A stretch of 64,000 nucleotides of DNA, taken from positions 106,573 through 170,572 of the IMG/VR virus record IMGVR_UViG_3300032132_000001; one strand, written 5' to 3'. The position numbers and the translations under genes are program-made. The stretch is from a virus. Positions within the stretch are counted from its first letter, which is position 1; every line of letters starts with the position of its first letter. The notes under the pieces were generated by a model. That model did no database searches, was not told where the DNA came from, and worked only from the letters and a program-made list of their open reading frames with translations. Below, piece by piece: positions 1 to 64,000 of this stretch.

Positions 1-44
1 TGTGGAGACGTCTATATCAAGAGCTTCGAAGAGAAGGGAGAGCT

Positions 45-614
45 TCATCTCTGACCGAGATGTCTTGCCAATCTATCGGTGGACCTTTTCTGGTCTGCTC
101 TCTTCATCGCTCGTGGCTGGGTTCTCGCCATGTTAGAACGAGTGACCTGTTGCACTGTAGAAATTAGATTATCTAGATGCTGCTTGAGTTTGATATTCCC
201 CATCGTCAACGGCTGTGCTAGATGGGCAATTTCTGGTACTAGCGCTTTATACTGATCCATAGCTGCTGCCAGGGTACCAACATCTTCTTGAGAAGTTAGA
301 CTGGCTCGCGCTGCCTTTGCTAAGCTGTAAATCTTACCATATGCTTGCATTCTTGCTTCTCTGGCCATAGGTACTTTCTCATACATCTGGCCTCTTTCTT
401 TTTCTGCCGCAGCCGCAGCGAGTTGTTCTTGGGATGGCCCTGCTCCCGCCGCTGTAGCTTCCGGATCCATTTCTGGTGGTGTCTCTTGCGGCATTCTCTT
501 CCGTTTGGAGGATAAACGTCGCTTGATCGCACCAGGTATGTCTCTGATCGGCATCTCATTCATCACATCTGGATCTTCAGTGATGAGAGCTGCAATGGTG
601 TCAATGTCATCCAT
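45..614 (-). CDS. hypothetical Ala-rich protein with conserved N-terminal leader motif MDDIDTIAALITEDPDVMNE
   Basis: ORF 45..632. The internal Met (res 7) starts a 20-aa motif shared with ORFs at 1830, 14963 and 34060. Confidence 0.5.
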   Translation of the reverse strand: MDDIDTIAALITEDPDVMNEMPIRDIPGAIKRRLSSKRKRMPQETPPEMDPEATAAGAGPSQEQLAAAAAEKERGQMYEKVPMAREARMQAYGKIYSLAKAARASLTSQEDVGTLAAAMDQYKALVPEIAHLAQPLTMGNIKLKQHLDNLISTVQQVTRSNMARTQPRAMKRADQKRSTDRLARHLGQR

Positions 615-645
615 ACTGTACGTTTGCACCACAAATATATACGGT

Positions 646-1125
646 ATGGATTTCAGCGTTTATGTTACTGATAACGTTTACTTCCTCGCTGATGTGGAAG
701 CGGACGAGATTTCGTTCCTCAAGGGGCAGTCGCCCACCACAATAGACTTCGCAAGAGATTCACTTCATCTTGATTTAGGTGGAATCTTCCGAGCACAAGA
801 TCTCGTAGAATTCGAAATTAAGGGATATAGATTCAAGATTCTATTATATAATCTACAAGCGATATTCGACCATTTATCTAAAGCACAGACTCTCACCGAA
901 TGCGATAAAGATGCAATCTTCACCCCTATTTACCCCCTCTACATAGTAATAATGAGCGGGGAGATGTGGCTAGAGGTGATGAAGAAACTTGTCGAAATCA
1001 GTAAAGAACAAGAAGATCGTATAATGTCATCCAGACTAGACTTGGAAGACTTCTGGCAGGGAGCAGAAGAAAGTGGTCTCTGGAAACGCCAAGGTGTAAT
1101 AAGAGAATCAGACCAACGTATTTGA
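646..1125 (+). CDS. hypothetical protein
   Basis: ORF 505..1125 trimmed to the first ATG (646) that does not overlap the upstream minus-strand gene. Confidence 0.4.
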   Translation: MDFSVYVTDNVYFLADVEADEISFLKGQSPTTIDFARDSLHLDLGGIFRAQDLVEFEIKGYRFKILLYNLQAIFDHLSKAQTLTECDKDAIFTPIYPLYIVIMSGEMWLEVMKKLVEISKEQEDRIMSSRLDLEDFWQGAEESGLWKRQGVIRESDQRI

Positions 1126-1553
1126 GCCTTCAACCTTTGGAGGGTTCTAACGTGTCTAAGAAGTACAAAGTAGAAGTGCCGACCACACACCGTAAAATCC
1201 GAGACGAAACTCGGACCAATCGTGCCAACAAGCGCGGCAGCAAAACGAAGTATAAAATCGCTTTCGTCACCCGGAAACGGAAGACGAAGGGGAAGAAGAA
1301 CGGTCGTATCTTCCAGTTGTTTGTTGATCCTACTACAAGGAACGACGGCGAAAAGAAGATTATCACCACTACTGAAGCCTACGAATTGACTAGAGAACAA
1401 GTCAACGTAATCAACGAGAAGAAGGAGTCCACTTGTTTGGATATTCTCACTTCTCCAGTTGGCAAGGTGGATTTCAGATGGATTTCTCGCGACGTTCTCC
1501 GTACCATTCGCCGGGACGTGCGCGAACGCGGAACAGTTCTTACCAAAGACTAG
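1122..1553 (+). CDS. hypothetical basic (Lys/Arg-rich) protein
   Basis: 143-aa ORF. ATGA-style overlap with the upstream gene. The antisense ORF 939..1625 is low-complexity. Confidence 0.4.
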   Translation: MSLQPLEGSNVSKKYKVEVPTTHRKIRDETRTNRANKRGSKTKYKIAFVTRKRKTKGKKNGRIFQLFVDPTTRNDGEKKIITTTEAYELTREQVNVINEKKESTCLDILTSPVGKVDFRWISRDVLRTIRRDVRERGTVLTKD

Positions 1554-1577
1554 ACCAGAGTGCCGCGTAGATAAAAT

Positions 1578-1826
1578 ATGCGCGGCACATTTTGGGTCTC
1601 CTTCCGCATACCTTACTCCCGTCAATGGCGTAAGGCATTAGACTTCTACATCGCTGAAATCACCAGCTTCGATGGTGTAGTAGTGGAAGAAACAGCTATC
1701 AATACTGAAGGGATCGGCTGTAAAATCAGCGCCCCGATCCTCACCATGGCAAAATATATCAACTCTGAGTATATGCCATACACCGTCTATGAGGTCTATC
1801 CTTTGGAACTGGAAGATCAAACATAG
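1578..1826 (+). CDS. hypothetical protein
   Basis: 82-aa ORF in the co-directional gene string. Confidence 0.3.
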   Translation: MRGTFWVSFRIPYSRQWRKALDFYIAEITSFDGVVVEETAINTEGIGCKISAPILTMAKYINSEYMPYTVYEVYPLELEDQT

Positions 1827-1829
1827 TGT

Positions 1830-2441
1830 GTGGACATACCAGACATCGTAGCGGCTTTACTCACTGAAGACCCCGACGTCCTCAATGAGATCTTGTCTCA
1901 TGACGAGATTACCAACCTAATTGCTCCCTTGATCGCTAGACATAAAGCGGGAAAGAAGGTGAGCAGCGGCGCTATCCATAAAATCATAAAAAGTGCCGAG
2001 CCAAAGACGCAAGAAGAAGCGTCGTCTCTTATGTGGCAAGTAAGACAGGCTATGATGCAGTATGGTATAGAATGGCCAGACCCAAAGGGCGCTGTTCCGA
2101 AAATTGCACCGGTACAGCCTGACCCAGAAGCGATCTCCAAAAGATATAAAGAATTTGACATTAATCCTGAGCGTAGAGATAAAAAAGCAGACCGTCGTCG
2201 TGAACGCCAGAAAGCCTGGAAGGGTGTAGAAAGGCGAAAGGCGCGGAGACGTAGTAGCCCTACCGATTCTTGGGTAGACGATTGCATCAAGACTACTAAA
2301 AATCCCAAGAAATGCAAAGAAGTAGCTCAGAGAGCCCGTTCTACTCCCCAACGCGGAGAGGAAGAGCAGGCACAGTGGTCTGGTCGCCCACGTCCAGTAC
2401 CTAAGCCCCCGAAAGAGGGGGAGCATGGGTTCAGAGGCTAG
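1830..2441 (+). CDS. hypothetical protein with N-terminal leader motif MDIPDIVAALLTEDPDVLNE and basic KR-rich C-terminus
   Basis: 203-aa ORF. The N-terminal 20 aa match the motif of ORFs at 614, 14963 and 34060. Confidence 0.55.
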   Translation: MDIPDIVAALLTEDPDVLNEILSHDEITNLIAPLIARHKAGKKVSSGAIHKIIKSAEPKTQEEASSLMWQVRQAMMQYGIEWPDPKGAVPKIAPVQPDPEAISKRYKEFDINPERRDKKADRRRERQKAWKGVERRKARRRSSPTDSWVDDCIKTTKNPKKCKEVAQRARSTPQRGEEEQAQWSGRPRPVPKPPKEGEHGFRG

Positions 2442-2456
2442 CAGTATCTGAGCTAT

Positions 2457-3098
2457 ATGCTCAATGTAATCTGTGTCAAGTGGGGCACCAAGTACAACCA
2501 CGATTACGTCAATAAGCTGTACAATATGACCCAGCGAAGGCTCAATTACGAGCATCGCTTCATCTGCCTCACCGACAACCCTGCCGGCATAGACCCTATA
2601 ATCGAGTCTTTGCCATTCCCGGAAGACGATACGGGATGGTGGAACAAACTAAACTTGTTTCGACCTTATCTCCACGACATCGAAGGTACTATCCTGTATA
2701 TGGATCTAGATGTCGTGCTTGTGGATAGTATCGACCCGTTGATCAACTACAAGGGCCGAAACTTCTGCATAATCGACGACTGGCTTCCACAGTTTCATCA
2801 TAATTCAAGTGTGATGCGCTTTGAGTTCGGCTCTCAACCACACATATGGACCAACTACGAAGAAAAGAAAGGGCTAATCCGCCAGAACTATAGAGGAGAT
2901 CAAGAATGGATCTCCAGACATGTACCAGATGCTACTACCTGGCCAGAAGGGTGGTGCTTCTCTTACAAATGGGGTGCCAAGCTCAAGGCGCTGAACAAAC
3001 CAGGTGTGGTGCCAGCCAACGGTAAGATTGGCGTATTTGCAGGAAGGCCAAAACAGGACGAAGTATCTGATCTCTGGGTGAAGCGTAACTGGAAGTAG
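2457..3098 (+). CDS. glycosyltransferase-like protein (DxD motif, nucleotide-sugar transferase fold)
   Basis: 213 aa. 'YMDLDVVLVD' DxD motif. N-terminal VICVKWGTKY is typical of sugar transferases. Confidence 0.45.
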   Translation: MLNVICVKWGTKYNHDYVNKLYNMTQRRLNYEHRFICLTDNPAGIDPIIESLPFPEDDTGWWNKLNLFRPYLHDIEGTILYMDLDVVLVDSIDPLINYKGRNFCIIDDWLPQFHHNSSVMRFEFGSQPHIWTNYEEKKGLIRQNYRGDQEWISRHVPDATTWPEGWCFSYKWGAKLKALNKPGVVPANGKIGVFAGRPKQDEVSDLWVKRNWK

Positions 3099-3133
3099 AT
3101 ACGCTGTTCACGAAACCTCAACCCAGGAAGAAA

Positions 3134-3547
3134 ATGAGATACGTATTGATTCTGTTGACTGTGTTTCTGACCGCTTGTTCTAATCCTCCTACGGAGAAGA
3201 AGGCACCTACCATCTCCTTCGAAACCCAGAGGACACTGAAGCTGTCAGTCACGCATTTCCACGACCACAACCGTACCCAATTCTACAGTACCATCGGCGA
3301 GATGGAAGCGTGGGACGGGAAGCAAAGCTCCGGGAAACTGGCGTTCAAGGCCGAAGAAGGAGCTGAAAACCAGGAAACGCCCTTTAGACCACTTGCTGGT
3401 CTACTGCTAGTCACTCAAGACGCAGTGAAGGCGTACACCACTCGCAATGAAGAGATCAACGAACTGCAAAGGTTCATCGATCTGAAGCAGTGGAACAATG
3501 CCTTGAAGGCTCAAGAAGCCCTGATCAGAACTCAAACTACTAAGTAA
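3134..3547 (+). CDS. putative lipoprotein
   Basis: Signal peptide ending in lipobox L-T-A-C (MRYVLILLTVFLTAC). Confidence 0.55.
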   Translation: MRYVLILLTVFLTACSNPPTEKKAPTISFETQRTLKLSVTHFHDHNRTQFYSTIGEMEAWDGKQSSGKLAFKAEEGAENQETPFRPLAGLLLVTQDAVKAYTTRNEEINELQRFIDLKQWNNALKAQEALIRTQTTK

Positions 3548-3553
3548 ACATTG

Positions 3554-3576
3554 GGAGGCCCTCCTAGAGGGCCTCC
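3554..3576. terminator. bidirectional stem-loop terminator (GGAGGCCCT/AGGGCCTCC, 5-nt loop) followed by a T-rich tract
   Basis: Perfect 9-bp GC-rich inverted repeat between convergent genes 3134..3547(+) and 3564..4382(-). Confidence 0.5.
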
Positions 3577-4382
3577 ATTATTTCCCCTGCTCTATCGAAC
3601 CCGTAAAGCCAGATATTTTCCATAGCTTTCGGGTTGAAATCTAGCACGTCGCCCAGGTGCCTCTCTGGGCTGATAATGATCAATTCCCTATTCCTACACA
3701 TTTGGGGTAGGTCGTTGCGCGCGATCTCGGATACCATAATATCTACGGTGCGCATCAAAATATCGATCAGGCCCGAAGGGTTTCTCTCTAGATGCTTGGT
3801 CTCAAGCGGGCTGTTGATTACTACTATGATCCGGTCAATGTGACGATCCCAAAGTACCGGTGCAACCGGGATAGTATCAATCAGACCTCCATCCCCGTAG
3901 TCGTCACCGTGGATGTTGACCAGAGGCATGATAGCTGGCATAGAGGCAGACGCTAGGACGTACTTCTCCCAGTTGTCCATATTCTCCATGGACGACTCGA
4001 TCCTTGCTACCATACCAGTTCTCATATTGGTAGCGGTTACGACGGCTTTCCGCCCGTTCACGTAAGCCTGTTGCAGCGCTTCTTTATCAGAGTAGCGTTC
4101 GATTAGGTTGGCGAGAGGGGAAGTATCAACGAGAGATCCGTGGACGAAAGCAGAGATTAGATCTCTATCTCTCAAAATGTCAGTATCTTCTATTCCACCT
4201 CGATAGACGTCATTTATTACTTCGATGTTGTCCAGGAGAATCGGACCTGCCATCAATGCTCCGGTCGAGGTCCCCGACACTATATCCCATCTGAAATCGT
4301 ACTGGGACATCAACCGGTAGATCGCACCCACCGCGAATGCCCCATTCCTTCCGCCTCCGCTGATTACTAATGCGTCGCTCAT
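3564..4382 (-). CDS. patatin-like phospholipase
   Basis: N-terminal GGGxxG oxyanion motif (ISGGGRNGAF), GTSTG serine lipase motif, and DGG catalytic Asp motif. Confidence 0.7.
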   Translation of the reverse strand: MSDALVISGGGRNGAFAVGAIYRLMSQYDFRWDIVSGTSTGALMAGPILLDNIEVINDVYRGGIEDTDILRDRDLISAFVHGSLVDTSPLANLIERYSDKEALQQAYVNGRKAVVTATNMRTGMVARIESSMENMDNWEKYVLASASMPAIMPLVNIHGDDYGDGGLIDTIPVAPVLWDRHIDRIIVVINSPLETKHLERNPSGLIDILMRTVDIMVSEIARNDLPQMCRNRELIIISPERHLGDVLDFNPKAMENIWLYGFDRAGEIMEAL

Positions 4383-4725
4383 TGGTTATTTCCAGGGCAG
4401 CTGTTATGAACAAGTGAACCACCTTAGACTCTGGTAGAGGTTCTACGCCTCTACGTTCTGCGATTCTCTTATATCGCAGATGTCCTAGTGACCCGGTTAC
4501 GTTTATTTTTCTTAGCTCAGCTTGTAACTTGACAATCGTTGGGATCTTAGTATCGTCCAGCCTGGATATTGTTACAGTCTTCCCAGGATCTCGGACCCAA
4601 GCTTTTATCCACGATTTGCAATCTGATCGTACTTCATCAACATGAGAACGATCATAGTCGGGTAGCTTGTCCCCGCAAGTGCAACCAGCAAGTACAAGAA
4701 GAGCGGCAAAGAGTAGTGTGCGCAT
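4210..4725 (-). CDS. putative lipoprotein (3' end uncertain; last ~57 codons overlap the patatin start out of frame)
   Basis: Lipobox LAGC (MRTLLFAALLVLAGC). The stop-to-stop ORF runs 173 nt into the patatin gene, with a low-complexity tail. Confidence 0.4.
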   Translation of the reverse strand: MRTLLFAALLVLAGCTCGDKLPDYDRSHVDEVRSDCKSWIKAWVRDPGKTVTISRLDDTKIPTIVKLQAELRKINVTGSLGHLRYKRIAERRGVEPLPESKVVHLFITAALEITNERRISNQRRRKEWGIRGGCDLPVDVPVRFQMGYSVGDLDRSIDGRSDSPGQHRSNK

Positions 4726-4729
4726 ATCC

Positions 4730-4741
4730 TATGTATACATA
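4730..4741. promoter_or_regulatory. perfect 12-bp palindrome TATGTATACATA in a divergent intergenic region, flanked by the inverted repeat ATCCTA/TAGGAT (candidate operator)
   Basis: Read directly in the 190-nt gap between the minus gene starting at 4725 and the plus gene starting at 4919. Confidence 0.3.
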
Positions 4742-4918
4742 AAGTATGTGCGAAATACCTTCTGAAAAGTATCTTTTGTGCTGTAGGATATTCGTCTTTT
4801 TAGATGAGTGGCTATTCTACTTGCTATTGCTTTATCTCTGGTTCCAGAGCGAACTCCTTTTGTTCGGGATAGTTGTTGCGCTGGGGTCTATCTTTATCGT
4901 TACATCGTACATAGGACA

Positions 4919-5110
4919 ATGGACACTCGAAAGAAAGAGGTTTGGGAGCTTGTTTACGTCTGTGCATGGTGTCAAGAAGACATTGTGGAAGACGGAACCC
5001 CCAAAACAATCTTAGTAGACAAGAAAGATCAAGCTGGGGTTTCGCACGGCATGTGTAAATCCTGCTTCGACATAAAGGTAGCTGAACTAAGGAGCGGCAA
5101 GAATGCCTAA
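4919..5110 (+). CDS. small zinc-ribbon protein
   Basis: MDTRKKE start inside ORF 4808..5110. CxxC...CxxC arrangement (CAWCQ...CKSC). Confidence 0.4.
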   Translation: MDTRKKEVWELVYVCAWCQEDIVEDGTPKTILVDKKDQAGVSHGMCKSCFDIKVAELRSGKNA

Positions 5111-5309
5111 GATGCGCGGAATCATCCTGAGACATGGCAAGATGAACAGTGATGGTAGAGTCTTCTCCAAGAAAGACGTAAAAGGGATCTGCGAGCGACT
5201 CACCAAGCGTGGGTATCCTGTAGAGCTTGATGATAATGGTAATCTCGTATCCAACGGGATGGAAATCCGAGATATCAAGAATGAGCTTAGTGTACCACAC
5301 GACGGCTAA
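5103..5309 (+). CDS. hypothetical protein
   Basis: 68-aa ORF. 8-nt overlap with the upstream gene (translational coupling). Confidence 0.4.
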   Translation: MPKMRGIILRHGKMNSDGRVFSKKDVKGICERLTKRGYPVELDDNGNLVSNGMEIRDIKNELSVPHDG

Positions 5310-5342
5310 AGAAATGCAAGTAACCCCACTGGGAGTAGCATC

Positions 5343-5795
5343 ATGCGATTCTCGCTTCTGCTTTTGCTTCTGTTGGTTGCCTGTAGTTTATCTGGATGTA
5401 TCTCGCTCGGACAAGACGAGCGATTGACGGAAATCGCACAAGAAGAATGGTTGCGCAGTGGGCCCCCTGATATGTTCAGGTACACCTATATTAGAGGAAA
5501 ACTGTGCATTGGGTCTCCTGCCGCAAGAGGACATTTTGATGGTACTCTATCAGTATATGTCCCATGGCCTTGGAACTATTGCGAATTTATGACTCGTATC
5601 ATAATGAGATATGAGCTGAGTAAAGTAGCCTGGCAGTTACATGGGGCTCAATTAGTAGAAGAGAATGGCCCATATGCTGCGCCGGTTACGATCCCTATTT
5701 GTATGTATATGTGGCTAGATGCTGTCTTCCATCTTCCAACCAGCGAACTCCACTCTTGGTACCGTTCGTTGTTTCCTGGGGAAATTCAAAAATAG
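5343..5795 (+). CDS. putative lipoprotein
   Basis: Signal peptide with lipobox LSGC (MRFSLLLLLLLVACSLSGC). Confidence 0.55.
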   Translation: MRFSLLLLLLLVACSLSGCISLGQDERLTEIAQEEWLRSGPPDMFRYTYIRGKLCIGSPAARGHFDGTLSVYVPWPWNYCEFMTRIIMRYELSKVAWQLHGAQLVEENGPYAAPVTIPICMYMWLDAVFHLPTSELHSWYRSLFPGEIQK

Positions 5796-5799
5796 GAAA

Positions 5800-6069
5800 A
5801 TGGAACCTCTCAAAATCAAGACCTATTGCGTCGTAGAGCGGACTCAAGAAACTGCTTGCAAGTATGCAACTGAGAGGTACATGTTCGACCATGGTGGGAT
5901 CGAAGAAGCCCGCATGTTGATTATTAAGGCGGGCGGATCCCTCAACTTCCGAATCACTGATGCTGTGATGATCCCTGGATCTCAAGAATTCATATTCCAG
6001 GTACAGATTGGGATCCCACATCCAGAAGAAGAAGAGGTCGAAGAAGACGACGACTACGATTTCATATAA
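5800..6069 (+). CDS. hypothetical protein with acidic C-terminus
   Basis: ATG at 5800 with an upstream AGGAAAA SD. C-terminus EEEEVEEDDDYDFI. Confidence 0.4.
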   Translation: MEPLKIKTYCVVERTQETACKYATERYMFDHGGIEEARMLIIKAGGSLNFRITDAVMIPGSQEFIFQVQIGIPHPEEEEVEEDDDYDFI

Positions 6070-6078
6070 ATATAAGTC

Positions 6079-6996
6079 ATGAGAAAGGCACTAATTGTAG
6101 GTATCAATAGATACAAAGACCCGCGTGATAATCTACGCGGATGTGTGCCCGATGCTAGAGGTATGCGCCGAGTTCTCAAGAACGTTTACAAGTTCCACCC
6201 TGATAATATCAGGATGCTCCTGAACGAGAGAGCCACCAGGCGTAACATCCTAGTTCGCTTGGAGTGGCTAGTTGGCAAAGCCAAGCCTGGCGACGTGCTA
6301 TTCTTCCATTTCAGTGGCCACGGCTCTCAGATCCGAGATCGCAACGGCGACGAACTCAACGACCATCTCGATGAGATTATTTGCCCATATGACATGGATT
6401 GGGCAAATCCGCTCTCGGACGACGTATTGAAAAGAAAGTTCGCCAAGCTTCCGCGCGGCGCACACATGTACTTGGTGTTCGATTGTTGCCACTCTGGTTC
6501 GGTTGACAGAGGCAACCCTCATTCACCTGATGCCGATGGTGACAGCTACCGTAAATCTCGGTTCCTGTTGCCACCATTGGACATAGCGATGCGCGCAGAC
6601 GAGCGTGAACTCAAACGTAGGAAAGTCGGTTTAAAAAACGCGGAGGCTTGTTGGTGCAGCCGCAAGTTTCCAAAAGTAATGAACTATCTTGGAGGGTTGG
6701 TTCCAGCGATCGCAGAGAGAGCAAGGAAAAAACCCCCAGAGCCTAAACAAAGACACATCATGATTTCCGGATGTCGCGATAATCAGACGAGCGCAGACGC
6801 CTTTATTCAAGGCGCTTACGCAGGGGCCCTATCTTGGCACCTAATCGACGCTCTCACGCGATATCCCGGCCTACCAGTGCAAGAGGTGCATAGAAGGGCA
6901 CGTCGGGCAATCCTACAGCGTGGATTCACGCAGGATTCCCAATTCAGGGGGCCCAAGGCCCTCCGAAATCTGCCCTTCTGCAGCGCCCCGGCCTAA
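6079..6996 (+). CDS. caspase-like peptidase (C14 metacaspase/orthocaspase, p20+p10)
   Basis: Catalytic His in HFSGHGSQ and Cys in LVFDCCHSG. A p10-like SGCRDNQTSADA segment is present. Confidence 0.75.
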   Translation: MRKALIVGINRYKDPRDNLRGCVPDARGMRRVLKNVYKFHPDNIRMLLNERATRRNILVRLEWLVGKAKPGDVLFFHFSGHGSQIRDRNGDELNDHLDEIICPYDMDWANPLSDDVLKRKFAKLPRGAHMYLVFDCCHSGSVDRGNPHSPDADGDSYRKSRFLLPPLDIAMRADERELKRRKVGLKNAEACWCSRKFPKVMNYLGGLVPAIAERARKKPPEPKQRHIMISGCRDNQTSADAFIQGAYAGALSWHLIDALTRYPGLPVQEVHRRARRAILQRGFTQDSQFRGPKALRNLPFCSAPA

Positions 6997-7214
6997 CCGC
7001 CGAAGTATCTGACCGATGCGGCGATTTCAAAACGAGGTTAGGCAATGTCTGTATGCGAACTGTGCTGGGTCAACGAGGGTTTCATCACCATTCCGATGGC
7101 CCCTCTACCAGACGCTCAAGTATGTGAGTACTGCGAAGGAGATCTAGAAGAAGTAAAGAAGCCAGCGATCCAGAAGATCGTAAATATCATCGGATGGCTA
7201 AGCAAAAAACGGAA

Positions 7215-7291
<77 letters not shown>

Positions 7292-7516
7292 GTGATTACA
7301 GTAAGACGGCTTTTGCCGAAGTACAGAACAGAACAGTTAGCTGAGTTCAACTCAGTGGAGGAGGCAACTAGAGCGGTGAGAGCATTCCGCAAAGAGGGTT
7401 ATACGGGGAGTTTGGTTGTAGAGGAGTGGGAAGAGGGCTATATGGCCCACTACTATCCTCCGCTTCCAACTCGTGTATCGGTTCGGTTGTACCAGAACCG
7501 CATATACCACCCGTAG
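7292..7516 (+). CDS. hypothetical small protein (GTG start immediately after tRNA-Pro)
   Basis: 74-aa ORF filling the inter-tRNA gap. Confidence 0.3.
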   Translation: MITVRRLLPKYRTEQLAEFNSVEEATRAVRAFRKEGYTGSLVVEEWEEGYMAHYYPPLPTRVSVRLYQNRIYHP

Positions 7517-7582
7517 CTCAACTGGCAGAGCGCTTGGCTGTAAACCAAGAGGTTGTAGGTTCGACTCCTACCGGGTGGACCA
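7507..7582 (+). tRNA. tRNA with anticodon GTA (Tyr), class I type with short variable loop
   Basis: Acceptor CCACCCG/CGGGTGG, anticodon stem CTTGG/CCAAG, loop CTGTAAA, CCA encoded. Confidence 0.6.
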
Positions 7583-7801
7583 ATGGATGAAAAAGATCTA
7601 AACAGACTGATCCACATGTCAGACCAAGCTGGAAAGGCAGTGGAGCTTCAGGCAGAGTTCTACAAGAAGTTCTTCTGGACTCTAGTTGCGGAACCACAGC
7701 CTATGCCACTAGAGGCTGCAATAGCTCTTGTGGTCGGGTATCAAAAGGCTGTTCTTTACGCCGCGCTTAACCAACAAGGAAATCAAGAAAATCAAGAATA
7801 A
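7583..7801 (+). CDS. hypothetical small protein
   Basis: 72-aa ORF starting at the base after the tRNA 3' end. Confidence 0.35.
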   Translation: MDEKDLNRLIHMSDQAGKAVELQAEFYKKFFWTLVAEPQPMPLEAAIALVVGYQKAVLYAALNQQGNQENQE

Positions 7802-7807
7802 CAAGAT

Positions 7808-7883
7808 GGGGTCTTAGCTCAATTGGGAGAGCACCTGCCTTGCACGCAGGGGGTTGAGGGTTCGAGTCCCTCAGGCTCCACCA
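7808..7883 (+). tRNA. tRNA-Ala(TGC)
   Basis: Acceptor GGGGTCT/AGGCTCC, anticodon loop CTTGCAC, CCA encoded. Confidence 0.8.
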
Positions 7884-7888
7884 TCTAA

Positions 7889-7963
7889 TCTGGGGTAACT
7901 CAATTGGTAGAGTACCTGGCTGTTAACCAGGGAGTTGCGGGTTCGAGTCCCGCCCCCAGAGCC
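7889..7963 (+). tRNA. tRNA-Asn(GTT)
   Basis: Acceptor TCTGGGG/CCCCAGA, anticodon loop CTGTTAA, CCA encoded. Confidence 0.8.
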
Positions 7964-8312
7964 AATGTGCACTAAATCCAAGGGAATGGGAAGCTTCCAG
8001 GCCGAGCTTCCCGCTGAGGAGGGAGATTGGCTCTGGGTATGCCAATGGGGATGCGGCTGCGTGCGTCGAGCTGGCATCGCTTGGATAGTGTCGATTCAAG
8101 ATGCGCCTGATGCTTTGGATCTTGGAAATGGCTTCGCTCTTTCCTGGGAAGGGCAGAGTCCGAATGACACGATAGACCGGATGGATTCTAGCCAGCTACA
8201 AGATGTAGCCGGTTGGATGAAGCTGGACCTTCCGGAAAGTTATGATAACAAGATGGACAGACAGAAAGAAGAAGACCTGCTGGAAGCTGTGAAAAATTGC
8301 CCTGTGGTGTAA
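7964..8312 (+). CDS. hypothetical protein
   Basis: ATG directly after the tRNA-Asn CCA. Trimmed from ORF 7935..8312. Confidence 0.35.
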
Positions 8313-8371
8313 TGGAAGCACGTTTGGCTCTGGACCAGACGGTCGAGGTTCGAATCCTCGCAGGGTAGCCA
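8298..8371 (+). tRNA. tRNA-Gln(CTG)
   Basis: Acceptor TGCCCTG/CAGGGTA, anticodon loop CTCTGGA, CCA encoded. Confidence 0.75.
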
Positions 8372-8617
8372 ATGTGGTGTGATTATCTAGAAAGCATGAG
8401 CGAAGCGGAGCTAAAAGCGTTCCGCCTCTCCCTATGGAAGCACGCGGGCGATGCGAGCAAGAAGATTCGCTGTCCGAAGTGCAACAAGAGGGTAGGGGTA
8501 CGCTCTGTATTCGACTCCAAGCTGGGAGAAACCGTGATCAACCTAAGTCCACATAAGGTCAGGACCACCAAAGCCAAGACGCCTAAGAATAAAGACAAGC
8601 GCATACGACAACGCTAA
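8372..8617 (+). CDS. hypothetical small protein with CPKC zinc-ribbon-like motif
   Basis: 81-aa ORF starting right after the tRNA. Confidence 0.35.
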   Translation: MWCDYLESMSEAELKAFRLSLWKHAGDASKKIRCPKCNKRVGVRSVFDSKLGETVINLSPHKVRTTKAKTPKNKDKRIRQR

Positions 8618-8621
8618 CCAT

Positions 8622-8695
8622 TGCCCTGTGGTGTAATGGTAGCACGAGAGGTTTTGGTCCTCCAGGCGCGAGTTCGATTCTTGCCAGGGCAGCCA
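8622..8695 (+). tRNA. tRNA-Gln(TTG)
   Basis: The 5' half is nearly identical to the tRNA-Gln(CTG) copy. Anticodon loop TTTTGGT, CCA encoded. Confidence 0.75.
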
Positions 8696-8703
8696 AAGGA
8701 GAA

Positions 8704-9042
8704 GTGATGAGTGAAGTAATTCGTGGTCTGTGTGTAACCATCTCAGGTCAAGAGATCGTAGAGCGAGCGCATAGGCGTTTGGAAGATGCTGAAGAACGTC
8801 TGGAGAAGTTGAGGGAAGCTCTCACTCGGGTCGATGAAATGGACCCTCGTGATCGTGAGCTTGCTGGGCTCAAGACTCGCGGAGGCGACATGAAGGACGA
8901 GGTCGAGCAGAAGATCAGACAGCAAGAGTCGGCTATTGAATTCTACGAGTTCTTGTCTGAACACGTCGAAACGGATTCTAGCTACCGGATCGATATCTCT
9001 CAACTCAAGATCTTCGGTATCGAGAGCCCTTACCGATACTAG
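8704..9042 (+). CDS. hypothetical coiled-coil protein
   Basis: 112-aa ORF. Confidence 0.35.
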   Translation: MMSEVIRGLCVTISGQEIVERAHRRLEDAEERLEKLREALTRVDEMDPRDRELAGLKTRGGDMKDEVEQKIRQQESAIEFYEFLSEHVETDSSYRIDISQLKIFGIESPYRY

Positions 9043-9046
9043 AGCC

Positions 9047-9457
9047 ATGAAGACCTACAAAAACATCGTCCAGTGTGGTGCGGATGATCTGAGGAAGATG
9101 CTTCTTCAGAAAGAGCAAGAAGAAATCAGCGGTGTAGTAAACGTCGCTTGGAATGTGAACCCTCCTATTGCTCACGATGCGTGGCGTCCTGTTCTTTGGC
9201 AACCTTATCACGATGAAAAAACACCAGAGGTAGATTGGTTCAAGCCAATCATTGCATTTTACGAACTCTGGAGCAAGAGTGGTAAGGTAGTAATCCACTG
9301 CCAAGCTGGTGGGAATCGTTCAAGAGGAACTTTCGGCGTACTTCTGGTCGCTTGTCACGGGATGACGGCTCAAGAAGCGATAAAGATCACTGGGCAGCCA
9401 GGGTACTCAGCATGGCGAATAGCGATTGAAAACCAAGCGAGACATCTGGGAAGATGA
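9047..9457 (+). CDS. dual-specificity/tyrosine protein phosphatase (CX5R)
   Basis: Active-site loop VVIHCQAGGNRSRG (HCxxGxxRS). The start was taken at the internal Met of ORF 8936..9457. Confidence 0.6.
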   Translation: MKTYKNIVQCGADDLRKMLLQKEQEEISGVVNVAWNVNPPIAHDAWRPVLWQPYHDEKTPEVDWFKPIIAFYELWSKSGKVVIHCQAGGNRSRGTFGVLLVACHGMTAQEAIKITGQPGYSAWRIAIENQARHLGR

Positions 9458-9738
9458 CGTACGACTACGAAGACAACGACGACACATACGTTTGCAGACT
9501 ACCAGGTGGGTACCATCTGTTTAGGAAGCCAAACGAAGCTGGTGGCTTCACTTATTACTCTGATGAAGTAGGTGGAGGCGTCTTCGTTTGGGACACCGGC
9601 TTGGTAGCTGACACCACCTTGATGGCAGCGATCGTAGCAGAGCAGGCAAGAGCGTTCGAAACAGAGATATTCCTCAAGAGAGAGACAAGAGACCAAGTTA
9701 ACGAGATCATAAGGGCCGACTCGGAGGACGAGGCGTGA
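9454..9738 (+). CDS. hypothetical acidic protein
   Basis: 94-aa ORF with an ATGA overlap. Confidence 0.4.
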   Translation: MTYDYEDNDDTYVCRLPGGYHLFRKPNEAGGFTYYSDEVGGGVFVWDTGLVADTTLMAAIVAEQARAFETEIFLKRETRDQVNEIIRADSEDEA

Positions 9739-9739
9739 C

Positions 9740-9812
9740 AAAGGCGACTAGTTACGGCACTTAGGTGTAGGACCTGTCACGAACGGTGGTTCAATTCCAT
9801 CTCGGTTCACCA
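9740..9812 (+). other. tRNA-like 3' fragment (T-arm GGTGG-TTCAATT-CCATC, acceptor 3' strand, CCA) with no matching 5' acceptor or anticodon arm found
   Basis: The T-loop and CCA end are canonical. The upstream 70 nt do not fold into D and anticodon arms. Confidence 0.3.
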
Positions 9813-10048
9813 TGAAAGTATACGCAGTAACGTTCAAAGTCCATCACCAGTTACCTAAATTGTTTTTGGAGCTTACTAAAGCTATAGGGTACGCACAGAA
9901 AGAGATGCCTAATTCTTTCTATCTTCCCTATGATAAGAATTGGGGTTGGCAGTTGAGCGCTATCACAAAAGATTGCAAATTCTGGAGGACAGTAGACGGT
10001 AACGTTTTTATACGTGAGACAACTTTAGACCAAGTATTGCGGGTGTAG
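9812..10048 (+). CDS. hypothetical protein
   Basis: 78-aa ORF. The ATG shares the A of the preceding CCA. Confidence 0.35.
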   Translation: MKVYAVTFKVHHQLPKLFLELTKAIGYAQKEMPNSFYLPYDKNWGWQLSAITKDCKFWRTVDGNVFIRETTLDQVLRV

Positions 10049-10113
10049 CTCAGTGGTAGAGCTTCGGGTTTCCAACCCGATGGTCGCGGGTTCGAATCCC
10101 GCCGCCCGCTCCA
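10039..10113 (+). tRNA. tRNA-Gly(TCC)
   Basis: Acceptor GCGGGTG/CGCCCGC, anticodon loop TTTCCAA, CCA encoded. Confidence 0.8.
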
Positions 10114-10323
10114 ATGACAACTCCAAGACAGTACAGTCTGGTGAAAGCAGTGCTGGCCGAGGAATATGAAGATCAATACCCGTTTGCAAACGGTGACACC
10201 TTCATCTTCCTCGGTGAGATAATCCAGATGCCTGGGCATTGTGTGATAGCAGCTAAAAATGGACAAGTTCTTTTCGGCTATCACACCGACAATTTTGTCG
10301 AACTAACTGAAGACGAAGCATGA
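10114..10323 (+). CDS. hypothetical small protein
   Basis: 69-aa ORF starting immediately after the tRNA. Confidence 0.35.
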   Translation: MTTPRQYSLVKAVLAEEYEDQYPFANGDTFIFLGEIIQMPGHCVIAAKNGQVLFGYHTDNFVELTEDEA

Positions 10324-10499
10324 AAGAGCTTGTCAGTAGGATTGAAGAACTGACACGAGAGAATCACGACCTGCGAAAGCAGGTCAAACAGTTGAGTAAG
10401 ACCAACATCGACGCTTTGGCATCGATGACGATCATTACTCAGAACACAGAGTTGAAAGACCTGAGGCGGCAGGTCGAGGAGTTGAAAGATGGGATATAA
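10320..10499 (+). CDS. small coiled-coil protein (59 aa, below the ORF-track cutoff)
   Basis: MKELVSRIEELTRENHDLRKQVKQL... Read by hand. ATGA overlap with the upstream gene. Confidence 0.3.
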   Translation: MKELVSRIEELTRENHDLRKQVKQLSKTNIDALASMTIITQNTELKDLRRQVEELKDGI

Positions 10500-11343
10500 A
10501 AAGATCGTGAACATGTACAAGGACACTGGAGTCCTTATGTTCCGGGAAGTCTACGCCATGGAGAAAATCCACGGCACATCCGCTCATATCAAGTACCATG
10601 AAGGGGAGATCACCTTCTTCTCTGGAGGCGGCAAACACGAGACGTTCGTAGCGCTGTTCGATCTAGAGAAGTTGGCTGAGGCTTTCAAGGCGATCGGTCA
10701 CGACGAAGTTACCATCTACGGTGAGTCCTACGGTGGCAAGCAGCAGGGTATGTCTGACACCTACGGTAAAGAGGCTCGCTTCGTAGCTTTCGAAGTGAAG
10801 GTACACGATTGCTGGCTCAATGTGCCGAACGCGCACGACGTCGTAACCAAGCTCGACCTTGAGTTCGTGCACTACGAGAAGGGCCCGGCTGAGCTTGACT
10901 GGCTCAACGAGCAACGGGACGCACCGTCTGTACAGGCGAAGCGGAACGGGATCGAAGAGGATAAGCTCCGGGAAGGTGTCGTTGTACGGCCTCTCATGGA
11001 GATGTGGAAGTCTAACGGCGAGCGGGTCATGTGCAAGCACAAGCATGATAAGTTCCGTGAGACTAAAACTCCCCGTGAGGTGGACCCTGAGAAAATGAAG
11101 GTCCTAGAAGACGCGCGGGCTGTTGCAGAAGAGTGGGTTGTAGATATGCGGCTCCAGCACGTCATGGACAAGATGGAGAAGGTGGGGGAGATGGAGCATA
11201 CCCCTCTCGTCATCAAGGCTATGATCGCTGACGTCAAGGCAGAGAGCGAGGGCGAAGTAGTATGGTCGAAGGACGTGGAGAAGGCGATCGGTCGGGCGAC
11301 AGCTCAGCTGTACAAGAAGACGGTCTCCAAGATCCCGGTGTAA
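10489..11343 (+). CDS. RNA ligase, Rnl2-like (T4 RnlB family)
   Basis: Motif I EKIHGTS (KxHGxN/S adenylation lysine), motif III YGESYGG, motif IV EGVVVRP, motif V MCKHK. Confidence 0.65.
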   Translation: MGYKKIVNMYKDTGVLMFREVYAMEKIHGTSAHIKYHEGEITFFSGGGKHETFVALFDLEKLAEAFKAIGHDEVTIYGESYGGKQQGMSDTYGKEARFVAFEVKVHDCWLNVPNAHDVVTKLDLEFVHYEKGPAELDWLNEQRDAPSVQAKRNGIEEDKLREGVVVRPLMEMWKSNGERVMCKHKHDKFRETKTPREVDPEKMKVLEDARAVAEEWVVDMRLQHVMDKMEKVGEMEHTPLVIKAMIADVKAESEGEVVWSKDVEKAIGRATAQLYKKTVSKIPV

Positions 11344-11423
11344 AACATCCTACTACCCTGTCAGGTTATTCAATAGACGACCTGGCAGGGGAGTTGGCCA
11401 ACCTACGATACGACGCGCTGACT

Positions 11424-11594
11424 ATGCTTTTGGCAAAGCTCGGGGCTAAACTGTGTAACGATGCTGTGGCTGATCTTGGAAGAGGTCGGCCACAGCTTGC
11501 AGGACACCTCAAGAAAGCTGGAGTGAGCACCTTTGATGCCGCTCGGGAAATGCGAAAGGCGTGGTTGGTCTGCGAACCTTTCATGAAAACCTAA
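11424..11594 (+). CDS. hypothetical small protein (start uncertain)
   Basis: Part of ORF 11262..11594 downstream of the ligase stop. Confidence 0.2.
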   Translation: MLLAKLGAKLCNDAVADLGRGRPQLAGHLKKAGVSTFDAAREMRKAWLVCEPFMKT

Positions 11595-11598
11595 AGAT

Positions 11599-11676
11599 GG
11601 TGGACGTAGCTCAGTCTGGTAGAGCGCCTGGTTGTGGTCCAGGTCCGCGCGGGTTCGAATCCCGTCGTCCACCCCA
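11599..11676 (+). tRNA. tRNA-His(GTG) with encoded G-1
   Basis: Acceptor GTGGACG/CGTCCAC with an extra 5' G opposite discriminator C. Anticodon loop TTGTGGT, CCA encoded. Confidence 0.8.
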
Positions 11677-12045
11677 TTGGATGAGCCACCTAATTTCTGC
11701 TGCATTTGTCGGGAGCCGATTTTCGACTCCTGGTTTCACGGGCAGGGGATGCGGTGTGGCAAGACCGAATGTGAAATCCTATTTGAGTTGAAAATGGCTG
11801 TTGGCTTAATGTGGATGAGGTACGTTGGATCTCCAGCTTTTGTTTGGGGATGTGCGGGTTCTGGAGATATAGCAGACCCAAACTTCAACCCAGCAGGTGT
11901 GAGGATCAACCAGTACATCATAAACTTCCAGAACGACGAAGTGTTTTATGTAAGTAACTGCTTTGGCGCTTACTGGCGAAAGCAGCGAGATTGTTCTGCT
12001 TTCGAATCTGAGATGGTAAGGAAGGAATTCGCAAAGAGAATATGA
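11677..12045 (+). CDS. hypothetical Cys-rich protein (CCICREP...CGKTEC), start codon uncertain (TTG?)
   Basis: ORF 11632..12045 trimmed to begin after the tRNA. Confidence 0.3.
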   Translation: MDEPPNFCCICREPIFDSWFHGQGMRCGKTECEILFELKMAVGLMWMRYVGSPAFVWGCAGSGDIADPNFNPAGVRINQYIINFQNDEVFYVSNCFGAYWRKQRDCSAFESEMVRKEFAKRI

Positions 12046-12296
12046 GCATTCTCCGACCTCAAAAAGACCCGCGAACCGCCGCGCAGAAAGAGTCAGATAA
12101 TCGCATACAAGAGAATATGAGTCCAGTCTACGACCTTTGGCGACAAGACGACAACGGGAATAGGTTCTTCGTCCAAACGTATGTAAGCTTGACTGAAGGG
12201 CAAGAAGTAAGAGATAACTTGGAAAGCAAAAATCACAAGCAACTTTACTTGCTTGTAACACGGAGTTGTGGCAGAGATGGTAATGCGCGGGATTGA
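12042..12296 (+). CDS. hypothetical protein (3' end overlaps tRNA-Phe)
   Basis: 84-aa ORF. Confidence 0.25.
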   Translation: MSILRPQKDPRTAAQKESDNRIQENMSPVYDLWRQDDNGNRFFVQTYVSLTEGQEVRDNLESKNHKQLYLLVTRSCGRDGNARD

Positions 12297-12336
12297 AGAT
12301 CCCGTGATCCCGGTTCGACTCCGGGCAACTCCACCA
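12262..12336 (+). tRNA. tRNA-Phe(GAA)
   Basis: Acceptor GGAGTTG/CAACTCC, anticodon loop TTGAAGA, CCA encoded. Confidence 0.75.
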
Positions 12337-12389
12337 AGGATGGAAACGATGGACGAACTCAAGCGAAAACCCTGGGGTAAACACAACCA

Positions 12390-12461
12390 CGGGGCGTAAC
12401 TCAACGGTAGAGTAGCTGGCTCTTAACCAGTCTGTTGTAGGTTCGAATCCTGCCGCCCTGA
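12390..12461 (+). tRNA. tRNA-Lys(CTT), no encoded CCA
   Basis: Acceptor CGGGGCG/CGCCCTG, anticodon loop CTCTTAA. Confidence 0.7.
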
Positions 12462-12465
12462 CTTC

Positions 12466-12538
12466 CGGGGTGTAGCTCAGCTGGTAGAGCATCCGGCTTT
12501 TAACCGGGCGGTCGTGGGTTCGAATCCCTCCACCCTGA
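12466..12538 (+). tRNA. tRNA-Lys(TTT), no encoded CCA
   Basis: Acceptor CGGGGTG/CACCCTG, anticodon loop CTTTTAA. Confidence 0.7.
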
Positions 12539-12819
12539 CTAGAAATGAGAATCTGGATCCTGAAAGGTCTTTACGGTCGAGGCAGATGTTTTCAACTTTG
12601 GAAGCATCTGGAAGAAATCTATGACACCTTTGAAGAAGCAGTCAAAGAGGTTGTCAACCTTCGGAAAAGTGGAATAACACTCCACATCAAGGTAGCAAGA
12701 GAAGTTGGGTTTATCGAACGATAACCCACTAACGAAGACCAATGAATAACACAACCACTCCCAACGGACCGAAGCGGCGATGGCGCCGACGATGTACTCG
12801 CCAACTATCGCGAGTATAT

Positions 12820-12894
12820 GGCCGTGTGGTAGAGTGGTTCATGCGCTAGACTGCAAATCTAGAGACCTGGGTTCGAATCCCAGCACGGCCTCCA
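12820..12894 (+). tRNA. tRNA-Cys(GCA)
   Basis: Acceptor GGCCGTG/CACGGCC, anticodon loop CTGCAAA, CCA encoded. Confidence 0.75.
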
Positions 12895-12900
12895 CGATTT

Positions 12901-12971
12901 AGGGAGGGTGCTGGGCATAGACCGGTCTCCAAAGCTAGTCCTCGCGGGTTCGATTCCCGTCCTCCCTGCCA
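12901..12971 (+). tRNA. atypical tRNA-like gene, possible Trp (CTCCAAA loop, anticodon CCA) with imperfect anticodon stem and short D-arm
   Basis: Perfect acceptor AGGGAGG/CCTCCCT, canonical T-arm GCGGG-TTCGATT-CCCGT, CCA encoded. The core does not fold canonically. Confidence 0.35.
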
Positions 12972-12978
12972 TACAATT

Positions 12979-13049
12979 AGGGGGCGGTCGGTGCCCACGC
13001 AGACCATCGAAAGTCCGTAAGCCAGGTTCGACTCCTGGGCCCCCTGCCA
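12979..13049 (+). tRNA. atypical tRNA-like gene, anticodon not assignable
   Basis: Perfect acceptor AGGGGGC/GCCCCCT, T-arm CCAGG-TTCGACT-CCTGG, CCA encoded. No canonical anticodon arm. Confidence 0.3.
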
Positions 13050-13128
13050 GAGACAACCTAGGATGTAGCTGCGAGTGCGCACAGAAAAGGCCACTCTCTA
13101 AGCTGGCAGCTGAAGGTTAGTCTCATTT

Positions 13129-13205
13129 GCACCCGTAGCTCAGTGGACTAGAGCATCTCGCTACGGACGAGGGGGTCGTAGGTTCGAATCCTACCGGGTG
13201 TGCCA
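13129..13205 (+). tRNA. tRNA-Arg(ACG)
   Basis: Acceptor GCACCCG/CGGGTGT, anticodon loop CTACGGA, CCA encoded. Confidence 0.75.
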
Positions 13206-13221
13206 CAAAGGAGGCAGTACC

Positions 13222-13373
13222 ATGGCAAAGCAGGCGAAGGGTCACCAGAAGAGGAAGTGTGAGCGTTGTGGTGGGACCGGGAGGACCTGGACCCAGATCA
13301 TCCCACTCAAAGGCAAGAAGAAGATGGTTTCTGCACCATGCGATAAGTGCGGCGTATCTAAGCAGAATGGCTA
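13222..13373 (+). CDS. small zinc-ribbon protein (50 aa), strong SD AAAGGAGG
   Basis: MAKQAKGHQKRKCERCGGTG...CDKCGVSKQNG. Read by hand; absent from the ORF track because it is under 60 aa. Confidence 0.5.
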
Positions 13374-13495
13374 GAAAATACGAGAAAGCGTTCTTCAAGA
13401 AGAGGTGGCTAACCACCATCTATGTTGATGGCGATATAGAGTCTGCTATCTCTGGTCTAGAATCTGCAAAAGAAAAAGAATCAAGGACGCAATAA
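13366..13495 (+). CDS. hypothetical small protein
   Basis: MARKYEKAFFKKRW... The internal start of ORF 13259..13495, overlapping the upstream gene by 8 nt. Confidence 0.25.
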
Positions 13496-13508
13496 GCCTA
13501 TTGCGTCG
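13487..13508. terminator. stem-loop GACGCAAT-aagcct-ATTGCGTC
   Basis: 8-bp perfect inverted repeat following the small-gene cluster. Confidence 0.3.
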
Positions 13509-13544
13509 TCACGGGTATTCAGTAGTCAAGAAAAAGGGAAAGAA

Positions 13545-13826
13545 ATGAAACTCCGTACATTTCTATCATTCACCGCTGGGATGATGTCAGCTTCGGCCTT
13601 GGCCTTTGCTGTCGCGTCCTTCATGGCGGAACCCCATATTGCCTGGCGCTGTCAAGCGACCGCTCTTATCCTCTTAGTCATCTCTTATTTCTGGACTCAC
13701 GAAGCTGTGAGGTTAGAGAAAGAAGAGAAGCGCCCAAAGGGAGCAGACAAAGAGAAGCAGAAGGAGATAGAAGGCGGTTATAAATTCTCAACGGCTCACT
13801 CTGCAGCTCTTAGGAGCAAGCCGTAA
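13545..13826 (+). CDS. small membrane protein (2 TM helices), in frame with the downstream RRF homolog across a single TAA
   Basis: Hydrophobic segments. SD AAGGGAAAG. The stop TAA at 13824 is in the same frame as the RRF-like sequence that follows. Confidence 0.45.
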   Translation: MKLRTFLSFTAGMMSASALAFAVASFMAEPHIAWRCQATALILLVISYFWTHEAVRLEKEEKRPKGADKEKQKEIEGGYKFSTAHSAALRSKP

Positions 13827-14330
13827 GGCAACCTACGGCAGGACCTCGATAAGCCGGTACAACATCTCAAAGATCTATATTCTGGAATCAGCGTAGGGAG
13901 AGCCAATCCGGCTCTCCTCGATGGTGTGAAGGTTGAGTGCTATGATGATCTACTCCCTCTCACCCAAATCGCATATGTGTCGATCCTAGGGCCTGAAATT
14001 CTTCAGGTTATACCTTATGATCGAGCACTCATTGGTGCTATCCGAAGAGGGTTGCACAATTCCAAGCTTCCGCTCAGCCCGACCGTAGAAGGTGATCGGC
14101 TGATCGTCAAGGTCCCGATCCCCGACATAGATGATCGGAAGAAGCTAGAGAAGCACGTCAAGAAGCTCGCTGAGGCTCAACGCGTTGCTATCAGGCAGAT
14201 CCGGCGCAAAGCGAGAAAGGCGGGCGAAAACGAAAAGACCGTTGAAGACCTGGTGAAAGAGTATATTAACAAAATAGACGACCTTCTAGCGAAGAAGGTC
14301 GAAGACCTAAACCCAAAGAGCTTCTTCTGA
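13827..14330 (+). CDS. frr: ribosome recycling factor homolog (frr-like); no canonical start codon before the GTG at 13926
   Basis: Residues align with E. coli RRF (LLDGVKVECYDD ~ LLDGIVVEYYG; AIRQIRRKARK ~ AVRNVRRDAND). The homology continues 33 codons upstream of the annotated start to the TAA. Confidence 0.55.
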   Translation, partial: GNLRQDLDKPVQHLKDLYSGISVGRANPALLDGVKVECYDDLLPLTQIAYVSILGPEILQVIPYDRALIGAIRRGLHNSKLPLSPTVEGDRLIVKVPIPDIDDRKKLEKHVKKLAEAQRVAIRQIRRKARKAGENEKTVEDLVKEYINKIDDLLAKKVEDLNPKSFF

Positions 14331-14650
14331 TGTTTCCTACTCGACCAGATGGGACTACCGAGCAATGGTTAGATGATCAGTTTATTAACGATCATCCCTA
14401 TGCTATGCTCACCAGAAGAGGGAAATTATATGATGTACACAGGCATTGGGGAGAAGATCTAGCAGACCCAAGGAATGAATATGATGCTATATTCTTCGTG
14501 TGCGACGGGATATCCTTCATAGCTGAAGATGATGGTTGCATCGGAGTAGCGGAATGGTCAAAAGTCGAGAAAGCATGGTTCGTCTGGTTCTGGGTAGATA
14601 AACATGGCGAACTAGAATATCTCAACCAACACCTGAGGGAAATACTATGA
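14330..14650 (+). CDS. hypothetical protein
   Basis: 106-aa ORF with an ATGA overlap. Confidence 0.4.
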   Translation: MFPTRPDGTTEQWLDDQFINDHPYAMLTRRGKLYDVHRHWGEDLADPRNEYDAIFFVCDGISFIAEDDGCIGVAEWSKVEKAWFVWFWVDKHGELEYLNQHLREIL

Positions 14651-14949
14651 ACAAATCCTACTTCGGAAATGTCAAGGTCCACCTTACTTGGCTCGTTCTT
14701 GCTACTCTGATGTCCTTCGTGTCCTACACGGTCGGTCAGTTCAAGTACAGCTACTTCGAAAACCTGGCCGACGACGCTACAAAGCAGCTAGTCGAGACCA
14801 AGGAAATTATGGAACGTCAACAGACGACCCTCGTCTCGGCTATCCGTAAGAAGAACCAAGCCGAAGGCCAGCTTGAAGGTCTCAAAGACGACGTAGACAA
14901 CCTCAAACTGCAAATCGAGATGTACAAGAAGCTATTGAAAAAGCAGTAG
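14647..14949 (+). CDS. membrane-anchored coiled-coil protein
   Basis: N-terminal TM helix then coiled-coil. ATGA overlap. Confidence 0.4.
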   Translation: MNKSYFGNVKVHLTWLVLATLMSFVSYTVGQFKYSYFENLADDATKQLVETKEIMERQQTTLVSAIRKKNQAEGQLEGLKDDVDNLKLQIEMYKKLLKKQ

Positions 14950-14962
14950 GCAAACCTAGAAT

Positions 14963-15967
14963 ATGGACGACATTATCGACGACATCGCTTCGCTAATCAC
15001 TGACGACCCAGACGTTGTAAATGAGAAGCGCGCTAAGCCTACAAGGCCCCAGAAAAAGCGCACGCTCAATGAAGACGTCCACACCGTCAAAGGGGAAAGC
15101 CCGAGGGGCGAAGAGAAGCGCAGCCTGATCCAGTATATCCGAGAGGGCAACACCTTTCGGCCGGCTGGCAAGATTGAGCTTCACGAGGAGCTTCCTCCTG
15201 CGTCCTACAATGTTGGGTCGGATATGCAAGGGCCCTTCCTTGAACTATTCCAGCCTGTAACAGATGAGTTGGTCCATTTCGAAGACAGCAAGATGGATTC
15301 TGTCATCAAAGAAGTGGATAAGTTCTGGGGTTTGAAAGAGAACTTCAAGCGCCTTGGGTACCTCCACAACCGTGGTATCCTTCTCCATGGTCCTCCGGGA
15401 ACTGGGAAGACCTGTCTGGTCCACCAAATCACCGAGAGCATGGTAGACAGCGGCGACTTGATCTTCCACGCGAACAACGTCTACGGCCTCAAAAGCGCTC
15501 TAAGCGCTTACCGCTCCGTCGAACCAGAGCGCCGTACGGTGATTGTACTTGAAGATATGGACGAGTATATCGGCCACCAGGAGCGTGCTATGCTCCAGCT
15601 GCTCGATGGCTCAAGCGCGACTGATAATGTGCTCTTCCTGGGTTCTACTAACTACATCAGCAAATTCCCGCCGCGTCTCCTCCGTCCAGGCCGGTTCGAC
15701 AAGAAGGTACACATTGACATGCCGCCGATGAACGGCCGTGCAGCGTACCTTGAACACAAGCTTGGCGAGATTGAAGAAGCTGACGTCATTGAATCTCTAG
15801 CAGAGAAGACAGACGGCTTCAGCTTCGGCCACCTCCGTGAATTGGTGATCGCTGGTTATGCTTTCCAGGAAGACCTGGATAGTACAATCAGTAGATTGCG
15901 GACACTCGATACTGAGTCCTTGCCCTTGCGCGAGGGTAAAGAACACGAGTTGTCCGCGCGTATCTAA
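14963..15967 (+). CDS. AAA+ ATPase carrying the N-terminal leader motif MDDIIDDIASLITDDPDVVNE
   Basis: Walker A GPPGTGKT, Walker B VLEDMDE, second-region-of-homology RPGRFD. The N-terminal 21 aa match the shared motif. Confidence 0.7.
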   Translation: MDDIIDDIASLITDDPDVVNEKRAKPTRPQKKRTLNEDVHTVKGESPRGEEKRSLIQYIREGNTFRPAGKIELHEELPPASYNVGSDMQGPFLELFQPVTDELVHFEDSKMDSVIKEVDKFWGLKENFKRLGYLHNRGILLHGPPGTGKTCLVHQITESMVDSGDLIFHANNVYGLKSALSAYRSVEPERRTVIVLEDMDEYIGHQERAMLQLLDGSSATDNVLFLGSTNYISKFPPRLLRPGRFDKKVHIDMPPMNGRAAYLEHKLGEIEEADVIESLAEKTDGFSFGHLRELVIAGYAFQEDLDSTISRLRTLDTESLPLREGKEHELSARI

Positions 15968-15981
15968 GACTCACCAAAACT

Positions 15982-16073
15982 GGAGAGGTGGCAGAGTGGC
16001 CGATTGCGCTGCCTTGCTAAGGCAGTGAGCCCTTTACGGGGCTCCGTGGGTTCGAATCCCACCCTCTCCGCCA
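15982..16073 (+). tRNA. tRNA-Ser(GCT), class II long variable arm
   Basis: Acceptor GGAGAGG/CCTCTCC, anticodon loop TTGCTAA, long variable stem-loop, CCA encoded. Confidence 0.8.
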
Positions 16074-16074
16074 T

Positions 16075-16254
16075 ATGTCTAGATTACCAGAGCTAAAGCG
16101 CCTAGAGAAAGCTCTAGAAACCGGAAATGAAACGGAACTAGAGTGGGCGGCTAAATATTGTAGTAGCAGACTCTCCTGGGTGCCTAACAGAAAACACCAA
16201 AGGCACTGGGAGAAAATGCTTAGAAAAGTAGAAGCTGCCCAAACAGAAGACTAA
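16075..16254 (+). CDS. hypothetical small protein (59 aa)
   Basis: Read by hand. Starts 2 nt after the tRNA and ends at the next gene's ATG. Confidence 0.3.
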   Translation: MSRLPELKRLEKALETGNETELEWAAKYCSSRLSWVPNRKHQRHWEKMLRKVEAAQTED

Positions 16255-16255
16255 C

Positions 16256-16603
16256 ATGCATTATATCGGCACCTATTTCTGCGACATCGACGGAACCTTA
16301 GTCCAGCACGGAACCACCACGTTCCTACCAGGCGCCAAAGAGTTCCTCCAGAAACTAAGAGACGAAGACTTTAGGATCATCTTCGTCACTCGTAGAGGCG
16401 ATTTTGAGTTCAAGGGGCATCCAGCCTATAGCAAAGCTGCTACGGAAAAGATGCTCCGAGATAACGGCCTAGATGACTGTACGATCATCTATGACGTGAT
16501 GAGCCCTAGGTTCATCGTGGATGATAGCCAAGCTTTTGTTCTAGAGCGTGATACCAACATTGGTTTCACTCAAGAAGAAATAGACATGGTAGGGAGGAGA
16601 TAG
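16256..16603 (+). CDS. small HAD-superfamily phosphatase
   Basis: Motif I FCDIDGTL (DxDGT). Confidence 0.5.
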   Translation: MHYIGTYFCDIDGTLVQHGTTTFLPGAKEFLQKLRDEDFRIIFVTRRGDFEFKGHPAYSKAATEKMLRDNGLDDCTIIYDVMSPRFIVDDSQAFVLERDTNIGFTQEEIDMVGRR

Positions 16604-16605
16604 AG

Positions 16606-16734
16606 ATGAATTGGGATGCGATAATGATGTGGGCAGGAGTGGCGCTAATCATGTTCGCTTGGATCCCTGTCAAATGGGCCATGACTATCCTCGGTGCGCT
16701 ATGGGTAATCGTAGCACTCTTACCTAGAAAGTAA
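16606..16734 (+). CDS. small membrane protein (42 aa)
   Basis: Read by hand. SD GGGAGGAG. Hydrophobic throughout. Confidence 0.3.
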   Translation: MNWDAIMMWAGVALIMFAWIPVKWAMTILGALWVIVALLPRK

Positions 16735-16737
16735 ACT

Positions 16738-16829
16738 GGAGAGGTGGCAGAGCGGCCGAATGCGCTCGCTTGGAAAGCGAGTAGGGGGTTCACGCCCCCT
16801 CGCGGGTTCGAATCCCGCCCTCTCCGCCA
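16738..16829 (+). tRNA. tRNA-Ser(GGA), class II
   Basis: Same acceptor as Ser(GCT). Anticodon loop TTGGAAA, long variable arm, CCA encoded. Confidence 0.8.
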
Positions 16830-17132
16830 GTGGATAACAGAGAAGACTCAATACTGTCTGTATTGGCGATCTCTGTCGTAAACTCTAAGGGTTATGACAG
16901 TCGCCTATTCGACATAGTGCGCAACGACACCAATAGTGGTGAGCTGCAGAGGGCGCTTTTTGCTCTGGAAGAAGCGCTCAAGAAAACCCAAGCGGGAAGA
17001 TGGCCAGAACAACTCCAAATCATCTGTGAGTTCCTAAAGTCTAGAGACAATGTAGATTGTAGGAGAGCAGGTTACGCTCTAGACTGGGCTATCATCACCA
17101 ACAAAAGGAAGCCCAGACCGCCTAAAAGATAA
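16830..17132 (+). CDS. hypothetical protein (GTG start)
   Basis: 100-aa ORF directly after the tRNA. Confidence 0.35.
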   Translation: MDNREDSILSVLAISVVNSKGYDSRLFDIVRNDTNSGELQRALFALEEALKKTQAGRWPEQLQIICEFLKSRDNVDCRRAGYALDWAIITNKRKPRPPKR

Positions 17133-17135
17133 GGG

Positions 17136-17333
17136 ATGGAAAACATCCCAGAAGGCGCAGGCGACAAACTACTTCATTTCATAGTCGAATCAGGGTTGAT
17201 AGGGTTCGAAGAAGGCGACGAAGAAGGTGCTACACTATTCTTCACAGCCAACGCGGGCGAACAAGTGGAAGCGTGGTTAAGAGATGAGCTTTGCAGAAGA
17301 TCTGGACCCTCTCCAGAAGAAGATCCTAGCTAA
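17136..17333 (+). CDS. hypothetical acidic protein
   Basis: 65-aa ORF. Confidence 0.3.
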   Translation: MENIPEGAGDKLLHFIVESGLIGFEEGDEEGATLFFTANAGEQVEAWLRDELCRRSGPSPEEDPS

Positions 17334-17775
17334 CACGCTAAAGCAACCTAATGCTCCTATAGATTTCTCTAGGTTCGCCCTACCTTTAATCAAGAAATCA
17401 CACCCAAGACTGATAGCTGAAGACTTAGTAAAAGTCCAGCCAATGTCTCAGCCTTCTAGTCTTCTGTTCTACATGAAGTATAAGTATGCACTCCAGAAGC
17501 CGCAGGGGGTAGTAGCACTTCTAGAGCGCATCAGCCCGTGCGGGATGTTCGGCTACCCTTGCGAAGAAGTACACAATCCAGAATACGACCCACAGCACGC
17601 AGTATTCCGGTACGACGGCGATCTTTACTGGGTCAACCTAAATAAGACTAGGATCTGGGAAGCTCTGGACCATATAATGGTCTTACCAAAAGAAGAGATG
17701 CGTTTCGAACGCGTCAAACAGGTGAGTGTTGAACGACGCCGGGCTCTCTATATTGCCTTCGCTGAGATGCTATGA
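17284..17775 (+). CDS. hypothetical protein
   Basis: 163-aa ORF. Confidence 0.4.
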   Translation: MSFAEDLDPLQKKILANTLKQPNAPIDFSRFALPLIKKSHPRLIAEDLVKVQPMSQPSSLLFYMKYKYALQKPQGVVALLERISPCGMFGYPCEEVHNPEYDPQHAVFRYDGDLYWVNLNKTRIWEALDHIMVLPKEEMRFERVKQVSVERRRALYIAFAEML

Positions 17776-18089
17776 TCACTTACGACGCTTGGTTCGTCGG
17801 CTTCCTCTTCAACATCATGGAAGTAGGAGATGGGGCTCAAGTAAAAGGGACGAAGAGCGATACCAAGCATTTCGACCCGAATTTCAAACCAACGGATGCG
17901 ATCTTCGGTACGAAATCCAGCCTTTGGTGGGTAGAACTAGAAACAAGTAAAATCTGGCCAGCTACCAACATATATGATAACGGATGGAAAGATCCTACCG
18001 ATAGATGCAACTATTGGAGAGGCCACTCAGAAGTCACCGATCCTAAAATAAAATCGGGCCTGCTCAGCATGTTCAGAGGAGCAATGTGA
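17772..18089 (+). CDS. hypothetical protein
   Basis: 105-aa ORF with an ATGA overlap. Confidence 0.4.
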   Translation: MITYDAWFVGFLFNIMEVGDGAQVKGTKSDTKHFDPNFKPTDAIFGTKSSLWWVELETSKIWPATNIYDNGWKDPTDRCNYWRGHSEVTDPKIKSGLLSMFRGAM

Positions 18090-18358
18090 ACTTCCGCAAG
18101 TTGATATGGGTGGACGATTTTGGGCTAGCCTTAGACCCTCTTGACCCGAGAACTAACCCTGAAGCGGCTATCGTTCATTTTGAAGAAAGCGATTGGCTCG
18201 CTACCGACTATTATTACTGGATAGATCTCGAAAGAGAAAGAATCTTCAAATCCCATTTAGATTGTACAGATTGCGGTAGATATCAATGGTGGAAGAACGG
18301 ACTAGTAGACGTTCCTACACACATTGAAGTCTTAGCCATCTTCAAAGCAAATATCTAA
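18086..18358 (+). CDS. hypothetical protein
   Basis: 90-aa ORF with a GTGA/ATGA-type overlap. Confidence 0.4.
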   Translation: MNFRKLIWVDDFGLALDPLDPRTNPEAAIVHFEESDWLATDYYYWIDLERERIFKSHLDCTDCGRYQWWKNGLVDVPTHIEVLAIFKANI

Positions 18359-18548
18359 CTATGAACACGACCAACGGAATCAAGCAGCTCTCGCGAAGAC
18401 AAAGACGCGATAGAGCCTCCGTATGGTCGCCCTCATCGCGCTCCTAGCGCGCGTCTGTATCTCATCTACAGATGTGGGGCCACAACTTCGTCATGCGTTG
18501 TAGATTATACGCATTCGGCCTAGCGCCGCCGCCAGTAGAAGTAACCGA

Positions 18549-18669
18549 GATGCAAAAAGAACTACTAGAAGAGAAGAGAGCAGAGGAGCTTTGCCAAGCA
18601 TTACAGAATTACCTGGAGCGCATCCGGCTGGATGAGGAGCTGGTTTTGAAAACCAGTAACGGGCGTTAA
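18549..18669 (+). CDS. hypothetical small coiled-coil protein (overlaps the 5' half of the putative tRNA-Ser(TGA))
   Basis: MQKELLEEKRAEEL... The internal ATG of ORF 18472..18669. Confidence 0.2.
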
Positions 18670-18708
18670 TAGCGTCCGTTCGGGGTTCGAGTCCCTGGCG
18701 TTCCGCCA
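18615..18708 (+). tRNA. putative tRNA-Ser(TGA), class II, irregular D-arm
   Basis: Anticodon arm CTGGT-TTTGAAA-ACCAG, variable arm AACGG...CCGTT, T-arm CGGGG-TTCGAGT-CCCTG, acceptor GGAGCGC/GCGTTCC with one G-U, CCA encoded. Confidence 0.4.
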
Positions 18709-18723
18709 CTTAGGAGAATAACG

Positions 18724-18954
18724 ATGGGTAAACTCACGCTTGTAAGCGATATCATGGCCGGGACAGAGGGTGCTCCTTTTTGTGCCCCAGCCAAGCCTCG
18801 TCTATGCCCACTATGCTTTGCCCTTGCTGTTCTACCGCTCGATGAAAAGAATCTAGCCAAGCAACCAGATGCTACTACTCACGTATGTCACCCCTCGATT
18901 GATGGGTGCAACTTCGGCTTTGAACATATGCCCGAGGAGAAGAACGATGGGTAA
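18724..18954 (+). CDS. hypothetical small Cys-rich protein
   Basis: AGGAG SD. 76 aa. Confidence 0.35.
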   Translation: MGKLTLVSDIMAGTEGAPFCAPAKPRLCPLCFALAVLPLDEKNLAKQPDATTHVCHPSIDGCNFGFEHMPEEKNDG

Positions 18955-19675
18955 AGACACAGGGATAAGCTGGACAACGCACACGTGGAATCCATGGCGA
19001 GGTTGCCTAAAGGTTAGCCCTGGCTGCAAGATCTGTTACATGTATCGCGACCAGACGCGCTATGGAAAGAATCCAGCAGAGGTGGTCCGTGCAAAGCCAA
19101 CCACTTTCAACGCACCTCAGCGCTGGAAGGAACCAGCACACGTATTCACCTGCTCGTGGTCAGATTGGTTTATCGAAGAAGCAGACGAGTACCGGCCGGA
19201 AGCATGGGAGATCATCAAGAACACCCCGCACCTCATCTACCAAATCCTGACCAAACGCCCTGAAAATATTGCAGGTCGATTGCCGGCCGATTGGGGTGCT
19301 GGATATCCGAATGTCTGGTTGGGCGTAAGCGTTGAAAGTCAGGAATATGCAGATGAACGTATACCGACCTTGCTTGAGCAGCCGGCTGCTCTCCACTTCC
19401 TGAGCATTGAGCCTCTATTATCTGAGGTGACGCTCAATAATACCGACGAATGGCTAAATAAGGTCGGATGGGTAATCGTCGGCGGTGAGAGTGGTGGTGG
19501 GTACCGTCCCATGGAACCAGCCTGGGCGTTGTCGGTTCGCGACCAGTGCGGTGCATATGGTGTCCCATTCTTCTTCAAGCAGCACGGTGGTACGAAGAAA
19601 ATCGATGGAGAATGGGGCGGTAATAAGCTGTCTGGTCGAACATGGCAAGATATGCCAAAGGAAACACATGTTTGA
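18947..19675 (+). CDS. DUF5131 (phage Gp37/Gp68 family) protein
   Basis: N-terminus GISWTTHTWNPWRGC...SPGCKICY is typical of the family. The start is the internal Met of ORF 18869..19675. Confidence 0.6.
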   Translation: MGKDTGISWTTHTWNPWRGCLKVSPGCKICYMYRDQTRYGKNPAEVVRAKPTTFNAPQRWKEPAHVFTCSWSDWFIEEADEYRPEAWEIIKNTPHLIYQILTKRPENIAGRLPADWGAGYPNVWLGVSVESQEYADERIPTLLEQPAALHFLSIEPLLSEVTLNNTDEWLNKVGWVIVGGESGGGYRPMEPAWALSVRDQCGAYGVPFFFKQHGGTKKIDGEWGGNKLSGRTWQDMPKETHV

Positions 19676-20060
19676 AGAGCTGCTTGGCGTGCCAAATCAG
19701 CACACGATCAACTTGGAACTCAGGGAGTCCATAAAGAGTCTCTCGATCCAAATAGCTTGTTTGATGTACGTGCTAAATGAGAAAGGGTGGCTCAACCCAG
19801 ATGAATGGCCGAAGATCCAAGCCAAAGTAACAAGTGAAATGGATCAAATCTGGACCAAGACCGAAAGAGACTACGTAGAGAAGTTCATCAAGGAGCAACG
19901 GAGCGATCCGGGGAAGAAGCTCTTATTCGACATGTTCCTTAGGAAGGGTCTTGAGGAACAAGGTTACAAGATCGAGGACGAAGAAGATGGCGCAAGTACA
20001 GATGACTCTGGTGGATCTACCACACAACCAGGTGAAGATGGAATGGAAGATTCAGCCTGA
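19668..20060 (+). CDS. hypothetical protein with acidic C-terminus
   Basis: ATGTTTGA overlap with the upstream gene. Confidence 0.4.
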   Translation: MFEELLGVPNQHTINLELRESIKSLSIQIACLMYVLNEKGWLNPDEWPKIQAKVTSEMDQIWTKTERDYVEKFIKEQRSDPGKKLLFDMFLRKGLEEQGYKIEDEEDGASTDDSGGSTTQPGEDGMEDSA

Positions 20061-20181
20061 GATCCCAGAAGACGCAGAACCAACTGACCTCAGCACCGCG
20101 CAGAAGATCGCACTGGAGCTTATGAGGTTCATGGCCGAAGATCTCGGCAAGATTTCCAAACTCACCCCACAAGGCGAGTGA
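19987..20181 (+). CDS. hypothetical small protein (overlapping, different frame)
   Basis: MAQVQMTL... inside ORF 19951..20181. Confidence 0.2.
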   Translation: MAQVQMTLVDLPHNQVKMEWKIQPEIPEDAEPTDLSTAQKIALELMRFMAEDLGKISKLTPQGE

Positions 20182-20187
20182 TCAATC

Positions 20188-20263
20188 GCGCCCGTAGCTC
20201 AGGGGACAGAGCAACGGCCTTCTAAGCCGTGGGTCGTAGGTTCGAATCCTACCGGGCGTGCCA
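20188..20263 (+). tRNA. tRNA-Arg(TCT)
   Basis: Acceptor GCGCCCG/CGGGCGT, anticodon loop CTTCTAA, CCA encoded. Confidence 0.8.
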
Positions 20264-20281
20264 GTCTAGTATCTTAGGTGC

Positions 20282-20680
20282 ATGAAATACCTCATGCTCC
20301 TACTGTTGTTCGTCGGCTGCGCCCCCACCTCCCAGCAGCTCGTCGATAGGACTCTCCAAAAACACCCAAATCTGGCTCATCGTGTAACGGTAATCTTGAG
20401 CCAAGATCTACGGATCCACATCGGTGGTGTCCGTGGGATGTACGACCCAGCCACTCGGACAATAACGGTGGCAGATACCCCAGATCGTCTAGAATCTTGG
20501 CTTATCCACGAACTAGGCCATGCTCATTGGTATCTTGTGCTGACCAAAGAACAGCGAGAAGTGTGGATGCAAGATTGGGTGGATCGGACAGATGCCGGTG
20601 GGCCGTGGCCTTCCGATTATGCTGCTACAAACCCGAGCGAGTTCTATGCAGAATCTTTCCGGTTAGAACACGAAGGCTAG
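20282..20680 (+). CDS. lipoprotein with HExxH zinc-metallopeptidase motif
   Basis: Lipobox FVGC. Motif LIHELGHAHW. Confidence 0.55.
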   Translation: MKYLMLLLLFVGCAPTSQQLVDRTLQKHPNLAHRVTVILSQDLRIHIGGVRGMYDPATRTITVADTPDRLESWLIHELGHAHWYLVLTKEQREVWMQDWVDRTDAGGPWPSDYAATNPSEFYAESFRLEHEG

Positions 20681-20817
20681 CCCCAGGGACCTTGGCCTCC
20701 ACCACGCCCACGATTCTCTCTTGCGAGCTGAGCAGAAAGTTTCGAACCACCGACGACTTGCTTTAGCTCTTCGTCGGTGAGTTCCCGCGATTCGTCTACA
20801 ACAGACTTTTCGTTCAT
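20677..20817 (-). CDS. double-glycine leader peptide (bacteriocin/RiPP-precursor-like), Gly-rich core
   Basis: MNEKSVVDESRELTDEELKQVVGG|SKLSAQLARENRGRGGGQGPWG. The internal Met of ORF 20677..20931, with an AAAGG SD 8 nt upstream. Confidence 0.45.
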   Translation of the reverse strand: MNEKSVVDESRELTDEELKQVVGGSKLSAQLARENRGRGGGQGPWG

Positions 20818-20832
20818 GGTTGTACCTTTGCT

Positions 20833-21099
20833 TTGTATTTGAGGTGCATGAGCGCTGAAATATGGTACAGGATTTGGTGCCCCAACCCTGAATGTGGAAC
20901 TACGAACTGGGTTTATGGTGGCGACCCACAAGATTGTACCTTCTGTGATTCAGAAGCTGTGAAGTGCCACAAGTGTGGGCAATGTTGGTGGGTCGATAGT
21001 GAATGGAAGGATATGGTTGGAGAAGATGCTTCAGTAGAAGATCACGCGGAAGAAGGTGACCCCGCACCTTCCGGTTGCCAGAAGATAGAAAAGAAATGA
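20833..21099 (+). CDS. Cys-rich zinc-ribbon protein
   Basis: CPNPEC...CTFC...CHKCGQC. Confidence 0.4.
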   Translation: MYLRCMSAEIWYRIWCPNPECGTTNWVYGGDPQDCTFCDSEAVKCHKCGQCWWVDSEWKDMVGEDASVEDHAEEGDPAPSGCQKIEKK

Positions 21100-21449
21100 A
21101 ACTCATCATTGCTGGCTCTCGCACTATCACCGATGTGGAATATGTAGTTGAATGTATCGAAGATTTCATCTCCAACTTGTGAGGGGAAGAGATCACCGAA
21201 GTCGTCAGCGGTCTAGCTGGCGGCGTAGACTCCATTGGCAAAGCCTGGGCCGATGAGATGGGCATTCACGTTGAACCTTTCCCTTATCCGGACGGTTATG
21301 GGCGTGCGGGTGGTCCGATCCGCAATGCTAAAATGGCCGAATACGGAGACGCACTACTACTCATTTGGGATGGGAAATCTCGCGGGAGCCAAAGTATGTT
21401 ACGAGAGGCAACAAAACGAAAGCTCCGCGTGCAAACTTACATGGTGTAA
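21096..21449 (+). pseudogene. SLOG/DUF2493 (YpsA-like) nucleotide-binding protein interrupted by an in-frame TGA at 21180
   Basis: MKLIIAGSRTITD...SNL*GEEITEVVSGLAGGVDSIGKAWADEMG...GPIRNAKMAEYGDALLLIWDGKSRGS. A continuous DUF2493-like sequence in one frame, except for the TGA. Confidence 0.5.
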
Positions 21450-21450
21450 C

Positions 21451-21654
21451 ATGAGAACTCTAGCCCTTTTCGCTCTGATCCTTTGTGGTTGTGGCACGTC
21501 TCGCCTAGACGTGATGGAAGAGCGTGTAGATGGGCTCGAAAAGCGGTTACACCACACTGAGACCGTATTGGTCTTAGAAGTGACGGGACAGATCGACCGA
21601 GAACGGGTCCGAGAATACATCCTTAAGCGCGCTCAAGAACAAGAGCAGCGCTAG
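21451..21654 (+). CDS. small lipoprotein
   Basis: MRTLALFALILCGC lipobox. The internal start of ORF 21235..21654. Confidence 0.45.
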   Translation: MRTLALFALILCGCGTSRLDVMEERVDGLEKRLHHTETVLVLEVTGQIDRERVREYILKRAQEQEQR

Positions 21655-21661
21655 GTACTAC

Positions 21662-21738
21662 GGCCCTATCGTCTAGTCTGGTTAGGACACCAGGTTTTCA
21701 TCCTGGCAACACCGGTTCGAATCCGGTTAGGGTCACCA
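21662..21738 (+). tRNA. tRNA-Glu(TTC)
   Basis: Acceptor GGCCCTA/TAGGGTC, anticodon loop TTTTCAT, CCA encoded. Confidence 0.75.
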
Positions 21739-21757
21739 GACATCTATAACATAACAG

Positions 21758-23083
21758 GTGGAATCCATGCTCCCAGCCCCAAAAGAAATCCATATCATCG
21801 GCGGCGGCACCTTCTTCCATGTTCGACCTCACCTAGCGCTCGCTGCTCCAGCTTTTGGAGCAACAGCAGAGAAGCTCATCAAGCTATGTGAAGATCGATT
21901 CCAGGAGAAGATGCTGGTATACTGCCATCGCACTAAGATGGCAGACTATGGAAGTGATATCGAGACAAATGAAGATGTCTCCAAGCTGTTAGATGAACTG
22001 ATCGAAGATCTCAATGTACGAGTAATCTTCCTCTCTGCTGCGCTGTGTGACTACGAAGGTACCATCCTGGATAAGAGCACTCCACATTGGGTGCAACCCA
22101 TGGACCAGGTACGCACGCCAAGCGGCAAACAGGCTGAACGCCTCCGCACGCAAGATGGTGAGCAGACCATGCTGCTTACTCCTGCTCGGAAGATCATCAG
22201 CAAGATCAGGAAGAAAAGGAAAGATATCTTCCTCATCGGGTTCAAGACCACTGCTGGGGCAAGCATAGAGGAACAGTTCGCCAGAGGGTTGAACCTGCTG
22301 AAGTCCTCGTCATGTAATCTTGTTCTCGCGAATGATATCCACACTCGCATGAACATGATCATCACTCCTGAAGAGTCCAACTACCATCAGACCACCGACA
22401 GGAATGAGGTTCTGAAAGAGCTAGTTGATATGGTGTGGCACCGCACCCACCTGACCTTCACAAGGTCAACTGTAGTGGACGGTCATCCAATCCCATGGAG
22501 TGACCATAGAGTTCCCACTGCTCTACGCACTGTGGTAGATCATTGCCGATTCAATGGCGCCTACAAAGAATTCAGAGGCTCGACCGTAGGGCATTTCGCC
22601 GCCAAGATCGACGAGACCACCTTCCTCACGTCCATCCGGAAGACTGATTTCAACGATCTCCACAACACGGGCCTGGTCATGATCAAGACCGATGGGCCCG
22701 ACTCTGTAATCGCCTATGGCGCAAAGCCGAGTGTAGGAGGCCAGAGCCAGCGGATCGTGTTCTCCGAGCATCAAGACTGCGACTCTATCGTCCACTTCCA
22801 CTGCCCGATGAAGGAAGGAAGCGAAGTACCCGTGATGAGCCAACGCGAGTACGAGTGTGGGAGCCACCAGTGTGGCCAAAACACCAGTAACGGCTTGAAG
22901 AGGTTTGGCAACCTCTACGCTGTAATGCTCGACCAGCATGGCCCCAACATCGTATTCAACAGCGACATTAACCCGCAAGAGGTCATCGACTTCATCGAGG
23001 CCAATTTCGATCTGAGCGGGAAAACTGACGGACTACATCAGACTCACTCCCCTGCTGGGATCCCCGCCGCTCCGCGTATTTGA
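21758..23083 (+). CDS. two-domain hypothetical protein; N-terminal Rossmann domain resembling CoaB/DFP (phosphopantothenoylcysteine synthetase family)
   Basis: HIIGGGTFFHVRP and SAALCDY resemble the CoaB motifs ITAGPT...VR and AAVADY. The C-terminal domain is unassigned. Confidence 0.35.
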   Translation: MESMLPAPKEIHIIGGGTFFHVRPHLALAAPAFGATAEKLIKLCEDRFQEKMLVYCHRTKMADYGSDIETNEDVSKLLDELIEDLNVRVIFLSAALCDYEGTILDKSTPHWVQPMDQVRTPSGKQAERLRTQDGEQTMLLTPARKIISKIRKKRKDIFLIGFKTTAGASIEEQFARGLNLLKSSSCNLVLANDIHTRMNMIITPEESNYHQTTDRNEVLKELVDMVWHRTHLTFTRSTVVDGHPIPWSDHRVPTALRTVVDHCRFNGAYKEFRGSTVGHFAAKIDETTFLTSIRKTDFNDLHNTGLVMIKTDGPDSVIAYGAKPSVGGQSQRIVFSEHQDCDSIVHFHCPMKEGSEVPVMSQREYECGSHQCGQNTSNGLKRFGNLYAVMLDQHGPNIVFNSDINPQEVIDFIEANFDLSGKTDGLHQTHSPAGIPAAPRI

Positions 23084-23134
23084 GCTGCAAAGATAGAAAA
23101 AGCGCTCCTGTCTCACCTCAAAAAGGAGGCAACC

Positions 23135-24085
23135 ATGCAAGTGCGCACTCCGGACACCGATGTAGGTGTCATCATCGGTCGATTCCAGGTTCCAACCCTG
23201 CACGATGGCCATAAGGGCCTCATCGACCATGTGCTGTCCAAGCACAAGAAGGTCTTGATCCTCGTAGGATCAACCCCCGGCATTCGCGCCACGAGGCGGC
23301 AACCCCTCGATTACCACACGCGATTGCTGATGATCCAGGAAGAGTATTCACAAGTCCTGGTCGCTCCCATCACCGACATGCCCTCTGATGAGGATTGGTC
23401 GAGAATGGTGGACGGCAAGATTTATGATACCTTCCAAACTCCATCTGCTGCGCTATATGGCTCCCGTGATGGTTTCATCCCCCACTACAGTGGCAGGTAT
23501 GAGACTGTAGAGCTTGCTTCTTCGATTGACACTTCCGGTTCGAAAGTGCGGAAGGATATTTCAGATGAAGTGCGCCAGCACGAAGAGTTCCGCCGAGGCG
23601 TCATCTATTCGTCGTTCGCCCGCTTCCCCACGATGTATGCTACCGTGGATGTTGCGATCCTGAACGATCTAAACGACTGGATGATCGCACTTTGCAGGAA
23701 ACACAATGATCCTCCTGGGATGTACCGATTCCCAGGCGGCTTCGCAGACCCAAACCAGGATAAGACATTCCTGGAAGCTGCGAAGAGAGAGGCTGAGGAA
23801 GAGTTGGTAGGAGGAATCTTCAAGGATTTCGAATACGTAGGCTCCACCTTAGTCCATGACTGGCGCTACCGCAGCGAAAGCGACAGCATCATGACCACTC
23901 TGTTCGCTGCGAAGCATCATGGTGGTGAACTTGAGCCAGGTGATGATCTCCGAGGTGGAGAGATCAAGTGGTTCAACGTGAGGGACATGGACGATGAAAT
24001 CCTCCTCCCTCAACACCGTGGTCTGATTACTTTGGTGCGGAACCATATTGGTTGCGCAGTCAAGAAAACCAAAACCAAAAAGTAA
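23135..24085 (+). CDS. natV: bifunctional NMN adenylyltransferase / Nudix hydrolase (NatV-like)
   Basis: Nucleotidyltransferase HxGH motif (GRFQVPTLHDGH). C-terminal Nudix box REAEEELVG. SD AAAAGGAGG. Confidence 0.75.
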   Translation: MQVRTPDTDVGVIIGRFQVPTLHDGHKGLIDHVLSKHKKVLILVGSTPGIRATRRQPLDYHTRLLMIQEEYSQVLVAPITDMPSDEDWSRMVDGKIYDTFQTPSAALYGSRDGFIPHYSGRYETVELASSIDTSGSKVRKDISDEVRQHEEFRRGVIYSSFARFPTMYATVDVAILNDLNDWMIALCRKHNDPPGMYRFPGGFADPNQDKTFLEAAKREAEEELVGGIFKDFEYVGSTLVHDWRYRSESDSIMTTLFAAKHHGGELEPGDDLRGGEIKWFNVRDMDDEILLPQHRGLITLVRNHIGCAVKKTKTKK

Positions 24086-24110
24086 CCCGCCTTACGAAAA
24101 GGAGGCAATC

Positions 24111-25511
24111 ATGGGTAAGCAGAATCTGTTGCTCCTCACCGACTCGTACAAGCTCTCACACTACAAGCAGTACCCGGCGAACACATCCAACGTGTACTCG
24201 TACTTCGAGAGCCGAGCAGGAGCTAAGTACAAGACTACCACCTTCTTCGGTCTACAGTACTATCTATACAAGTACCTCGTAGGCCGAGTGGTGACAAGAG
24301 GCGATATCGAAGTGGCTGCGAATATCGCCAAGACTCACTTCAACTCCGATGCACTTTTCTACAAGGAAGGGTGGGAGTACATTCTCAAAGAGCATGACGG
24401 CCACTTGCCGATCAGCATCAAGGCAGTGCCAGAAGGTACCAAAGTTCCCGAAAGCAACGTCATGATGACGATTGAGAACACCGACCCCAACTGTTGGTGG
24501 CTCCCAAACTATCTGGAAACGTTGCTCGTGATGTTGTGGTACCCGAGCACCGTAGCGACGACTTCAGGCCACGTGCGGGACCTCATCAAGCTTGGTCTGG
24601 AAGAGACTGGCGATATTGCCGGCCTTCCTTTCAAATTGCACGATTTCGGTTTCCGTGGCTCGACTAGCGTCGAGTCGGCTGGCATCGGCGGTTTGGCCCA
24701 CCTGGTCAACTTCATGGGCACCGATACTATCGCTGCCTTGACTACGGGCATGGAGTACTACGATAGCGGTTGCGCCGGTTTCTCGATCCCGGCCTCGGAA
24801 CACAGCACGATCACGTCCTGGGGTGAAGATGGAGAGCTGGAAGCGTTCCGCAATATGCTGAAGCAGTATCCGACCGGTCTGGTCGCCTGCGTAAGCGACA
24901 GCTTCGACATCACAGCCGCTTGCAGCGACCTGTGGGGAACCAAGCTCAAGGACGAGGTACTGGCACGGGAAGGTTGCCTGGTCGTAAGGCCGGATAGCGG
25001 CGATATCGTTCCCACGGTGTTGCACGTCTTGGATACTCTAGGTGAGAAGTTTGGCACCTACGAGAACGACAAGGGCTACCGGACGCTGAACGACAAAGTG
25101 AGGGTTATCCAGGGTGACGGTTGTACGCCCGAGACTATCTCACAGGTCGTGCGGAACATGGTGCGCGAGAAGTGGTCGGTGGACAACATCGCCTTCGGCA
25201 TGGGCGGTGGGTTGCTCCAGAGGCTGGACCGCGACACGCAGCGCTTCGCTTTTAAGTGCAGCAGCGTCGTTGTGGACGGCAAGGAGCGGGACGTGTACAA
25301 GCGGCCCGCCACAGATCCCACGAAGAACTCCAAGCGCGGCCGGCTGGCCCTGGTCCGCGAAGATGGGCAGTTGACCACGATCCGTGAAGAGGATCTCGGC
25401 AACCGTGAGGACCATCTCAAAGAGGTGTTCCGGGACGGTGAGATCTTGATCACCGAGGAATGGGGCAACATTCGCGACCGAGCGGCTGGTCTGGCACCAG
25501 TCAGCGCGTAA
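24111..25511 (+). CDS. nadV: nicotinamide phosphoribosyltransferase (NAMPT/NadV)
   Basis: LLTDSYKLSHYKQYP and overall NAMPT-like sequence. The start was taken at the Met with SD AAAAGGAGG (ORF track 24048). Confidence 0.8.
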   Translation: MGKQNLLLLTDSYKLSHYKQYPANTSNVYSYFESRAGAKYKTTTFFGLQYYLYKYLVGRVVTRGDIEVAANIAKTHFNSDALFYKEGWEYILKEHDGHLPISIKAVPEGTKVPESNVMMTIENTDPNCWWLPNYLETLLVMLWYPSTVATTSGHVRDLIKLGLEETGDIAGLPFKLHDFGFRGSTSVESAGIGGLAHLVNFMGTDTIAALTTGMEYYDSGCAGFSIPASEHSTITSWGEDGELEAFRNMLKQYPTGLVACVSDSFDITAACSDLWGTKLKDEVLAREGCLVVRPDSGDIVPTVLHVLDTLGEKFGTYENDKGYRTLNDKVRVIQGDGCTPETISQVVRNMVREKWSVDNIAFGMGGGLLQRLDRDTQRFAFKCSSVVVDGKERDVYKRPATDPTKNSKRGRLALVREDGQLTTIREEDLGNREDHLKEVFRDGEILITEEWGNIRDRAAGLAPVSA

Positions 25512-25519
25512 CCATAAGG

Positions 25520-25552
25520 GCTCATATCCGTCAAGGTCCGATCTTGACGGAT
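25520..25552. terminator. 13-bp perfect stem-loop CATATCCGTCAAG-gtccgat-CTTGACGGATATG
   Basis: Read directly, just downstream of the nadV stop. Confidence 0.45.
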
Positions 25553-25559
25553 ATGACCC

Positions 25560-26045
25560 GTGGAGGAGCCGATGCCTATCATCAGAGTAATGCGTAAGCA
25601 GTATACTATCGCAGGCCGCCGTAATTGGGATAGGGTATATTGGGCGATCGATTTGCATTCTACCCTCATCATGCCCAATTACCAGAGAATGAAAGCGGAA
25701 GATGTGGAGTACTACCCACATTCTCTGGAAGTAATGCAAGCACTATCAGAGAGGTCGGATGCCAAACTGATGATGTATACATGCTCATGGGACCGTGAGA
25801 TCCTCGAATATCAGAAGCGCTTCCGTGCTGACGGAATCCTCTTCGATTGGGAGGGTCACAACCCTGAAGTGAATCAGACGGAGTATGGGTGCTACACCAA
25901 AAAGCCGTATTTCAACATCCTGCTCGACGATAAAGCCGGCTTTGATCCGGATAACGATTGGATACGTTTATTGGAGGCGCTGGAGCAACTTCCAGTGCTA
26001 GATCCAAATGGCCCAGTCCTACCTTCTACAAATAGTACGGGTTAA
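25560..26045 (+). CDS. hypothetical protein
   Basis: 161-aa ORF. Confidence 0.4.
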   Translation: MEEPMPIIRVMRKQYTIAGRRNWDRVYWAIDLHSTLIMPNYQRMKAEDVEYYPHSLEVMQALSERSDAKLMMYTCSWDREILEYQKRFRADGILFDWEGHNPEVNQTEYGCYTKKPYFNILLDDKAGFDPDNDWIRLLEALEQLPVLDPNGPVLPSTNSTG

Positions 26046-26376
26046 CAGAGTCTTCCCGGTCAGGCGCACACCGAAGCGCGGCTGGCTACGACACAGAGGG
26101 ACTCTGAGTCCATATGCTAGGGTAGACGGAGTCTTGTTTGAATGTAAAGCAAGGCTCCGTCGCCCTTCTACCAATGGTGTGAAAGGCGATACGATCCTAT
26201 ATTCTACCAGTTTTCTTATCGTCGCTAAAGAGAACGAAGATCTTGTAGTGATCGGTAACAATCAAGCTGTCCACGAGATAGCTGTGCTAGAAGAATCAAG
26301 AGTGGACAGAACCGAGCTGGTGATTCACCCTAAGAATCTAATCAACGTGAAAAAGAAGCTGATAGCAGCGCTATAA
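26008..26376 (+). CDS. hypothetical protein (start uncertain)
   Basis: 122-aa ORF overlapping the upstream gene. Confidence 0.25.
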   Translation: MAQSYLLQIVRVNRVFPVRRTPKRGWLRHRGTLSPYARVDGVLFECKARLRRPSTNGVKGDTILYSTSFLIVAKENEDLVVIGNNQAVHEIAVLEESRVDRTELVIHPKNLINVKKKLIAAL

Positions 26377-26411
26377 GCGTATTTGACCCAAGCAAATATC
26401 TTCCTGCCGAT

Positions 26412-26489
26412 GGGGGCGTAACTCAGTCCGGTTAGAGTGCCACTCTGATAAAGTGGAAGTCGGCGGTTCAAATCCGCCCGCCCCCACCA
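26412..26489 (+). tRNA. tRNA-Ile(GAT)
   Basis: Acceptor GGGGGCG/CGCCCCC, anticodon loop CTGATAA, CCA encoded. Confidence 0.8.
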
Positions 26490-26493
26490 GTTC

Positions 26494-26565
26494 GCCACTG
26501 TAGCTCAACTGGAAGAGCCCTTCTTGGTAGGAAGGAAGATGCAGGTTCGATCCCTGTCAGTGGCT
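26494..26565 (+). tRNA. tRNA-Thr(GGT), no encoded CCA
   Basis: Acceptor GCCACTG/CAGTGGC, anticodon stem CCTTC/GAAGG, loop TTGGTAG. Confidence 0.7.
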
Positions 26566-26578
26566 TTAGGAGACACCC

Positions 26579-27718
26579 GTGTTCAACGGACGGTTACTAT
26601 TAGGTCCTGGTCCTAGTCTCGTCAGTGAAAAGGTCCTCTGGGCGATGTCCCGCCCAACGATTGGACACCTAGACCCCGAATTCATCAAGATAATGCGAGG
26701 GGTGCAGGACAAACTCCGCCAGGTCTTCCAAACCAGCAACGAGCTGACCTACCCTGTCTCTGGCACCGGCACAGCCGGCATGGAGACCTGCCTCACCAAC
26801 CTGATCGAACCAGAAGATAGGGTTGCCGTGTTGATCAACGGTGTCTTCGGTCAGAGAATGGCCAATCTGGTTCGTCGCCTAAGCGCCGGGACTTGCTACG
26901 AGATCAACTTCCCGTGGGGGTCCCCAATCGAACCTAGCACAGTCAAGGATATCCTTGACTCTGAAGGATCATTCGACGTAATTTGTGCGGTCCACATTGA
27001 TACCTCCACTGGTGTTCAGTCGGATATATGCTCTCTCGGTGAGATAATCCGAAGCGACAATGAAGATACTGTCTTCATAGTGGACGCGGTGACTTCCTTG
27101 GGTGGTTCGGAGCTTTACGTGGACGCCTGGCAGATCGACGCATGTTTCTCTGGTTCTCAGAAGTGTCTCTCTTGCCCTCCGGGCTTAGCTCCCGTCACGT
27201 TCGGCCCGAGAGCCCTCAAAAAGCGGAAAGCACGGAAGACGGCCCTTCCGAGCTTTTACTTTGACATCTTAGAGCTTGAGAAGTATTGGGGCGATGATCG
27301 GGCTTATCACCATACAGCCCCTGTAAACATGATTTACGCTCTAGACGCGGCACTCGATGACGTGCTAAGAGAAGGTCTAGAAAATAGGTGGGAGAGGCAC
27401 AGGAGGGTGTCGGTCAATCTGGTGCATCAGCTTGAGAAGATGGGTATAGAATTACTACCAACTTTCAATACTGCGTCGCGCCCTCTTACCGCAGTGAAGA
27501 TCCCCGAAGGAGTATCTGACTCTTTCGTGCGAGATGAACTTCTGTCCGGGTACAACATCGAGATTGGTGGTGGGCTTGGAGAGTTGAAAGGAAAAGTTTG
27601 GCGAATCGGCCTTATGGGCGAATCAGCTAGAAACGTACATGTACGGACGCTTGTGGAAGCACTAGAAGACGTCCTACGGAGAGAAAAATGGAAAGCGAGT
27701 TCCCAACCAAAGGCGTAG
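26579..27718 (+). CDS. class V aminotransferase (PLP-dependent, AGXT/PhnW-like)
   Basis: 379 aa, GTG start. SGSQKCLSCPPG contains the PLP lysine context. Global class V fold pattern. Confidence 0.6.
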   Translation: MFNGRLLLGPGPSLVSEKVLWAMSRPTIGHLDPEFIKIMRGVQDKLRQVFQTSNELTYPVSGTGTAGMETCLTNLIEPEDRVAVLINGVFGQRMANLVRRLSAGTCYEINFPWGSPIEPSTVKDILDSEGSFDVICAVHIDTSTGVQSDICSLGEIIRSDNEDTVFIVDAVTSLGGSELYVDAWQIDACFSGSQKCLSCPPGLAPVTFGPRALKKRKARKTALPSFYFDILELEKYWGDDRAYHHTAPVNMIYALDAALDDVLREGLENRWERHRRVSVNLVHQLEKMGIELLPTFNTASRPLTAVKIPEGVSDSFVRDELLSGYNIEIGGGLGELKGKVWRIGLMGESARNVHVRTLVEALEDVLRREKWKASSQPKA

Positions 27719-28107
27719 CAATCGGCTGCGGTATTCTTTTTACCCTTATCGTCGCCACGATGGTCGTCTGGCCACAGTATCGGGTATGGAGCAAGGAGCT
27801 GGAAGGTAAAGCGAAGCTCAAAGAGGCCGAGTGGAGCCGCCAGATCGAGATTCAAGAAGCCAAAGCCAAGATGGAAGCCGCAAAGAGCCTCGCGCAGGCC
27901 GAGATCGAGCGCGCCAAGGGTGTAGCCGAAGCCAACAAGATCATCGGAGATTCCCTCAAAGGGAACGAGTCTTACCTCCGATATCTCTGGATTCAGGGCC
28001 TCCACGACGGAAATAGTGAGGTCATCTATGTTCCGACCGAGACCAACCTACCAATCCTTGAAGCTACTCGCAAGCTTCAGAAACCAATAGAAAAGGCCAA
28101 GAAGTGA
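27688..28107 (+). CDS. membrane-anchored SPFH/prohibitin-like protein
   Basis: N-terminal TM helix. C-terminal Ala/Glu/Lys-rich region resembles the HflC/prohibitin C-terminus. Confidence 0.4.
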   Translation: MESEFPTKGVAIGCGILFTLIVATMVVWPQYRVWSKELEGKAKLKEAEWSRQIEIQEAKAKMEAAKSLAQAEIERAKGVAEANKIIGDSLKGNESYLRYLWIQGLHDGNSEVIYVPTETNLPILEATRKLQKPIEKAKK

Positions 28108-28283
28108 TGTTCTTAGACAAGCTCCTCGAATTCGGAGCAATGTTTATATGTTTCATGTTCAAGCTAGCAATGAGGCTAGTATTGTCGCCATTTGTTCTTT
28201 TTGAATGGCTAACCAAACCAAAGAAAAACAATGACCCTTGGCCAAATGTTCCAAGGCCAGGTGAGAGAGGCGGAATAAGATGA
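28107..28283 (+). CDS. small membrane protein (58 aa)
   Basis: Read by hand. The ATG overlaps the upstream TGA. Hydrophobic. Confidence 0.25.
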   Translation: MFLDKLLEFGAMFICFMFKLAMRLVLSPFVLFEWLTKPKKNNDPWPNVPRPGERGGIR

Positions 28284-28855
28284 AAATCCTACTAGATATG
28301 GATGGGGTATTGTGCAACTGGGTAAAGCCGGTTTGTGAGCTTCTCGATGTACCCTATCAAGAAACCTTGGATAACTGGAAGGTTGGTACTCACAATCTAG
28401 CCGGCAATCTTGAAATGGACAGAGCCAAGGTTTGGGAGGTCATCGATAGCGCAGGAGAAGATTTCTGGGCCAACCTGGAATTGTTCCCTTGGACTGAAGA
28501 CATGTGGGAGCACTGCGAGTCTCTCGCAGACACCTACATCCTCACCTGCCCTTCGCTCCACCCCCAGAGCTTGTCTGGTAAGCTGAGGTGGATGCAGAAG
28601 CACCGCAACCGCTTCTTCCGGAAGTACCTCGTCGGCCCTCCCAAGTTCTTGTGCGCCGCCGAAGACACGTTGCTGATCGATGACAAAGACGAGAACATCG
28701 AGAAATTCATCGAGAGAGGCGGCAATGGTATCCTGTTCCCACAGCCCTGGAACAGGAACCATGAACTAGCGACGGAGCCAGCGGTTCGACTCAAATATGT
28801 GAAAGATCAGCTCGCTGAGATCGTAGAAACTCACCGGACTGAATATATTCACTAG
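28280..28855 (+). CDS. HAD-family 5'(3')-deoxyribonucleotidase-like phosphatase
   Basis: Motif I LLDMDGVL. Later IDD motif. Confidence 0.55.
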   Translation: MKILLDMDGVLCNWVKPVCELLDVPYQETLDNWKVGTHNLAGNLEMDRAKVWEVIDSAGEDFWANLELFPWTEDMWEHCESLADTYILTCPSLHPQSLSGKLRWMQKHRNRFFRKYLVGPPKFLCAAEDTLLIDDKDENIEKFIERGGNGILFPQPWNRNHELATEPAVRLKYVKDQLAEIVETHRTEYIH

Positions 28856-28859
28856 TAAA

Positions 28860-28937
28860 GCCGGCGTAGCTCAGTCTGGTCAGAGCGGCTGATTTGTAAT
28901 CAGCGGGTCGGGGGTTCGAATCCCTCCGCCGGCTCCA
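28860..28937 (+). tRNA. tRNA-Thr(TGT)
   Basis: Acceptor GCCGGCG/CGCCGGC, anticodon loop TTTGTAA, CCA encoded. Confidence 0.75.
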
Positions 28938-28939
28938 CG

Positions 28940-29263
28940 ATGACTAGTTGGAATAAACTAAGAAAACGTGCTCACCTAGCTGCAATCTGGGACGGATCTT
29001 CCATACCCAAAGTCACTATGCTCGCAAAAGTCGCGATCAGTGAAGCAAAATACAGAAATTTCAAACCGGTAATAGACGAAGAAACTCTGGCTGATCCAGA
29101 ATTTATACCGGATGGCATCCTCCTGGACCTCTTCGCCAACGAAGAAGAGGAATATCTACTTGATTTAGAAACCGATATAGTATACATAATGGCGCGCGGT
29201 TGCGCTCAAAGCCAAGCCAAAAACGCGGAAGATATCAAGGCGATCATTGGCGCCTGTATATAA
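28940..29263 (+). CDS. hypothetical protein
   Basis: 107-aa ORF starting right after the tRNA. Confidence 0.4.
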   Translation: MTSWNKLRKRAHLAAIWDGSSIPKVTMLAKVAISEAKYRNFKPVIDEETLADPEFIPDGILLDLFANEEEEYLLDLETDIVYIMARGCAQSQAKNAEDIKAIIGACI

Positions 29264-29290
29264 CCATACAAGCCTACCAGGAGGGCAAGT

Positions 29291-29770
29291 ATGCGAGTAA
29301 TCGAAGGGGTGAGAGTCCGTGATTTGAAGGTGATCACGGACGAACGTGGGCGTCTCATGGAGATGCTACGTTCTGACTCTGATATCTTCATCAAGTTCGG
29401 ACAGATGTACATGACCACTGCTTATCCCGGCGTGGTCAAAGCATGGCACTATCATAAAAAGCAGACTGATTACTTCGTCTGCGTAAAGGGTATGATGAAA
29501 GTCGTCCTTTATGATGATCGCCACGAGAGCCCTACCTTTGGAGAACTAAACGAGTTCTTCATCGGTGAACATAGCCCCCGAGTCATCGTCATTCCGCCTC
29601 TTGTTTACCACGGTTTCAAGTGCATCTCAGACACAGAAGCTATGGTGATCAATTGCCCCACTGAAGTGTACAACTACGATCAGCCTGACGAATATCGAAT
29701 CTCACCGCATCGCGGAGTAACAGAGTCAGGCGATCTGATTCCATACGATTGGAAGAGATCAGATGGGTAA
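29291..29770 (+). CDS. cupin-fold dTDP-sugar epimerase/isomerase (RmlC/FdtA-like)
   Basis: 159 aa with an RmlC-like cupin pattern. Adjacent to the sugar nucleotidylyltransferase. Confidence 0.5.
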   Translation: MRVIEGVRVRDLKVITDERGRLMEMLRSDSDIFIKFGQMYMTTAYPGVVKAWHYHKKQTDYFVCVKGMMKVVLYDDRHESPTFGELNEFFIGEHSPRVIVIPPLVYHGFKCISDTEAMVINCPTEVYNYDQPDEYRISPHRGVTESGDLIPYDWKRSDG

Positions 29771-30119
29771 CATTCAAGTTTGGTTTATCCCGGCGATGAT
29801 GGCCATTATGGTAGTCATCCTATTGGCCCGCCGCGAGATGAGGAAGCGTGCTTGTGCCCGGGGCGACCACCAGATCATGAGGAAGCATTGGTGCGGATAC
29901 TCCCTAGATGCGCCACAAGGGCACAGCGGATTTCGAGCTGTGGCCTACAGCCTGCACACGAGCTGGTTACAGTGCCGCTGTGGGTATCTCCCAGAAAGTG
30001 AAAAACGAGAAGTCCACGATTGTGATTCTATTCAGAGTTTGGAGATGCCAGACTACGATTGGCGTCGACTACGATCTGATCGTATACTGACCCAATCAAC
30101 ATGGTGGCGAAAAGCATGA
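29763..30119 (+). CDS. hypothetical membrane protein
   Basis: N-terminal TM helix. 118 aa. Confidence 0.35.
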   Translation: MGNIQVWFIPAMMAIMVVILLARREMRKRACARGDHQIMRKHWCGYSLDAPQGHSGFRAVAYSLHTSWLQCRCGYLPESEKREVHDCDSIQSLEMPDYDWRRLRSDRILTQSTWWRKA

Positions 30120-30874
30120 AGGGTATAATCCTAGCTGGAGGGTTGGGCACTCGCCTTTATCCTCTCACCAAGATCACCAACAAGCACCTCTTGCCGGTCT
30201 GGAATAGGCCGATGATCCACTACCCTCTCCAGATGTTGAGGGAGGAGGGGATCGATGAGATCTGTCTCGTCGTCGGAGGTACCTTCGCTGGCCAGTTCAT
30301 CCAACTCTTGGGTAACGGCGAATGCTTCAACCTGAAGCACCTTCACTACGTCTACCAGGAAGGGGAAGGCGGGATCGCTGAAGCTCTCCGCCTTACTCGA
30401 TCATTCGTAGAAGGGGAAGACGTCATCGTAGCTCTCGGTGATAACATCTTCGATTACCCGATTGATGATTTCATCAACGATTTCCATTCCCAGGAAGGTC
30501 CGAAGAAAGCACAGATCTACCTGGCAGAAGTAGACGATCCATGTCGCTTTGGTAATCCTGAAATCAGCGAAGATGATAAGATCGTCCGCATCATAGAAAA
30601 GCCAGATAAGCCTGTATCCAAGTACGCTGTAACCGGGCTGTACTGCTACGATTCTTCCGTTTTTGATGTGATCGACACTCTCGTGCCATCTGCACGAGGA
30701 GAGCTTGAAATCACGGATGTCAACAACGCCTATCTGAAAATGGGCGCTCTGGAACACACCTATGCAGATGGCTGGTGGACCGACGCCGGCACTTTTGAGT
30801 CTCTGCGTCTAGCTAGCGACCTAGTTTACAAGAAAGAGCGCCGCGAGTTTCGCGAGTTCGACAAGATGCTTTAG
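30116..30874 (+). CDS. sugar-1-phosphate nucleotidylyltransferase (RmlA/RfbF-like)
   Basis: MKGIILAGGLGTRLYPLT signature. The start is the internal Met of ORF 30101..30874. Confidence 0.7.
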   Translation: MKGIILAGGLGTRLYPLTKITNKHLLPVWNRPMIHYPLQMLREEGIDEICLVVGGTFAGQFIQLLGNGECFNLKHLHYVYQEGEGGIAEALRLTRSFVEGEDVIVALGDNIFDYPIDDFINDFHSQEGPKKAQIYLAEVDDPCRFGNPEISEDDKIVRIIEKPDKPVSKYAVTGLYCYDSSVFDVIDTLVPSARGELEITDVNNAYLKMGALEHTYADGWWTDAGTFESLRLASDLVYKKERREFREFDKML

Positions 30875-31128
30875 GGTAACTGGCATCTCACCACGAAGCG
30901 TGGCGGATTCCGTTGGTATTCCCAGTCTTCTGGGTTATATCCGTCAATGATAAATGGTCGGGTCCCCCCAAGCTTTTCCATTATTCCTCGTAAACTATTA
31001 AACTCAAAAGTCTGTACAGGACCGCCATATGGCTCGCTGCTACAAGCGATACCCATGTTTTCGATCTTGTCACGAGTCAATAATTCTGGCATTCGATGAT
31101 CTCCAAAAAATTCCTGCGTTAGATACAT
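30871..31128 (-). CDS. hypothetical protein
   Basis: ORF 30871..31254 trimmed to Met43. Its start overlaps the divergent plus gene in a CATG palindrome. Confidence 0.3.
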   Translation of the reverse strand: MYLTQEFFGDHRMPELLTRDKIENMGIACSSEPYGGPVQTFEFNSLRGIMEKLGGTRPFIIDGYNPEDWEYQRNPPRFVVRCQLP

Positions 31129-31531
31129 GAGTAGAGAAAAACCAACCCTCCCAGAAATAGTACATTTCTGGATTAGAGAATATATTGAAACGGTAGATGA
31201 TGTCTTTATTTCCTTCCCGGTTTTCATGGACGATGATTGGTATAGATCATTCAATGTGATCCACTTAGCACATAAGAAGTTCCGAACTAGAATGCACTTT
31301 GATATTCAGCTGAAGTATGTTGGGCTCTTTTGGGCTGTGGAGACTTACAGCAAGAAAGATATGACCAAGACGGAACTGAAAAGAGGGAAACCAGTCTTCC
31401 CTTATGATCCGGAGTTCTTTGACGATATAGGTACATATATTCAAGAGTGGATAACGGAGAATCTGGAGAAGGAAGATGAAGAAGAAATGCAGCAAATGCA
31501 AGGACCCGAAGGACCCGAGCGAATTCTATAA
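31127..31531 (+). CDS. hypothetical protein
   Basis: 134-aa ORF. Confidence 0.4.
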   Translation: MSREKPTLPEIVHFWIREYIETVDDVFISFPVFMDDDWYRSFNVIHLAHKKFRTRMHFDIQLKYVGLFWAVETYSKKDMTKTELKRGKPVFPYDPEFFDDIGTYIQEWITENLEKEDEEEMQQMQGPEGPERIL

Positions 31532-32099
31532 AGATAGTCGCAATAAAGATGGCCTACAGTCCGCTTGCATAGTATGCCACAAAGAAGTCTTGGCAGACTG
31601 GCGCTCCCGAAACAAGGATAAGGTCAAGAAGTATAATAAAGATAAGCGGCAGAGGAAGAAAGAAGGCATCGTGAAGAAACATCGATTCCAAAAGATTGCC
31701 ACGCTTTATTCCGAGATGGCAAAGGAAAGTGGTGTTCGCAACGAGCTGACCAAAGAACAGCTCGATACCGTCGCAGCGCATTGGCATAGCCGGTGCGTGT
31801 ACTGCGGAGAGATCTCTGAGACCTTCGACCATCTTTCTCCAATCACAGGTACCGGCCCAAACATCCTCTACAACGTAGTGCCAGCCTGCGAAGGGTGTGC
31901 CCTCAAGAAGAACGAGACAGACCTATTCTTCTGGGCGTTCATCGCGGGCAAGAAGATAGGCCCTATCTTGACCTGGGCAGCTCGCGACACCGAACTCATC
32001 AAAGAGTTGAACCGAATAAGGGAGAGGTCTTGCGCTCACTCTTTCCAATCAGAGATGAGAATAGCACTGAAGGCGGCGATCAGTAACCCTCAAAAATAA
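31476..32099 (+). CDS. HNH endonuclease-like protein with N-terminal zinc ribbon
   Basis: CSKCK...CIVCH. HNH core FDHLSPITGTGPNILYNVVPACEGCALKKNE. Confidence 0.5.
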   Translation: MKKKCSKCKDPKDPSEFYKDSRNKDGLQSACIVCHKEVLADWRSRNKDKVKKYNKDKRQRKKEGIVKKHRFQKIATLYSEMAKESGVRNELTKEQLDTVAAHWHSRCVYCGEISETFDHLSPITGTGPNILYNVVPACEGCALKKNETDLFFWAFIAGKKIGPILTWAARDTELIKELNRIRERSCAHSFQSEMRIALKAAISNPQK

Positions 32100-32102
32100 T
32101 CT

Positions 32103-32357
32103 ATGGACACTTCCGGTCTCATAGAAATCGCCCACATCCAAAATCTGACGCGCCAACCGGTCCAGATTATCGTAGACGAACCGGAAGAAGACACGGCTCC
32201 CATCCTGTTTGCAGGGAGCGGCTTAGTCTACCTCGCTCCAGGTGAGACGATCGAGGTGAGAGAGGAGCGGGTGAATCGCGGCCAACTGGAGTACCTGTTC
32301 CAGGAGCGGTTCATCTTCTTACGTTATATGCAGCGGGATATCGACGCCGTTACGTAA
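32103..32357 (+). CDS. hypothetical protein
   Basis: 84-aa ORF. Confidence 0.35.
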   Translation: MDTSGLIEIAHIQNLTRQPVQIIVDEPEEDTAPILFAGSGLVYLAPGETIEVREERVNRGQLEYLFQERFIFLRYMQRDIDAVT

Positions 32358-32724
32358 GTTCTTTGAGAAACGGTCGTCTCACCCCATCCGGCCCAAAGTT
32401 GGCAATTTGCCATCTTAGGGACGCAAACCGGACATTGATCCAGTAGCCGTCTGGGAATTCTGCTGCTTTGCCGTTCCTGTAATACGAAGGCGGGAGAGAC
32501 CAACTCTCTTCAGTAAGACTGACTTCCCAATCGGCCTTCTTGAAACCTCGCGCTCGTGCTTCTTGTCTGATTCGTTTCCAAACGGCTTCCCGAGCGGTCC
32601 ACCATCCGCATTCGACCCCGTACCGATGCTGAGATTCAGCTATTATTACTTCTACTAGATCTATAGTTTCTAGCTGTAGCTGATCTATAGAAACCGGAGT
32701 TAGTCCAAACAGCCATCTAAGCAT
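32350..32724 (-). CDS. hypothetical protein
   Basis: 124-aa ORF. Confidence 0.35.
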   Translation of the reverse strand: MLRWLFGLTPVSIDQLQLETIDLVEVIIAESQHRYGVECGWWTAREAVWKRIRQEARARGFKKADWEVSLTEESWSLPPSYYRNGKAAEFPDGYWINVRFASLRWQIANFGPDGVRRPFLKELT

Positions 32725-33214
32725 CTCTCAATATCCTTCGCACGTCGGTTAGGACCTCTCCCAACCAGTTCTTGCCGAGCCAGTCGATCCGGCGCTGGGC
32801 TGCAGGGTCACTCTCTCGCAGGCCAATGCCCCAGATCTTGTCATAGGGCGAAGCTTCTACTAGGGTAGTGCCTTCGGTATTTTCTAGTCTGTGTAGTAGA
32901 TGGGCGTTCTGAGTGAACTTAGCCACGTTTCCACGATGGACTATGTTCCAACAGCGTGGGCGGCCGTTTTCTTCGTCTTCAGTCCACGTGTCGAAGTCGA
33001 AATTCTGGACCTGACGCCCAAGCTTTTTCTGCACCTTGGGGCTGTCGCTCTCCATGATCATTCGGAGAGTCTCTTCGTCCTTGAAGAGACGTGCTTTCTC
33101 CGCCATCATGTACTGTTCTGCACAGTTATATTCTATGGTATCAATTGTGAAGTAGCTATAATACCATTGAGAGAAGGGGCCGTTCCAGAAGAACGTGAAC
33201 TGTTCGTCATGCAT
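32717..33214 (-). CDS. NADAR-domain protein (YbiA-like, DUF1768)
   Basis: FTFFWNGPFSQW...EQYMMAEKARLF...DWLGKNWLGEVL matches NADAR signatures. The start is the internal Met of ORF 32717..33406. Confidence 0.6.
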   Translation of the reverse strand: MHDEQFTFFWNGPFSQWYYSYFTIDTIEYNCAEQYMMAEKARLFKDEETLRMIMESDSPKVQKKLGRQVQNFDFDTWTEDEENGRPRCWNIVHRGNVAKFTQNAHLLHRLENTEGTTLVEASPYDKIWGIGLRESDPAAQRRIDWLGKNWLGEVLTDVRRILRDA

Positions 33215-33410
33215 TGATTTGGATTTCCATTCTCTTCTTGCACTTGGGACATTCGCACCGGAACTTGACATATTCGATCTGGTCAATTCCAGAGTCGTAC
33301 GACGTGACTCGGAGCCACATATTCTTGGGCGGAATGTCAACCTCACCACAGTCAGGGCATAGCACCTTGAAAGACACCATGGCAGGCTCGATAGTATAAG
33401 TATCACCCAT
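33207..33410 (-). CDS. small zinc-ribbon protein
   Basis: CPDCG...CECPKC. Confidence 0.4.
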   Translation of the reverse strand: MGDTYTIEPAMVSFKVLCPDCGEVDIPPKNMWLRVTSYDSGIDQIEYVKFRCECPKCKKRMEIQINA

Positions 33411-33576
33411 CTGATTTCTTACCGTAAACCTTTTGGAACTTTTCTTCTAAGCACTTCAGCCTATATTGCATTTGGGATATAGTACAATCCATACTGTGCT
33501 TCATGCCATTCAGACTGCTTTTCGCAGACTTAATTTCGTCAGCTAGTCTGGCTTGGACTTGATCCGTCTCTTCCAT
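33403..33576 (-). CDS. small coiled-coil protein (57 aa)
   Basis: MEETDQVQARLADEIKSAKSSLNGMKHS... Read by hand. ATGGGTGA overlap with the downstream gene. Confidence 0.25.
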   Translation of the reverse strand: MEETDQVQARLADEIKSAKSSLNGMKHSMDCTISQMQYRLKCLEEKFQKVYGKKSDG

Positions 33577-34060
33577 CTGACGCCTCCGTGCTTAGATCGG
33601 ACAGATCAAATACGGGAACGGCCGCTTCATTTGGATGTAAGAGCTTGTGGCAATGACGACATTTCGAGTCAGATAATAGGTTCTTAGTATGACAACTGCT
33701 ACATGCGGCTGTTTCTATCTTCTTGGGGCTCTTCTGGGAACGTTTCTTTGGCGCCCCTTCGCGGATGAAGAACTTTTTCGACTTTCGTAGTACCTTGTTG
33801 CCGCTCTTCTCTTCTCTGAGCATGAAGAGAACGCCCCGTTTGGTAATTTGGACGCCCTCGATGACAGCTGGTTGGTTGGAGCGGATACCGATAGCCGTCA
33901 CTGGCTCCCCGATAAGCTCGATCAGATTCTTAACTGTGAGTTTTTCAAGCTTCTTCTTATCGAGATTTTCTAGTATCTCTTTGGGAGTCATGAGGACATA
34001 CCTTCTGTTTGGAACGTCAGGGTCGTCGGTGATCAAGTCTGCGATGTCGTCAGGCTTCAT
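33539..34060 (-). CDS. hypothetical basic protein with N-terminal leader motif MKPDDIADLITDDPDVPN and C-terminal CxxCH...CxHCH
   Basis: 173-aa ORF. The N-terminal motif is shared with three other ORFs. Confidence 0.5.
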   Translation of the reverse strand: MKPDDIADLITDDPDVPNRRYVLMTPKEILENLDKKKLEKLTVKNLIELIGEPVTAIGIRSNQPAVIEGVQITKRGVLFMLREEKSGNKVLRKSKKFFIREGAPKKRSQKSPKKIETAACSSCHTKNLLSDSKCRHCHKLLHPNEAAVPVFDLSDLSTEASDGRDGSSPSQTS

Positions 34061-34062
34061 GG

Positions 34063-34323
34063 TTAGGTATACCGTAGAGCTTTCCCGATCATCATCCAGA
34101 GCGCTTCCAGCTCTGAGGTTGACATGTTAGCGTAGGAGCTGCCTAGATCCAGAGAGTAGAACGAGTTCTCTTCCATCTCTATTTTAGAAATTCCAACTCT
34201 AGTGATCAATTGGTGGATCTCATCCCCTACTACTTGGTCGTCTGGTCTCCGGACCAGGACAAATTTCTTGGCAGGAATTTCCATTTCATCGTGCCAGACA
34301 AGCTCAGCAGGGTCGTCGGTCAT
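34063..34323 (-). CDS. hypothetical protein
   Basis: 86-aa ORF with an ATGA overlap. Confidence 0.4.
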   Translation of the reverse strand: MTDDPAELVWHDEMEIPAKKFVLVRRPDDQVVGDEIHQLITRVGISKIEMEENSFYSLDLGSSYANMSTSELEALWMMIGKALRYT

Positions 34324-36269
34324 AGGTATTTCCTAACCACGTTGGGGTATTGTGCTCTTAGTCTGTTCCGAAGTTCATTTAGGGCTAATGGTTTGTTCGC
34401 ATTGTAGCGATTATAGAACCGCTGCATGATACCCTTATTTATCCTATGCCGCTTCTCCCATCCGGGAGATCTACCATGCCATAGATGGAACAAAGACACT
34501 GTTCTTTCATTGAAGAATTTGCAATTGTCCTTCAATCGAATGAAGAAGTCGCAATCTTCACACCCATAGCCAACGTAGGCATCATTGAACCCACCAACCT
34601 GGAAGTAAGTTTTCCTGTGGCAAGCTAGAGACCCTCCCTCGAAGTATCCCACTGCACGTTCGCATTCATTAGTTTCGGTCACCTTGCCCTTATTGAATAT
34701 CTCATGGGTGGTCCCATGGTTGAAATAGAGGACATATTTTCCAACGTGAACACCTTCATATTCATTTAGCAGTTTGAATATCTTCCCTGCATAGTCATTG
34801 GACATCATGATGTCCGCATCTTGGAGTAGTAGGCGTTCGGTCTGCGCCACTGCGGCCCCAAGGTTGAAGGCTACCGCTTTCGTGAATGGTTGGTCAGGAG
34901 ATTTCCCGGCGATTTGCCTGTGGGTGCATGGCCCAATCTTGTCATAGCGAACTTTCTTCATCACATCTTGTTCTACTACGATCAAATCAATGTGGGGGAA
35001 CAGTTGCCCCTTCATGTTCATGGCGACCGTTTCGATTACTCTTACATCGCGATCTTCGGCCCGGCACGGGATAATAATAGACATCCCAGGAACATCACAG
35101 CTTGGCGTAGCGTTTACTTTGATGCGGTTGTGATCTTTCTTGTGTTGGTTGAAGATCGACCTATTATCTCGAAGCCCAGATTTGGGCACTGAGGTGATCT
35201 CAGGGTGGATTTTGAAGAACTTATCAGCGCCATCAACGTCGTGGAAACCGGGCGGTTGAATCTTAGATAATCCCACGCGGTTAGACCAATCTACGTGCTC
35301 CATCCCATAGTAGCCAAACTGTTCATCGAAATATCCGACGCGCTGGAAGGCTGTTTCATCTAGTGCCATCACAGCACCATGTGGTTTATCGTGTATAGTC
35401 TTGATTATCTTGCCGCTGACTCTAGATCCTGAACCGTCTTTGGCCGTTGCACCATATACACCAGCCTGGCGATAGCAGAAGTGGTGGTACTTCTTGGTAA
35501 GCTCCATCACTTCAAAGTAGAAGCTGTCCCAACCACGGCTCATAATCTGAACGTCGTCATTCAGCAAGAGCTTATACTTGAATCTTCTCAAGCAGTTCAG
35601 TAAACGGTTGCTTTGACCAGCGATCCCCAACCGTACCGAATTGTCCAATAATACTATATCTTTCTGCTCTCGAAGCCATTTCTTCACTTCGGGCCTGTCG
35701 GACTCATCGCTTACGAAGATCGTCGTCTTGGACAGATCTGTGAAATTCCGGATTGAATCGAGCAGTCGTCGTATGCAGTGTAGCCTATTGTAACTTAGGA
35801 TTCCTACTCCGATGTTGTTGGAAATAGGAATGGTGAGACCAGAGGATTCAGCACGAAAGAGGCGCGTTGCATCTCCAGAAATAGCTCTGCCAACCATACG
35901 GCCTCTAGTTCGGCGACCAACATAGTTAGCTCGTCCTCGTTTCCGGGTCGGCTGTCTAGGCTTTCTCTGTCCACGTGGCGATTTCTTCCTATCACTATTG
36001 GGGTTTACCCCTGCAGCGCGTCTTCGTTTCACGATTTTTACTGCGCTCTTTTTTTTCAGTTTCCCCTTCTTAGTAGAAGGGCTCGGAAGGCTTATTTGCT
36101 CTTTCTGGGCGTCCCCTATGACCCGTACTTCCCGTAAGAACTGAGGAGAGTATTTGGAGAACCACTTGGGTAGTACAACCCTTGCCGACTTAGGTACTCT
36201 GATGACTTTGCCATCAGGCCCAGGCAGGGTTATACTGTACGGATGTGGGTTTACGTACTCTATCAGCAT
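34320..36269 (-). CDS. large glycosyltransferase with two GT2/GT-A-like domains and an N-terminal Lys/Arg-rich region
   Basis: Two separate GT-A modules: ILSYNRLHCIRRLLDSI...VSDESD and MSIIIPCRAEDRDVRVIETV...VEQD. Basic 90-aa N-terminus. Confidence 0.55.
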   Translation of the reverse strand: MLIEYVNPHPYSITLPGPDGKVIRVPKSARVVLPKWFSKYSPQFLREVRVIGDAQKEQISLPSPSTKKGKLKKKSAVKIVKRRRAAGVNPNSDRKKSPRGQRKPRQPTRKRGRANYVGRRTRGRMVGRAISGDATRLFRAESSGLTIPISNNIGVGILSYNRLHCIRRLLDSIRNFTDLSKTTIFVSDESDRPEVKKWLREQKDIVLLDNSVRLGIAGQSNRLLNCLRRFKYKLLLNDDVQIMSRGWDSFYFEVMELTKKYHHFCYRQAGVYGATAKDGSGSRVSGKIIKTIHDKPHGAVMALDETAFQRVGYFDEQFGYYGMEHVDWSNRVGLSKIQPPGFHDVDGADKFFKIHPEITSVPKSGLRDNRSIFNQHKKDHNRIKVNATPSCDVPGMSIIIPCRAEDRDVRVIETVAMNMKGQLFPHIDLIVVEQDVMKKVRYDKIGPCTHRQIAGKSPDQPFTKAVAFNLGAAVAQTERLLLQDADIMMSNDYAGKIFKLLNEYEGVHVGKYVLYFNHGTTHEIFNKGKVTETNECERAVGYFEGGSLACHRKTYFQVGGFNDAYVGYGCEDCDFFIRLKDNCKFFNERTVSLFHLWHGRSPGWEKRHRINKGIMQRFYNRYNANKPLALNELRNRLRAQYPNVVRKYL

Positions 36270-36321
36270 CTATACTATCTACCAACGTAGAATGTACAGT
36301 ATGTTTGATAGTGCCGACAGG

Positions 36322-36579
36322 CTATTTGGGCTTTAGTATCTGCTTATCGTGCGCAGCTTTGCCCTTGGTGGTAGACTTGCCAGGAGTATTATAGTCATGA
36401 TCAAAGTCCGAAGTAGCATACTTCATCATGAACCGGGAGCCCTTTCCAGCCTTCGCTCCCTTCGGCAAGCCCGTCTTCTCATCCTCCCAGCCTTTGTAGG
36501 GGTCCGTAACGCCCTTGCTTGGCTGTGAACCCGTCTTTACCGGGGTCGTATAGTCTTCGTAGAGGAGAGAAAGTTTCAT
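36322..36579 (-). CDS. hypothetical protein
   Basis: 85-aa ORF. Confidence 0.35.
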   Translation of the reverse strand: MKLSLLYEDYTTPVKTGSQPSKGVTDPYKGWEDEKTGLPKGAKAGKGSRFMMKYATSDFDHDYNTPGKSTTKGKAAHDKQILKPK

Positions 36580-37415
36580 AGATATTCGCCGTACCAGCTT
36601 ACTTTATCGTCTTGCTGGTCTTCCCACTTCTTCCTTTTGCGACCCATCAAGATATCTCGATCTTTCTTATCGAGCACTTGAGTGGTCATCGGCATCGCGA
36701 TGGAACCAGTGGTTGTAGTCGCTTCATCTAGCAGTTGGTTGATTGCGCCGTAAAGGATGGTCTTCTCGTTTTCCGTGAGGCCGATCTCTTCGATGGCGTT
36801 CTCTACGAGCCCAAGCCCGCGCTCGATGCTCGCCATCGGGACTTCAGGAACCTCAGCAGCAGGCCGAGCCCCAACATCGTCTGGCATCTCTTGATCAGGA
36901 GCCTGGGCGCCCATTGGAGCCCTGGCGCCTTCGGGGGTGGGGTCCCCGAGCTTTTCGCCAGCCGCCGATCCTTGTGGGATCTCATCGTAGTAGTTGTATA
37001 CTGCGAGGGCTTCGGCACCACGCTTCGCGGACATCTGCATCAGAGTGCCGCTAAGCTTGATCAGAGCCGCTTCAAGAGCCCTGTTCGGTCCGCTAAGAAG
37101 ACCAGTGATCTGGTTGGCGTATTCGCCGAGACCAACACTGACCTGGTTGTTCCCTAAAACGTTAGCTGCTTGGCTGAGAAATTGCTTAGCAGCATGGAGT
37201 TTGTGGAACGCCCTCATAGACTCACGCATCTTATCGGCGTCTGAGAACTCTACAGCCTCAGGTTTCGGAGGTTTCTCCGCACCGCCAGCAAGTTCAGGTC
37301 TGTCTAGAGGGACTTCTGGTTCTGCGGCCAAGTCTGCGTCGAGTTCCGCGTCAAGCGGGTCCTCTCCGATAGCTTCGGCCAACAGTCGGCGTTGTCTTGA
37401 TGATAGTTTGTTCAT
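36576..37415 (-). CDS. hypothetical Ala/Glu/Pro-rich protein
   Basis: 279-aa ORF. The antisense plus ORFs are low complexity. Confidence 0.4.
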   Translation of the reverse strand: MNKLSSRQRRLLAEAIGEDPLDAELDADLAAEPEVPLDRPELAGGAEKPPKPEAVEFSDADKMRESMRAFHKLHAAKQFLSQAANVLGNNQVSVGLGEYANQITGLLSGPNRALEAALIKLSGTLMQMSAKRGAEALAVYNYYDEIPQGSAAGEKLGDPTPEGARAPMGAQAPDQEMPDDVGARPAAEVPEVPMASIERGLGLVENAIEEIGLTENEKTILYGAINQLLDEATTTTGSIAMPMTTQVLDKKDRDILMGRKRKKWEDQQDDKVSWYGEYL

Positions 37416-37429
37416 TTAGATATATTTGA

Positions 37430-38608
37430 TCATTCGGGCCTCAAACACATCCTAGTTACCCATTCCAAAAATTCAGCGGGATCACATACATCATGCTTGA
37501 TGTCCCAGATCGCGACCATCTCCCGAGCCAACATGGAACAGTCTGGGTCATCACCATCTACAACGTCCTGGACCTTCTTGAAGATCTCAGTATTGTTTCC
37601 ATTAGCCACAATGGTTTTTAAGACCTCTTCAAAGGGGTCTCCAGCCTCTAAGGCTAATTTCTCTGCGCGGAGGCGCATTTTTCGCCGCCTTTGCCAATGT
37701 TTACCACCCAGACCTTTATAAGTGTCATCCCTATCTCTGCGGAACTTCCCATGTTCCGCTCTGGTAAAGATGCCCAGATTGTCTAGAGAGTTATTATGGC
37801 CGTTCCCGTCCAGATGAACCACAAACATGTCATCTACGTTGAAACCTGCTCGCTCTAAGAGCCACCGATGCTCCTGGACGCGATGGTCTTTCCCGTCATC
37901 CCCTCGCCATTTGAGCATAATAGTTTTCTGACGAGTCCAGCGGATGGGGCGTTCTGCCGTGCCAAGGTAACACGCGTCACTACACGTCTTTTTGCGCGAG
38001 TTGCTGCGAATGAAGTCGCCACAAACTGCACAACGGCGCTTTCGTTGGCCTTCTCCAGCGCAAGCAGTGCTACAGTACTTGAGCTTGGCTTGCTTCACTT
38101 CGGTTCCGCAGATCAGACAAGGCTGCCGTTTCCGCCTACCGATATATTGACATTCGGCTGAGCAGTACTTCTTCTGGCTCTGTTTCCGTGGGCCTTCACA
38201 AACTAGGCATTTCAGGTCTTTGAATTGCCTAGACGCGTTATAGCAGGTCCTGGAGCAGTATAGCCTACCAGCTCTGGGTGTAGTCCCACCGCACGTGCGA
38301 CATCGAGGGCGTCTTGGGAAGCGTGACGCGTTATAGCAGCTCTGGCTACAAAACTGTCGGTGCGGCTCTTTGACAGGCTCGCCACAGTGCTGGCACGGAT
38401 TTCGATCTTTGGTGTTATAGACCGATCTGCAGTCAGTACCGCAGACTATGCGATGAGAAGCTTTGACTGGCTTCGTGCACACCTTACATTTTGGCCACTT
38501 CTTGAAGCACTCTTTACTACAAATTGCTACTGGGCAATCTTCTATCCCCGTACCCCAATCAACGAGGTTTTGGCATATACGGCACTTTTTTCGTTGTTTT
38601 CGGCGCAT
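37430..38608 (-). CDS. HNH endonuclease with N-terminal array of ~7 tandem zinc-ribbon repeats
   Basis: Repeats of CxxCG-x9-10-(Y/F)CSxxC(Y)N. C-terminal HLDGNGHNNSLDNLGIFTRAEH HNH motif. Confidence 0.55.
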   Translation of the reverse strand: MRRKQRKKCRICQNLVDWGTGIEDCPVAICSKECFKKWPKCKVCTKPVKASHRIVCGTDCRSVYNTKDRNPCQHCGEPVKEPHRQFCSQSCYNASRFPRRPRCRTCGGTTPRAGRLYCSRTCYNASRQFKDLKCLVCEGPRKQSQKKYCSAECQYIGRRKRQPCLICGTEVKQAKLKYCSTACAGEGQRKRRCAVCGDFIRSNSRKKTCSDACYLGTAERPIRWTRQKTIMLKWRGDDGKDHRVQEHRWLLERAGFNVDDMFVVHLDGNGHNNSLDNLGIFTRAEHGKFRRDRDDTYKGLGGKHWQRRRKMRLRAEKLALEAGDPFEEVLKTIVANGNNTEIFKKVQDVVDGDDPDCSMLAREMVAIWDIKHDVCDPAEFLEWVTRMCLRPE

Positions 38609-39272
38609 TGACTACTTTTCTGGTTACGGTGGCGTATAGCGGGAACATTGACTTCCCACGCGGCGTCTGTCGCTCTACCGTCTCAAATGCGCTTGTTTTA
38701 ATTGTTAATTCCCCAGCGAAGTTGCCCTTCCCCGCTTGTATAGCATCCAAAGTCGCATCATCTATATTCACGACCTTGTTGACTTCCTGGGTTGGCACGA
38801 TCTTAGAAAACAAGTCTCTGATCATGCCAGGCCCAACGAACTTGTTGAGCGAAAGACGGACGTCTACGAGCTGCATCTTGCCTTCTCGCAGGCCCATGTA
38901 CAGGAGAGCTTGGCTAAGTCCAATCGTCCGGAATAATCGAATAGTATTGTCCAGATACTTCCCAATAAACTCATTCGCCAACTTGGATAGCTCGCCGGCC
39001 TTTTGTATATCGATCTGCTTCCCGTTCCAATCTCCGAACCTTACACAGATATTATCGTCTTGAATCAGAACGTTGGCTGCGATGCCGTCTTCATAGCCTT
39101 TGATAATATAGGCTAATTTACCATTCAGCTCAGGCACTTCCGACAGTGGAAGGACGTCCGGATAAGGCAGGAAATCAGGAAGTTCTATAGTTTCAGACGA
39201 ACCAGACATAGCTAGTCCCATTTCTTTGTTGGATGGCGTACTTTCCGCCTCGGGATGATGTGACCTTGCCAA
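38559..39272 (-). CDS. hypothetical protein (start uncertain)
   Basis: 237-aa ORF. Confidence 0.35.
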   Translation of the reverse strand: MARSHHPEAESTPSNKEMGLAMSGSSETIELPDFLPYPDVLPLSEVPELNGKLAYIIKGYEDGIAANVLIQDDNICVRFGDWNGKQIDIQKAGELSKLANEFIGKYLDNTIRLFRTIGLSQALLYMGLREGKMQLVDVRLSLNKFVGPGMIRDLFSKIVPTQEVNKVVNIDDATLDAIQAGKGNFAGELTIKTSAFETVERQTPRGKSMFPLYATVTRKVVNAPKTTKKVPYMPKPR

Positions 39273-39498
39273 TATCCACGGTCCTCTTTCTCTTTTCCAT
39301 ATCGGAAGGGGTCATCGTAAAGAGGAGAAAAGGCAGACCGGCTTGGATCACTTCGACTGTATAGTTTCGCACATTGAGGGAAGATACTACCCCGTACCAG
39401 TGGAACAACCAACCATGATGCACAATGAAGTCGCCTACCTGTGGCTGCCACTTGTCAATTGGCAGATACTGAGCCAGAGGCATTGTCGAGATGTTCAT
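39193..39498 (-). CDS. hypothetical protein
   Basis: 101-aa ORF. Confidence 0.3.
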   Translation of the reverse strand: MNISTMPLAQYLPIDKWQPQVGDFIVHHGWLFHWYGVVSSLNVRNYTVEVIQAGLPFLLFTMTPSDMEKRKRTVDIGKVTSSRGGKYAIQQRNGTSYVWFV

Positions 39499-39979
39499 TC
39501 GTTTCCCTCGTTAGTTTGCCGCTCTTGGGATCAAATACAAATGTCCCATCGTCCAGCTGCCACTCAATCATATTATCTGAACGGCGTTTTGCGTCAAGAC
39601 AGCGCTTGATCATCAGGTCCACCCAGCCGAAACGAGTGCCACTTGGGAGCGAGACTGGTGTAAAGCCCCCGAACGCATCATCGTCTGCAGGGTTCCCCTG
39701 CGCAGCAAATAGTTCTTGCTGACGCGTCACCATCTCTAACCCTTGCAGGAGCAGTTTACGCTTATTCGTGCTGCTTAGGGTCGCTTTGATAGTGCCGGAT
39801 CTTTTGATCGTGTCGTCATCTGGGTCGAACTTGACGTCAGATGCGTCAGTCTCAATCGTGACATCTTGATTGGCGTGGTGATCTGGGAGGAACGGAGCAA
39901 TCGCTTTCTTAAGCTCCGATAGATTCCTCACTTGGACCCCTTCCTTCAAGAGATTCTTCTGTTCGTCCGTTAATTTCAT
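39455..39979 (-). CDS. hypothetical protein
   Basis: 174-aa ORF. Confidence 0.4.
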   Translation of the reverse strand: MKLTDEQKNLLKEGVQVRNLSELKKAIAPFLPDHHANQDVTIETDASDVKFDPDDDTIKRSGTIKATLSSTNKRKLLLQGLEMVTRQQELFAAQGNPADDDAFGGFTPVSLPSGTRFGWVDLMIKRCLDAKRRSDNMIEWQLDDGTFVFDPKSGKLTRETNEHLDNASGSVSAN

Positions 39980-40322
39980 CGTCTTCCTCTTTTGCGTTAA
40001 TAATTACCAATTGGAAGGGTTCACCATTCAACCTTCTATTCATCAATACATGCAGGAGGTTAGAAAGGCGATGTAAAGCGAATGTCTTCACTACACCATC
40101 GAAGACCCATAGGCCAATAATGGTGCCGGGAAGAAAGAATCCAACGGTCAGAGCAGCCCAGACGGACATACAATAGCCGCAGGTGACAAGCGTAGCCGGT
40201 AGTCCGGGCCATTTTGTCGCCACTTTGTCCCGGAAGTCGAAGAACAGTACGGAGGTCGTGATGATCTCTGAGACTGCTTCGACGTACAAAATGGCCAAAA
40301 GCCAAATTGCGACGTATTCCAT
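39909..40322 (-). CDS. hypothetical membrane protein
   Basis: Multiple hydrophobic helices. Confidence 0.35.
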   Translation of the reverse strand: MEYVAIWLLAILYVEAVSEIITTSVLFFDFRDKVATKWPGLPATLVTCGYCMSVWAALTVGFFLPGTIIGLWVFDGVVKTFALHRLSNLLHVLMNRRLNGEPFQLVIINAKEEDDEINGRTEESLEGRGPSEESIGA

Positions 40323-40325
40323 TTG

Positions 40326-40511
40326 TTATCTATTGAAGAGTTTCTTGCAGGCTCTATTCAAGCAGACATATCTGATTGCTGTGCGCCTGGTCCTGTGGTC
40401 ATACTTATGTACTTTCCTGGTAGCAGACCCACAGGCGGGGCATTCCGGATTATTGTTCCGGATGCTTATTGATCTTGGTGGTCTCTTTTTTCCTTGTCCG
40501 CAACATCCCAT
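40326..40511 (-). CDS. small zinc-ribbon protein
   Basis: CPACG...CLNRAC. Confidence 0.35.
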   Translation of the reverse strand: MGCCGQGKKRPPRSISIRNNNPECPACGSATRKVHKYDHRTRRTAIRYVCLNRACKKLFNR

Positions 40512-40512
40512 A

Positions 40513-41436
40513 CTACATCTTTGATTTTACTCGCTCGATGATGGTTTCTCGGGATAGCTTCAAAAGATCGTCTAACAGGACCACGTGGACGTCCATGATC
40601 GGCATGTTCGCACCGTAGAGCGGCGCGCCAAGCTGTCGATATAGATCGTCGTGGAGCATCGCAAATAGAGGTAGATGATTGCGGGTAAAAATGGTCAGAG
40701 GTTGGAGACCTGATATTTCCGCTTCTTCTCTGGTCTGCTCCCAGAATTTGTGGAGCACCGACTTGGTAGAAACAAGAGAAGTGGAGAACTTCCACGCTTC
40801 GTTGTTCTTGATCTCTACACAGAAGGGGAATTCTTCGTCAGTAGTGACGATATCTCCCTTCATCTTGAAGTCGCCACCTTTATCCCAACCGCCGGAAGAA
40901 GGTGTAGGACGAAAATCGCCAGTCCCCCACCATTCTTGAAGGATCTTGGCTACTTCTCGCTCTTTCCGTTTTCCCTTTCTGCGGGAATGCTTACCACTCG
41001 CGCTCGCAGAACGCTTACTAGCAATTTCAGCGAAGGGGAAGATAGCAAGATTGCGAATGTCATTATTACTAACGCATCCATCCAGGTGATATGGTATCTC
41101 ATAGTCTTCTAGGCGGCGATGGTAATAGTGCTCAATCTTTAGCTCGTGGACCAAGCGTCTGCGCTTGCTTCTTATCATCCACTCATGCGGCTCGTTTTCT
41201 TCTTTGTCCAGCCAGCCTTTTGGATAGTCCACATAGACGAACCCATCTTTCCGCAGCTTCTGCGAGAGCCGTTCCCACCACTTCTCCCCTGCCTTTCTAG
41301 ATAGAGGAGTGCCCCCGTAGAAGTAGAAATAACCCTCGGGGGCAATGCAGTGTTTGGAAATGAGATGCTTTAGAAACTTCTCATTCTTGTCGAACTGCTC
41401 GGCGCAGATCTCACATTCGTTTTTATATTCATTCAT
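40513..41436 (-). CDS. nuclease with N-terminal C2H2-like zinc finger and C-terminal Hjc-like PD-(D/E)xK resolvase domain
   Basis: CEICAEQF...HLISKH. GKHSRRKGKRKEREVAKIL...GDIV...VEIK resembles archaeal Hjc. Confidence 0.45.
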   Translation of the reverse strand: MNEYKNECEICAEQFDKNEKFLKHLISKHCIAPEGYFYFYGGTPLSRKAGEKWWERLSQKLRKDGFVYVDYPKGWLDKEENEPHEWMIRSKRRRLVHELKIEHYYHRRLEDYEIPYHLDGCVSNNDIRNLAIFPFAEIASKRSASASGKHSRRKGKRKEREVAKILQEWWGTGDFRPTPSSGGWDKGGDFKMKGDIVTTDEEFPFCVEIKNNEAWKFSTSLVSTKSVLHKFWEQTREEAEISGLQPLTIFTRNHLPLFAMLHDDLYRQLGAPLYGANMPIMDVHVVLLDDLLKLSRETIIERVKSKM

Positions 41437-42350
41437 CCACTCTTAGATACTAATCGCTTGAATGGCTTAATATACTGGTTCCCTTCCATAACCACGCCGT
41501 TTACCTTATTCTTGCGCAGCGATTCTACCACTTTGCTATACTCGAAGATAGTCTTCGAAGTAAGCTTACCCTCGACGTACATCATGTTGTCGAGGAGGTG
41601 AGGGCAGAGCGACATGTCAATCAGCGCTCGGTTGCGGCGGAACAGAGTAGACCCTACAATCTCTGCTACTCCTTCGTTCATCACTTTGGCTCGATCAGAC
41701 TTGAAGAACTCCTTCCTGCGAACCAAGTCTACAACCAAGCTTTGCGACTTCACCTTGCCTACACCGTAGTACCCGGCGATGTTGTCTGACTTGTCCCCGG
41801 CGAACGCCTTGGCAAGAACCGGATCGTGACGTGGCACATCTTCGATGCGCTTTTTGTACCGGTTCATCGGGTTGTGGATGTCAATCGTGCCGTACTGGTA
41901 GCTGATCTGCTTGAAGTCAGCATCACTCGATATGATCAGGACCCTCTCGCCAAGAGTAGACCGGCAGAATGCATAAATCAGGTCGTCAGCTTCCTGGCTC
42001 TCACGGAAGTACTGCCGTAATCCCATGTTCTTGAGGATGTTGACGCAGATGTGGGTCTGTCTTTTCAGTTCCTTCCGCACGTCGATCTCGTAATCAGCGT
42101 ACATTCCCTTCCGGTGTCCCTTGTAGGTCGGCATGATCTCATGCCTCCAGGACGGTGAAGAGTCCCAGAATATGTGCATATTCTTGGGCTTGAAGGAGTC
42201 TAGGTATTTGTGCAGGAACTTGACCATGATTGCGAAATAGTCATGGCCCTTCGCACGGAAAGCTGCATCCCTATACCCGGCAAAGATCGCTCGATATAAG
42301 GCGTTCTTACCATCTATGAGAAGATGGTCATAGTCTTTCGTTGTACTCAT
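41433..42350 (-). CDS. flap endonuclease / 5'-3' exonuclease (T4 RNase H, T5 D15 family)
   Basis: LLIDGKNALYRA N-terminus, ISSDADFKQI, helix-3-turn-helix AGDKSDNIAGYYGVGKVK. Confidence 0.75.
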   Translation of the reverse strand: MSTTKDYDHLLIDGKNALYRAIFAGYRDAAFRAKGHDYFAIMVKFLHKYLDSFKPKNMHIFWDSSPSWRHEIMPTYKGHRKGMYADYEIDVRKELKRQTHICVNILKNMGLRQYFRESQEADDLIYAFCRSTLGERVLIISSDADFKQISYQYGTIDIHNPMNRYKKRIEDVPRHDPVLAKAFAGDKSDNIAGYYGVGKVKSQSLVVDLVRRKEFFKSDRAKVMNEGVAEIVGSTLFRRNRALIDMSLCPHLLDNMMYVEGKLTSKTIFEYSKVVESLRKNKVNGVVMEGNQYIKPFKRLVSKSG

Positions 42351-42423
42351 GTGACCTCCTGAAAACAGGACGAGCCCCCTTGCGGAGGCTCGTCCCTACC
42401 TGAATTTGCCGAAACCGACTAAA

Positions 42424-43539
42424 CTACTCGTCGGAGTGGATCTCAGCGAGGAGGCCCGCCAGCTCCTCGTCGTCCTCTTCCTCGGTCTCGGTCTGCTCCG
42501 TGGCTTTCGTGGCCTTTGGCTTTGCAGCCTTCTTTGCTTTGGCCTTCGGTGCAGGTGTCTCTTCTTCAGGCTCGTCCAGCAGCTCTTCCGTGTCCTCGGT
42601 CGTGTCCTCTACCAGATTGTCGCTGGTATCGGCCTTGGTATCGACCTTGGTGTTGGTGTTTGCTGTGGACTTGGTGTCCTGCTCCTCGTCCCCGTCGAAC
42701 TCAGAGGTAGCGTCACCGTCGTCCTCAGCGAGGATTTCGTTGACGATCTCCTTGAGCTTCGCCGGGTTCCGCTCATCGAACTTGGCGTGGAGGTCATGGC
42801 GTGCATCCAAGATCTTCTGGATCTTGACTGCGTTGGTGCCACCCTGACCATCCTTGACCAGCGGCCCGAGTGAGTTGGGCAGGAACTTCGAGGTCTTGTA
42901 GTTGTTGAAGCCGCTTTCCTTCACGGCCACAAGCTGGAAGGTGTAACCACCCGGGTTAGGGGTTCCATCATCGAACTCTTCCAGTCCGGTCAGGTAGAAG
43001 ACGCCGAACGCTTCGGGATCATCCGGATCACCACCATCATCATCCTTGGCGATGGTCTTCTCCATGATCTCAGCGATCGTCTTGGGCAGCTGTACCCACT
43101 TCACCTGGCCCCGGAGTTCTTCCGGAGTGGACTCGTACGGCGGGAACCAGACGTTCACAGCATACCGCGTATTCGGCAAGTAGGTCTTGCCGATGTACGA
43201 ACGCTGCTCCTTGTCATCGGTCTCGCTGAAGAGTTCGAACCCGAACTCGCACATCGGGCAGTCTTCACCGTCGAAGATGCGCGGGCAGGGGTGGGGGCGC
43301 TTCTTGTACCAGTGGTATCCCACCGGGACGTAGAAGATTTCGTCCATGCCACGGGAGGCGTTACCCGTTGCGCAGACATCCCCTTCTTCCAGAGGTGGAA
43401 GGACCACCAACTTGAACTTCTTGGTGTCGCCTTCCTTGTCGATCTTGGGCGGGTACCATTCGTTGGGATCCCGTTGGTTGCCGCCCTTCTTGTCGGCCAA
43501 CTTCTTACGAATTCGGTCAAGCATTTTCTGCTTATTCAT
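42424..43539 (-). CDS. single-stranded DNA-binding protein, T4 gp32-like, acidic C-terminal tail
   Basis: Zn-binding region HWYKKRPHPCPRIFDGEDCPMCEF. YTFQLVAVKESGFNNYKTSKFL matches gp32 [22 protein letters not shown]. Confidence 0.8.
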   Translation of the reverse strand: MNKQKMLDRIRKKLADKKGGNQRDPNEWYPPKIDKEGDTKKFKLVVLPPLEEGDVCATGNASRGMDEIFYVPVGYHWYKKRPHPCPRIFDGEDCPMCEFGFELFSETDDKEQRSYIGKTYLPNTRYAVNVWFPPYESTPEELRGQVKWVQLPKTIAEIMEKTIAKDDDGGDPDDPEAFGVFYLTGLEEFDDGTPNPGGYTFQLVAVKESGFNNYKTSKFLPNSLGPLVKDGQGGTNAVKIQKILDARHDLHAKFDERNPAKLKEIVNEILAEDDGDATSEFDGDEEQDTKSTANTNTKVDTKADTSDNLVEDTTEDTEELLDEPEEETPAPKAKAKKAAKPKATKATEQTETEEEDDEELAGLLAEIHSDE

Positions 43540-43600
43540 AGCCTTTTGCTCCTTTTGCTGTTTGGCTATTCGGACTGTTTGGACTGTTTTGCTACGATCG
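43540..43600 (-). promoter_or_regulatory. 5' leader of the gp32-like gene with four tandem CAAAACAG-type repeats and AAAGGAG SD (candidate autoregulatory operator)
   Basis: mRNA sense: CAAAACAGTCCAAACAGTCCGAATAGCCAAACAGCAAAAGGAGCAAAAGGCT-ATG. Confidence 0.3.
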
Positions 43601-43639
43601 CTACGTTGCTCTTTCAGATACGTTTGTTCCCCACCTATA

Positions 43640-44149
43640 TTATATATTGCTCTGTTGCATTTCCATTCGTTTGAACCCAGCCAACGAACGGAGATGCTCA
43701 GATTTCATCCGCAACGCTTCCACGATCCCGTACAACTTGCTTTCGGTTCTCTTCTCTTGGATATAGGTCGCATCCAACTTGATCATCTTGACATCTTTTT
43801 CCATCAGGTCTTTGATGTCTTCGCGGCGCAGTCCAGCTCTAGTGCCGATTCCTCCGCCGGATGCGGCGATCTTCTTGCTCTCGTCCAGAAGCTCTTGCGT
43901 CACCATCCCTCTTCGCGCTTTGATTTTCCGCTCGATCACCATGACTCTGGCCCGTTGCTCGGCTAGAACTGAAGACCACCAAGCGAACATCCCTGGCATT
44001 TCAGTCAGTTGCTCTTCTAGGAGGTCATAGTCTATAGCTATGTCGCCCCGGAAATCTCTATCGATTTCTTCGCCGTTCGGGAGCTTGACCTTAATTCGGA
44101 TTACAGCTTTTGCGACATCTTCGTCTATTTGATCGAACCAGCTTTTCAC
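43640..44149 (-). CDS. hypothetical protein
   Basis: 169-aa ORF. Confidence 0.4.
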   Translation of the reverse strand: MKSWFDQIDEDVAKAVIRIKVKLPNGEEIDRDFRGDIAIDYDLLEEQLTEMPGMFAWWSSVLAEQRARVMVIERKIKARRGMVTQELLDESKKIAASGGGIGTRAGLRREDIKDLMEKDVKMIKLDATYIQEKRTESKLYGIVEALRMKSEHLRSLAGFKRMEMQQSNI

Positions 44150-45291
44150 TTTCTGAACTCCTTATATCGCTTCCACTTTCGCCATCGCTTCCCTATGCTC
44201 ACCTTTACCGGAAATACGGGGTTTGAGGACAGAACCCCATCGAACGGTCTCAACATCACTGGGAGCACTTCCTTGAGAACGTTAGATACCGAGGATTTAT
44301 CGCAAGATATTATCACGGAGTCATGCACTTCGGTGAGGATCTGATCTGGCATCATAGCAAATAGCTTGATCAGTACCAGCTGCATCGCATGGGCTACTGT
44401 TCCCTGGATGATCGCGTTGAAAGCGGTCTTTTCCCCGCTTTCAACGGAGAACCTGCGACCGAGTATCGTCTCAGTATAGCCTGTGTCTCTCATCTCTACT
44501 AGAGCTTCTTTCATCCAGTTGAGAAAGCCTGGATAGTACTCGAACACTGGGCTTTCCACATTGAGCGAGTACATGCTCTTGAGAAATTCGACTTTCAAGT
44601 CTTCACGGTTTGCTTCGTACCCACAATGCTTCTGCAGGTCTTCAGCTAGAACCGTATACGGATCTGACTTTTCGAAGACTGCCTGCATCTTCTCGTCTTT
44701 GGACAGGACTGAAGCAGCTCGGAGGTCCGCGCCCATCCAGTCGAAATGGACCAGATAATCTTCACTACCCTCAGCGATCCGGACGTCTGATTCTTCTGTT
44801 GCACCCTGAATGTTGAACCCGGAAGTGGAAGACCTACCGGTAATGGTGAACCCGTAGAGAGGTTTCTCAAGCTTCCAATCTACAATCACACCCCGGTTCT
44901 GGAGATGCTGATAGACTAGACATGCGTCAGCCAGTATCTTCTGCCATCTCGATGGCTTTGTCTTCTTCATCGAGATCAACTTGCTGGCGATGTACTTCTT
45001 AGCTTGCTTGAGGTCGTCTGGTTGCACTCTGAGGCTTGGGAACGTATAAGCGTCATACGTGCAAAAGGTGGGCAGATCTAAAGCCCAGATATGGGTCTTC
45101 ATGTCGTTGACGAAGACCTTTGTTGTCAGAGCTTCGATGACCTTCTGTTTATTCTCTTCCACCTGGTACAGTGACAGTCCGGTACCCTTCATGTACATGG
45201 GGTAGAACTTCACCGTTTTGTCAATGACCACGCCAGAAATTAACGGTTTCGGCGGGTCATGCTCATCGAAGAGGGTGTAGAGGAGCTGCAC
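44146..45291 (-). CDS. minimal family-A DNA polymerase (polymerase domain only, no exonuclease)
   Basis: Motif A HFDWMGADLRAAS, motif B region REDLKVEFLKSMYS, motif C EVHDSVII, O-helix-like AFNAIIQGT. Confidence 0.6.
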   Translation of the reverse strand: MQLLYTLFDEHDPPKPLISGVVIDKTVKFYPMYMKGTGLSLYQVEENKQKVIEALTTKVFVNDMKTHIWALDLPTFCTYDAYTFPSLRVQPDDLKQAKKYIASKLISMKKTKPSRWQKILADACLVYQHLQNRGVIVDWKLEKPLYGFTITGRSSTSGFNIQGATEESDVRIAEGSEDYLVHFDWMGADLRAASVLSKDEKMQAVFEKSDPYTVLAEDLQKHCGYEANREDLKVEFLKSMYSLNVESPVFEYYPGFLNWMKEALVEMRDTGYTETILGRRFSVESGEKTAFNAIIQGTVAHAMQLVLIKLFAMMPDQILTEVHDSVIISCDKSSVSNVLKEVLPVMLRPFDGVLSSNPVFPVKVSIGKRWRKWKRYKEFRK

Positions 45292-45353
45292 GACGTTCAG
45301 ATACGATGCGTGGGGAGCGGTTCCAGGACTATATAGAAGAAAGGAGACTTATT

Positions 45354-45566
45354 ATGAAAATGCACGTTCGACTCAACCCAGAGAACCCTTCGGCGATGGA
45401 ATCCGTCACAGAATATCTCGGCCGGATGGGTATTGTTATGCTAGAACAGCATAACAATCTTATCGTTATCGACATGGCTGGAGACCAGCTGAAACACTTG
45501 ATCTCTCACACGGACGTCCAAGGGGTAGTAAACCCGGAGAACGGCAAGAGCTACATGTCTAAGTGA
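45354..45566 (+). CDS. hypothetical small protein
   Basis: AAGGAG SD then MKMHVRLNPENP... The internal start of ORF 45306..45566. Confidence 0.4.
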   Translation: MKMHVRLNPENPSAMESVTEYLGRMGIVMLEQHNNLIVIDMAGDQLKHLISHTDVQGVVNPENGKSYMSK

Positions 45567-46035
45567 TCTTCCCGCCGCCCTGATTACCTTTCCCAAACCC
45601 AAAATAGCTGGTCTTCCTATTGCCGTGGCGGTCGTAGCCTATCTTCCCTGCATTGCGCAGCTTCTGGGCTAAGTCGTCCTTCTCTCCCGCCTGGCGCATA
45701 TGACCGTATGGGTCTTCCTTCATCAGCTTGTACAAGTTCATATCTCTTGTACAACCTTGTTTGTCTAGATAGCCGTCACCTCTAACATAGCTGACGACCT
45801 CTACACCGATCATAGTCTTCTTACAGACTACTCCGCAGCAAGGACACGAGATCTCCGGATCATCGAAGATTGAGTGGCGCTCTTCCCAGACTAGAGGCTG
45901 GGCCCCATCTTTCCTAAAGTCGATCTGAACCTTCTTCTCGATTTTAGTCTCTAGATGGAGTACCCCATCTTCCTCGACCTCTTCTACAGCGTCGGAAAGA
46001 GTGCAGGTTTCGCAGAGATAGTTATACCAGGGCAT
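45559..46035 (-). CDS. hypothetical Cys-rich protein
   Basis: 158-aa ORF. Confidence 0.4.
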   Translation of the reverse strand: MPWYNYLCETCTLSDAVEEVEEDGVLHLETKIEKKVQIDFRKDGAQPLVWEERHSIFDDPEISCPCCGVVCKKTMIGVEVVSYVRGDGYLDKQGCTRDMNLYKLMKEDPYGHMRQAGEKDDLAQKLRNAGKIGYDRHGNRKTSYFGFGKGNQGGGKIT

Positions 46036-47777
46036 TACTTATTGTATCTCTTGTGGCTCTCGGGCGACCACTTCATCTTGACACCGCTTTCTCCAGCGAC
46101 GAAGTGGTAAGACTCATTCGACGTCGAAGTGTGGGAGCTTGGGTTGTGTACCGGCTTCGGCTTATTTGAGGTTGCATCCAAGGCTGCTTTGTACCGATCG
46201 GATGTCTTGCTGTTCCATTTGCAGGCCATACAAGACTGGTGATCGTCAGAAGAAAGCAGCTCATGCTCTCCACAGCTCGGGCAAGCATCCTTTAGTCGCT
46301 CAATCCTCTTGGTCGGACGCTCTGCTGGATCAGTCTCAACCTCGTCAGCATAACCTACTATCGAAGCTAGATCCACCCCGATTTCCATGTTTTCGAATTC
46401 TTCGTATCGACCAAGCCCCGGCTCTCCAACTTCTCCAGGTTCCCCCTCGGGGCAATCGGTACCCGCAATCTCTGTTCCAAATGAGATTACAATGTCGTCG
46501 CTTGTTTCAACGAGAATCTCAGTAGGCGCTTCTATTTTAACTGGCGCTACAATAGAGATCTCATCAGAGATTGTGATCGATGGGGTATTGCAACCACCAG
46601 GTGGTGAGTAGACTGCTGGAGGTGGAGGGGTTGGCCTCTTTCTCTTAGTCCTGTCGAACATGCCCTTGCCATTGCAACGTGGGCAGGGAGGGTTATCTCC
46701 GTCTTGGGCTACCTTGGAGAATCCAGTACTGTTACAGAGAAGGCACTCACCAAGATCGCCGTAAATCCCTCGGCCATCTTCGTTGAGAGACTTGAACCGC
46801 TCCTGAATTTCCTTGTCAGAAGTCGGTACGATCGTCACACATGTGGTACCAGCATCGCCAACGATCTTAGTTGGAATTTCAATGCCAGCACCTAGCTTGT
46901 TCTTTACCGTCTTGGTCTTCTTGACATTCGTCTTGAATGCTTTCTTCGCACCATGTTTGTCAGCAAGCGGTGCCGTCGTATCGTATGGATCGATAGCTTC
47001 TTTTTGGAGTGGCGGTGTGACGATTTCTTTCGCTTCGTGGCGAAAGGGGCCTTTCCCATCCTCCGTTTTCTCAGCGATTAGGCCAAGCACGAGCTGGTCA
47101 GCCACTGCCTGTTCTTCTTTGGTGGGTGGCTTCTTTTTCTGCTTGTCCAGCTCCTCAGCGATCCTATCGATGTCTTCATTGCCACCGCTTAGTTTGTACT
47201 GTAGCTTATCGAACTTCTCTTGTAGTTCAGCGCGAAGCTTCTTCTCGTCGTTGACTGCATCTTCTGCAGTCGCCTTGATCAGTTGGTAATCGAGTTGAAG
47301 GTTACGGAGATTTTCGCGAGTCTCAGCTAGCTTGATTTCGGTAGCTTCTAGCTTACTGTTGGCGATATCGAGAGCCAACCTCTTGGAGTCTATAGTATCT
47401 TGAGCTGCATCGAAATCGCTCAGACACTTATTGAGTGTCACCCCTTGGGCGACCTTCTCTTCTAGGATCTTCTTGATTTTCTCAGCTTGCCAGTCACGGG
47501 CTCGCGTCAGATCCTTGATCTCTTTATCCTTGCGATCGATCTCCATAGAAGCTAGCCATTCTTCAAGCTCCATGAAGTCGCCAATCGGCTTATCTTTACG
47601 AGTATTCAGGACGCGGATAGACTCAGCATCTCGGAAGCTCATAAACTCCCCGCCTTCCACACCCACTTTAGTGCGGACCAGCGCGCCGTTGTCACCCAAG
47701 ATGATTACAAGGTCTCCAACTTCAAGGAAGAGGTGCTTCTTGACTACGCCTTGGTGGAGTGCTTCTTTTGCGCCCAT
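46035..47777 (-). CDS. large coiled-coil protein with DnaJ-type CxxCxGxG zinc-finger module
   Basis: Long coiled-coil N-half. ERFKSLNEDG...CLLCNSTGF...CPRCNGKGMF. Confidence 0.45.
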   Translation of the reverse strand: MGAKEALHQGVVKKHLFLEVGDLVIILGDNGALVRTKVGVEGGEFMSFRDAESIRVLNTRKDKPIGDFMELEEWLASMEIDRKDKEIKDLTRARDWQAEKIKKILEEKVAQGVTLNKCLSDFDAAQDTIDSKRLALDIANSKLEATEIKLAETRENLRNLQLDYQLIKATAEDAVNDEKKLRAELQEKFDKLQYKLSGGNEDIDRIAEELDKQKKKPPTKEEQAVADQLVLGLIAEKTEDGKGPFRHEAKEIVTPPLQKEAIDPYDTTAPLADKHGAKKAFKTNVKKTKTVKNKLGAGIEIPTKIVGDAGTTCVTIVPTSDKEIQERFKSLNEDGRGIYGDLGECLLCNSTGFSKVAQDGDNPPCPRCNGKGMFDRTKRKRPTPPPPAVYSPPGGCNTPSITISDEISIVAPVKIEAPTEILVETSDDIVISFGTEIAGTDCPEGEPGEVGEPGLGRYEEFENMEIGVDLASIVGYADEVETDPAERPTKRIERLKDACPSCGEHELLSSDDHQSCMACKWNSKTSDRYKAALDATSNKPKPVHNPSSHTSTSNESYHFVAGESGVKMKWSPESHKRYNK

Positions 47778-48232
47778 TATTCTTCTCCTGTGTGTTCCTT
47801 CGCTATATTTACTTCTCCAAGTATTTTGTCAACTATGAGTCGATCGATCTCTTCTTTCATCTTAGGCAACATGCGGCGTGATAAAGCCTGTTCGTGATAT
47901 TCTTGGTCACTATAGCTCTTGCCGTTCATCTGTTCTTCTAGAAGAATCTCGAAATCGATCTTGTCGGTCGATTCGGGCCAAGTATCGGGATCACACTCTG
48001 GGTCTGCCAAACGTTCTAGTAGTTCGGCTTTCTTTTTCTTCCAGGTATTGCCTAAGATGGCGTCTTCTGCGGCTATACTATGAACCGATATAAGGTCCTG
48101 CTTCGCTTCCAGGCTCCACGTTGTCCTTAGCTTGGAGTTCTTCGCGGAGCACTCGTCTGAAGTTATCTCGATCTTCACCGGTCCAAAGATCGGGGTCGCA
48201 TTCGGGGTCTGAGAGTCGTTCGATGAGTTCAC
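47777..48232 (-). CDS. hypothetical protein, tandem paralog of 48078..48521 (shared ERLxDPECDPDxW motif)
   Basis: 151-aa ORF whose N-terminal region overlaps the paralog's C-terminus out of frame. Confidence 0.35.
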   Translation of the reverse strand: MNSSNDSQTPNATPIFGPVKIEITSDECSAKNSKLRTTWSLEAKQDLISVHSIAAEDAILGNTWKKKKAELLERLADPECDPDTWPESTDKIDFEILLEEQMNGKSYSDQEYHEQALSRRMLPKMKEEIDRLIVDKILGEVNIAKEHTGEE

Positions 48233-48521
48233 GCTTAATACCCGGCCACGGGTCCTCCGTTAGTGTAAGGTTAATTACATGGAGAGGTTGAACCGGTGTG
48301 ATGTTGACCTTGACAGTTAATCTATTATTTTCTATATCTTCCGGTGTTGGTTCTACTGATTCTACTTCCACCTTTGCAGAAGATTCTCCATAGATTTGAA
48401 GATTCCGGAGAACTTCCATTATAGCTTCTTGATCTGTTGATGTCTCTATCAACGGAGACAGAGCCAGACGGCCCTTCTCATTTATTATGTCAATCAGCTT
48501 TTGTGGGTCTACTTTGCTCAT
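48078..48521 (-). CDS. hypothetical protein, tandem paralog
   Basis: 147-aa ORF. Confidence 0.4.
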   Translation of the reverse strand: MSKVDPQKLIDIINEKGRLALSPLIETSTDQEAIMEVLRNLQIYGESSAKVEVESVEPTPEDIENNRLTVKVNITPVQPLHVINLTLTEDPWPGIKRELIERLSDPECDPDLWTGEDRDNFRRVLREELQAKDNVEPGSEAGPYIGS

Positions 48522-49909
48522 AGCTCGGCTTTCATGGTCATTGTCGCGTAGTCCACCTTTGCACGCACAGTCTCCTGGTACGCACCGTTGCGATTCTTCG
48601 CGATGTAAAGCCTCACCCGTCCAGCGTTATATTCTTCCGGCGACTGGTTGATGCTGATCATATAGTCGATAGGCATCGCCTTACCATACGATTCGGCAAT
48701 CCGGTTCAGTCCGATAATGCCTCCACTCGTGTCCTCTCCGCCTCCTTGCTTCGCCGGGTTACGGTTGGTCTGCGTGGCAGTGATGACTAGGACGTTTTCC
48801 TGCGCAGCGAGGCCGCGCACCTCAGTGGTGACCTTCTTCTGACGCTTGTACTCTTCCTTGTTGTACTCCGCTTTTCTGGAGTTCATCAGCTCCAGGTAGT
48901 CGAGAATCACAACATCTGGATTCCACCGCTCCACACGCCGCAGACGCTTGATGAGGGCGTAGATTGTGTCTACGGTGATCTCATCTGGCGGGTATTCGTA
49001 GATCAGAAGGTCATCACCGTACGTGTTCTTCTGAGCGGTGAGCTTCCGCTCGATCTCACTCTTCTTCTGCTGTCGCCTGATGATCTGCTCGCCGGTCAAC
49101 GCACCCATGTAACGCCGCTTCGTCTTCTGCTCGGACAGCTCCAAGGTGATGTGAAGGACCTTGAAGCCCATACGGTAGTTCGCGATGCCAGAATTGACCA
49201 GAGCGATAGACTTACCAACGCCTGTGGGAGCCATGAAACACACGACCTCACCTCTGGTCGGCCCTCCGTCGTTGAGGAATCGGTCCAGGGGTTTGAACCC
49301 GCAGGTCAGTTTCTCTTCCAGGTCTTCTTGGAACAACGTAGGGATCTCTCTGAAGAACCAAGATCCACGAGCGGTGGCGTCCGTCAACCGCTTGGCAGAA
49401 TCGAAAATCTCTTCCAAGCTGTCATAGTCACCGATCTCATACCTTTCGAAGGCTTCCTCGGTGTACAGCATGCCGAATGCGCGGTTGCGCGCCCACTCGA
49501 TCAGGCGTGCCTTGATTGTCGGCGATTCTCGCGGGTCTGCGGCGCGGTCCAGGAGTGCTACGATGTCTTCGTAGTCATCATCTACTGTAAACTTCCGCAG
49601 AATCGCGTCCCTGACCAGGCCCTTGGTCGGGATGACATCATGTTGATCGAACTGGTCGTGAATCTCTTGGTAGATCGCACGAGCTTCCGGTAGTTGGAAG
49701 TAGTCTGGTTCAATCTGATGGCAAATAGACGAAAAGAAATCTGGGTTCTCAAGAGCAAGGGAGATTATCGCACGCTCTTCATTTGGTCCAAACGGGTGTT
49801 CTTGTTCTTCGTCTGACATTCTCTCATCCGGTTGTGTCTGCCTCGTCACATACGGCCACAAAGTCAGACGCCATCTTGATGATAGCACGTTCAAGATGGT
49901 CGATAGCAT
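48518..49909 (-). CDS. replicative DNA helicase, DnaB-like
   Basis: Walker A APTGVGKS. DnaB-family C-terminal RecA-like fold, N-terminal helical domain. Confidence 0.75.
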   Translation of the reverse strand: MLSTILNVLSSRWRLTLWPYVTRQTQPDERMSDEEQEHPFGPNEERAIISLALENPDFFSSICHQIEPDYFQLPEARAIYQEIHDQFDQHDVIPTKGLVRDAILRKFTVDDDYEDIVALLDRAADPRESPTIKARLIEWARNRAFGMLYTEEAFERYEIGDYDSLEEIFDSAKRLTDATARGSWFFREIPTLFQEDLEEKLTCGFKPLDRFLNDGGPTRGEVVCFMAPTGVGKSIALVNSGIANYRMGFKVLHITLELSEQKTKRRYMGALTGEQIIRRQQKKSEIERKLTAQKNTYGDDLLIYEYPPDEITVDTIYALIKRLRRVERWNPDVVILDYLELMNSRKAEYNKEEYKRQKKVTTEVRGLAAQENVLVITATQTNRNPAKQGGGEDTSGGIIGLNRIAESYGKAMPIDYMISINQSPEEYNAGRVRLYIAKNRNGAYQETVRAKVDYATMTMKAEL

Positions 49910-50525
49910 AATTCAGAGCATCGCACTCTGTAATTAGCTCGTTCTCAAGGAAGTACATTCTTGGCACAACAGTCTGCGCAGGTCGGAGTATGAAATTTCC
50001 ATTCCTATCTCGCTGACGCTGGTCTCCCTTGATGTCTAGGAAGTATTTCCACTGCCTTTGGTCTGCGGTGCGGTAGATGTTGGTTATCGTATGGCTTTCC
50101 AAGAATCCGATCTTGGCAGATTCTCGGATAAAGATGCAATCTCCTACGTTGAACACAGGAGATTGCTGCTGGCGGAGGGCGACTCTTGGGGGCCTAGATT
50201 CAAAATCGGACCCTACGCAGATCTCATCTCGCCGGTCCATCATCCGACCAATCTGGGCATCTAGTGAAAGCAAGGCGAAATCCATAGCTTCACACCCCGA
50301 GATAAGCTCGCTCTCGGTGAAGAAGAGTTGACGCTCTTCTTTGAGATCATTCAAGCCGCCCACAGTTGCTTCTGCGGGCGGCTTTTGGTCGATAAAGATC
50401 TGGTAAATGAACTTACCTAAACCCTTATCGTGGATCCCACCTACTTTATACGATTCTAGCTGTCCAACTCTAGCAGAAGATGCTAGGTACGCTAGATCAT
50501 TTATCCGAAACTTTGGTATTGGCAT
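49824..50525 (-). CDS. hypothetical protein with internal tandem duplication
   Basis: Two ~90-aa repeats (KFIYQIFIDQK...ESELISGCEAMDFAL / WKYFLDIKGDQ...ENELITECDALNYAI). Confidence 0.35.
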   Translation of the reverse strand: MPIPKFRINDLAYLASSARVGQLESYKVGGIHDKGLGKFIYQIFIDQKPPAEATVGGLNDLKEERQLFFTESELISGCEAMDFALLSLDAQIGRMMDRRDEICVGSDFESRPPRVALRQQQSPVFNVGDCIFIRESAKIGFLESHTITNIYRTADQRQWKYFLDIKGDQRQRDRNGNFILRPAQTVVPRMYFLENELITECDALNYAIDHLERAIIKMASDFVAVCDEADTTG

Positions 50526-51525
50526 CTTGATAGGCTTTTAGAATGTCGTGTTGAAGCAAGTCGTATACTTCCTCATTATCTTTTAGGAAGGATACCGCAT
50601 TCTGCTTGCCCATGCCAAGCTTGACGTCGCCGAAAGAGTAGTGGGAACCCCTCTTCTGGATGATCTTGTACTTCTCACCCATGTCCATGAGACAACCGCC
50701 AGCGCTGATACCATCGCCAAAGATGATGTCATATTCGCAGACCCGGTACGGCGGGGCTACCTTATTCTTGACGATCTTCACCTTGGTGCGGTTACCGATA
50801 GGAGAAGTTTCCTTGCTTCCCTGACGAACAGCTGCAATTCGCCTGATGTCCATTCGCAGAGTGGAGTAGAACTTCAAGGCACGACCGCCAGGGGTCGTCT
50901 CAGGGGAACCGTAGCCGAACCCGCCGATCTTATCCCTGATCTGGTTAATGAAAATGACCGCCACATTCGCCCTATTGATCTCCGCCTTAATCATGCGGAT
51001 GGACTTACTCATCATTCGGGCCTGGGCGCCTACCTGCTTGTCGCTGATGTCGCCTTTCAGCTCTTCTTCTGGCGCGAGAGCGGCAACCGAGTCGATCACG
51101 ATCACACCGACCGCACCAGATGTTGTGAGATGCTCCAACGTTTCCAAAGCCTCTTCGCCCGAGTCTGGCTGGGCGAAGATCAGGTCGTCCCAGTTCACCC
51201 CGATACCTTCGGTGGCATATACGGGATCTAGGGCGTGTTCAGCGTCGATGAACGCGGCAACTAAGCCCATCTCTTGTGCTTGAGCTACCACGTGGAGGGC
51301 TAGAGTGGTCTTCCCACACCCTTCTGGGCCGTAGATTTCGGTAATTCGGCCTCTCGGAATACCCCCTACACCCAGAGCGAGGTCTAAAGAGAGTGCTCCG
51401 GTGGGTATCACATCCACGTCTTTTACTTCTAGTTCACCTATCGTAACTGCCGCGTCGGCATATTTTTTATGAATCTTCTCGATCGCTCCGTCAATCTTGC
51501 TCCGCTCTTCTGCTGGAATTGCCAT
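50497..51525 (-). CDS. recA: recombinase RecA (bacterial type)
   Basis: Near-collinear match to E. coli RecA, including GRITEIYGPEGCGKTTLAL, FIDAEHALDP and IFINQIR. Confidence 0.9.
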   Translation of the reverse strand: MAIPAEERSKIDGAIEKIHKKYADAAVTIGELEVKDVDVIPTGALSLDLALGVGGIPRGRITEIYGPEGCGKTTLALHVVAQAQEMGLVAAFIDAEHALDPVYATEGIGVNWDDLIFAQPDSGEEALETLEHLTTSGAVGVIVIDSVAALAPEEELKGDISDKQVGAQARMMSKSIRMIKAEINRANVAVIFINQIRDKIGGFGYGSPETTPGGRALKFYSTLRMDIRRIAAVRQGSKETSPIGNRTKVKIVKNKVAPPYRVCEYDIIFGDGISAGGCLMDMGEKYKIIQKRGSHYSFGDVKLGMGKQNAVSFLKDNEEVYDLLQHDILKAYQDANTKVSDK

Positions 51526-51940
51526 CTGTAGTTCCTCTTTCCCTTAGGTAGGCCAGTGCTTTTTGCTTTTCGCTCTCTGAGCTTACTTGATACGGCAGGT
51601 TGTACTTTAGAAGAAGTTTCCGGGCTTCCTCTTCACCTACCGTTAGCTTCTCAGATACCGTGGCCACCATGTCTATATTATTAATATTCCTCCCCACTTG
51701 CTTGACTTGTCTCATGAAGTTGACAAGATCGTAAGCGGCTATTCGACGAATGTCCGTAACCGGGGCTACGACTATTGTATTTTGTTTAGCAAGAACCACA
51801 TCAACACCCATGAACCCTACAACGGACCAGTTCCCGTGAGGAAGGGCCGCTCGGTTTCTGGGTCCTGACAGAAAACGTATATTTTTGGTTCTTAGGATCT
51901 GAACTACGTCAAACTGGTTCCACATGGGTCTTGTGCTCAA
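51491..51940 (-). CDS. hypothetical protein
   Basis: 149-aa ORF. Confidence 0.35.
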   Translation of the reverse strand: MSTRPMWNQFDVVQILRTKNIRFLSGPRNRAALPHGNWSVVGFMGVDVVLAKQNTIVVAPVTDIRRIAAYDLVNFMRQVKQVGRNINNIDMVATVSEKLTVGEEEARKLLLKYNLPYQVSSESEKQKALAYLRERGTTDGNSSRRAEQD

Positions 51941-51991
51941 AAATATTTGTGCTGATATATATCGTCGTACGGCAATTTCCGGGAAGGTACG

Positions 51992-52738
51992 ATGCCTTTG
52001 AAATCGAACGAGAAGAAAGTCCTAAAAGCAATTAGCAGCATGCTAAGCCACGACCTCTTAGGTTTGGATGTGCATGAAGGTGAGGAGACTTCTCACCACT
52101 CACAATTTAGATGGGAAGAGATTGCAAGCGCATTCCGATTGAAGTGTGCAAAATCCCCATACTGTGAGTCTATGGCTGCTGCATTCCGCAAAACTCATGA
52201 CTACAAATATATTGACCATCCAACGTTCAAGTTGGCTATGGAAGCAGATATGCGTAGTATGGGTTTGCCACGTCACGTAATCGAGCAGGCGCTTGGATAC
52301 GTAGATGGCATCGTGAATGAGCTGAAAGAGAGTATGCCTTCCGAGAAAGATGCCGGTTGGCCTGACATGGACGCATTGCACGATGTTACCACTATGGCAC
52401 ACGATCGCAAGCCGAAGGCCGAACAGCCCTTCACTGGTGGTGGTCCGAGCCCAGAAGGTGATAAGCGCAAGCTGAAGATGGAAAGCCGGCGTAAAAGGAT
52501 CCGCGTTTCCAGAATCCTAGACGAAGGATTATTGGAACCTCGACAGGCTATCAAGCGGCTTATGGGTGAGATCAAGGGTGTTTCTGATCCTAGTCAGCTG
52601 AAAGACCTAGAGAAAGCTGTCCAGCGCTTGAATGATATGGTCCCACCCCAGAGGGGTAATGAGGACTTCTATGGCGCCTGCGATAAAGCCCGGACCTTAC
52701 TCCAGAGAAAGAAGAAAGCTCTAGTAGCCCAGGTGTAA
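51992..52738 (+). CDS. hypothetical protein
   Basis: 248-aa ORF in a plus-strand island. Confidence 0.4.
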   Translation: MPLKSNEKKVLKAISSMLSHDLLGLDVHEGEETSHHSQFRWEEIASAFRLKCAKSPYCESMAAAFRKTHDYKYIDHPTFKLAMEADMRSMGLPRHVIEQALGYVDGIVNELKESMPSEKDAGWPDMDALHDVTTMAHDRKPKAEQPFTGGGPSPEGDKRKLKMESRRKRIRVSRILDEGLLEPRQAIKRLMGEIKGVSDPSQLKDLEKAVQRLNDMVPPQRGNEDFYGACDKARTLLQRKKKALVAQV

Positions 52739-53145
52739 TGCTTCTCTCTGAGCTTCACAGCACCTATGTAGATGATAGCCGATTTATCCCAAAACTACCA
52801 ACTGTAGTGGGAAATCGAGCTGCTGTGATGCAAGACCCTAACCGCCCCGAACCCCTCGGCACTCAAACCGGGGATAGTAGCGAACTTGGGATGCGGTCAG
52901 GAAACCAGTACGCCATGCCAGCCAACCGAGGAGACGGCAAATTCTTCCAGCATGGCCCTCAGGACGCTGAGGGGATTGCCAGCCGGCGTCCGGTGAAGGT
53001 AAGCTCTGTAGAAGGAGAGCCTTCGGACGAGTTTCAGGGCGATTTTGACGACGATGAAGAACCCGAGGACGACCTTGCTGGCATCCTGCAGGGAATTATT
53101 CAGAAGATGCAGACTACAAACACCGACAATCAGTTCTTCAATTAG
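52738..53145 (+). CDS. hypothetical acidic protein
   Basis: 135-aa ORF. Confidence 0.4.
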   Translation: MLLSELHSTYVDDSRFIPKLPTVVGNRAAVMQDPNRPEPLGTQTGDSSELGMRSGNQYAMPANRGDGKFFQHGPQDAEGIASRRPVKVSSVEGEPSDEFQGDFDDDEEPEDDLAGILQGIIQKMQTTNTDNQFFN

Positions 53146-53927
53146 CCGAGATATCCACGGCCGTTGCACTTCGGGCATTTCTGCCCTCCCACTCTCGTCC
53201 TACCAGTTGCGTTGCAGAACGTGCAATCCCTAGTTACACCATATGCTCCAGGGATTGGGGTATCATTGAGGCTTTTGAACCGGTCTAGCATCTCTTGTGG
53301 TGTCACCTTGATGATCGAAATCTCTGTCTGGCCAGTGTCGCCTTGCACTTTAGCTGGAATCTGAACAGGGATACCTTCACGACCGGGGACGATCTGGCTT
53401 TCTGTAATGAAGTCTACCGGCTTGGCTACTTCACCATCTTTGGTCTTGATTTCGCGATCAAGAGAATATTGTTGTCCTTGTTGACCGTTCCAGTTGATAC
53501 CTCTTGCTGCACCCGCACCGGCAGCCGATGTAGGTGTGTGGATGCCTCCCATCGCTAGTGCTTCAGATGATTTGATCTTCTCTACTGAGCCTGGCGCTAT
53601 TGGTTGTTTCGGTCGCCTTGCTGGTAGTTGGCGCTCCGGTTCTGGTTCCGGTTCGATTTCAGATGGGTGTAATGGTACATCACTCGGGTCAGCCAAGACC
53701 AACCCCATCTCCTTTGCTCTTCTGATGAGATCTTCCTTTTCTTTATCGATTGCGCTCTTTTCACTTATAAGCGATCCTGCAGCTTTCTTTACGGCCTTTG
53801 GAGTGGCCATATCTTCACAGTTTTCGCAGACAGCCACTCGATACTTATTACTCTCGATTGTGACGTTCATTACCGTATCTAAAGAGCGGGTCGAATCGCA
53901 GAAGACGCATTTCTTTGAGAAATCCAT
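53142..53927 (-). CDS. DnaJ-type zinc-finger protein, paralogous C-terminal module to 46035..47777
   Basis: DRFKSLNDTPIPGAYGVTRDCTFCNATGRTRVGGQKCPKCNGRGYLG. The ATG at 53927 overlaps the divergent gene in a CATG palindrome. Confidence 0.45.
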   Translation of the reverse strand: MDFSKKCVFCDSTRSLDTVMNVTIESNKYRVAVCENCEDMATPKAVKKAAGSLISEKSAIDKEKEDLIRRAKEMGLVLADPSDVPLHPSEIEPEPEPERQLPARRPKQPIAPGSVEKIKSSEALAMGGIHTPTSAAGAGAARGINWNGQQGQQYSLDREIKTKDGEVAKPVDFITESQIVPGREGIPVQIPAKVQGDTGQTEISIIKVTPQEMLDRFKSLNDTPIPGAYGVTRDCTFCNATGRTRVGGQKCPKCNGRGYLG

Positions 53928-54327
53928 GACCAAGCCTCGCGTTCACGTCGTCAAAATTGATCTAGACATAGATTTAGATGAAGAGATCAAGAAGGCAACC
54001 GCAGTGTCCGATGAAATAAAAGTCCATATTAAAGGCTTCTTAGAAGAGAAGCAGATGCGCCGCCAGGAGATCTCAAAGAGAGTCAAGCCGACTCCCAAAG
54101 AATGGCTTCCGAAGATGGACCGACTTTTCGACGCCCTCCAGAAAGCTGGAGACGGCGCACTGAACAAAGACGAGATGGCACAGACCATTGACGTGCCACC
54201 CAACGAGATCGGACCGATCATCCAGCGGTTCAAGTCTTACCTCAAAGCCGAAAAGAACAATGATTGGCACCTAGAAATCAAGGTGCGCTCCAAAATACGT
54301 ACTTATCGGCTACGCAAGCTAATCTAA
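53926..54327 (+). CDS. hypothetical protein
   Basis: MTKPRVHVVKIDLD... The internal start of ORF 53494..54327. Confidence 0.4.
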   Translation: MTKPRVHVVKIDLDIDLDEEIKKATAVSDEIKVHIKGFLEEKQMRRQEISKRVKPTPKEWLPKMDRLFDALQKAGDGALNKDEMAQTIDVPPNEIGPIIQRFKSYLKAEKNNDWHLEIKVRSKIRTYRLRKLI

Positions 54328-55008
54328 ATTCTTCACAATACCGCACAGAAGTTCTATCTGACGATAGAAGTCCTTCTTGCGCTGCTCGTCTTCTAGATTC
54401 CTAGGGGACGGGTGATGTATGGCGAATACTTTCACGCCATAGACATCAGATCGAGATATTCGGCCTCGGCGATCTGAATATCTCTGCCCTGGGCAGAGCC
54501 GCTCGAACGCCACTGCGCCCAATGTGACTACCAACTTGGGTCGCATGATGCGGATTTCCATCCGCAAGTAGGGCTCACAAGCATCTGACTCATCAAGGGC
54601 CGGCTTTTCGTTGCTAGACGTGGCACACTTGACGGTGTTTGTGATATAGAAGCTGTTTCTCTTGACTCCGTGCGCTCTCACAGCCTTATTGAAGGTCTTC
54701 CCAGCTTCTCCGACGAAAGGAAGGTCCTCGTGGCACTCGTCGTAGCCTGGGTTTTGACCTATGATCATAACCCGGCTTGGCAGCATGTTACTAAAGACGC
54801 GATGGTCTTTTACCTGCTCGCCACGAATAGTCGGCTGTCGCATTCCTAAACGACACATGGTGCAGTCTTTGCACATGTCCCTTAGGGGCCTGAGCATCAC
54901 TAGGGCATCTTGGGCTCGCTTCTCTAGATGAGACACAGCAACCCAATCCCAGCGCCGGAAAGTGCGCTCAAAATAGTCTTTATCAGGATCATACTTCTTC
55001 AGGCGCAT
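54319..55008 (-). CDS. uracil-DNA glycosylase superfamily protein (family 4/5-like, Fe-S)
   Basis: IGQNPGYDE...PFVGEAGKTFNKA motif A, HPSPRN motif B, Cys cluster CKDCTMC. Confidence 0.7.
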   Translation of the reverse strand: MRLKKYDPDKDYFERTFRRWDWVAVSHLEKRAQDALVMLRPLRDMCKDCTMCRLGMRQPTIRGEQVKDHRVFSNMLPSRVMIIGQNPGYDECHEDLPFVGEAGKTFNKAVRAHGVKRNSFYITNTVKCATSSNEKPALDESDACEPYLRMEIRIMRPKLVVTLGAVAFERLCPGQRYSDRRGRISRSDVYGVKVFAIHHPSPRNLEDEQRKKDFYRQIELLCGIVKNLD

Positions 55009-55447
55009 GCTTTTGCCGTAGCTTCTTTCGGCAGTCTGAGCACAAAAGAGTTCCTGTCATCACTGGTTCTGCTAAACCTGGGATCGGCGTAAACACAGCC
55101 GCTCCTCCGCATTCTTCGCAGATTTCCATCGATTTCCGTCCAGCTTCTGCTATTATCTCTCGGAGGTTTTCTAATATCTCTTTACTCGCTTTACACCTGA
55201 TGTAGATACGCAATGTGCAGAACTTCTGTTTCACCTGCACAATTCTTACTTTAGATAATCCTTCATCTACAACAGATAGGTAGTCGTGCATCTTCTTGGA
55301 AGTTTCCCAAACGAGATCATGCCAACCGTCTCCGACACAGACCCCACATCGGACATCTTCATATAATTGAGGGAAAGCTTTCTGAAGCTTTCCATAGAAT
55401 AGATTCTTTTCAGGATCTAAGTAATCAGGGACTCTTCCGCGTCTCAT
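54989..55447 (-). CDS. hypothetical Cys-rich protein
   Basis: 152-aa ORF. Confidence 0.35.
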   Translation of the reverse strand: MRRGRVPDYLDPEKNLFYGKLQKAFPQLYEDVRCGVCVGDGWHDLVWETSKKMHDYLSVVDEGLSKVRIVQVKQKFCTLRIYIRCKASKEILENLREIIAEAGRKSMEICEECGGAAVFTPIPGLAEPVMTGTLLCSDCRKKLRQKHAPEEV

Positions 55448-56375
55448 GCTTATTAGATACGATCTTAGTCAAGCGATTTAGACAGGATGATACACACATG
55501 AGATCATCGTGTTGAGCTAAGCTGCCCACACAATAGATACCATCTTTCTCAAGGTAGTCCAGATTGGGAGGTGGGCCAAGAGGGAAAGCGTTAGAAATAG
55601 AAGTGTGATTCACACTTTGGAAGTCATCTACAAACGCGTGGAGTACCGCATCGTTGAGCCAGGAGAAGGATTCAAAGACGAAATCGACAGGAGAATAACG
55701 AGATACCTTGTAGAACGGAATCTCTTCATCTGCTACATGCACGATATACGATTCTTCGAAATCTAACGATTTGGTTGCGATATGTCTATAGTAAACATCG
55801 TTAGACTTAAACGAAAGATCATATTCACACCATTTATTTAAAACATCTAGCGGCACTGTGCTGATTATATTTTCATATTCTAACACGCCACCATCGAGCA
55901 GCCTTATAAGTCTGTTGATTGGATCAATAGATGCTATGCCGCCATAGCCTTCATTGTTTTCTGTTAGTTCCTTCATGTACCTCTTTTGAAGCCTCTGGTA
56001 CACATCTTGGGCGCTGACACCGTACACGAAACGTTCAAGCTTCATGAGGTCTTTAGCGATCGGGTGCATATCTTCGCCATAGACCTTGCTAAGATAGGTC
56101 TGAATGGCAAGAGGGGAACTAAAGAAAACGAGAGAGCCGCTCAGAGATATTGCATTTTGGACCATATAGGTCATCGAATGCGGAGCAACGTCCTTGATAA
56201 ACGGCTCAATTTCAGGGTGAGCTATAATATAGTTGTCGGCCAATGGTGGGTTGAAACTATAAAACAGGCTTTGCCCCATAGGGATGATTTCCCAATCGGG
56301 GCACATAACCTTGGCCGCGAGAGCAATCAGCCCTCCGCCTAGGATATAGTTCTTAGACTTCAAAGGTTCCGGCAA
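55425..56375 (-). CDS. FAD-dependent oxidoreductase, UDP-galactopyranose mutase-like
   Basis: N-terminal dinucleotide-binding motif NYILGGGLIALAA. Overall Glf-like length and pattern. Confidence 0.4.
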   Translation of the reverse strand: MPEPLKSKNYILGGGLIALAAKVMCPDWEIIPMGQSLFYSFNPPLADNYIIAHPEIEPFIKDVAPHSMTYMVQNAISLSGSLVFFSSPLAIQTYLSKVYGEDMHPIAKDLMKLERFVYGVSAQDVYQRLQKRYMKELTENNEGYGGIASIDPINRLIRLLDGGVLEYENIISTVPLDVLNKWCEYDLSFKSNDVYYRHIATKSLDFEESYIVHVADEEIPFYKVSRYSPVDFVFESFSWLNDAVLHAFVDDFQSVNHTSISNAFPLGPPPNLDYLEKDGIYCVGSLAQHDDLMCVSSCLNRLTKIVSNKHETRKSP

Positions 56376-56784
56376 TTACGGGATTCTGGAAGACATCGCA
56401 GGTGTTTTGGTACACCTCTTCTTGAGTGTCTTGAGTATTGTCTTCTAGAATCTGTTGTAGCTCAGCTTGAAGCTCAGTCGGCGGCGTGGTGTTGACCAGA
56501 TCTACTACTTTGTCTCTGCCGATGTTACAGGTTTCGCAGCTGACGAAGACCGACTCATCTTCCATGGCACAATTTTCCATGGAAAACTCGATCAATTGAG
56601 CGCAACCAGGGCAGGTCGTGTGCCACTTGGTCGCATGGACATATTCTCCGTCCTTATCTCGTCCAAAGCCGTCTTCATCTTGGCCCGACCACTCGACTGG
56701 TCTGGCGTGTAGTACTTCCTTATTGATCTTCACTTCTAGTAGATCGTACGGCAGTTTCGACTTCAGCAGTTCTAACATAATCAC
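56353..56784 (-). CDS. hypothetical Cys-rich protein
   Basis: 143-aa ORF. Confidence 0.35.
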   Translation of the reverse strand: MIMLELLKSKLPYDLLEVKINKEVLHARPVEWSGQDEDGFGRDKDGEYVHATKWHTTCPGCAQLIEFSMENCAMEDESVFVSCETCNIGRDKVVDLVNTTPPTELQAELQQILEDNTQDTQEEVYQNTCDVFQNPVIAGTFEV

Positions 56785-57217
56785 GCCTAGTCTCCTTGAC
56801 TTTATCCGAAATCTCGTTATAGCATTTGCTATCTAGTTTTAGATCTAGGACATTCTTATCTACTTCTAGGTTGTACTGGACTTCGTCGGTGTTGGGGTTT
56901 GTTCCAGGCGGCGTAGAGACCCGGACCTTGGAGAATATGAACCAGATGTACTCAAAATCGCCATGGTGTACTTCACCACACTGTTCACATTGGACTATGT
57001 GCGGATTGGGATTTAGATGATCGAGGCATCTTTTTACCATTTTGGCATGGCAGTCTTCGCACATGTCGAAATCGACTACTTTACCCATATTATTGGTAGC
57101 TTTTACGCTCTCACGCACAAGCACCATTTGACCTTCTATAGAGTAATAGGTGAAGTCTCGTTTATATTGATTACCACATGTGTCGCATAGAATGCCATCA
57201 GTTTCTCTGAGGAGCAT
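56720..57217 (-). CDS. hypothetical Cys-rich protein
   Basis: 165-aa ORF. Confidence 0.35.
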   Translation of the reverse strand: MLLRETDGILCDTCGNQYKRDFTYYSIEGQMVLVRESVKATNNMGKVVDFDMCEDCHAKMVKRCLDHLNPNPHIVQCEQCGEVHHGDFEYIWFIFSKVRVSTPPGTNPNTDEVQYNLEVDKNVLDLKLDSKCYNEISDKVKETRRDYVRTAEVETAVRSTRSEDQ

Positions 57218-57219
57218 TA

Positions 57220-59805
57220 TTAGACTCTTTCAAGGGGGATGCAAATGGTGTTTTTCCGGAGATTGAAACTCCGATACTTTTCATTCCAATTAACTTTCAT
57301 TCGGAGACCAATGCCTGGGTCGAACACCTCGTCCCCATTATTTTGCCAGGCATCGCTCCACACCATGACTTTGGCGCTCTCCACTCCGTCAGTCACGATC
57401 AGTTGGAGGAAAGTAGAGCTGGCCCCTTGACGCTCCTCTCTTTCCTCAATCACCACTTCTAAGGTCTCATGAGACCTAGCATAGTTAATAGAACATCCAT
57501 CATGCTTGAATTGATCTAACGGTGAGTTCCAATAGAACCCTAGGAAACTTTTCTCGAATTCTAAGATCTCAGTGAGAGTATAATCAAACTCAAACAACTG
57601 CATCACATGCTTGGACTGGATGACGACTTTGTTTGAAGTCTTGTACTCTTCTGCTGCTTCATCGTCCAATCTGAGCTGAGACAGGTCCTTTGCTACTTTG
57701 TCCCAGAAACCTTCATCGCCTGGGCTGCGCCGTTCCAGAATGGTAGTCTCTTTGCCCACTTTCTCAACGAACAAGACTGCATTCTCTAACACATTGAATC
57801 GAGGTTTGTCGATTGGTAGTGTGGGGACCCAGTTGGTGATCTTTACTGGTACCTTCGTCCTGTTCGGGTATTCTTTGCGCCATGCGCGCTCTTTCCGCAG
57901 CCGCTCTTCTTGGATCTCTTCGTTGGTCCAGCAATAACAGCACCGAATCAGCCGTCTCAGGGCTGTCATGTAGGTGCCAGACCCGTGCTTGTATAGGTAC
58001 CACATCCACAAGGCTTTCTTGTTGTCGTGCTTGGCTCGGAAACCACCAAGCTTGATCAGCCGTTCAAGTACCGTTTTGCTTTTGCCGTGTCTCTCTACGA
58101 AGTGGTCCAAGCTGTCGTACGGACCCTTCCCGGAGAACTCTTTTGCTGCGCTTTCTCCGATGCCCTTCACGCCCATCAGACCGGGAGTGACGTGATCACC
58201 GAGAACTGTGAATTTAGTGGTCAGCTTGTCACAGTGCATATCTGTGAACTCTACGCCCTCTGCACGCGCCACACTCATATACCGCTTCAGCTTTTCTGAG
58301 TGACAGTCGGACATCACTGCTGCCCACCACTCTGCTGGGAAGTGTGCCTTCAACCAGATGCAGCGATAAGCGATGGTAATGTAAGCGCTCACGTGGCTGA
58401 CGTTGAAGGCGTAGCGACCGAAGGTGACCATCTTCTCCCACCATTCTTTGGCGCTCTCTTCTCCAAGCGTTTTGGATGCTCCGCGCAGCCACTTCTCTTC
58501 GATTGGTACTAGTTTCTCAACCCACTTTTTGGCGACTGCTTTCCTGGCTGCTTCTGCCTCGGGCGCTGTGAAACCCGCGAGCTTCCGCCAGATAGTAGCA
58601 AGCTGCTCTTGATAGACGATTACCCCGTACGTGTCTCCCAAGATGTCGATGATTCGCTCATCTTCACCGTCCATCCACTTGCTTTCGTCGATTCGCTCAC
58701 CGGTCTCACCATCTACTCTCACCTTGCCGTCCCGGCGCGCGATGTACACGTCTACCATGGGTAGTGGGCCAGGGCGACCGAGAGCTGAATAAACGACGAG
58801 GTCCTTGAATTCCTTTACCCCGCCTTTCTGGATGATCGACTTAGATAGTTCAGTCTCGAACTGGAAGATAGAGTCTACCTGCACTCGATCAGCTGACTGG
58901 ATGGCTTTCTCATCGTTGAACAAGATGGGGTGGTCGCCCTTCTCATCTTTCTGCCATCCAGCACGATCTACGTCTGGGTCCATGTCTTCCCAGTCGATTT
59001 CGATGCCCCGGTTCTCTTTGATGAGGTTACAAGCTGTCCAGATGTACAGGAGATTCTTCAAGCCGAGGAAGTCGAACTTGATAAACCCAAACTTAGACAG
59101 CTGTGTATTACGACCTTCTGTCCAGGCGGAGGTCCAGACATCGTTACTCATAGTGAGCGGAAGGTGGTCCCGCACTGGGACGCTGGAGATGATCAGACCG
59201 CCAGCATGTCTCAGCTGGGTCTTGATCATGCCCTTCATCCGATAGGCGATATCTACTAGATCTTTATTATCTTCATAGAATTTCTTGAAAGCCTCAAACT
59301 CATCCAAGGCTTGTTTCAGCGTCAGATCATCAAACGCCTGAGGCAGCTCTCTCGTCAGAGCTATTGACTTATGTCTATCATAGCCGAGAGCAGGAGCAGC
59401 ATCTTGCAACGCCAATTTCGGGCCATAAGTCTGCCAAGCCCCGACTGCACATACTTTATCAGCACCATATTGCTGAATCGCGAATTCCCGGACAGGCCCG
59501 CGCGCATGGGGGAGAAAGTCAATATCGATGTCCGGGAAGTCAGGCTGATACTGAATGTTATGCTCTATACCTTCAGCTATTGGGTCTATCCTAGTGATGC
59601 CCAGCAACCAAGGGAGAACCAGCCCGTTGTCGTTGTGATCGAAGGTCTTCTCTGCATTGAGTAGTTCTACCCAATAATCAGATGCACCTTGCTTGTTTAT
59701 TTCTTTGAATTCGAATAATAGACGGTCTTTATATTCCCCGTCTAGCTTCCTTTTGAGAAGCTCTTGTGCAGCTCTCTTCTGCACATCTGCCCACTCTATG
59801 CTCAT
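57220..59805 (-). CDS. dnaE: DNA polymerase III alpha (DnaE-type) C-terminal fragment: catalytic palm/fingers onward
   Basis: PDFPDIDIDF catalytic Asp motif. GFIKFDFLGLKNL ~ E. coli LVKFDFLGLRTL. RPGPLPMVD ~ RPGPLQSGMVD. Confidence 0.75.
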   Translation of the reverse strand: MSIEWADVQKRAAQELLKRKLDGEYKDRLLFEFKEINKQGASDYWVELLNAEKTFDHNDNGLVLPWLLGITRIDPIAEGIEHNIQYQPDFPDIDIDFLPHARGPVREFAIQQYGADKVCAVGAWQTYGPKLALQDAAPALGYDRHKSIALTRELPQAFDDLTLKQALDEFEAFKKFYEDNKDLVDIAYRMKGMIKTQLRHAGGLIISSVPVRDHLPLTMSNDVWTSAWTEGRNTQLSKFGFIKFDFLGLKNLLYIWTACNLIKENRGIEIDWEDMDPDVDRAGWQKDEKGDHPILFNDEKAIQSADRVQVDSIFQFETELSKSIIQKGGVKEFKDLVVYSALGRPGPLPMVDVYIARRDGKVRVDGETGERIDESKWMDGEDERIIDILGDTYGVIVYQEQLATIWRKLAGFTAPEAEAARKAVAKKWVEKLVPIEEKWLRGASKTLGEESAKEWWEKMVTFGRYAFNVSHVSAYITIAYRCIWLKAHFPAEWWAAVMSDCHSEKLKRYMSVARAEGVEFTDMHCDKLTTKFTVLGDHVTPGLMGVKGIGESAAKEFSGKGPYDSLDHFVERHGKSKTVLERLIKLGGFRAKHDNKKALWMWYLYKHGSGTYMTALRRLIRCCYCWTNEEIQEERLRKERAWRKEYPNRTKVPVKITNWVPTLPIDKPRFNVLENAVLFVEKVGKETTILERRSPGDEGFWDKVAKDLSQLRLDDEAAEEYKTSNKVVIQSKHVMQLFEFDYTLTEILEFEKSFLGFYWNSPLDQFKHDGCSINYARSHETLEVVIEEREERQGASSTFLQLIVTDGVESAKVMVWSDAWQNNGDEVFDPGIGLRMKVNWNEKYRSFNLRKNTICIPLERV

Positions 59806-60218
59806 GCACTTTCAGATACAGACGCTTTGGTGAGCTTCGAAAGATCTTCAATCGTGGGATTTTTCTTTACCAACTCAGCAGAGAAACCAGGCACCGAATC
59901 CAGAATCGTTCGGATCTTTTTCACGGTTTCTTTGTTTTTCTTTGGTTCGTTATTCCAAACCATGCCTTCCTGCGTCTGGGTGCGCTGAAGCATGCCGTAG
60001 ACATATGGGTTGGCCACGTTGATTTGAATGTGCGATTCAGATAGTTCCACGATAGCACAAAGCGCATACTCAACGGCCCTAAGCTCTGCTTGGTTTTTGG
60101 TACACTCATCTAGGGCAAGCACGTTGCGGTGCACACCCTTTTCGCATTCTAGGAAGGCTCCGATGCTTGTGCCTTCACCCGTCTTGGTGTACCCGGTTGT
60201 GTATACTGCTATGTTCAT
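59802..60218 (-). CDS. RNase H-like fold protein with non-canonical active site
   Basis: Pattern IAVYTTGY...TKNQAELRAVEYAL...INVANPYV aligns to RNase HI. The conserved Asp positions read T and A/N. Confidence 0.4.
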   Translation of the reverse strand: MNIAVYTTGYTKTGEGTSIGAFLECEKGVHRNVLALDECTKNQAELRAVEYALCAIVELSESHIQINVANPYVYGMLQRTQTQEGMVWNNEPKKNKETVKKIRTILDSVPGFSAELVKKNPTIEDLSKLTKASVSESA

Positions 60219-60669
60219 CGTTGGCCTCCGTATTGGTCACCATATTTACATATGGCTTCACCCTACGAAACTTCGTACCATTATGTTGCTCTATCTTGAG
60301 GAAAAGAGCATTTACAAGATCAATAGCTGCTCTTTTCCCTCGGAGGCCCTTCAGAGATCTAACATAACCAAGCCCTTCCACCGGATCAGCATACCACTTA
60401 AGATTGTTACAGTGGTCAACTACGGCTTCGGCAATCCACAGCATGGGGAGATAGGCGATTTCGTTCAAATCGTCCCGGACTGTATTTAGATGCTTAACAT
60501 CTCCAGTTTCTACAAATTGAAGGTAGGCATCGCATACATCAGGCCATTTGAAAGCTAGAATATCTCCACGGCTGCCGAAAGTCCCAGCCATACCGGCTTG
60601 GGTTGCCATAGAATGCTTAGCTTCATTATGAAGCGTGTGCAGGACTTCAAGCACTTTGTCGTCGATCAC
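60175..60669 (-). CDS. hypothetical protein inside the dnaE split
   Basis: 164-aa ORF. Confidence 0.35.
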   Translation of the reverse strand: MIDDKVLEVLHTLHNEAKHSMATQAGMAGTFGSRGDILAFKWPDVCDAYLQFVETGDVKHLNTVRDDLNEIAYLPMLWIAEAVVDHCNNLKWYADPVEGLGYVRSLKGLRGKRAAIDLVNALFLKIEQHNGTKFRRVKPYVNMVTNTEANDEHSSIHNRVHQDG

Positions 60670-62156
60670 ATCGTCACCTGTAACATGTTTCCGCCACGGC
60701 TGGGTGACAGGAAGCGGTCAAAGCTCAACCCCCACTTCAGCGGATCCATGTCGTGGATCCCGAGCGCGAAGCACACCACGCTCCCGCCTGCGCTGCCCCG
60801 AGCAGGACCAATAGGCCAACCTGAATCGCGGGAGAATTTCACCAGCTCTTCTGTGATCAAGAAGTATGAAGCGAACCCCTTGTCAATGAACCGCTTTAGT
60901 TCGATCTCTGTCTGCTCTAAGTGGGTTACCATTCGGTTGTCGATTTCGTACTTCTTCTCTGAGTTTAGAATACCTCTCCACTCTAGACCTTTCATTGTCT
61001 GCGCTCGCAGACGTTCATTGGCGTCTGCGATTTCAGGAAGCTTTGGGTCTAGGTCAGGATCGAATGTCTGACACATCCCTGCGACCATCAGAGTGTTTTC
61101 ACAGCTTGTTTCGAAGTCTGTCAATGTCGAATGCTGATCATACCCACCCTCTAGGTAGGTCTGTCTGAGTTGTGCTCGCGTCTTCATGAACTGGTTGTCA
61201 GAGTTGACGTGAAAAAGCTGGTCTTCCCATCCGTCCTTGCTCAAGTCCACACCCTGAGAGATCGCCATCATTGTCAGCTGAAGCTGGAAGTCGCGACGTT
61301 CCAAATAGTGTACATCGTTCGTGAGGACGCTTGGAATCTTCCGCTTCTTACTCATCCTATTCAGATGCCAGAAGATCTGTTGCTGGTTGGGGATGTCTGG
61401 GCCTGGCATCTGGAGTTCGATGAAGTAATGGTCGCCGAAGATCTCTCGGAAACGATCTACTAACGCATTCGCGTTGTGCCAGAATTCCTTGATTTTAGCT
61501 GGCTTCTTGTCCCTTATTGATTCTTCCATTCTCCAGAATTCATGTGCCACTGGACCGTTGAGGCAACCGGAAAGGACAATTAGACCTTCCCGATGCTCAT
61601 CCAACTTGTCCAGCCAGATCCTGGGCTTGTTGATGAAAGTATGCTGCCAAGCCTGGGATGTCAGCTGAATCAGGTTCTTATATCCGACCATATCCTTGGC
61701 AAGCACTGTGAGGTGCCGGTTGCGCCTGAATCTTGCTGCGAGGTCGGGCTCTTCTTCTTTGAAGGCTTGCAGTTTGTCTGGTAGCTCTACCGTTTCTCCA
61801 CCGCGCAGGTACGGATGTGGCAGGACTACCGGTTCTCCAGCGCGTCTCGCTTCATTCGCGTGATAGTAATCGCAGTAGTAGATCTCACAGCCTGGTATGA
61901 ACTTGATATCATGAGCCTTTGCGGCCCAGTATGCATCGGGAAAAGAAGAAAGCTGGCCGTGGTCCGTAATAGCCATGGCCGGCATCTCAAACTCTGCACA
62001 CCGTTCGAAGAGCGCATCGGGAGTCGCGACACCATCGAGCGGACTGAAAATGGTATGCAAATGGAGATGTGCGAAACCGGTTGGACCTGGATATTGTTCA
62101 GCTGCTTTCGCAGCTTCGGTTTTGGCTATGCTTTCGGTCATCGTAGGTCCTAACAA
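60666..62156 (-). CDS. dnaE: DNA polymerase III alpha (DnaE-type) N-terminal fragment: PHP domain to just before the catalytic aspartates
   Basis: HLHLHTIFSPLDG PHP motif. C-terminus GPARGSAGGSVVCFALGIHDMDPLKWGLSFDRFLSPSR ~ E. coli [38 protein letters not shown]. Confidence 0.75.
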   Translation of the reverse strand: MLGPTMTESIAKTEAAKAAEQYPGPTGFAHLHLHTIFSPLDGVATPDALFERCAEFEMPAMAITDHGQLSSFPDAYWAAKAHDIKFIPGCEIYYCDYYHANEARRAGEPVVLPHPYLRGGETVELPDKLQAFKEEEPDLAARFRRNRHLTVLAKDMVGYKNLIQLTSQAWQHTFINKPRIWLDKLDEHREGLIVLSGCLNGPVAHEFWRMEESIRDKKPAKIKEFWHNANALVDRFREIFGDHYFIELQMPGPDIPNQQQIFWHLNRMSKKRKIPSVLTNDVHYLERRDFQLQLTMMAISQGVDLSKDGWEDQLFHVNSDNQFMKTRAQLRQTYLEGGYDQHSTLTDFETSCENTLMVAGMCQTFDPDLDPKLPEIADANERLRAQTMKGLEWRGILNSEKKYEIDNRMVTHLEQTEIELKRFIDKGFASYFLITEELVKFSRDSGWPIGPARGSAGGSVVCFALGIHDMDPLKWGLSFDRFLSPSRGGNMLQVTM

Positions 62157-62170
62157 GAATTCGGCGCGCG

Positions 62171-62198
62171 ACCCGCCCGGATCGCGCGCCTTGATACC
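62171..62198. promoter_or_regulatory. GC-rich stem-loop GGCGCGCGA-cccgcccgga-TCGCGCGCC in a divergent intergenic region
   Basis: 9-bp perfect inverted repeat between the dnaE N-fragment start and plus gene 62249. Confidence 0.3.
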
Positions 62199-62248
62199 CT
62201 TTGATGCCCGTTAGATACTGACACAGCCCGCTTATCAAAATATACTGT

Positions 62249-62692
62249 ATGAAGCTCTCCTTAATTCATACAGCACCTCCAGACCTTTTACTGGAAGAAG
62301 AACTCTTACTAGAGAACTTCTTATCAGATATATACGATAAAGCTGTTGGCTGGATGAAAGCAGGGAAAGAGATCGGCAAAGAGCATGTCATGCCCAAGGT
62401 ACGATCTGCCCAGGAGATGGTCCAGAAGTTCAAACAGAAAGTTACCGACTTTAATAATGATCCGAGGGTCCAGAAAGCGAAGGAAATCGCTGATTGGATC
62501 ACTTCCAAAAAACTGGCAGCCAATTGGCAGGACCGGCTTGCCAACGCTGGTCGATTCTTCTCTTTCTATGTTATTATCGCATTCTCGTCTTTGGTAACAG
62601 GCGCGGGTGCAGGGATTATTACCCCACTAATAGCTGCACTGGTCATCCACTTCATCTATAAGAAGGGACTGACCATGATGCCTTCAGAGTAG
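62249..62692 (+). CDS. hypothetical protein with C-terminal TM helices
   Basis: 147-aa ORF. Confidence 0.4.
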   Translation: MKLSLIHTAPPDLLLEEELLLENFLSDIYDKAVGWMKAGKEIGKEHVMPKVRSAQEMVQKFKQKVTDFNNDPRVQKAKEIADWITSKKLAANWQDRLANAGRFFSFYVIIAFSSLVTGAGAGIITPLIAALVIHFIYKKGLTMMPSE

Positions 62693-63085
62693 CATCTCGA
62701 AAGCTTTCCGCACAGCCGCAGCTTCTCTCGTCTCGTAACTCACACAGCAATATGGCCTGATGGCTGTGTCTATTACCATATCCCATACTTCAGGATATGG
62801 TAAGGTATCGAGGATTAGGAGGTACTCTCTCGGAACTCTAGTGCGGGGACCTATATGTCTAAGATCCCCAGGTTTCCCCTGAGCAGACACTGATACTTCC
62901 AGTATCACCACTGCTCCTTCTGGGACAAAATCTGGATCAGCAGGCTCTATACTCTCGCAGGTCCACAACCCAGGATCGTATGGGGCATCGTAATCTTGGG
63001 ATTCTTCGTAGGCATGCATTCGCTTGGCGAACTGGTAGCTAAGCGGTCGGTGGATCTTCATCGCTTTTCTCGTTCTACATCCCAA
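62684..63085 (-). CDS. hypothetical protein
   Basis: 133-aa ORF. Confidence 0.35.
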   Translation of the reverse strand: MGCRTRKAMKIHRPLSYQFAKRMHAYEESQDYDAPYDPGLWTCESIEPADPDFVPEGAVVILEVSVSAQGKPGDLRHIGPRTRVPREYLLILDTLPYPEVWDMVIDTAIRPYCCVSYETREAAAVRKAFEMLL

Positions 63086-63402
63086 TTCGCCGGCATAAAT
63101 TCTGGAGTGAGAATGTCGAGGAAGTGCTGTCGCCAGAGGAGAACCAGAGCCCGAATGCCCATCTTCTCAAGGATCGCCTCTCCGAACCGCTTAGAGTCCT
63201 CATCCTCGATAAGGTACTCAAGAGAAGAAATCTCTTCAAGCACATGCTGCGTTACATTCTCGATCCCCGTCAGTTCCATGATCACCATAATCATGTCATC
63301 TTGGCGTTCTGGTGGGATCTTCTCACTATGACGCAGCAGAGTGCTTGCAAAAGCTCGCACTTTTAGGACGTCTTTGTCGATATATCGACCTACACCCATC
63401 AA
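63058..63402 (-). CDS. hypothetical protein
   Basis: 114-aa ORF. Confidence 0.35.
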   Translation of the reverse strand: MMGVGRYIDKDVLKVRAFASTLLRHSEKIPPERQDDMIMVIMELTGIENVTQHVLEEISSLEYLIEDEDSKRFGEAILEKMGIRALVLLWRQHFLDILTPEFMPANWDVEREKR

Positions 63403-63477
63403 AGGGACATCATATTCCTTTGATAATTCTTTACGTAGGTCCCAAGCATGATCCTCATACTCACTATGACACTCAAG

Positions 63478-63819
63478 TCACAATGGCACAATATCATGAT
63501 AAGAATGTTGCTTTTGCTCCATCGGAAAGAATTTCCGGAAGCAATATGGGACAATATGGTGTCGAGATAAAAACTCCTCGGCACCGCAATTTACGCATCG
63601 GTTGACGAATTCCTGAGAGTAATATTCGTCACCGGCATGTCCTGGCCCGTTAGGCTCGAATATCAACCGTATAGTCTGGGGGTCATCACAGACTTGGGTC
63701 GCCAAGCCCTTCTTAAGGTACCAGTTGACCTTGCGTTGGCTTACCTTGCAAAGGAAAGTCCCATCAGGACCCTCCATTATGCAGTTGCTGTACAGGTCCT
63801 TGGATAGGTGCCGTTGCAT
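63478..63819 (-). CDS. hypothetical Cys/His-rich protein
   Basis: 113-aa ORF. Confidence 0.35.
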   Translation of the reverse strand: MQRHLSKDLYSNCIMEGPDGTFLCKVSQRKVNWYLKKGLATQVCDDPQTIRLIFEPNGPGHAGDEYYSQEFVNRCVNCGAEEFLSRHHIVPYCFRKFFPMEQKQHSYHDIVPL

Positions 63820-63822
63820 AAC

Positions 63823-64000
63823 TATTCTTCCGGAAGACGTGCTCCTGCCTCTGCGTCGAGCATCATGAGGCCAGTTGCGGTATCAGCACGGGCTGTACGT
63901 TCCAGCCACTCTTGAGCCAAAGCTTCTTCCTCGACTTGCTCGGTGACGAACCAGTCAAGCTCGCGCTGTAGTGCGAGATCCTCAACTTCGACTGCACGCT
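63823..64000 (-). CDS. partial CDS running off the window end
   Basis: Open minus-strand frame with no start inside the window. Confidence 0.25.

Follow-up and report, generated by a model that had tools for sequence, protein, structure and literature searches.

A patatin-like phospholipase gene and a metacaspase gene stand divergently around a short intergenic region in a 64-kb stretch of phage DNA (hereafter, the window), raising the question of whether the two enzymes form one system or are separate modules that happen to meet. The window derives from a 397,419-bp phage-like contig, an uncultured huge phage of ~397 kb that carries the exact metacaspase sequence. In the window are 22 tRNAs, and strong PHROG hits identify a split DnaE, DnaB, an SSB-like protein and NAMPT; DNA-level similarity to known phages is restricted to the tRNA-Pro gene. 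Metagenomic phages were already known to encode both kinds of gene, neither with a known function, and patatin-like phospholipases were noted earlier in megaphages (Mar_Mega_1, LR745206; PMC9723777). A sequence-only reading of the window had taken the two enzymes for a linked pair. All the ORFs it listed were found where it placed them, together with two that it had left out, a third lipoprotein gene (3134-3547) and a possible 2-TM ORF (4746-5015). The genes of the locus are as follows:

3134..3547, plus strand: lipoA, a 137-aa predicted lipoprotein (MRYVLILLTVFLTAC) with lipobox LTAC, convergent with the patatin gene
3564..4382, minus strand: patatin-like phospholipase of 272 aa (PF01734), with no signal peptide
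4210..4725, minus strand: lipoB lipoprotein, N-terminus MRTLLFAALLVLAGC, lipobox LAGC, family motif VRSDC(R/K)SW
4726..4918, no strand: divergent region of 193 nt, which may hold the small 2-TM ORF, of uncertain reality
4919..5110, plus strand: zinc-ribbon-like protein of 63 aa (CxxC-x26-CxxC), first gene of the plus-strand string, with coding-like codon usage
5103..5309, plus strand: p68, a 68-aa protein with no homologue found
5343..5795, plus strand: lipoC, a 150-aa predicted lipoprotein (MRFSLLLLLLLVAC) with lipobox LVAC and atypical codon usage, no homologue found
5800..6069, plus strand: acid89, an 89-aa protein ending in an acidic-aromatic tail, immediately ahead of the metacaspase gene
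6079..6996, plus strand: metacaspase of 305 aa (PF00656), with neither prodomain nor signal peptide
7045..7224, plus strand: 59-aa CxxC...CxxC protein, conserved in the closest metacaspase relative (L003)

The patatin belongs to PF01734 (77.4 bits against a cut-off of 27.7, residues 5-176) and retains the oxyanion loop G9-G-G-R-N-G14, the nucleophile motif G37-T-S39-T-G41 and the catalytic D164-G-G. Positions G9-G10-G11...G14, G37-T-S39-T-G41 and D164-G-G are invariant across 10 aligned patatin sequences; the catalytic site is complete, and lipid acyl-hydrolase activity is predicted. The public gene call for this protein (P0121, 229 aa) is mistaken, as its start lies beyond the catalytic serine and every homologue begins M..ALVISGGG. 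The best match in 185,579 species genomes reaches 31-33% identity, against 42-58% among phage contigs, and the clade was seen only on phage-like contigs. The megaphage patatins are likewise PF01734 enzymes of very large uncultured phages with no assigned function, but their records were missed by tblastn at E<=1e-5, which places the window patatin in a different, more compact clade (272 aa), set apart also by a conserved lipoprotein neighbour.

The metacaspase matches PF00656 at 113.7 bits (cut-off 21.4), and its residues 2-142 and 214-272 align to the p20 and p10 regions of the fungal metacaspase-1 structures 7qp0 and 4f6o (E 5e-37). Its key sites are H81 (SGHGSQ), C137 (DCCHSG), the p10 motif SGCRDNQTSADA (231-242) and an acidic cluster at 87-105; H81, C137 and G231-C232...Q236-T-S-A-D240 are invariant in 11 aligned sequences, and the conserved acidic residues are D25, D87, D91, E92, D95, D98, E99, D105 and D234. 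The earlier description of a complete p20+p10 metacaspase thus holds, with both regions aligned and the His-Cys dyad and p10 motif kept, and the catalytic site is complete. Ca2+ dependence and cleavage after Arg/Lys are traits of the metacaspase family (PMC9622860) and, given the conserved residues, should apply to this cysteine protease as well. We classify it as a prodomain-less, type-I-like metacaspase. It shares p20 and p10, the His-Cys dyad, the SGCxDxQTSAD p10 motif and the acidic cluster with type I enzymes (fungal Mca1/Yca1; MEROPS C14B), but differs from them in having no N-terminal prodomain, in a clade-specific insert of ~35 residues separating p20 from p10, and in being phage-encoded beside a tRNA array. 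Bacterial stand-alone "caspase family proteins" of ~270 aa (e.g. P0061, Nitrospirae) have the same domain layout and 41-45% full-length identity; P0061 lies in a toxin-antitoxin/defence-type island, whereas the phage genes are surrounded by small phage ORFs, lipoproteins and tRNAs.

The sequence-only reading had suggested that both enzymes localise to the envelope with lipoproteins, a placement that the absence of a signal peptide from either does not support. Both proteins start straight at the first elements of their catalytic cores (MSDALVISGGG... in the patatin, MRKALIVGINRY... in the metacaspase). Enzymes without a signal peptide are expected to stay in the cytoplasm, whereas lipoproteins are exported, and this is the predicted distribution of the products of this locus. 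The N-termini of lipoA, lipoB and lipoC fit the bacterial lipoprotein pattern (a basic residue, a hydrophobic stretch and a lipobox, the last sought as [LVI][ASTVI][GAS]C), and lipidation is predicted for all three. Like other phage lipoproteins (the o-spanin Rz1 and the exclusion lipoproteins T5 Llp and Cor) they are small, phage-encoded and equipped with a lipobox signal peptide; unlike these, they have no detected sequence similarity to any family and no adjacent i-spanin or endolysin in the window.

The neighbourhoods of relatives, covered to +/-6-10 kb, bear directly on whether the enzymes are linked. No patatin gene lies within 6-10 kb of the metacaspase in any of about six phage-contig neighbourhoods (L002/L004-L006, a 338-kb phage with a metacaspase of 44% identity; L070, on contigs of up to 132 kb; L012; L014; and L072, the 485-kb LR745208), and no metacaspase gene was found in the five neighbourhoods of the patatin clade (relatives L007-L011, L016, L017 and L019). 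Among 50,697 GenBank phage records, the only ones for which co-occurrence is excluded genome-wide, tblastn located the metacaspase in one, the patatin in five others and both in none. The sequence-only reading had proposed a search for patatin, C14 peptidase and lipoprotein neighbourhoods elsewhere, naming independent neighbourhoods as the result that would speak against it; independent neighbourhoods are what the search returned, and a linked pair is not supported. Since relatives carry one enzyme without the other, the patatin and the metacaspase look like two separate, independently inherited accessory modules and not one system. The contigs of L003 stop short of the upstream side of its metacaspase, so the pairing could be conserved within the immediate lineage.

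On the minus strand, by contrast with the enzyme pair, the proposed lipoprotein partner of the patatin is conserved: lipoB precedes the patatin, with both genes on one strand, in four genomes that differ greatly in base composition, namely the window, L010 (lipoB 41% and patatin 48% identical to the window), L017 (41% and 46%) and L019 (51% and 56%). A pattern scan of the 185,579 species genomes revealed no lipoB relatives. The lipoB ORF runs 173 nt over the patatin start in a different frame, but its homologues are just 116-124 aa long and codon usage inside the overlap fits the patatin frame, indicating that the last ~54 lipoB codons are a lineage-specific read-through tail (4210-4374) behind a conserved core at ~4375-4725. 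In L019, a 192-kb phage contig, the patatin is broken into rearranged fragments, and this decayed copy suggests an enzyme that phages can dispense with and lose.

The plus-strand genes are tightly coupled, as had been described, with successive spacings of -8, 33, 4 and 9 nt; the zinc-ribbon gene is absent from the public pipeline calls. In a second huge-phage clade the gene immediately ahead of the metacaspase encodes an unrelated lipoprotein, which leaves some room for a lipoprotein-metacaspase relationship. The step from acid89 to metacaspase recurs in L003, whose metacaspase is 75% identical, and the acid89 family is tiny: 1.84 billion cluster representatives include about 2-3 small homologues.

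Shared control of the two strings was considered from the divergent region, which has no Rfam family match and contains the following elements:

4727..4735, minus strand: TACATAGGA, copy 1, ending 1 nt ahead of the lipoB ATG
4730..4741, no strand: perfect 12-bp palindrome TATGTATACATA, found once in the window
4784..4794, plus strand: TAGGATATTCG, 10/11 complementary to 4721-4731, the segment with the AGGA and ATG of lipoB
4908..4916, plus strand: TACATAGGA, copy 2, ending 2 nt ahead of the zinc-ribbon ATG

The sequences reported there earlier are present, with ATCCTA at 4726 and TAGGAT at 4784, both inside a gap of 193 nt, but their interpretation as an operator is not supported, on grounds of chance frequency. 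Perfect 12-bp palindromes number 14 in the window, with ~15.6 expected in random sequence, so that they are not above chance window-wide (the expectation inside 190 nt is about 0.05), and TATGTATACATA is a chance feature. That it is nevertheless a DNA operator, through which a dimeric repressor, perhaps the zinc-ribbon protein, controls both divergent operons, seems most improbable: its position in the gap beside the lipoB start and the small zinc-ribbon protein opening the plus-strand genes would suit such a role, but there is no second site in the window, promoter prediction gave nothing sigma-70-like between the divergent genes, and the contigs of relatives do not span this stretch. The 6-nt repeat belongs to an 11-nt inverted repeat (10/11, 4721-4731/4784-4794) whose pairing is predicted in the minus-strand RNA (dG -14.6 kcal/mol, z -2.3) and, on this model, can sequester the lipoB start. 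The 9-mer TACATAGGA has exactly two exact copies in the 64 kb, inverted with respect to each other, where ~0.5 are expected per window, and their placement at both divergent starts is non-random. The 9-mer may serve both sides as a translation-initiation or RNA-operator motif, and as the sole local sign of shared control it hints at co-regulation here.

Each half of the locus also admits a reading of its own. That lipoB and the patatin are an accessory to lysis, the patatin passing through holin lesions to degrade membrane phospholipids and the lipoprotein acting spanin-like in the outer membrane, is unlikely, even though the conserved linkage and the endolysin-like lack of a signal peptide in the patatin are consistent with it. 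L010 and L017, alone among the relatives, have TM/coiled-coil neighbours of the patatin, a small protein between or beside lipoB and patatin with an N-terminal TM and a charged, probably helical region, loosely i-spanin-like, and a GH108 endolysin is encoded 1.6 kb from one metacaspase relative. However, neither the window (no endolysin or holin family match in 2457-7224, hence no two-component spanin/lysis cassette) nor any relative shows a recognisable endolysin or holin near the patatin. In the same L010 and L017, the patatin has neighbours of a regulatory and not a lytic kind: it is coupled in translation to a sigma-70-family gene, and an HU-like gene follows it. Mature lipoB, at ~100 aa and predicted helical with low confidence, is also unlike the short proline-rich o-spanins, and the decay of the L019 patatin weighs further against this role. 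For the other half, acid89 might restrain the basic protease, antitoxin-like, until a trigger frees it to cleave host proteins, e.g. immune proteins, to the advantage of the phage. The 9-nt gap, the gene order shared with L003, the resemblance of a small acidic gene ahead of an enzyme gene to a type II toxin-antitoxin layout, and the toxin-antitoxin-rich island around the bacterial homologue all point this way. We still regard such a pair as quite unlikely, as the acid89 homologue of L011 precedes an unrelated gene, the upstream neighbours of more distant phage metacaspases are different (an HNH gene, a lipoprotein, a divergent gene) and the structure model of acid89 is unusable (pLDDT 51).

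The broadest alternative makes both enzymes co-effectors of one cell-killing or exclusion system under the shared divergent region, either a captured module of the abortive-infection type, to which the sequence-only reading had likened the pairing, or superinfection exclusion. The patatin resembles CapV, the cGAMP-activated patatin effector of CBASS, in its patatin fold, Ser-Asp dyad and predicted action as a cytoplasmic enzyme attacking the membrane from inside. In favour of a single system, PADLOC gives weak matches to a phospholipase effector and a caspase model, the two strings diverge from a common 193-nt region that has TACATAGGA at either start, and toxin-antitoxin and HEPN/NTase genes abound in the island around P0061, the bacterial metacaspase of 42% identity. 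Yet the scores fall far under the curated cut-offs for the CBASS lipase (CapV-type model NF041079, 28.3 bits against 200), the DS2 phospholipase and the EACC1-type caspase (NF047832, 47.6 bits against 140). The patatin has no C-terminal regulatory region and no adjacent CD-NTase/cyclase, the neighbours of the metacaspase have no Pfam or PADLOC hit, and the string holds no sensor, cyclase, gasdermin or NTPase gene. The pairing is missing from all the other neighbourhoods and GenBank phages examined, the GC content of the locus bears no island signature, and the restriction of the patatin clade and lipoB to phage contigs over a wide GC range argues against recent capture, all of which makes a single system very unlikely. 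A more elaborate version, extremely improbable, is a damage-gated switch: late inner-membrane damage by the patatin would admit Ca2+ and turn on the metacaspase, freed from acid89, to process host or phage proteins, with co-expression through TACATAGGA. Plant metacaspases are activated by wounding, and such a switch, if true, would be their phage-encoded analogue.

We consider it probable, taking the explanation as a whole, that the locus is a mosaic part of the accessory region that borders the tRNA genes of a ~397-kb huge phage, in which two independently inherited modules abut head-to-head by happenstance in this lineage. The minus-strand module would comprise lipoB and then the patatin, a putative cytoplasmic Ser-Asp lipid acyl-hydrolase, with the exported lipoprotein gene kept upstream across strongly diverged phages; the plus-strand module would run from the zinc-ribbon gene through p68, lipoC and acid89 to the metacaspase and on into the tRNA array. 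During infection the patatin may act on host membrane phospholipids from the inner face, and the metacaspase, in the host cytoplasm, may cleave host or phage proteins after Arg/Lys. Each would be a function of its own in takeover or in dismantling the cell, one that the phage can lose, and the locus would then be neither a two-enzyme system nor a defence island nor an envelope complex.

At the plus-strand end, the 3' end of the 7045..7224 gene overlaps tRNA-Pro (7215-7291), the opening gene of the 22-tRNA array. At the other end, lipoA, for which family searches gave no match, is separated from the convergent patatin gene by one further element:

3554..3576, no strand: GC-rich hairpin GGAGGCCCTC-CTA-GAGGGCCTCC, overlapping the patatin stop codon

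This hairpin is likely a bidirectional terminator.

All of the open-reading frames (ORFs) called by the sequence-only reading were found in the window, and they are given here with the additional features that bear on their interpretation.

Predicted genes and features of the locus, with lipoprotein genes of the tRNA region
3134-3547 (+): lipoA, a third predicted lipoprotein, converging on the patatin gene across a hairpin
3554-3576: GC-rich hairpin between lipoA and the patatin gene
3564-4382 (-): patatin-like phospholipase, 272 aa (PF01734, 77 bits against a cut-off of 27.7), 3′ of lipoB
4210-4725 (-): lipoB, lipoprotein ORF of 171 codons, starting with the textbook lipoprotein signal MRTLLFAALLVLAGC
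4919-5110 (+): CxxC...CxxC zinc-ribbon protein, 63 aa
5103-5309 (+): p68, 68 aa
5343-5795 (+): lipoC, lipoprotein of 150 aa with lipobox LVAC
5800-6069 (+): acid89, 89 aa, with an acidic tail
6079-6996 (+): metacaspase, 305 aa (PF00656, 114 bits against a cut-off of 21.4)
20282-20680 (+): predicted lipoprotein in the tRNA region (MKYLMLLLLFVGC)
21451-21654 (+): predicted lipoprotein in the tRNA region (MRTLALFALILCGC)

The plus-strand string from the zinc-ribbon protein through p68, lipoC and acid89 to the metacaspase is tightly spaced (-8, 33, 4 and 9 nt), and is followed by one more small zinc-ribbon ORF and then by a 22-gene tRNA array. The five small proteins have no match in PHROGs, Pfam, NCBIfam or PADLOC, and no homologue of the zinc-ribbon protein, p68 or lipoC was detected. 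A recent horizontal island was discarded as an explanation, GC content ranging from 0.43 to 0.55 without discontinuity. Upstream of the locus, two ORFs of about 200 aa at 45-632 (-) and 1830-2441 (+) have in common the N-terminal motif D(I)xxIAALxTEDPDVxNE and are diverged paralogues.

The patatin belongs to a clade known only from phage contigs, in which the lipoprotein neighbor is conserved. Its relatives are 42-58% identical and occur on phage-like contigs (L007-L011, L016, L017 and L019); all ten of those aligned begin M..ALVISGGG, and none departs from G9-G-G in the oxyanion loop, G37-T-S39-T-G41 at the nucleophile elbow or the catalytic D164-G-G. Judged against this alignment, the public call P0121, which is 229 aa long, begins at Met44 and thereby loses the GGG oxyanion loop and the catalytic Ser39, is a mis-annotation, corrected here; the mis-start arises because the lipoB ORF and the patatin gene overlap by 173 nt. 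The lipoB homologues are just 116-124 aa long and terminate at the start of the overlap, and codon usage in the overlap matches the patatin frame, so the lipoB tail is a lineage-specific read-through. A programmed frameshift fusing the two products was rejected, given a TAA in the patatin frame two codons upstream of its ATG and homologues that are separate genes.

The lipoB family carries the motif VRSDC(R/K)SW, and its gene precedes patatin in the same orientation on four contigs of very different base composition: that of the window, L010, L017 and L019. A pattern scan of 185,579 species genomes found no lipoB relative and the best bacterial patatin match reaches only 31-33% identity; both are therefore lineage genes of this phage group and not recent captures. 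Scanning IMG/VR with the lipoB alignment matched only the 192-kb phage contig that contains L019 (Ga0255048_10000002), while the same scan with the single patatin sequence returned no relative. In L019 lipoB is intact (4264-4620) and the patatin homologue exists as rearranged pieces (6977-7365, 7381-7521 and 10001-10536), one part covering residues 12-137 and another linking residues 4-45 to 137-269. Between the pieces are a second, incomplete lipoB and some 2.5 kb of paralogous genes. From this we conclude that patatin is dispensable. The patatin genes of L010 and L017 are each coupled to a sigma-70-family gene, with an HU-like gene next. A single-sequence AlphaFold model of lipoB (pLDDT 53) was too low in confidence for fold comparison.

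The metacaspase is prodomain-less and, to judge from its residues, catalytically intact, in a family spanning at least three huge-phage lineages, in two of which a large tRNA array begins shortly after it. H81, C137 and the p10 motif SGCxDxQTSAD do not vary among 11 sequences, the acidic cluster at residues 87-105 is conserved, and p20 and p10 both align to the fungal metacaspase-1 structures 7qp0 and 4f6o. By analogy with the family, the enzyme is predicted to cleave after Arg/Lys in a Ca2+-dependent manner (PMC9622860). An IMG/VR scan with the metacaspase found one relative, L002. Among the metacaspase homologues, P0007 bears an N-terminal hydrophobic, transmembrane-like segment, P0036 and P0011 have other N-terminal extensions, and P0093 and P0107 combine a C-terminal PG_binding_1 domain with no signal peptide in an endolysin-like architecture. 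The metacaspase gene lies a short way 5′ of a large tRNA array (22-24 genes) both in the window (6079-7291) and in L002 (10001-12387); the two proteins are just 44% identical and come from different huge-phage clades, suggesting that this gene order is an old shared synteny.

The gene acid89 immediately precedes the metacaspase also in L003, the contig with the closest metacaspase relative (75% identical), and L011 holds an acid89 homologue without an adjoining metacaspase. An exhaustive search puts the family at only about 2-3 genuine small homologues; matches to proteins of 600-4,163 aa were short and multi-stretch and were treated as spurious, the acid89 alignment found no match in IMG/VR, and the single-sequence AlphaFold model (pLDDT 51) was again too low for fold comparison. 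In a second huge-phage clade an unrelated lipoprotein of 175-180 aa lies directly 5′ of the metacaspase, and further metacaspase contexts have no lipoprotein alongside. Since five credible lipoprotein genes fall within the first 22 kb of the window, adjacency to a lipoprotein carries little weight.

The sequence-only reading had joined patatin and metacaspase as linked modules, a link against which independent neighborhoods elsewhere would count. We inspected the neighborhoods of both gene families, covering 6-10 kb around the metacaspase relatives, and found no patatin near any of L002/L004-L006 (338-kb phage, 44% identity), L070 (phage contig of up to 132 kb), L012 (29-kb phage contig, near a GH108 endolysin), L014 or L072 (LR745208, a 485-kb GenBank phage, 36% identity). 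Likewise, metacaspase is absent around the patatin relatives L007-L011, L016, L017 and L019, and among whole GenBank phage genomes one record has a metacaspase match, five others have a patatin match and none has both. The neighborhoods are thus independent, and the proposed pairing lacks support. Envelope localization of each enzyme with a lipoprotein partner fares no better: both enzymes start at core elements, leaving no room for a signal peptide, and must therefore be cytoplasmic, whereas the neighboring lipoproteins are exported.

We favor a model in which patatin and metacaspase would be two independent accessory modules. The patatin would most likely hydrolyze phospholipids of the host membrane, acting on its cytoplasmic face, with lipoB as a conserved yet topologically separate partner, and the metacaspase would most likely cut host or phage proteins after Arg/Lys, possibly regulated by acid89. 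The recurrent order of lipoB and patatin would also fit a joint lysis accessory, which we consider unlikely, the patatin being fragmented in L019. That acid89 and the metacaspase form an inhibitor pair is a doubtful reading, favored by their adjacency in two contigs and opposed by the acid89 homologue of L011. A coupled abortive-infection or exclusion system is improbable. Matches to defense models are sub-threshold (CBASS lipase, 28 against 200 bits; RssA, 27 against 272; EACC1-type caspase, 48 against 140), the locus lacks any cyclase, gasdermin, NTPase or sensor gene, and the pairing is absent from the other neighborhoods inspected. A bacterial metacaspase, 42% identical, resides in a toxin-antitoxin-rich island, and the family may have conflict-related roles in bacteria; that context does not make the window locus a defense system. 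A circuit in which membrane damage leads to Ca2+ influx and metacaspase activation would be highly improbable.

The perfect 12-bp palindrome TATGTATACATA does lie at 4730-4741, as the sequence-only reading had reported, in the gap at 4726-4918 between the divergent genes. The sequence does not bear out its proposed operator role: perfect 12-bp palindromes occur at chance frequency in the window (14 observed against about 15.6 expected), TATGTATACATA has no second copy there, and neither a sigma-70-like promoter (by promoter scan) nor an Rfam family was detected in the gap. A DNA operator is accordingly very improbable and ranks last, after the lysis accessory, the inhibitor pair and the coupled system, and the attractive picture of an abortive-infection-like pair governed by an operator finds no support. 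The 9-mer TACATAGGA has exactly two copies in the 64 kb, where about 0.5 exact copies would be expected; they are inverted and end 1 nt before the lipoB ATG and 2 nt before the zinc-ribbon ATG. A rough estimate places the chance of this arrangement between 6e-5, taking the whole 9-mer as free sequence, and 4e-3, granting a Shine-Dalgarno-like AGGA at both sites. An 11-nt inverted repeat matching at 10 of 11 positions (4721-4731/4784-4794; dG -14.6 kcal/mol, z -2.3) can, as modeled, fold the lipoB 5′ region so that its AGGA and AUG are paired. Together, TACATAGGA and the repeat suggest a shared element of translation-initiation or RNA-level control in this genome. The nominally intergenic region also contains an 89-codon ORF with two hydrophobic segments (4746-5015, +), running past the start codon of the zinc-ribbon gene. 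It may encode a small protein with two transmembrane segments; its codon statistics are equivocal, scoring 0.125 in frame where the long ORFs of the window, taken as the codon-usage reference, average 0.40.

Both enzymes are further examples of kinds already known. Patatin-like phospholipases in megaphage Mar_Mega_1 and LR745206 (PMC9723777) and metacaspase-1 in sponge vOTUs (bioRxiv 10.64898/2026.01.21.700432) are mentioned in passing with no function assigned, two major surveys of jumbo and huge phages mention neither enzyme, and the searchable literature yielded no characterized phage metacaspase. With no demonstrated role for any phage-encoded metacaspase or patatin, the locus offers concrete, small and expressible targets for asking how large phages use "cell-death" enzymes.

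The source of the window is an uncultured huge phage far from all deposited phages. The exact metacaspase sequence is on record in a 397,419-bp contig and on a 58-kb Logan contig, strong PHROG matches elsewhere in the window include a split DnaE, DnaB, an SSB-like protein, NAMPT and glycosyltransferases, and DNA comparison with 50,697 phage records found no similarity except in the tRNA-Pro gene. The closest DnaE, at 32% identity, comes from a 595-kb uncultured phage. DnaE (Pol III alpha) occupies two ORFs, 57220-59805 (-) and 60666-62156 (-), about 860 nt apart, one holding the PHP domain and the start of the NTPase domain and the other the remaining NTPase domain, the fingers and an HhH motif. 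Part of a family-A polymerase is encoded at 44146-45291.

Within the tRNA array, over 7215-16829, seven of the 22 genes, ending at 7291, 7582, 7964, 8371, 10113, 11676 and 16829, have a start codon (ATG/GTG/TTG) at the base right after the encoded CCA that opens an ORF of 69-122 codons, and in two more the start codon falls at +1 or +2; the chance is about 0.3% per tRNA. The distant huge phage L002 does not show this arrangement; in L003, tRNA-Asn and tRNA-His keep both the abutment and the ORFs, as Tyr, Gln and Lys nearly do. The pattern suggests that tRNA processing yields leaderless mRNAs, in a mitochondrion-like "tRNA punctuation".

Follow-up and report, generated by a model that had tools for sequence, protein, structure and literature searches.

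An intact and conserved metacaspase-type protease gene in the accessory region of a huge phage genome

A metacaspase-type Peptidase_C14 gene was confirmed to be intact in a 64,000-nucleotide stretch of viral DNA (hereafter, the window). The gene is real and conserved, though not unique, and belongs to an already known protein family. It is under strong purifying selection, and its position at the head of a tRNA/RNA-ligase accessory block of a huge phage is conserved. We read its product as a competent cytoplasmic metacaspase, a zymogen activated by autocleavage at Arg161, that would cut host or phage proteins in takeover or counter-defence, and we assign this overall reading a probability of about 0.6.

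The gene starts with ATG and encodes 305 amino acids followed by a stop codon (Table 1). Three motifs were read directly from the DNA, i.e., HFSGHG (residues 77-82, nt 6307-6324; His81 at 6319-6321), DCCHSG (residues 135-140, nt 6481-6498; Cys137 at 6487-6489), and the p10 motif SGCRDNQTSAD (residues 230-240, nt 6766-6798). The protein matched Pfam family PF00656 (Peptidase_C14) with an E value of 1.3e-32 and 113.7 bits (cut-off 21.4), covering protein residues 1-289 and profile positions 1-223 of 233, a level of sequence similarity at which a chance match is excluded; no other Pfam family was matched at E ≤ 1. A phmmer search of PDB retrieved metacaspases only (CgMCA-I 7qp0, 4.6e-37; Yca1 4f6o, 3e-33), and a family profile reached a best E value of 8.7e-57, with fungal, plant, and trypanosome metacaspases as the nearest solved relatives. 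The original prediction of a complete p20 plus p10 metacaspase with an intact His/Cys dyad is upheld by Pfam, phmmer, and the profile alike, and that of a protein free of extra sensor or effector domains by the Pfam result.

The AF2 model (pLDDT 76, pTM 0.76) has the caspase/hemoglobinase alpha-beta fold according to Foldseek, with AtMC4 and AtMC9 as top PDB matches (TMq 0.68-0.70), followed by GSU0716, CgMCA-I, Yca1, and TbMCA2; the paracaspase MALT1 and caspases were far weaker. The p20 region precedes the p10 region, the reverse of the type III order, and HMMER aligned residues 226-296 with the p10 of Yca1, CgMCA-I, and AtMC4. The N-terminus consists of strand beta-1 (MRKALIVGIN) with no extension that could represent a type I prodomain, and the ATG start is supported because homologues begin at the same MKKAL/MRKAL position. 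Neither a signal peptide nor a membrane anchor was found, and the protein was read as cytoplasmic. It is the single C14 protein of the window, which contains no second paralogue.

Table 1 Features of the metacaspase gene and its surroundings, in window coordinates.
Feature	Position	Strand	Basis
Stand-alone metacaspase-like Peptidase_C14, complete ORF, 305 aa	6079..6996	+	ORF listing, motifs, Pfam, PDB searches
p20-like catalytic region, residues 1-142	6079..6504	+	HMMER alignments to CgMCA-I, Yca1
S1-pocket residues in p20: Cys22/Asp25, Ser79, Asp135	Cys22/Asp25 6142-6153; Asp135 6481-6483	+	Alignments, PMC9622860
Asp/Glu-rich loop (D87, D91, E92, D95, D98, E99) plus D114-D115	6337..6423	+	Alignment to CgMCA-I
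Variable, low-confidence linker, residues 143-160	6505..6558	+	pLDDT, alignment columns
R161-F-L-L-P-P-L-D-I-A-M-R172, candidate autoinhibitory/autoprocessing site with P1 = Arg161	6559..6594	+	Motif statistics, inference
Helical segment, residues 173-222, with ~30-aa sublineage insertion	6595..6744	+	AF2 helices, alignment
p10-like region, residues 223-296, with SGCRDNQTSADA motif	6745..6966	+	Second HMMER stretch to Yca1, CgMCA-I, AtMC4
89-aa ORF with acidic C-terminal tail, no known family, upstream of caspase	5800..6069	+	Syntenic in L168
59-aa ORF with two Cys pairs CxxC...CxxC (Zn-ribbon), no known family	7045..7224	+	Syntenic, 68% identical in L168
Co-directional accessory block after caspase (context only)	7215..28937	+	tRNA and Pfam scans

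The roles of the S1-pocket and catalytic residues of metacaspases were taken from a published description (PMC9622860). In the HMMER alignment to CgMCA-I, His81 and Cys137 correspond to His182 and Cys238, and Asp25 and Asp135 to Asp120 and Asp236. The dyad and the pocket residues are all intact. Those of the acidic S1 pocket (Asp25, Asp135, and Ser79) are invariant or nearly so in sets of 33 and 141 homologues, as is the dyad, whose conservation among matches is partly built in given that the IMG/VR and genome scans were baited with the catalytic motifs. The protein is probably a catalytically active cysteine protease of the metacaspase type, predicted from its acidic S1 pocket to cut after Arg or Lys as solved metacaspases do.

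Residues 139-159 have pLDDT values below 50 in the model, and the same stretch is gappy and variable in the alignments. It is followed by the linker motif R161-[FY]-[LI]-x-P-P, conserved across 142 aligned sequences (R/K in 98%, [FY] in 87%, [LI] in 91%, P165 in 87%, and P166 in 95%). In the plant enzymes AtMC9 and AtMC4, ITSR183/ALP and AKDK225/SLP have been described as autoinhibitory motifs (AIMs), each followed by the UNK domain; the resemblance of the phage motif to these suggests a zymogen. When the linker and p10 were searched against PDB, p10 alone aligned, and the linker/helical region had no sequence match to the plant AIMs. The distance from R161 to Q236 is 74 residues in the window protein versus a family median of 41-44, and an insertion of ~30 amino acids before p10 was seen only in the sublineage of the window protein, P0002, and P0003. 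The AF2 model places helices at residues 189-196, 198-207, and 209-216.

Of the four acidic residues that make up the cation site of metacaspases, the family has kept three. D98, D114, and D115, invariant or nearly so in the sets of 33 and 141 homologues, match the Ca2+/Sm3+ ligands Asp198/214/215 of CgMCA-I (Asp173/189/190 of TbMCA2), whereas the fourth ligand (Asp245 in CgMCA-I, Asp220 in TbMCA2) is replaced by Arg144 (nt 6508-6510). At this position, 54 of 65 cellular and 38 of 64 viral homologues have Arg, and 18 of the 64 viral ones have Asp. Calcium dependence is uncertain because the fourth ligand is Arg rather than Asp. The near-invariant linker Arg/Lys, together with the three retained cation-site acids, points to a regulated zymogen, not to the constitutively activatable enzyme first proposed. 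Based on motif resemblance and conservation, we infer that the protease, with its p20 and p10 regions, would be made in an autoinhibited form in which Arg161 lies in the S1 pocket, the place taken by Arg183 in AtMC9 and by Lys225 in AtMC4. The active endopeptidase would then arise by autocleavage at Arg161, and the Asp98/Asp114/Asp115 cluster may modulate this activation, being neutralised by Ca2+ or by the family-specific Arg144.

The window is part of a metagenomic contig of 397,419 bp; the identical protein (P0001) is encoded there and also on a second contig, from a Logan assembly. Huge-phage features of the 397-kb contig include genes for DnaB, SSB, RusA, an exonuclease, RecA, DUF5131, and HNH proteins, in addition to 22 tRNA genes that are interspersed in the accessory block with those for a DSP phosphatase, an RNA ligase, an AAA+ ATPase, NMNAT/Nudix and NAMPT, and others. 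The DnaE-like polymerase has its best phage match in a 595-kb uncultured phage, and just upstream of the caspase are ~30 small co-directional ORFans and a Gp23-family match. The tRNAs, replication genes, and ORFan arrays agree with the phage-like setting originally described. No terminase, portal, or tail gene was detected within the 64 kb and its flanks. A search of IMG/VR did not return the contig itself, so its phage nature rests on gene content. Searches for DNA-level relatives among deposited phages returned tRNA-sized matches only, and a promoter/terminator scan around the caspase, with fewer sites than in shuffled sequences, was uninformative.

Relatives of the protease were detected by pattern scan on at least 222 IMG/VR viral contigs, many of them >100 kb, and they are also encoded in hundreds of genomes of bacteria and archaea. 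Desulfobacterota, Nitrospirota, Chloroflexota, and Methanothrix are rich in cellular homologues, with 36-43% identity. By contrast, the sole match among 50,697 deposited phage records was to an uncultured phage of 485 kb without annotation, and the gene was thus found in no cultured phage; no phage protein in BFVD matched the window protease, and PHROGs gave a single weak match to a family of unknown function (phrog_18397, 6.6e-4). The family is all but missing from cultured phages, as it is from PHROGs and BFVD. To call the gene unusual was an overstatement in view of the IMG/VR contigs and of passing mentions of phage-linked C14 genes in the literature, yet the description holds for deposited phages and BFVD. 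We considered cellular contamination of the viral matches, which is countered by their phage-like gene arrays and phage-type PHROG neighbours (head protein, endonuclease VII, HNH, and Pnk). Some cellular matches are really viral, because one from a "MAG" (L126) is the same contig as an IMG/VR locus (L018). Overall, the family extends across hundreds of uncultured phages and also occurs in many anaerobic bacteria and archaea. Viral copies formed several clades of their own in a neighbor-joining tree, which is without bootstrap support and was used qualitatively only.

A related phage fragment from an independent sample (L168) has its genes in the same order as the window, with the acidic-tail ORF first, then the caspase, the Zn-ribbon ORF, the tRNAs in identical succession, and the RNA ligase. 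The two caspases share 75% amino acid identity, with a dN/dS of about 0.10 and a dS of 1.78. Given the abundance of cellular homologues, the gene could be a passenger, i.e., captured recently from a host and without function in infection, or else a copy in decay. This is highly improbable with such a dN/dS between two phage lineages that have diverged but retained their synteny, and with catalytic and pocket residues that are all intact. The GC and GC3 of the gene match the remaining window, a phage-like composition, and in the distance tree the window clade is located among mostly viral branches, no nearer to cellular (≤43% identity) than to viral (44-46%) sequences. Recent host capture was rejected on the combined grounds of dN/dS, composition, and tree position.

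Many virion proteins of large phages are proteolytically processed, and the protease could mature such proteins or a phage polyprotein, as was also suggested originally. Two loci of the viral superclade indeed encode a PHROG "head protein" no more than four genes from the caspase. We consider this function very unlikely because the window gene belongs to an accessory/tRNA block instead of a structural module: it is flanked by an early-type ORFan array on one side and by the tRNA/auxiliary genes on the other, away from portal and capsid genes. Moreover, known prohead proteases are of other families, none of which the window protein matched, and close stand-alone cellular homologues occur without any phage context.

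The ORFs flanking the caspase (4210-4725, 5103-5309, 5343-5795, 5719/5800-6069, and 7045-7224) had no Pfam match and were too short or lipoprotein-like. Pfam annotation of the neighbours revealed no gasdermin, TIR, STAND, CHAT/TPR, or NTPase partner, and linkage to gasdermin, TIR, or CHAT was rejected as the neighbours were without Pfam matches. All-vs-all BLAST of the five neighbours on either side in 134 unique loci detected lineage-specific synteny only, and jackhmmer searches with the four small flanking ORFs found no matches outside their own lineage (L002 and L168). The idea of a partner, inhibitor, or substrate in cis was dropped, with neighbour conservation confined to single lineages. 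The gasdermin-like or translation-factor target suggested at the outset finds no backing here, as no flanking ORF matches Pfam or co-occurs with the caspase beyond its lineage.

Some neighbouring genes could instead indicate a function in cell death, i.e., host killing or lysis late in infection, or an exclusion or abortive system directed against rival phages, which would be akin to the caspase-like immune effectors of hosts. A patatin-like phospholipase (PF01734, 2e-21; weak CBASS-lipase similarity) and two predicted lipoproteins are encoded within 2.5 kb upstream of the caspase, and in one other locus (L006) the homologue is followed, 1.5 kb downstream, by a gene for a GH108 lysozyme. A single N-terminal TM-like helix is present in 22 of the best 120 homologues, whereas the window protein is without a membrane anchor. 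The PADLOC "caspase" model matched the protease core (4e-26), but only over 126 of 453 profile positions, and the score to the EACC1-type caspase family NF047832 of NCBIfam (47.6 bits) was below the family threshold of 140. With no gasdermin, TIR, CHAT/TPR, or NTPase partner nearby, and no holin or endolysin identified adjoining the caspase, we regard this function as unlikely, and the window locus does not belong to the bacterial gasdermin-protease or type IV Thoeris/EACC1 systems.

A role in aggregate clearance has been proposed for yeast Mca1/Yca1, and the phage protease might similarly trim or clear aggregated or misfolded proteins during infection, in concert with chaperones and AAA+ unfoldases. 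In another viral lineage with about 30% identity to the window protein (9-11 unique IMG/VR loci), the C14 gene is found in fixed order by HSP20 (PF00011, 6.8e-14), ClpS (PF02617, 2e-24), and SufBD-like genes, with ClpX upstream in five loci. The window itself encodes a classic-clade (FtsH/PAN/Cdc48-like) AAA+ ATPase 8 kb downstream of the caspase on the same strand. However, the ATPase and caspase genes are not direct neighbours, the scanned window ORFs included no HSP20 or Clp gene, and the HSP20/ClpS synteny is limited to one lineage of related phages and may reflect shared ancestry, not function. Proteostasis is an improbable role for the window protease.

For the preferred role in host takeover or counter-defence, the enzyme, once activated in the course of infection, may cut host (or phage) proteins after basic residues, a step argued more weakly than zymogen activation. 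It is suggested by neighbouring tRNA-repair and NAD+-salvage functions (RNA ligase, DSP phosphatase, NMNAT/Nudix and NAMPT, and patatin), and amounts to guilt by association in one lineage because no partner or substrate gene is conserved across phage lineages. More speculatively, and in our view doubtfully, phage metacaspases could be a widespread weapon of large phages, i.e., latent Arg/Lys proteases that are activated during infection by linker-Arg autocleavage and destroy particular host proteins such as immune effectors, translation factors, or proteostasis factors. If so, they would be a viral counterpart to the bacterial anti-phage caspase-like proteases, with the corollary that the plant-type architecture of an AIM and a helical insert already exists in prokaryotic and phage enzymes.

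Caspase-family proteases were recently recognised as executioners in bacterial anti-phage immunity, including gasdermin systems, type IV Thoeris, and Craspase. The reverse case is a phage with its own metacaspase, for which we found no functional study in the searchable literature. An intact, selected, and stably placed gene is a concrete starting point for asking which function such a viral protease has in bacteria, be it counter-defence, host shut-off, proteostasis, or timed death, and the candidate activation site Arg161 makes the protease directly testable. Even if its role is mundane, the impression of the gene as a rarity is corrected.

Among known systems, type I metacaspases (Yca1 4F6O, CgMCA-I 7QP0/7QP1, and TbMCA2 4AF8) are the best sequence matches of the window protein, with E values of 1e-24 to 1e-37 for the single sequence and about 1e-44 to 1e-57 for the profile. 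They have in common the order of p20 then p10, the HxSGHG and DxCHSG motifs, the p10 motif SGxxDxQTSADA, and the S1 pocket, in which Asp25/Asp135 correspond to Asp120/Asp236 of CgMCA-I and Asp95/Asp211 of TbMCA2. The window protein differs in being phage-encoded, in having no prodomain and Arg144 at the fourth cation ligand, and in its R-[FY]-[LI]-x-P-P linker, which is absent from type I enzymes. The type II plant metacaspases AtMC9 (8A53, 9N3D) and AtMC4 (6W8S), also without a prodomain, are the closest by Foldseek, although their higher TM-scores may reflect cleaved linkers that are missing from the type I crystals. Their layout is parallel (p20, flexible linker, a basic residue followed by a hydrophobic one and Pro, helical segment, and p10), with docking of Arg161 as the conjectural part of the parallel, whereas the linker and helical region have no sequence-level similarity.

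The phage gene belongs to the family of stand-alone "caspase family proteins" (GSU0716 3BIJ, and those in MAGs of Desulfobacterota, Nitrospirota, and Methanothrix). These cellular proteins are single-domain, about 270-320 amino acids long, and share the linker motif at the identities given above, but are without the ~30-aa insertion of the window sublineage. Metacaspases of giant viruses (Medusavirus, HaV01, gvSAG-566-O17, Fadolivirus, and Clandestinovirus) were the best structural matches in BFVD (E values of 4e-18 to 1e-10), with only 15-27% identity, and the phage family is closer to prokaryotic homologues; the hosts of giant viruses are eukaryotes with metacaspase-linked death pathways. 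Orthocaspases, as the term is used, bear a p20 without a recognisable metacaspase p10, whereas a p10-type region is clearly present in the window protein and aligns to eukaryotic metacaspases. Orthocaspases, e.g., Microcystis MaOC1, have been described as C14 proteases of prokaryotes that possess a His-Cys dyad and are specific for Arg/Lys (PMC7935541, PMC6426788). Finally, the caspase-like proteases of bacterial immunity (gasdermin-associated, type IV Thoeris, and CHAT/Craspase) share the clan CD fold and the arena of phage-host conflict, but they pair with a linked sensor or substrate (gasdermin, TIR, or a CRISPR effector), while the window gene has no such neighbour and is carried by the phage itself.

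The window protein is encoded by an ATG-initiated ORF of 305 codons, and the three motifs named in the original prediction are all legible in its DNA. An identical protein also occurs on a metagenomic contig of 397,419 bp and, assembled independently, in the Logan data for run SRR9663116. The caspase-domain match is far beyond chance (Pfam PF00656, E = 1.3e-32, 223 of 233 profile positions, residues 1-289), and the Pfam profile search returned no second family at E ≤ 1, so the protein was rightly described as having no extra sensor or effector domains. Neither a signal peptide nor a membrane helix was detected in it, and it lacks a prodomain, as its N-terminus is strand beta-1. Searching all PDB sequences with phmmer retrieved solely metacaspases and the Geobacter structural-genomics protein GSU0716, led by Candida glabrata MCA-I (CgMCA-I; 4.6e-37) and yeast Yca1 (3e-33), then plant AtMC4, trypanosome TbMCA2 and plant AtMC9. 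When 33 homologues were combined into a profile, the PDB metacaspase matches improved to 1e-57 through 1e-39, and the alignments to CgMCA-I and AtMC9 ran from end to end. For the AlphaFold2 model (mean pLDDT 76, pTM 0.76; low confidence in loop 88-97 and linker segments 139-159 and 176-192), the Foldseek PDB ranking was AtMC4/AtMC9 (TMq 0.68-0.70), GSU0716, CgMCA-I, Yca1 and TbMCA2, with paracaspase and caspases far lower than the metacaspases. Biochemical identity as a metacaspase-type C14 protease is well supported by these comparisons of sequence and predicted fold, and this part of the earlier interpretation held.

Residue roles were assigned using a HMMER alignment and the CgMCA-I and TbMCA2 roles in PMC9622860. 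The S1-pocket residues predict cleavage after Arg or Lys, not Asp. The fourth acidic ligand position is Arg in 54 of 65 cellular and 38 of 64 viral homologues, and Asp in 18 of the 64 viral ones; Ca2+ dependence of the window protein is uncertain.

Features of the window and residues of the window protein
Feature	Position	Strand	Details
Caspase ORF	6079-6996	+	
HFSGHG motif	6307-6324 (residues 77-82)	+	read from DNA
DCCHSG motif	6481-6498 (residues 135-140)	+	read from DNA
SGCRDNQTSAD motif	6766-6798 (residues 230-240)	+	read from DNA
Catalytic residue	His81		CgMCA-I His182
Catalytic residue	Cys137		CgMCA-I Cys238
S1 pocket	Asp25		CgMCA-I Asp120
S1 pocket	Asp135		CgMCA-I Asp236, TbMCA2 Asp211
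S1 pocket	Ser79		CgMCA-I Ser two residues before catalytic His (by offset reasoning)
Cation ligand	Asp98		CgMCA-I Asp198
Cation ligand	Asp114		CgMCA-I Asp214
Cation ligand	Asp115		CgMCA-I Asp215
Cation ligand	Ser141		CgMCA-I Thr242
Cation-ligand position	Arg144		CgMCA-I Asp245 (Asp to Arg)
Linker position	161		R/K 98% of 142 aligned sequences
Linker position	162		F/Y 87% of 142
Linker position	163		L/I 91% of 142
Linker position	165		Pro 87% of 142
Linker position	166		Pro 95% of 142
Patatin-like phospholipase	3564-4382	-	PF01734, 2e-21
Lipoprotein-like ORF	4210-4725	-	overlaps patatin ORF as listed
Lipoprotein-like ORF	5343-5795	+	near patatin ORF
tRNA block	7215-28937	+	22 tRNA genes, 18 amino acids covered, small ORFs in between
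Dual-specificity phosphatase	8936-9457	+	PF00782, inside tRNA array
RNA ligase	10489-11343	+	PF09414, inside tRNA array
AAA+ ATPase	14963-15967	+	classic clade, 334 aa; closest models FtsH, PAN, Cdc48, all far below cut-off
441-aa ORF	21758-23083	+	weak matches to DFP (CoaB-like) C-terminal domain and class II aldolase/adducin
NMNAT-like cytidylyltransferase/NUDIX fusion and NAMPT	23135-25511	+	overlapping neighbours; NAMPT PF04095 1e-55, PF18127 4e-37
HNH-like N-terminal part and RusA-like Holliday junction resolvase	40513-41436	-	one ORF; phrog_959, phrog_244
DnaE-like polymerase (Pol III alpha), split	60666-62156 (PHP and N-terminal part); 57220-59805 (remainder)	-	two ORFs

A word-indexed search found 2,776 homologues at E ≤ 1e-5: a small clade of closest relatives with 51-75% identity, and the remainder at ~40-46%. 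When 1.84 billion cluster representatives were searched exhaustively, 30,705 passed E ≤ 1e-3 and 633 passed E ≤ 1e-30. At least 222 IMG/VR viral contigs encode a relative, as detected by a pattern scan based on the family alignment, so calling such a gene unusual in a phage was an overstatement. Among the best 80 of these 222, 27 are ≥100 kb and 11 are ≥200 kb (largest 485 kb); a few giant-virus MAGs are included. At least 364 matches came from a one-genome-per-species collection, and the cellular matches listed are mainly from Desulfobacterota, Nitrospirota, Chloroflexota, Methanothrix and some Actinomycetota, Mb-scale chromosomal contigs included. The catalytic motifs were the bait in the IMG/VR and genome scans, so the universal His and Cys among their matches are partly by construction. 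One 62,246-bp contig is both an IMG/VR viral genome (L018) and part of the MAG 'Deltaproteobacteria bacterium Meg22_02_Bin_86' (L126); some 'cellular' occurrences are therefore binned phage contigs.

Viral copies have phage-like neighbours (NrdD, HNH, GH108 lysozyme, head protein, endonuclease VII, polynucleotide kinase). Neighbor joining, computed without support values, placed most cellular sequences in one large clade and the viral sequences in several, with the window clade among the latter; by identity, the window protein stands about as close to its best cellular relatives (at most 43%) as to its best viral ones (44-46%). A single N-terminal TM-like helix, ~45 residues before the protease domain, was predicted in 22 of the 120 top homologues, mostly on phage-like contigs (P0007, P0009, P0013, P0016, P0020, P0030, P0041, P0054, P0074 and others), constituting a membrane-tethered subfamily distinct from the helix-free window protein.

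Giant viruses of eukaryotes (Medusavirus, HaV01, gvSAG) are documented carriers of metacaspases, and these were the only significant matches in a BFVD structural search, with no phage entry among them. For phages, the literature searched gave passing mentions only: phage-related metacaspase operons of Clostridium botulinum (PMC3501461), a caspase-like CDS of Bacillus phage RBClin15 (PMC11526630) and five sponge vOTUs with "metacaspase-1" among their auxiliary genes. Across 50,697 deposited phage records, tblastn yielded one match, an unannotated 485-kb uncultured phage, and PHROGs gave a weak N-terminal match only, to a family of unknown function. In this literature, which excluded most subscription-journal papers, no work on the function of any phage C14 protease was found. 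The window protein adds a phage-borne example to a known kind of enzyme, within a sizeable, unstudied viral family.

The gene content of the window is that of a huge phage. A minus-strand replication block carries DnaB, SSB, RusA-HNH, exonuclease, RecA and a DnaE-like polymerase, for which the best match among phages is an uncultured one of 595 kb. Two small ORFs (~138 and 164 aa) lie between the DnaE halves, and the gene may have been interrupted by a mobile element. UDG and ferritin follow downstream of the window; directly upstream are ~30 small co-directional ORFans and a Gp23-family match. The latter is a 154-aa ORF within this array of small, early-type genes (L172:1717-2181 of the flank, ~5.4 kb before the window start) matching PF07068, the T4 Gp23 major capsid family, and is too short for a capsid protein. 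No integrase, capsid or terminase gene was detected in the window and flanks.

The caspase is at the junction of the ORFan array and the tRNA block, and L168, a 7-kb independent contig from a different JGI sample, has the identical gene order, in which an acidic-tail ORF leads to the caspase (75% aa identity), followed by a CxxC...CxxC ORF of 59/60 aa (68%) and then tRNAs. For a phage tRNA array, the synteny of these tRNAs (Pro-Tyr-Ala-Asn-Gln-Gln-Gly-His-Phe-Lys-Lys, with the RNA ligase between tRNA-Gly and tRNA-His) is unusually stable; the first eleven share their amino-acid order, with the two tRNA-Lys anticodons swapped. Between the two caspases dN/dS is 0.10 (dS 1.78, near saturation), and GC and GC3 are the same as in other phage genes, so the caspase is a maintained, functional component of this lineage; that it is a "passenger gene" is unlikely.

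Its biological role is not well supported. The caspase has no partner gene that accompanies it from lineage to lineage, and neither gasdermin nor TIR, CHAT or NTPase partners were found near it; its matches to defence-system caspase models were partial or below cut-off. A role in cell death, lysis or exclusion draws some support from the patatin-like and two lipoprotein-like genes immediately upstream, the membrane-anchored relatives and a lysozyme near one homologue; we rate its probability as low. The patatin-like ORF has weak, sub-threshold similarity to a CBASS cGAMP-activated lipase model. A proteostasis role, likewise of low probability, draws some support from one distant viral lineage in which the caspase adjoins HSP20, ClpS and ClpX. 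The IMG/VR loci of that separate lineage (L043, L055, L057, L060-L062, L066, L070, L075, L084) have a fixed order, with the caspase at ~6001-6990 in each, preceded by a ~140-aa secreted protein and a ~121-aa protein with an SSGCINL motif, and followed by HSP20, ClpS, a SufBD-like protein and a 108-aa ORF; ClpX is upstream in five. This neighbourhood looks like a 'proteostasis island'. Virion maturation is an unlikely role for the window protease.

Our preferred reading, weakly inferred from the neighbouring tRNA array, RNA ligase, NAD+ salvage genes and phosphatase, is a latent protease that would be used in host takeover or counter-defence. The tRNA block also holds an AAA+ ATPase (no attached protease or substrate-binding domain was detected on it), an aminotransferase, and NMNAT/Nudix and NAMPT genes that form an NAD+ salvage pair. 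Such pairs are reported as a phage counter-measure to NAD+-depleting defences. The 441-aa ORF of this accessory block is an odd fusion. In three other viral loci, caspase homologues have polynucleotide kinase PHROGs nearby, which together with the phosphatase and RNA ligase may represent a recurring RNA-repair theme.

Latency is suggested by the p20-p10 linker, which in this family is variable and gappy for 12-44 residues and then reaches a sharply conserved motif, R161-[FY]-[LI]-x-P-P-x-D-I-x-x-R (142 aligned sequences). Helices follow at 167-171, 189-196, 198-207 and 209-216 in the AlphaFold2 model, before p10. In the window sublineage, which includes P0002 and P0003, the helical part is lengthened by an insertion of ~30 aa; R161 to Q236 spans 74 residues in the window protein, compared with a family median of 41-44. 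With this motif and its candidate autoinhibitory Arg161, activation described as constitutive was overstated. In AtMC9 and AtMC4, Arg183 (ITSR/ALP) and Lys225 (AKDK/SLP), respectively, occupy the S1 pocket as part of an autoinhibitory motif that is followed by a helical "UNK" domain and then p10, and the enzyme is activated by cleavage at that residue. Although the phage linker gave no sequence-level alignment to the plant metacaspases, it has the same order of elements, i.e., a short flexible linker, a basic residue, then a hydrophobic one and Pro, helices and p10, and by this analogy Arg161 may serve as the autoinhibitory and autoprocessing site.

Follow-up and report, generated by a model that had tools for sequence, protein, structure and literature searches.

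A predicted compact-core tRNA-Trp and a divergent sister element in the tRNA cluster of a putative huge phage

In tRNAPyl, the anticodon stem has 6 bp, the variable loop has 3 nt, the D-loop is small, and at most one nucleotide separates the acceptor stem from the D stem (Krahn et al., PMC7609411). The M. alvus tRNAPyl has no linker at all and a 4-nt D-loop, and its anticodon stem is broken by an unpaired A (PMC7609411). Mammalian mt-tRNASer(UCN), a “type I” mt-tRNA, has a compact layout like that of tRNAPyl, with G18/G19 and T-Psi-C retained (PMC7609411). With respect to aminoacylation, the bacterial Trp identity set of Giege and Eriani comprises G73, the CCA anticodon, and the pairs A1:U72, G2:C71, G3:C70, and G4:C69 (PMC9976931). 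The Hirsh D-arm suppressor and a tRNATrp with a 4-bp anticodon stem, both with the CCA anticodon, read UGA, and C.A pairing has been considered in this context (PMC13092985). Here we compare these systems with two adjacent elements, E1 and E2, in a viral tRNA gene cluster contained in a stretch of 64,000 nt (the window). Our preferred reading, to which we assign a probability of roughly 0.6, is that E1 would be a functional compact-core tryptophan tRNA, and that its sister element E2 most likely no longer decodes.

Judged from its gene content, the window appears to belong to a huge phage. It encodes a split DnaE-type polymerase (best phage match, a 595-kb uncultured phage), a DnaB helicase, NAMPT with a NUDIX protein, an RNA ligase, a short ribosome-recycling-factor homologue, and a caspase-like protease. 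ARAGORN locates 22 tRNA genes between 7.2 and 29 kb, all on the + strand, and the 20 canonical tRNAs of the window score 51.7–76.8 bits with the Rfam tRNA model. E1 is the only Trp tRNA in the visible cluster, and the set called by ARAGORN is otherwise broad. Elements combining seven of seven acceptor pairs, five of five T-stem pairs, and a TTCRA loop occur 19 times in the window and on average 0.075 times in 200 shuffles, which excludes chance as their origin. Stop-codon recoding was considered as a reason for the unusual Trp tRNA and rejected: long ORFs under code 11 already cover 92% of the window, and reading TGA as Trp brings no specific gain, so that there is no hint of UGA recoding. The features of the region are given below, where R1 denotes the covariance model of the compact Trp family, built from 29 family members without E1 and E2.

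12820-12894, + strand: canonical tRNA-Cys(GCA), flanking E1 (ARAGORN; Rfam tRNA model, 66.2 bits)
12901-12971, + strand: E1, predicted compact tRNA-Trp(CCA), 71 nt including the encoded CCA (ARAGORN; R1, 72.0 bits; RNAfold)
12901-12907, + strand: E1 acceptor 5' strand AGGGAGG, pairing with 12961-12967 (sequence)
12908-12918, + strand: E1 D hairpin GUGC-UGG-GCAU, with a 4-bp stem (G.U, U:A, G:C, C:G) and a 3-nt loop (RNAfold minimum-energy structure)
12921-12939, + strand: E1 anticodon arm, with a 6-bp stem ACCGGU/GCUAGU and a 7-nt loop CUCCAAA (ARAGORN; R1; family covariation)
12929-12931, + strand: E1 anticodon CCA (ARAGORN; R1 alignment)
12940-12943, + strand: E1 variable loop CCUC, 4 nt (alignment to R1)
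12944-12960, + strand: E1 T-arm GCGGG-UUCGAUU-CCCGU (sequence; ARAGORN; R1)
12961-12971, + strand: E1 acceptor 3' strand CCUCCCU, G73 (12968), and CCA (12969-12971) (sequence)
12979-13049, + strand: E2, tRNA-like, with a compact 71-nt outline, a Trp-type acceptor stem, and a divergent core (R1, 39.4 bits)
12986-12996, + strand: E2 D-like hairpin GGUC-GGU-GCCC, in which three of four pairs form (family alignment; R1)
12999-13018, + strand: E2 anticodon-like arm GCAGAC/GUCCGU (G.U, C:G, A.C, G:C, A:U, C:G) (R1 alignment)
13005-13012, + strand: E2 8-nt loop CAUCGAAA (R1 alignment)
13022-13049, + strand: E2 T-arm CCAGG-UUCGACU-CCUGG, acceptor 3' strand GCCCCCU, G73, and CCA (sequence)
13129-13205, + strand: canonical tRNA-Arg(ACG), flanking E2 (ARAGORN; Rfam tRNA model, 61.9 bits)

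The sequence-only reading had described two tRNA-like genes with perfect acceptor stems and T-arms around cores that could not be folded, and this observation is partly confirmed. Both elements lie where it had put them, each 71 nt long (E1, 12901-12971; E2, 12979-13049; read from the sequence), and ARAGORN supports their position between bona fide tRNA-Cys and tRNA-Arg genes. The 7-bp acceptor stems are Watson–Crick throughout (E1, AGGGAGG/CCTCCCT; E2, AGGGGGC/GCCCCCT), the T-arms are canonical (E1, GCGGG-TTCGATT-CCCGT with one G.T pair; E2, CCAGG-TTCGACT-CCTGG), and both elements carry a discriminator G and an encoded CCA. The acceptor 5' strand and the T stem are separated by 36 nt, and not by 34 nt as had been counted. 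For E1, the claim that the core resists folding into D and anticodon arms proved wrong: ARAGORN, run with default settings, identifies it as tRNA-Trp(cca) and places the anticodon at position 29, and the minimum-energy structure from RNAfold is a compact cloverleaf. The 3' strand of its anticodon stem, which had been thought unpaired, pairs as A:U, C:G, C.A, G.U, G:C, and U.G, with C.A as the one mismatch. The loop CTCCAAA at 12927-12933 had been recognized correctly, and the 13-mer ACCGGTCTCCAAA is identical to E. coli tRNA-Trp. The label “non-canonical” is also appropriate, as E1 scores 18.5 bits with the Rfam tRNA model RF00005, below the gathering threshold of 29 bits, and E2 gives no RF00005 match at E<=10.

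In E1, the 7-bp acceptor stem leads directly, with no 8/9 linker, into a D stem of 4 bp capped by the triloop UGG; two linker nucleotides separate this hairpin from an anticodon stem of 6 bp, whose loop is CUCCAAA, and a variable loop of 4 nt precedes the normal T-arm. G8 is paired inside the D stem, and the whole D-loop is the 3-nt UGG. The anticodon loop contains U33 and has 7 nt as in canonical tRNA, on a stem of 6 bp with one C.A. Both elements possess the 7-bp acceptor stem, 5-bp T stem, and GTTCRANNC loop of a canonical tRNA; the 2-nt 8/9 linker with U8 and the D-loop of 7–11 nt are absent from E1, and E2 has the same layout. E1 has A1:U72, G2–G4, G73, and CCA in common with canonical bacterial tRNA-Trp, its T-loop is canonical, and the 5' half of its anticodon arm (ACCGGUCUCCAAA) is identical to that of E. 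coli trpT. The canonical molecule is 5 nt longer than E1 and differs from it in having U8/A9, an 8-nt loop on its 4-bp D stem, A26, five perfect base pairs in the anticodon stem, and 5 nt in the variable loop.

The likeness of E1 to tRNAPyl, especially of the Methanomethylophilus alvus type, extends to the acceptor–D linker of 0–1 nt, the very small D-loop, the variable loop of 3–4 nt, G73, and the 6-bp anticodon stem that tolerates an unpaired base or a break, in a compact core that can still adopt an L-shape. The two differ in that E1 has the anticodon CCA, predicted to read UGG, whereas the CUA of tRNAPyl reads UAG; A1:U72 replaces G1:C72, and the D-loop is 3 nt instead of 4–5 nt. Moreover, the D-loop GG and the GTTCGA T-loop of E1 are both absent in tRNAPyl, and no PylRS is involved. 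By the features that define tRNAPyl (CUA, G1:C72, and lack of G18G19 and T-Psi-C; PMC7609411), E1 falls outside the group. With mt-tRNASer(UCN), E1 shares the shortened acceptor–D linker, small D-loop, 6-bp anticodon stem, short variable region, G18/G19, and T-Psi-C, but it is phage-encoded, has Trp identity and a D triloop, and its linker is 0 nt instead of 1 nt. E1 thus resembles tRNAPyl in architecture only, and is a member of neither group. As for the UGA-reading tRNA-Trp variants, E1 is likewise a CCA-anticodon Trp species with an altered D arm and anticodon stem, but this stem is longer (6 bp) rather than shorter, and the window gives no sign of UGA recoding. Within the Rfam clan, the best match of both elements is tRNA-Sec (RF01852; E1, 24.6 bits; E2, 16.2 bits; threshold 47 bits). 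A tRNA-Sec or allo-tRNA identity, as defined for tRNA-Sec by 47 bits, a UCA anticodon, a long variable arm, and an 8/5 or 9/4 acceptor/T arrangement, was rejected for both, since the scores are far below 47 and neither a UCA anticodon nor a long arm is present. An alternative 8/4 drawing of E1 by ARAGORN rests on a G.U pair.

IMG/VR was scanned first for Trp-like genes whose 5' half is shortened, and subsequently for the D-arm motif of E1. The family motif (GCTGGGC, 9–11 nt, CTCCAAA, 12–14 nt, GGTTCGA) was found as one strict motif in 57 IMG/VR contigs, and further D-arm variants exist. Matches in register reproduce the layout of E1 position for position, with G73 and often a CCA thereafter. 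In an alignment of 32 sequences, 94.7% of the cells are paired, compared with 66.7% in shuffled data and about 40% in controls with slid 3' partners, and double changes are seen in 18 of the 22 pairs. The D-arm core GCUGGGC is invariant in the family, but invariance at the seeded sites and the acceptor-helix statistics are partly by construction, because the seed pattern fixed GCTGGGC, CTCCAAA, and GGTTCGA, and alignment rows were filtered for good acceptor pairing. No such selection acted on the outer D-stem pairs, the anticodon stem, or the T stem. Among these, the D-stem pairs 8:18 and 9:17 covary (UA, CG, GC, AU), as do all six pairs of the anticodon stem. The C.A of E1 occupies stem column 23:37, which holds U.G or G.U in 18 of the 32 aligned sequences, and an A+.C wobble in E1 would be isosteric with G.U. 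The anticodon stem (helix 3) is 88% paired over the family, and other members also have mismatches.

R1 aligns E1 with 72.0 bits (E=2e-16), within the range of the members (45–91 bits). E1 has the D-arm core G10 C11 U12 G13 G14 G15 C16 with complementary 8:18 and 9:17 (GUGCUGGGCAU), as well as the CUCCAAA loop and G73; every family-invariant position is kept, and its mismatches lie within the family range. The family members tested also fall below the Rfam tRNA threshold, with tRNA-Sec at 23–27 bits or tRNA at <=25.7 bits, so that the low generic score of E1 reflects its family and does not indicate decay. The closest relatives obtained, L087 and L089, have 65–66% identity in the neighbouring AAA ATPase. 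In L087, with 35 ARAGORN calls (34 tRNAs and a tmRNA), and in L089, with 21 calls, Trp is represented by a single gene, which is compact and has the D arm CTTC-TGG-GAAG. Three further loci, L001–L003, in which the AAA ATPase is about 55% identical, contain no E1- or E2-like element.

A family member is also present in the cultured Acinetobacter phage Mithridates, where it is unannotated and receives no ARAGORN call. Bacterial and archaeal genomes totalling 596 Gbp contain the motif only 41 times, for the most part in MAGs, and five of the nine loci inspected stand among other tRNA genes; the family therefore looks phage- or mobile-element-associated. Exact 22-mers of the E1 and E2 cores have no match in IMG/VR. 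Matches of E1 to Mycobacterium phages by blastn are not relevant, as they adjoin an integrase gene and resemble attP-type tRNA fragments. In the published literature we found no description of such a compact Trp family in phages, an absence that is not proof of novelty. Compact-core examples other than Trp occur in related loci for Tyr, Cys, Arg, and Met, and compact non-Trp tRNAs in phage loci score 39–48 bits with R1.

E1 carries the full bacterial Trp identity set, i.e., G73, A1:U72, G2–4:C69–71, and the anticodon CCA. We predict that E1 is co-transcribed with the neighbouring genes, and that RNase P and trimming of the 3' side back to the encoded CCA release it. Both Gs of the triloop could dock on the T-loop to give an L-shape, as in tRNAPyl and mt-tRNASer(UCN), and the host TrpRS would charge the molecule, which should then read UGG. 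In E1, the ordinary function of Trp decoding would be carried out by a structure that is unusual, conserved, and apparently undescribed. Of the interpretations offered earlier, that of a structurally divergent functional tRNA is strongly supported for E1, which belongs to a covariation-backed compact tRNA-Trp(CCA) family and is the sole Trp tRNA of the cluster, and that of a degenerate tRNA does not suit it.

The situation for E2 is different, and although the caution of the sequence-only reading was justified, the two elements have to be distinguished from each other. ARAGORN makes no call for E2 at default thresholds and finds it only at relaxed thresholds, with a malformed loop. R1 aligns E2 over its full length, with one extra base in the loop and one base fewer in the variable loop, but the resulting 39.4 bits lie within the range of compact non-Trp tRNAs and barely above the canonical tRNA-Arg of the window (37.1 bits), so that the R1 score does not separate E2 from canonical tRNAs (up to 37.1 bits). 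U10.C16 in E2 breaks the 10:16 G:C pair that is otherwise invariant in the family. Its D arm reads UCGGUGC where the family has GCUGGGC, and the difference of GGUCGGUGCCC at positions 10, 12, and 14 places E2 outside the family definition. The loop CAUCGAAA can be derived from CUCCAAA by one insertion and a change of C35 to G; G73 is present, and the acceptor stem has the complete Trp set including G5:C68. In the minimum-energy fold, which is not a cloverleaf, residues 12986-12989 pair with 13002-13005 and residues 13006-13021 are largely single-stranded; the cloverleaf is about 6 kcal/mol worse. Natural tRNAs with an 8-nt anticodon loop include the sufD/sufJ-type frameshift suppressors and yeast mt-tRNAThr1, which otherwise have an intact cloverleaf and U33. 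The best cloverleaf of E2 also needs an 8-nt loop, but E2 departs from these tRNAs in its broken D-stem pair, its A.C mismatch, and the greater stability of a fold that is not a cloverleaf.

Between E1 and E2, four of the 12 acceptor and T-stem pairs differ, and all four are still paired. The A.C of E2 falls in the same stem column as the C.A of E1 and the G.U of the family, a coincidence that hints at a retained structural constraint on E2. Compared with family members, E2 agrees at up to 19 of the 24 acceptor and T-stem positions and at only 13–18 of the 37 core positions, whereas the E1 core agrees at about 27 of 37. No counterpart of E2 exists in L087 or L089, the two closest relatives, and no blastn match was obtained in 50,697 phage records. 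Searches with E2 loop patterns returned only two tRNA-Ser(GCT) variable arms and one attP-like tRNA fragment in IMG/VR, and only two chance matches in coding DNA in the JGI metagenomes. The tRNA-Ser connection comes from the loop CATCGAAAG, which is also seen in tRNA-Ser(GCT) variable arms of the phage loci L084 and L086. A derivation of E2 from a tRNA-Ser lacking the D and anticodon arms was rejected, because the Ser acceptor stems of this phage (GGAGAGG/GGAGCGC) and the variable arms of its three Ser tRNAs are different. A 6-nt complementarity between the D regions of E1 and E2 (TGGGCA/TGCCCA) is within chance, as estimated by hand. In its acceptor–T half E2 is intact, and in its lower half it has diverged; it could be a decaying pseudogene or a processed tRNA-like by-product, and it probably derives from a compact Trp gene. 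By sequence comparison, E2 would be a one-off sibling of E1. The flawless 12-bp acceptor–T helix, the T-loop, G73, and CCA are somewhat unexpected in a neutral pseudogene.

For E2, a decaying or non-decoding paralogue of the compact Trp gene is the most likely assignment on present sequence grounds, followed by a retained tRNA-like RNA, acting as processing signal or decoy, and then by an 8-nt-loop decoder. The earlier suggestion of a degenerate tRNA leans the same way for E2, short of being decisive, in view of the missing homologues, the broken D-stem pair, the 8-nt loop, and the non-cloverleaf minimum-energy fold. If E2 is instead kept as a non-decoding RNA in which only the acceptor–T minihelix matters, which we regard as unlikely, it could serve as RNase P/CCA processing punctuation, or as a decoy for a host tRNA-targeting nuclease or a tRNA-Trp-binding enzyme. 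Such retention would be in line with the asymmetric conservation, i.e., acceptor and T stems that are better kept than the core, and with the location of E2 inside an uninterrupted + strand tRNA run, in which no promoter-like or terminator-like site was found on the + strand between tRNA-Cys and tRNA-Arg. At a distance of 1.6 kb upstream there is a gene for an RNA ligase, as is typical of tRNA-repair conflicts, and phage tRNAs are known to counteract tRNA-cleaving defences (PMC10264068, PMC11555353, PMC11464382). Uncalled elements with a perfect acceptor stem and T-arm are also common in phage tRNA clusters, with 49 of them against 617 ARAGORN calls in the phage loci gathered here. Conservation of E2 could not, however, be demonstrated in the collections and relatives searched, and one would expect an anticodon-nuclease decoy to imitate a genuine anticodon loop. 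Support is likewise lacking for the decoy, guide, and primer roles raised before, since the exposed segment of E2 has no complement at a second site in the window and no conserved partner or target was identified.

Decoding by both elements, with the enlarged loop of E2 reading UCG through CGA (with an extra A between positions 32 and 33) or, in the manner of natural +1 frameshift suppressors, the four-base codon UCGA, is in our view quite unlikely. The perfect acceptor stem, T-arm, G73, and CCA of E2, the preserved pairing at all four stem pairs that differ from E1, and the A.C in the stem column occupied by C.A in E1 and mostly by G.U in the family are all compatible with it. Without the extra A, the loop would be a standard CUCGAAA, and ARAGORN reports four-base-anticodon tRNAs in the phage loci L002 and L020. 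The argument is weakened by the preference of E2 for a non-cloverleaf fold by about 6 kcal/mol, by the loss of the invariant D-stem pair, and by the lack of homologues in phage records, IMG/VR, and JGI metagenomes and in the two closest relatives. In addition, a Trp acceptor stem with a non-CCA anticodon is expected to make a poor TrpRS substrate, and E2 has no long arm as needed by SerRS (identity rules, PMC9976931). A broader joint reading, in which the elements represent an unrecognised phage tRNA class with a tRNAPyl-like core and an adaptive elbow/D region, and E2 is a deliberately anticodon-altered derivative, appears very doubtful. If true, the altered elbow/D region could evade host tRNA-cleaving defences or change decoding near stop codons, and E2 would be an 8-nt-loop decoder, or a Trp-acceptor decoy working beside E1. 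That both elements are dead pseudogenes, formed by duplication and decay in a fast-evolving tRNA cluster, is highly improbable. Both do score below the Rfam tRNA threshold, the anticodon stem of E1 is weak, with one mismatch (C.A) and three wobble (G.U) pairs, and the fold energy of E1 is no better than that of shuffled sequence (z = -0.07, RNAfold). Yet E1 reaches 72 bits against an independently built family model and keeps all family-invariant positions, with mismatches that stay within the family range (helix 3, 88% paired); it would be the sole Trp tRNA in an otherwise broad set, and the relatives keep the same compact type as their only Trp tRNA. The original interpretation is thus partly supported, and we retain the reading of E1 as a probable functional compact tRNA-Trp with E2 as its most likely non-decoding sister.

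If this assignment of E1 holds, a standard amino acid is served in phage–bacterial systems by a tRNA with a tRNAPyl-like compact core. The compact Trp family is widespread, is overlooked by general covariance models, and is unannotated in at least one cultured phage. Because general models miss the family, phage tRNA inventories and the codon-usage arguments based on them undercount Trp and probably other isoacceptors. Compact-core tRNAs are presumably accepted by the bacterial ribosome and TrpRS, which makes them of interest for the engineering of orthogonal tRNAs, and they are also of interest for work on tRNA-targeting antiphage nucleases. E2 matters less, and serves as an example of those elements in phage clusters that combine a perfect acceptor and T-arm with a senseless lower half.

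As for the origin of the DNA, the window matches contig k141_244429 (397,419 bp) of the ENA assembly ERZ27248692, and the 5.1 kb surrounding E1 and E2 are identical in the Logan assembly of SRR9663116. A neighbouring protein with 99% identity is present on a JGI contig of 395 kb.

The compact 71-nt layout of E1, the tRNA-Trp(CCA) of the window, is also used for another amino acid in the closest relatives of this phage. Two loci from these relatives, L087 (5319-5389) and L089 (4195-4265), each carry a 71-nt tRNA-Tyr(GTA) with the D hairpin AGTGA-TGG-TCACT and without a long variable arm, and the scaffold is the same as in the compact tRNA-Trp. Bacterial Tyr tRNAs typically have a long arm, and this is likewise absent from the tRNA-Tyr of the window (7507-7582). 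Across 78 phage/viral loci, further isotypes, among them Cys(GCA) and Arg(CCT/CCG), are represented by compact tRNAs that measure about 71 nt and whose short D-loops contain GG, with the following examples:

L066, 2233-2303
L063, 2492-2562
L059, 911-981
L011, 1223-1296

In the phage/viral loci gathered, 49 elements combine a perfect acceptor stem and T-arm with the absence of an ARAGORN call, compared with 617 calls made by the program. An unannotated compact tRNA-Trp is also present in a cultured phage, Acinetobacter phage Mithridates (MW316731.1, 28095-28165, corresponding to 127-197 of locus L095), with a further hit in AM24 (KY000079.2). The Mithridates gene receives no ARAGORN call; its best Rfam match is tRNA-Sec at 25.7 bits, and it scores 80.3 bits with R1, the covariance model of the compact phage tRNA-Trp family built without E1 or its adjacent twin E2.

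A tandem resembling the E1/E2 pair occurs in L030, an unrelated 59-kb viral contig. Its two adjacent compact tRNA-like elements (4011-4083 and 4088-4160) have G-CCA ends and no ARAGORN call. The loop sequences suggest UCU and CCU as anticodons, and the anticodon stems are mismatched in the middle; one of these mismatches is an A.C at the third pair.

Within the window, a third tRNA-like element lies just upstream of an RNA ligase gene:

9714-9812, + strand, element with acceptor stem, D hairpin, 6-bp stem and T-arm
10489-11343, RNA ligase gene

The element has no ARAGORN call, no Rfam match at the gathering threshold, and an R1 score of 13.6 bits. Its acceptor stem is GGGCCGA/TCGGTTC, which the D hairpin CUCG-GAGGA-CGAG adjoins with no gap, and the T-arm GGTGG-TTCAATT-CCATC is followed by A and CCA. 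At the place of the anticodon loop, a 6-bp stem (GUGACA/UGUCAC) encloses approximately 34-35 nt, and a possible reading is a compact tRNA interrupted by a short insertion or intron. In the relative L089, a tRNA-Asn(GTT) gene (5643-5735) has about 20 additional nt inserted in its anticodon loop, whereas the orthologous gene in L087 (7445-7518) is uninterrupted. Taken together, the L089 insertion and the window element suggest that short anticodon-loop insertions occur in this phage lineage. In other phage tRNA clusters, ARAGORN calls with four-base anticodons (gtgg in L002, 3672-3743; agtc in L020, 46-142) imply 8-nt anticodon loops; L002 is a relative with 55% AAA ATPase identity.

A further tRNA call in the window scores below the Rfam tRNA gathering score; its D stem is 3 bp long, and the junction between acceptor and D stems is unusual:

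18615-18708, + strand, tRNA-Ser(TGA), called by ARAGORN

Among the protein-coding genes, the DnaE-type DNA polymerase III alpha is divided between two ORFs separated by about 860 bp with small ORFs. The PHP domain and the first part of the NTPase domain are encoded by one ORF; the remainder of the NTPase domain, together with the finger and HhH domains, is encoded by the other.

57220-59805, - strand, polymerase ORF
60666-62156, - strand, polymerase ORF
37430-38608, HNH-endonuclease ORF
13926-14330, + strand, homologue of ribosome recycling factor, short at 134 aa (91.5 bits with Pfam RRF)

The ribosome recycling factor homologue is located within the tRNA cluster, and a 99%-identical copy is carried by a JGI contig of 395,473 bp, which indicates that a near-identical strain exists.
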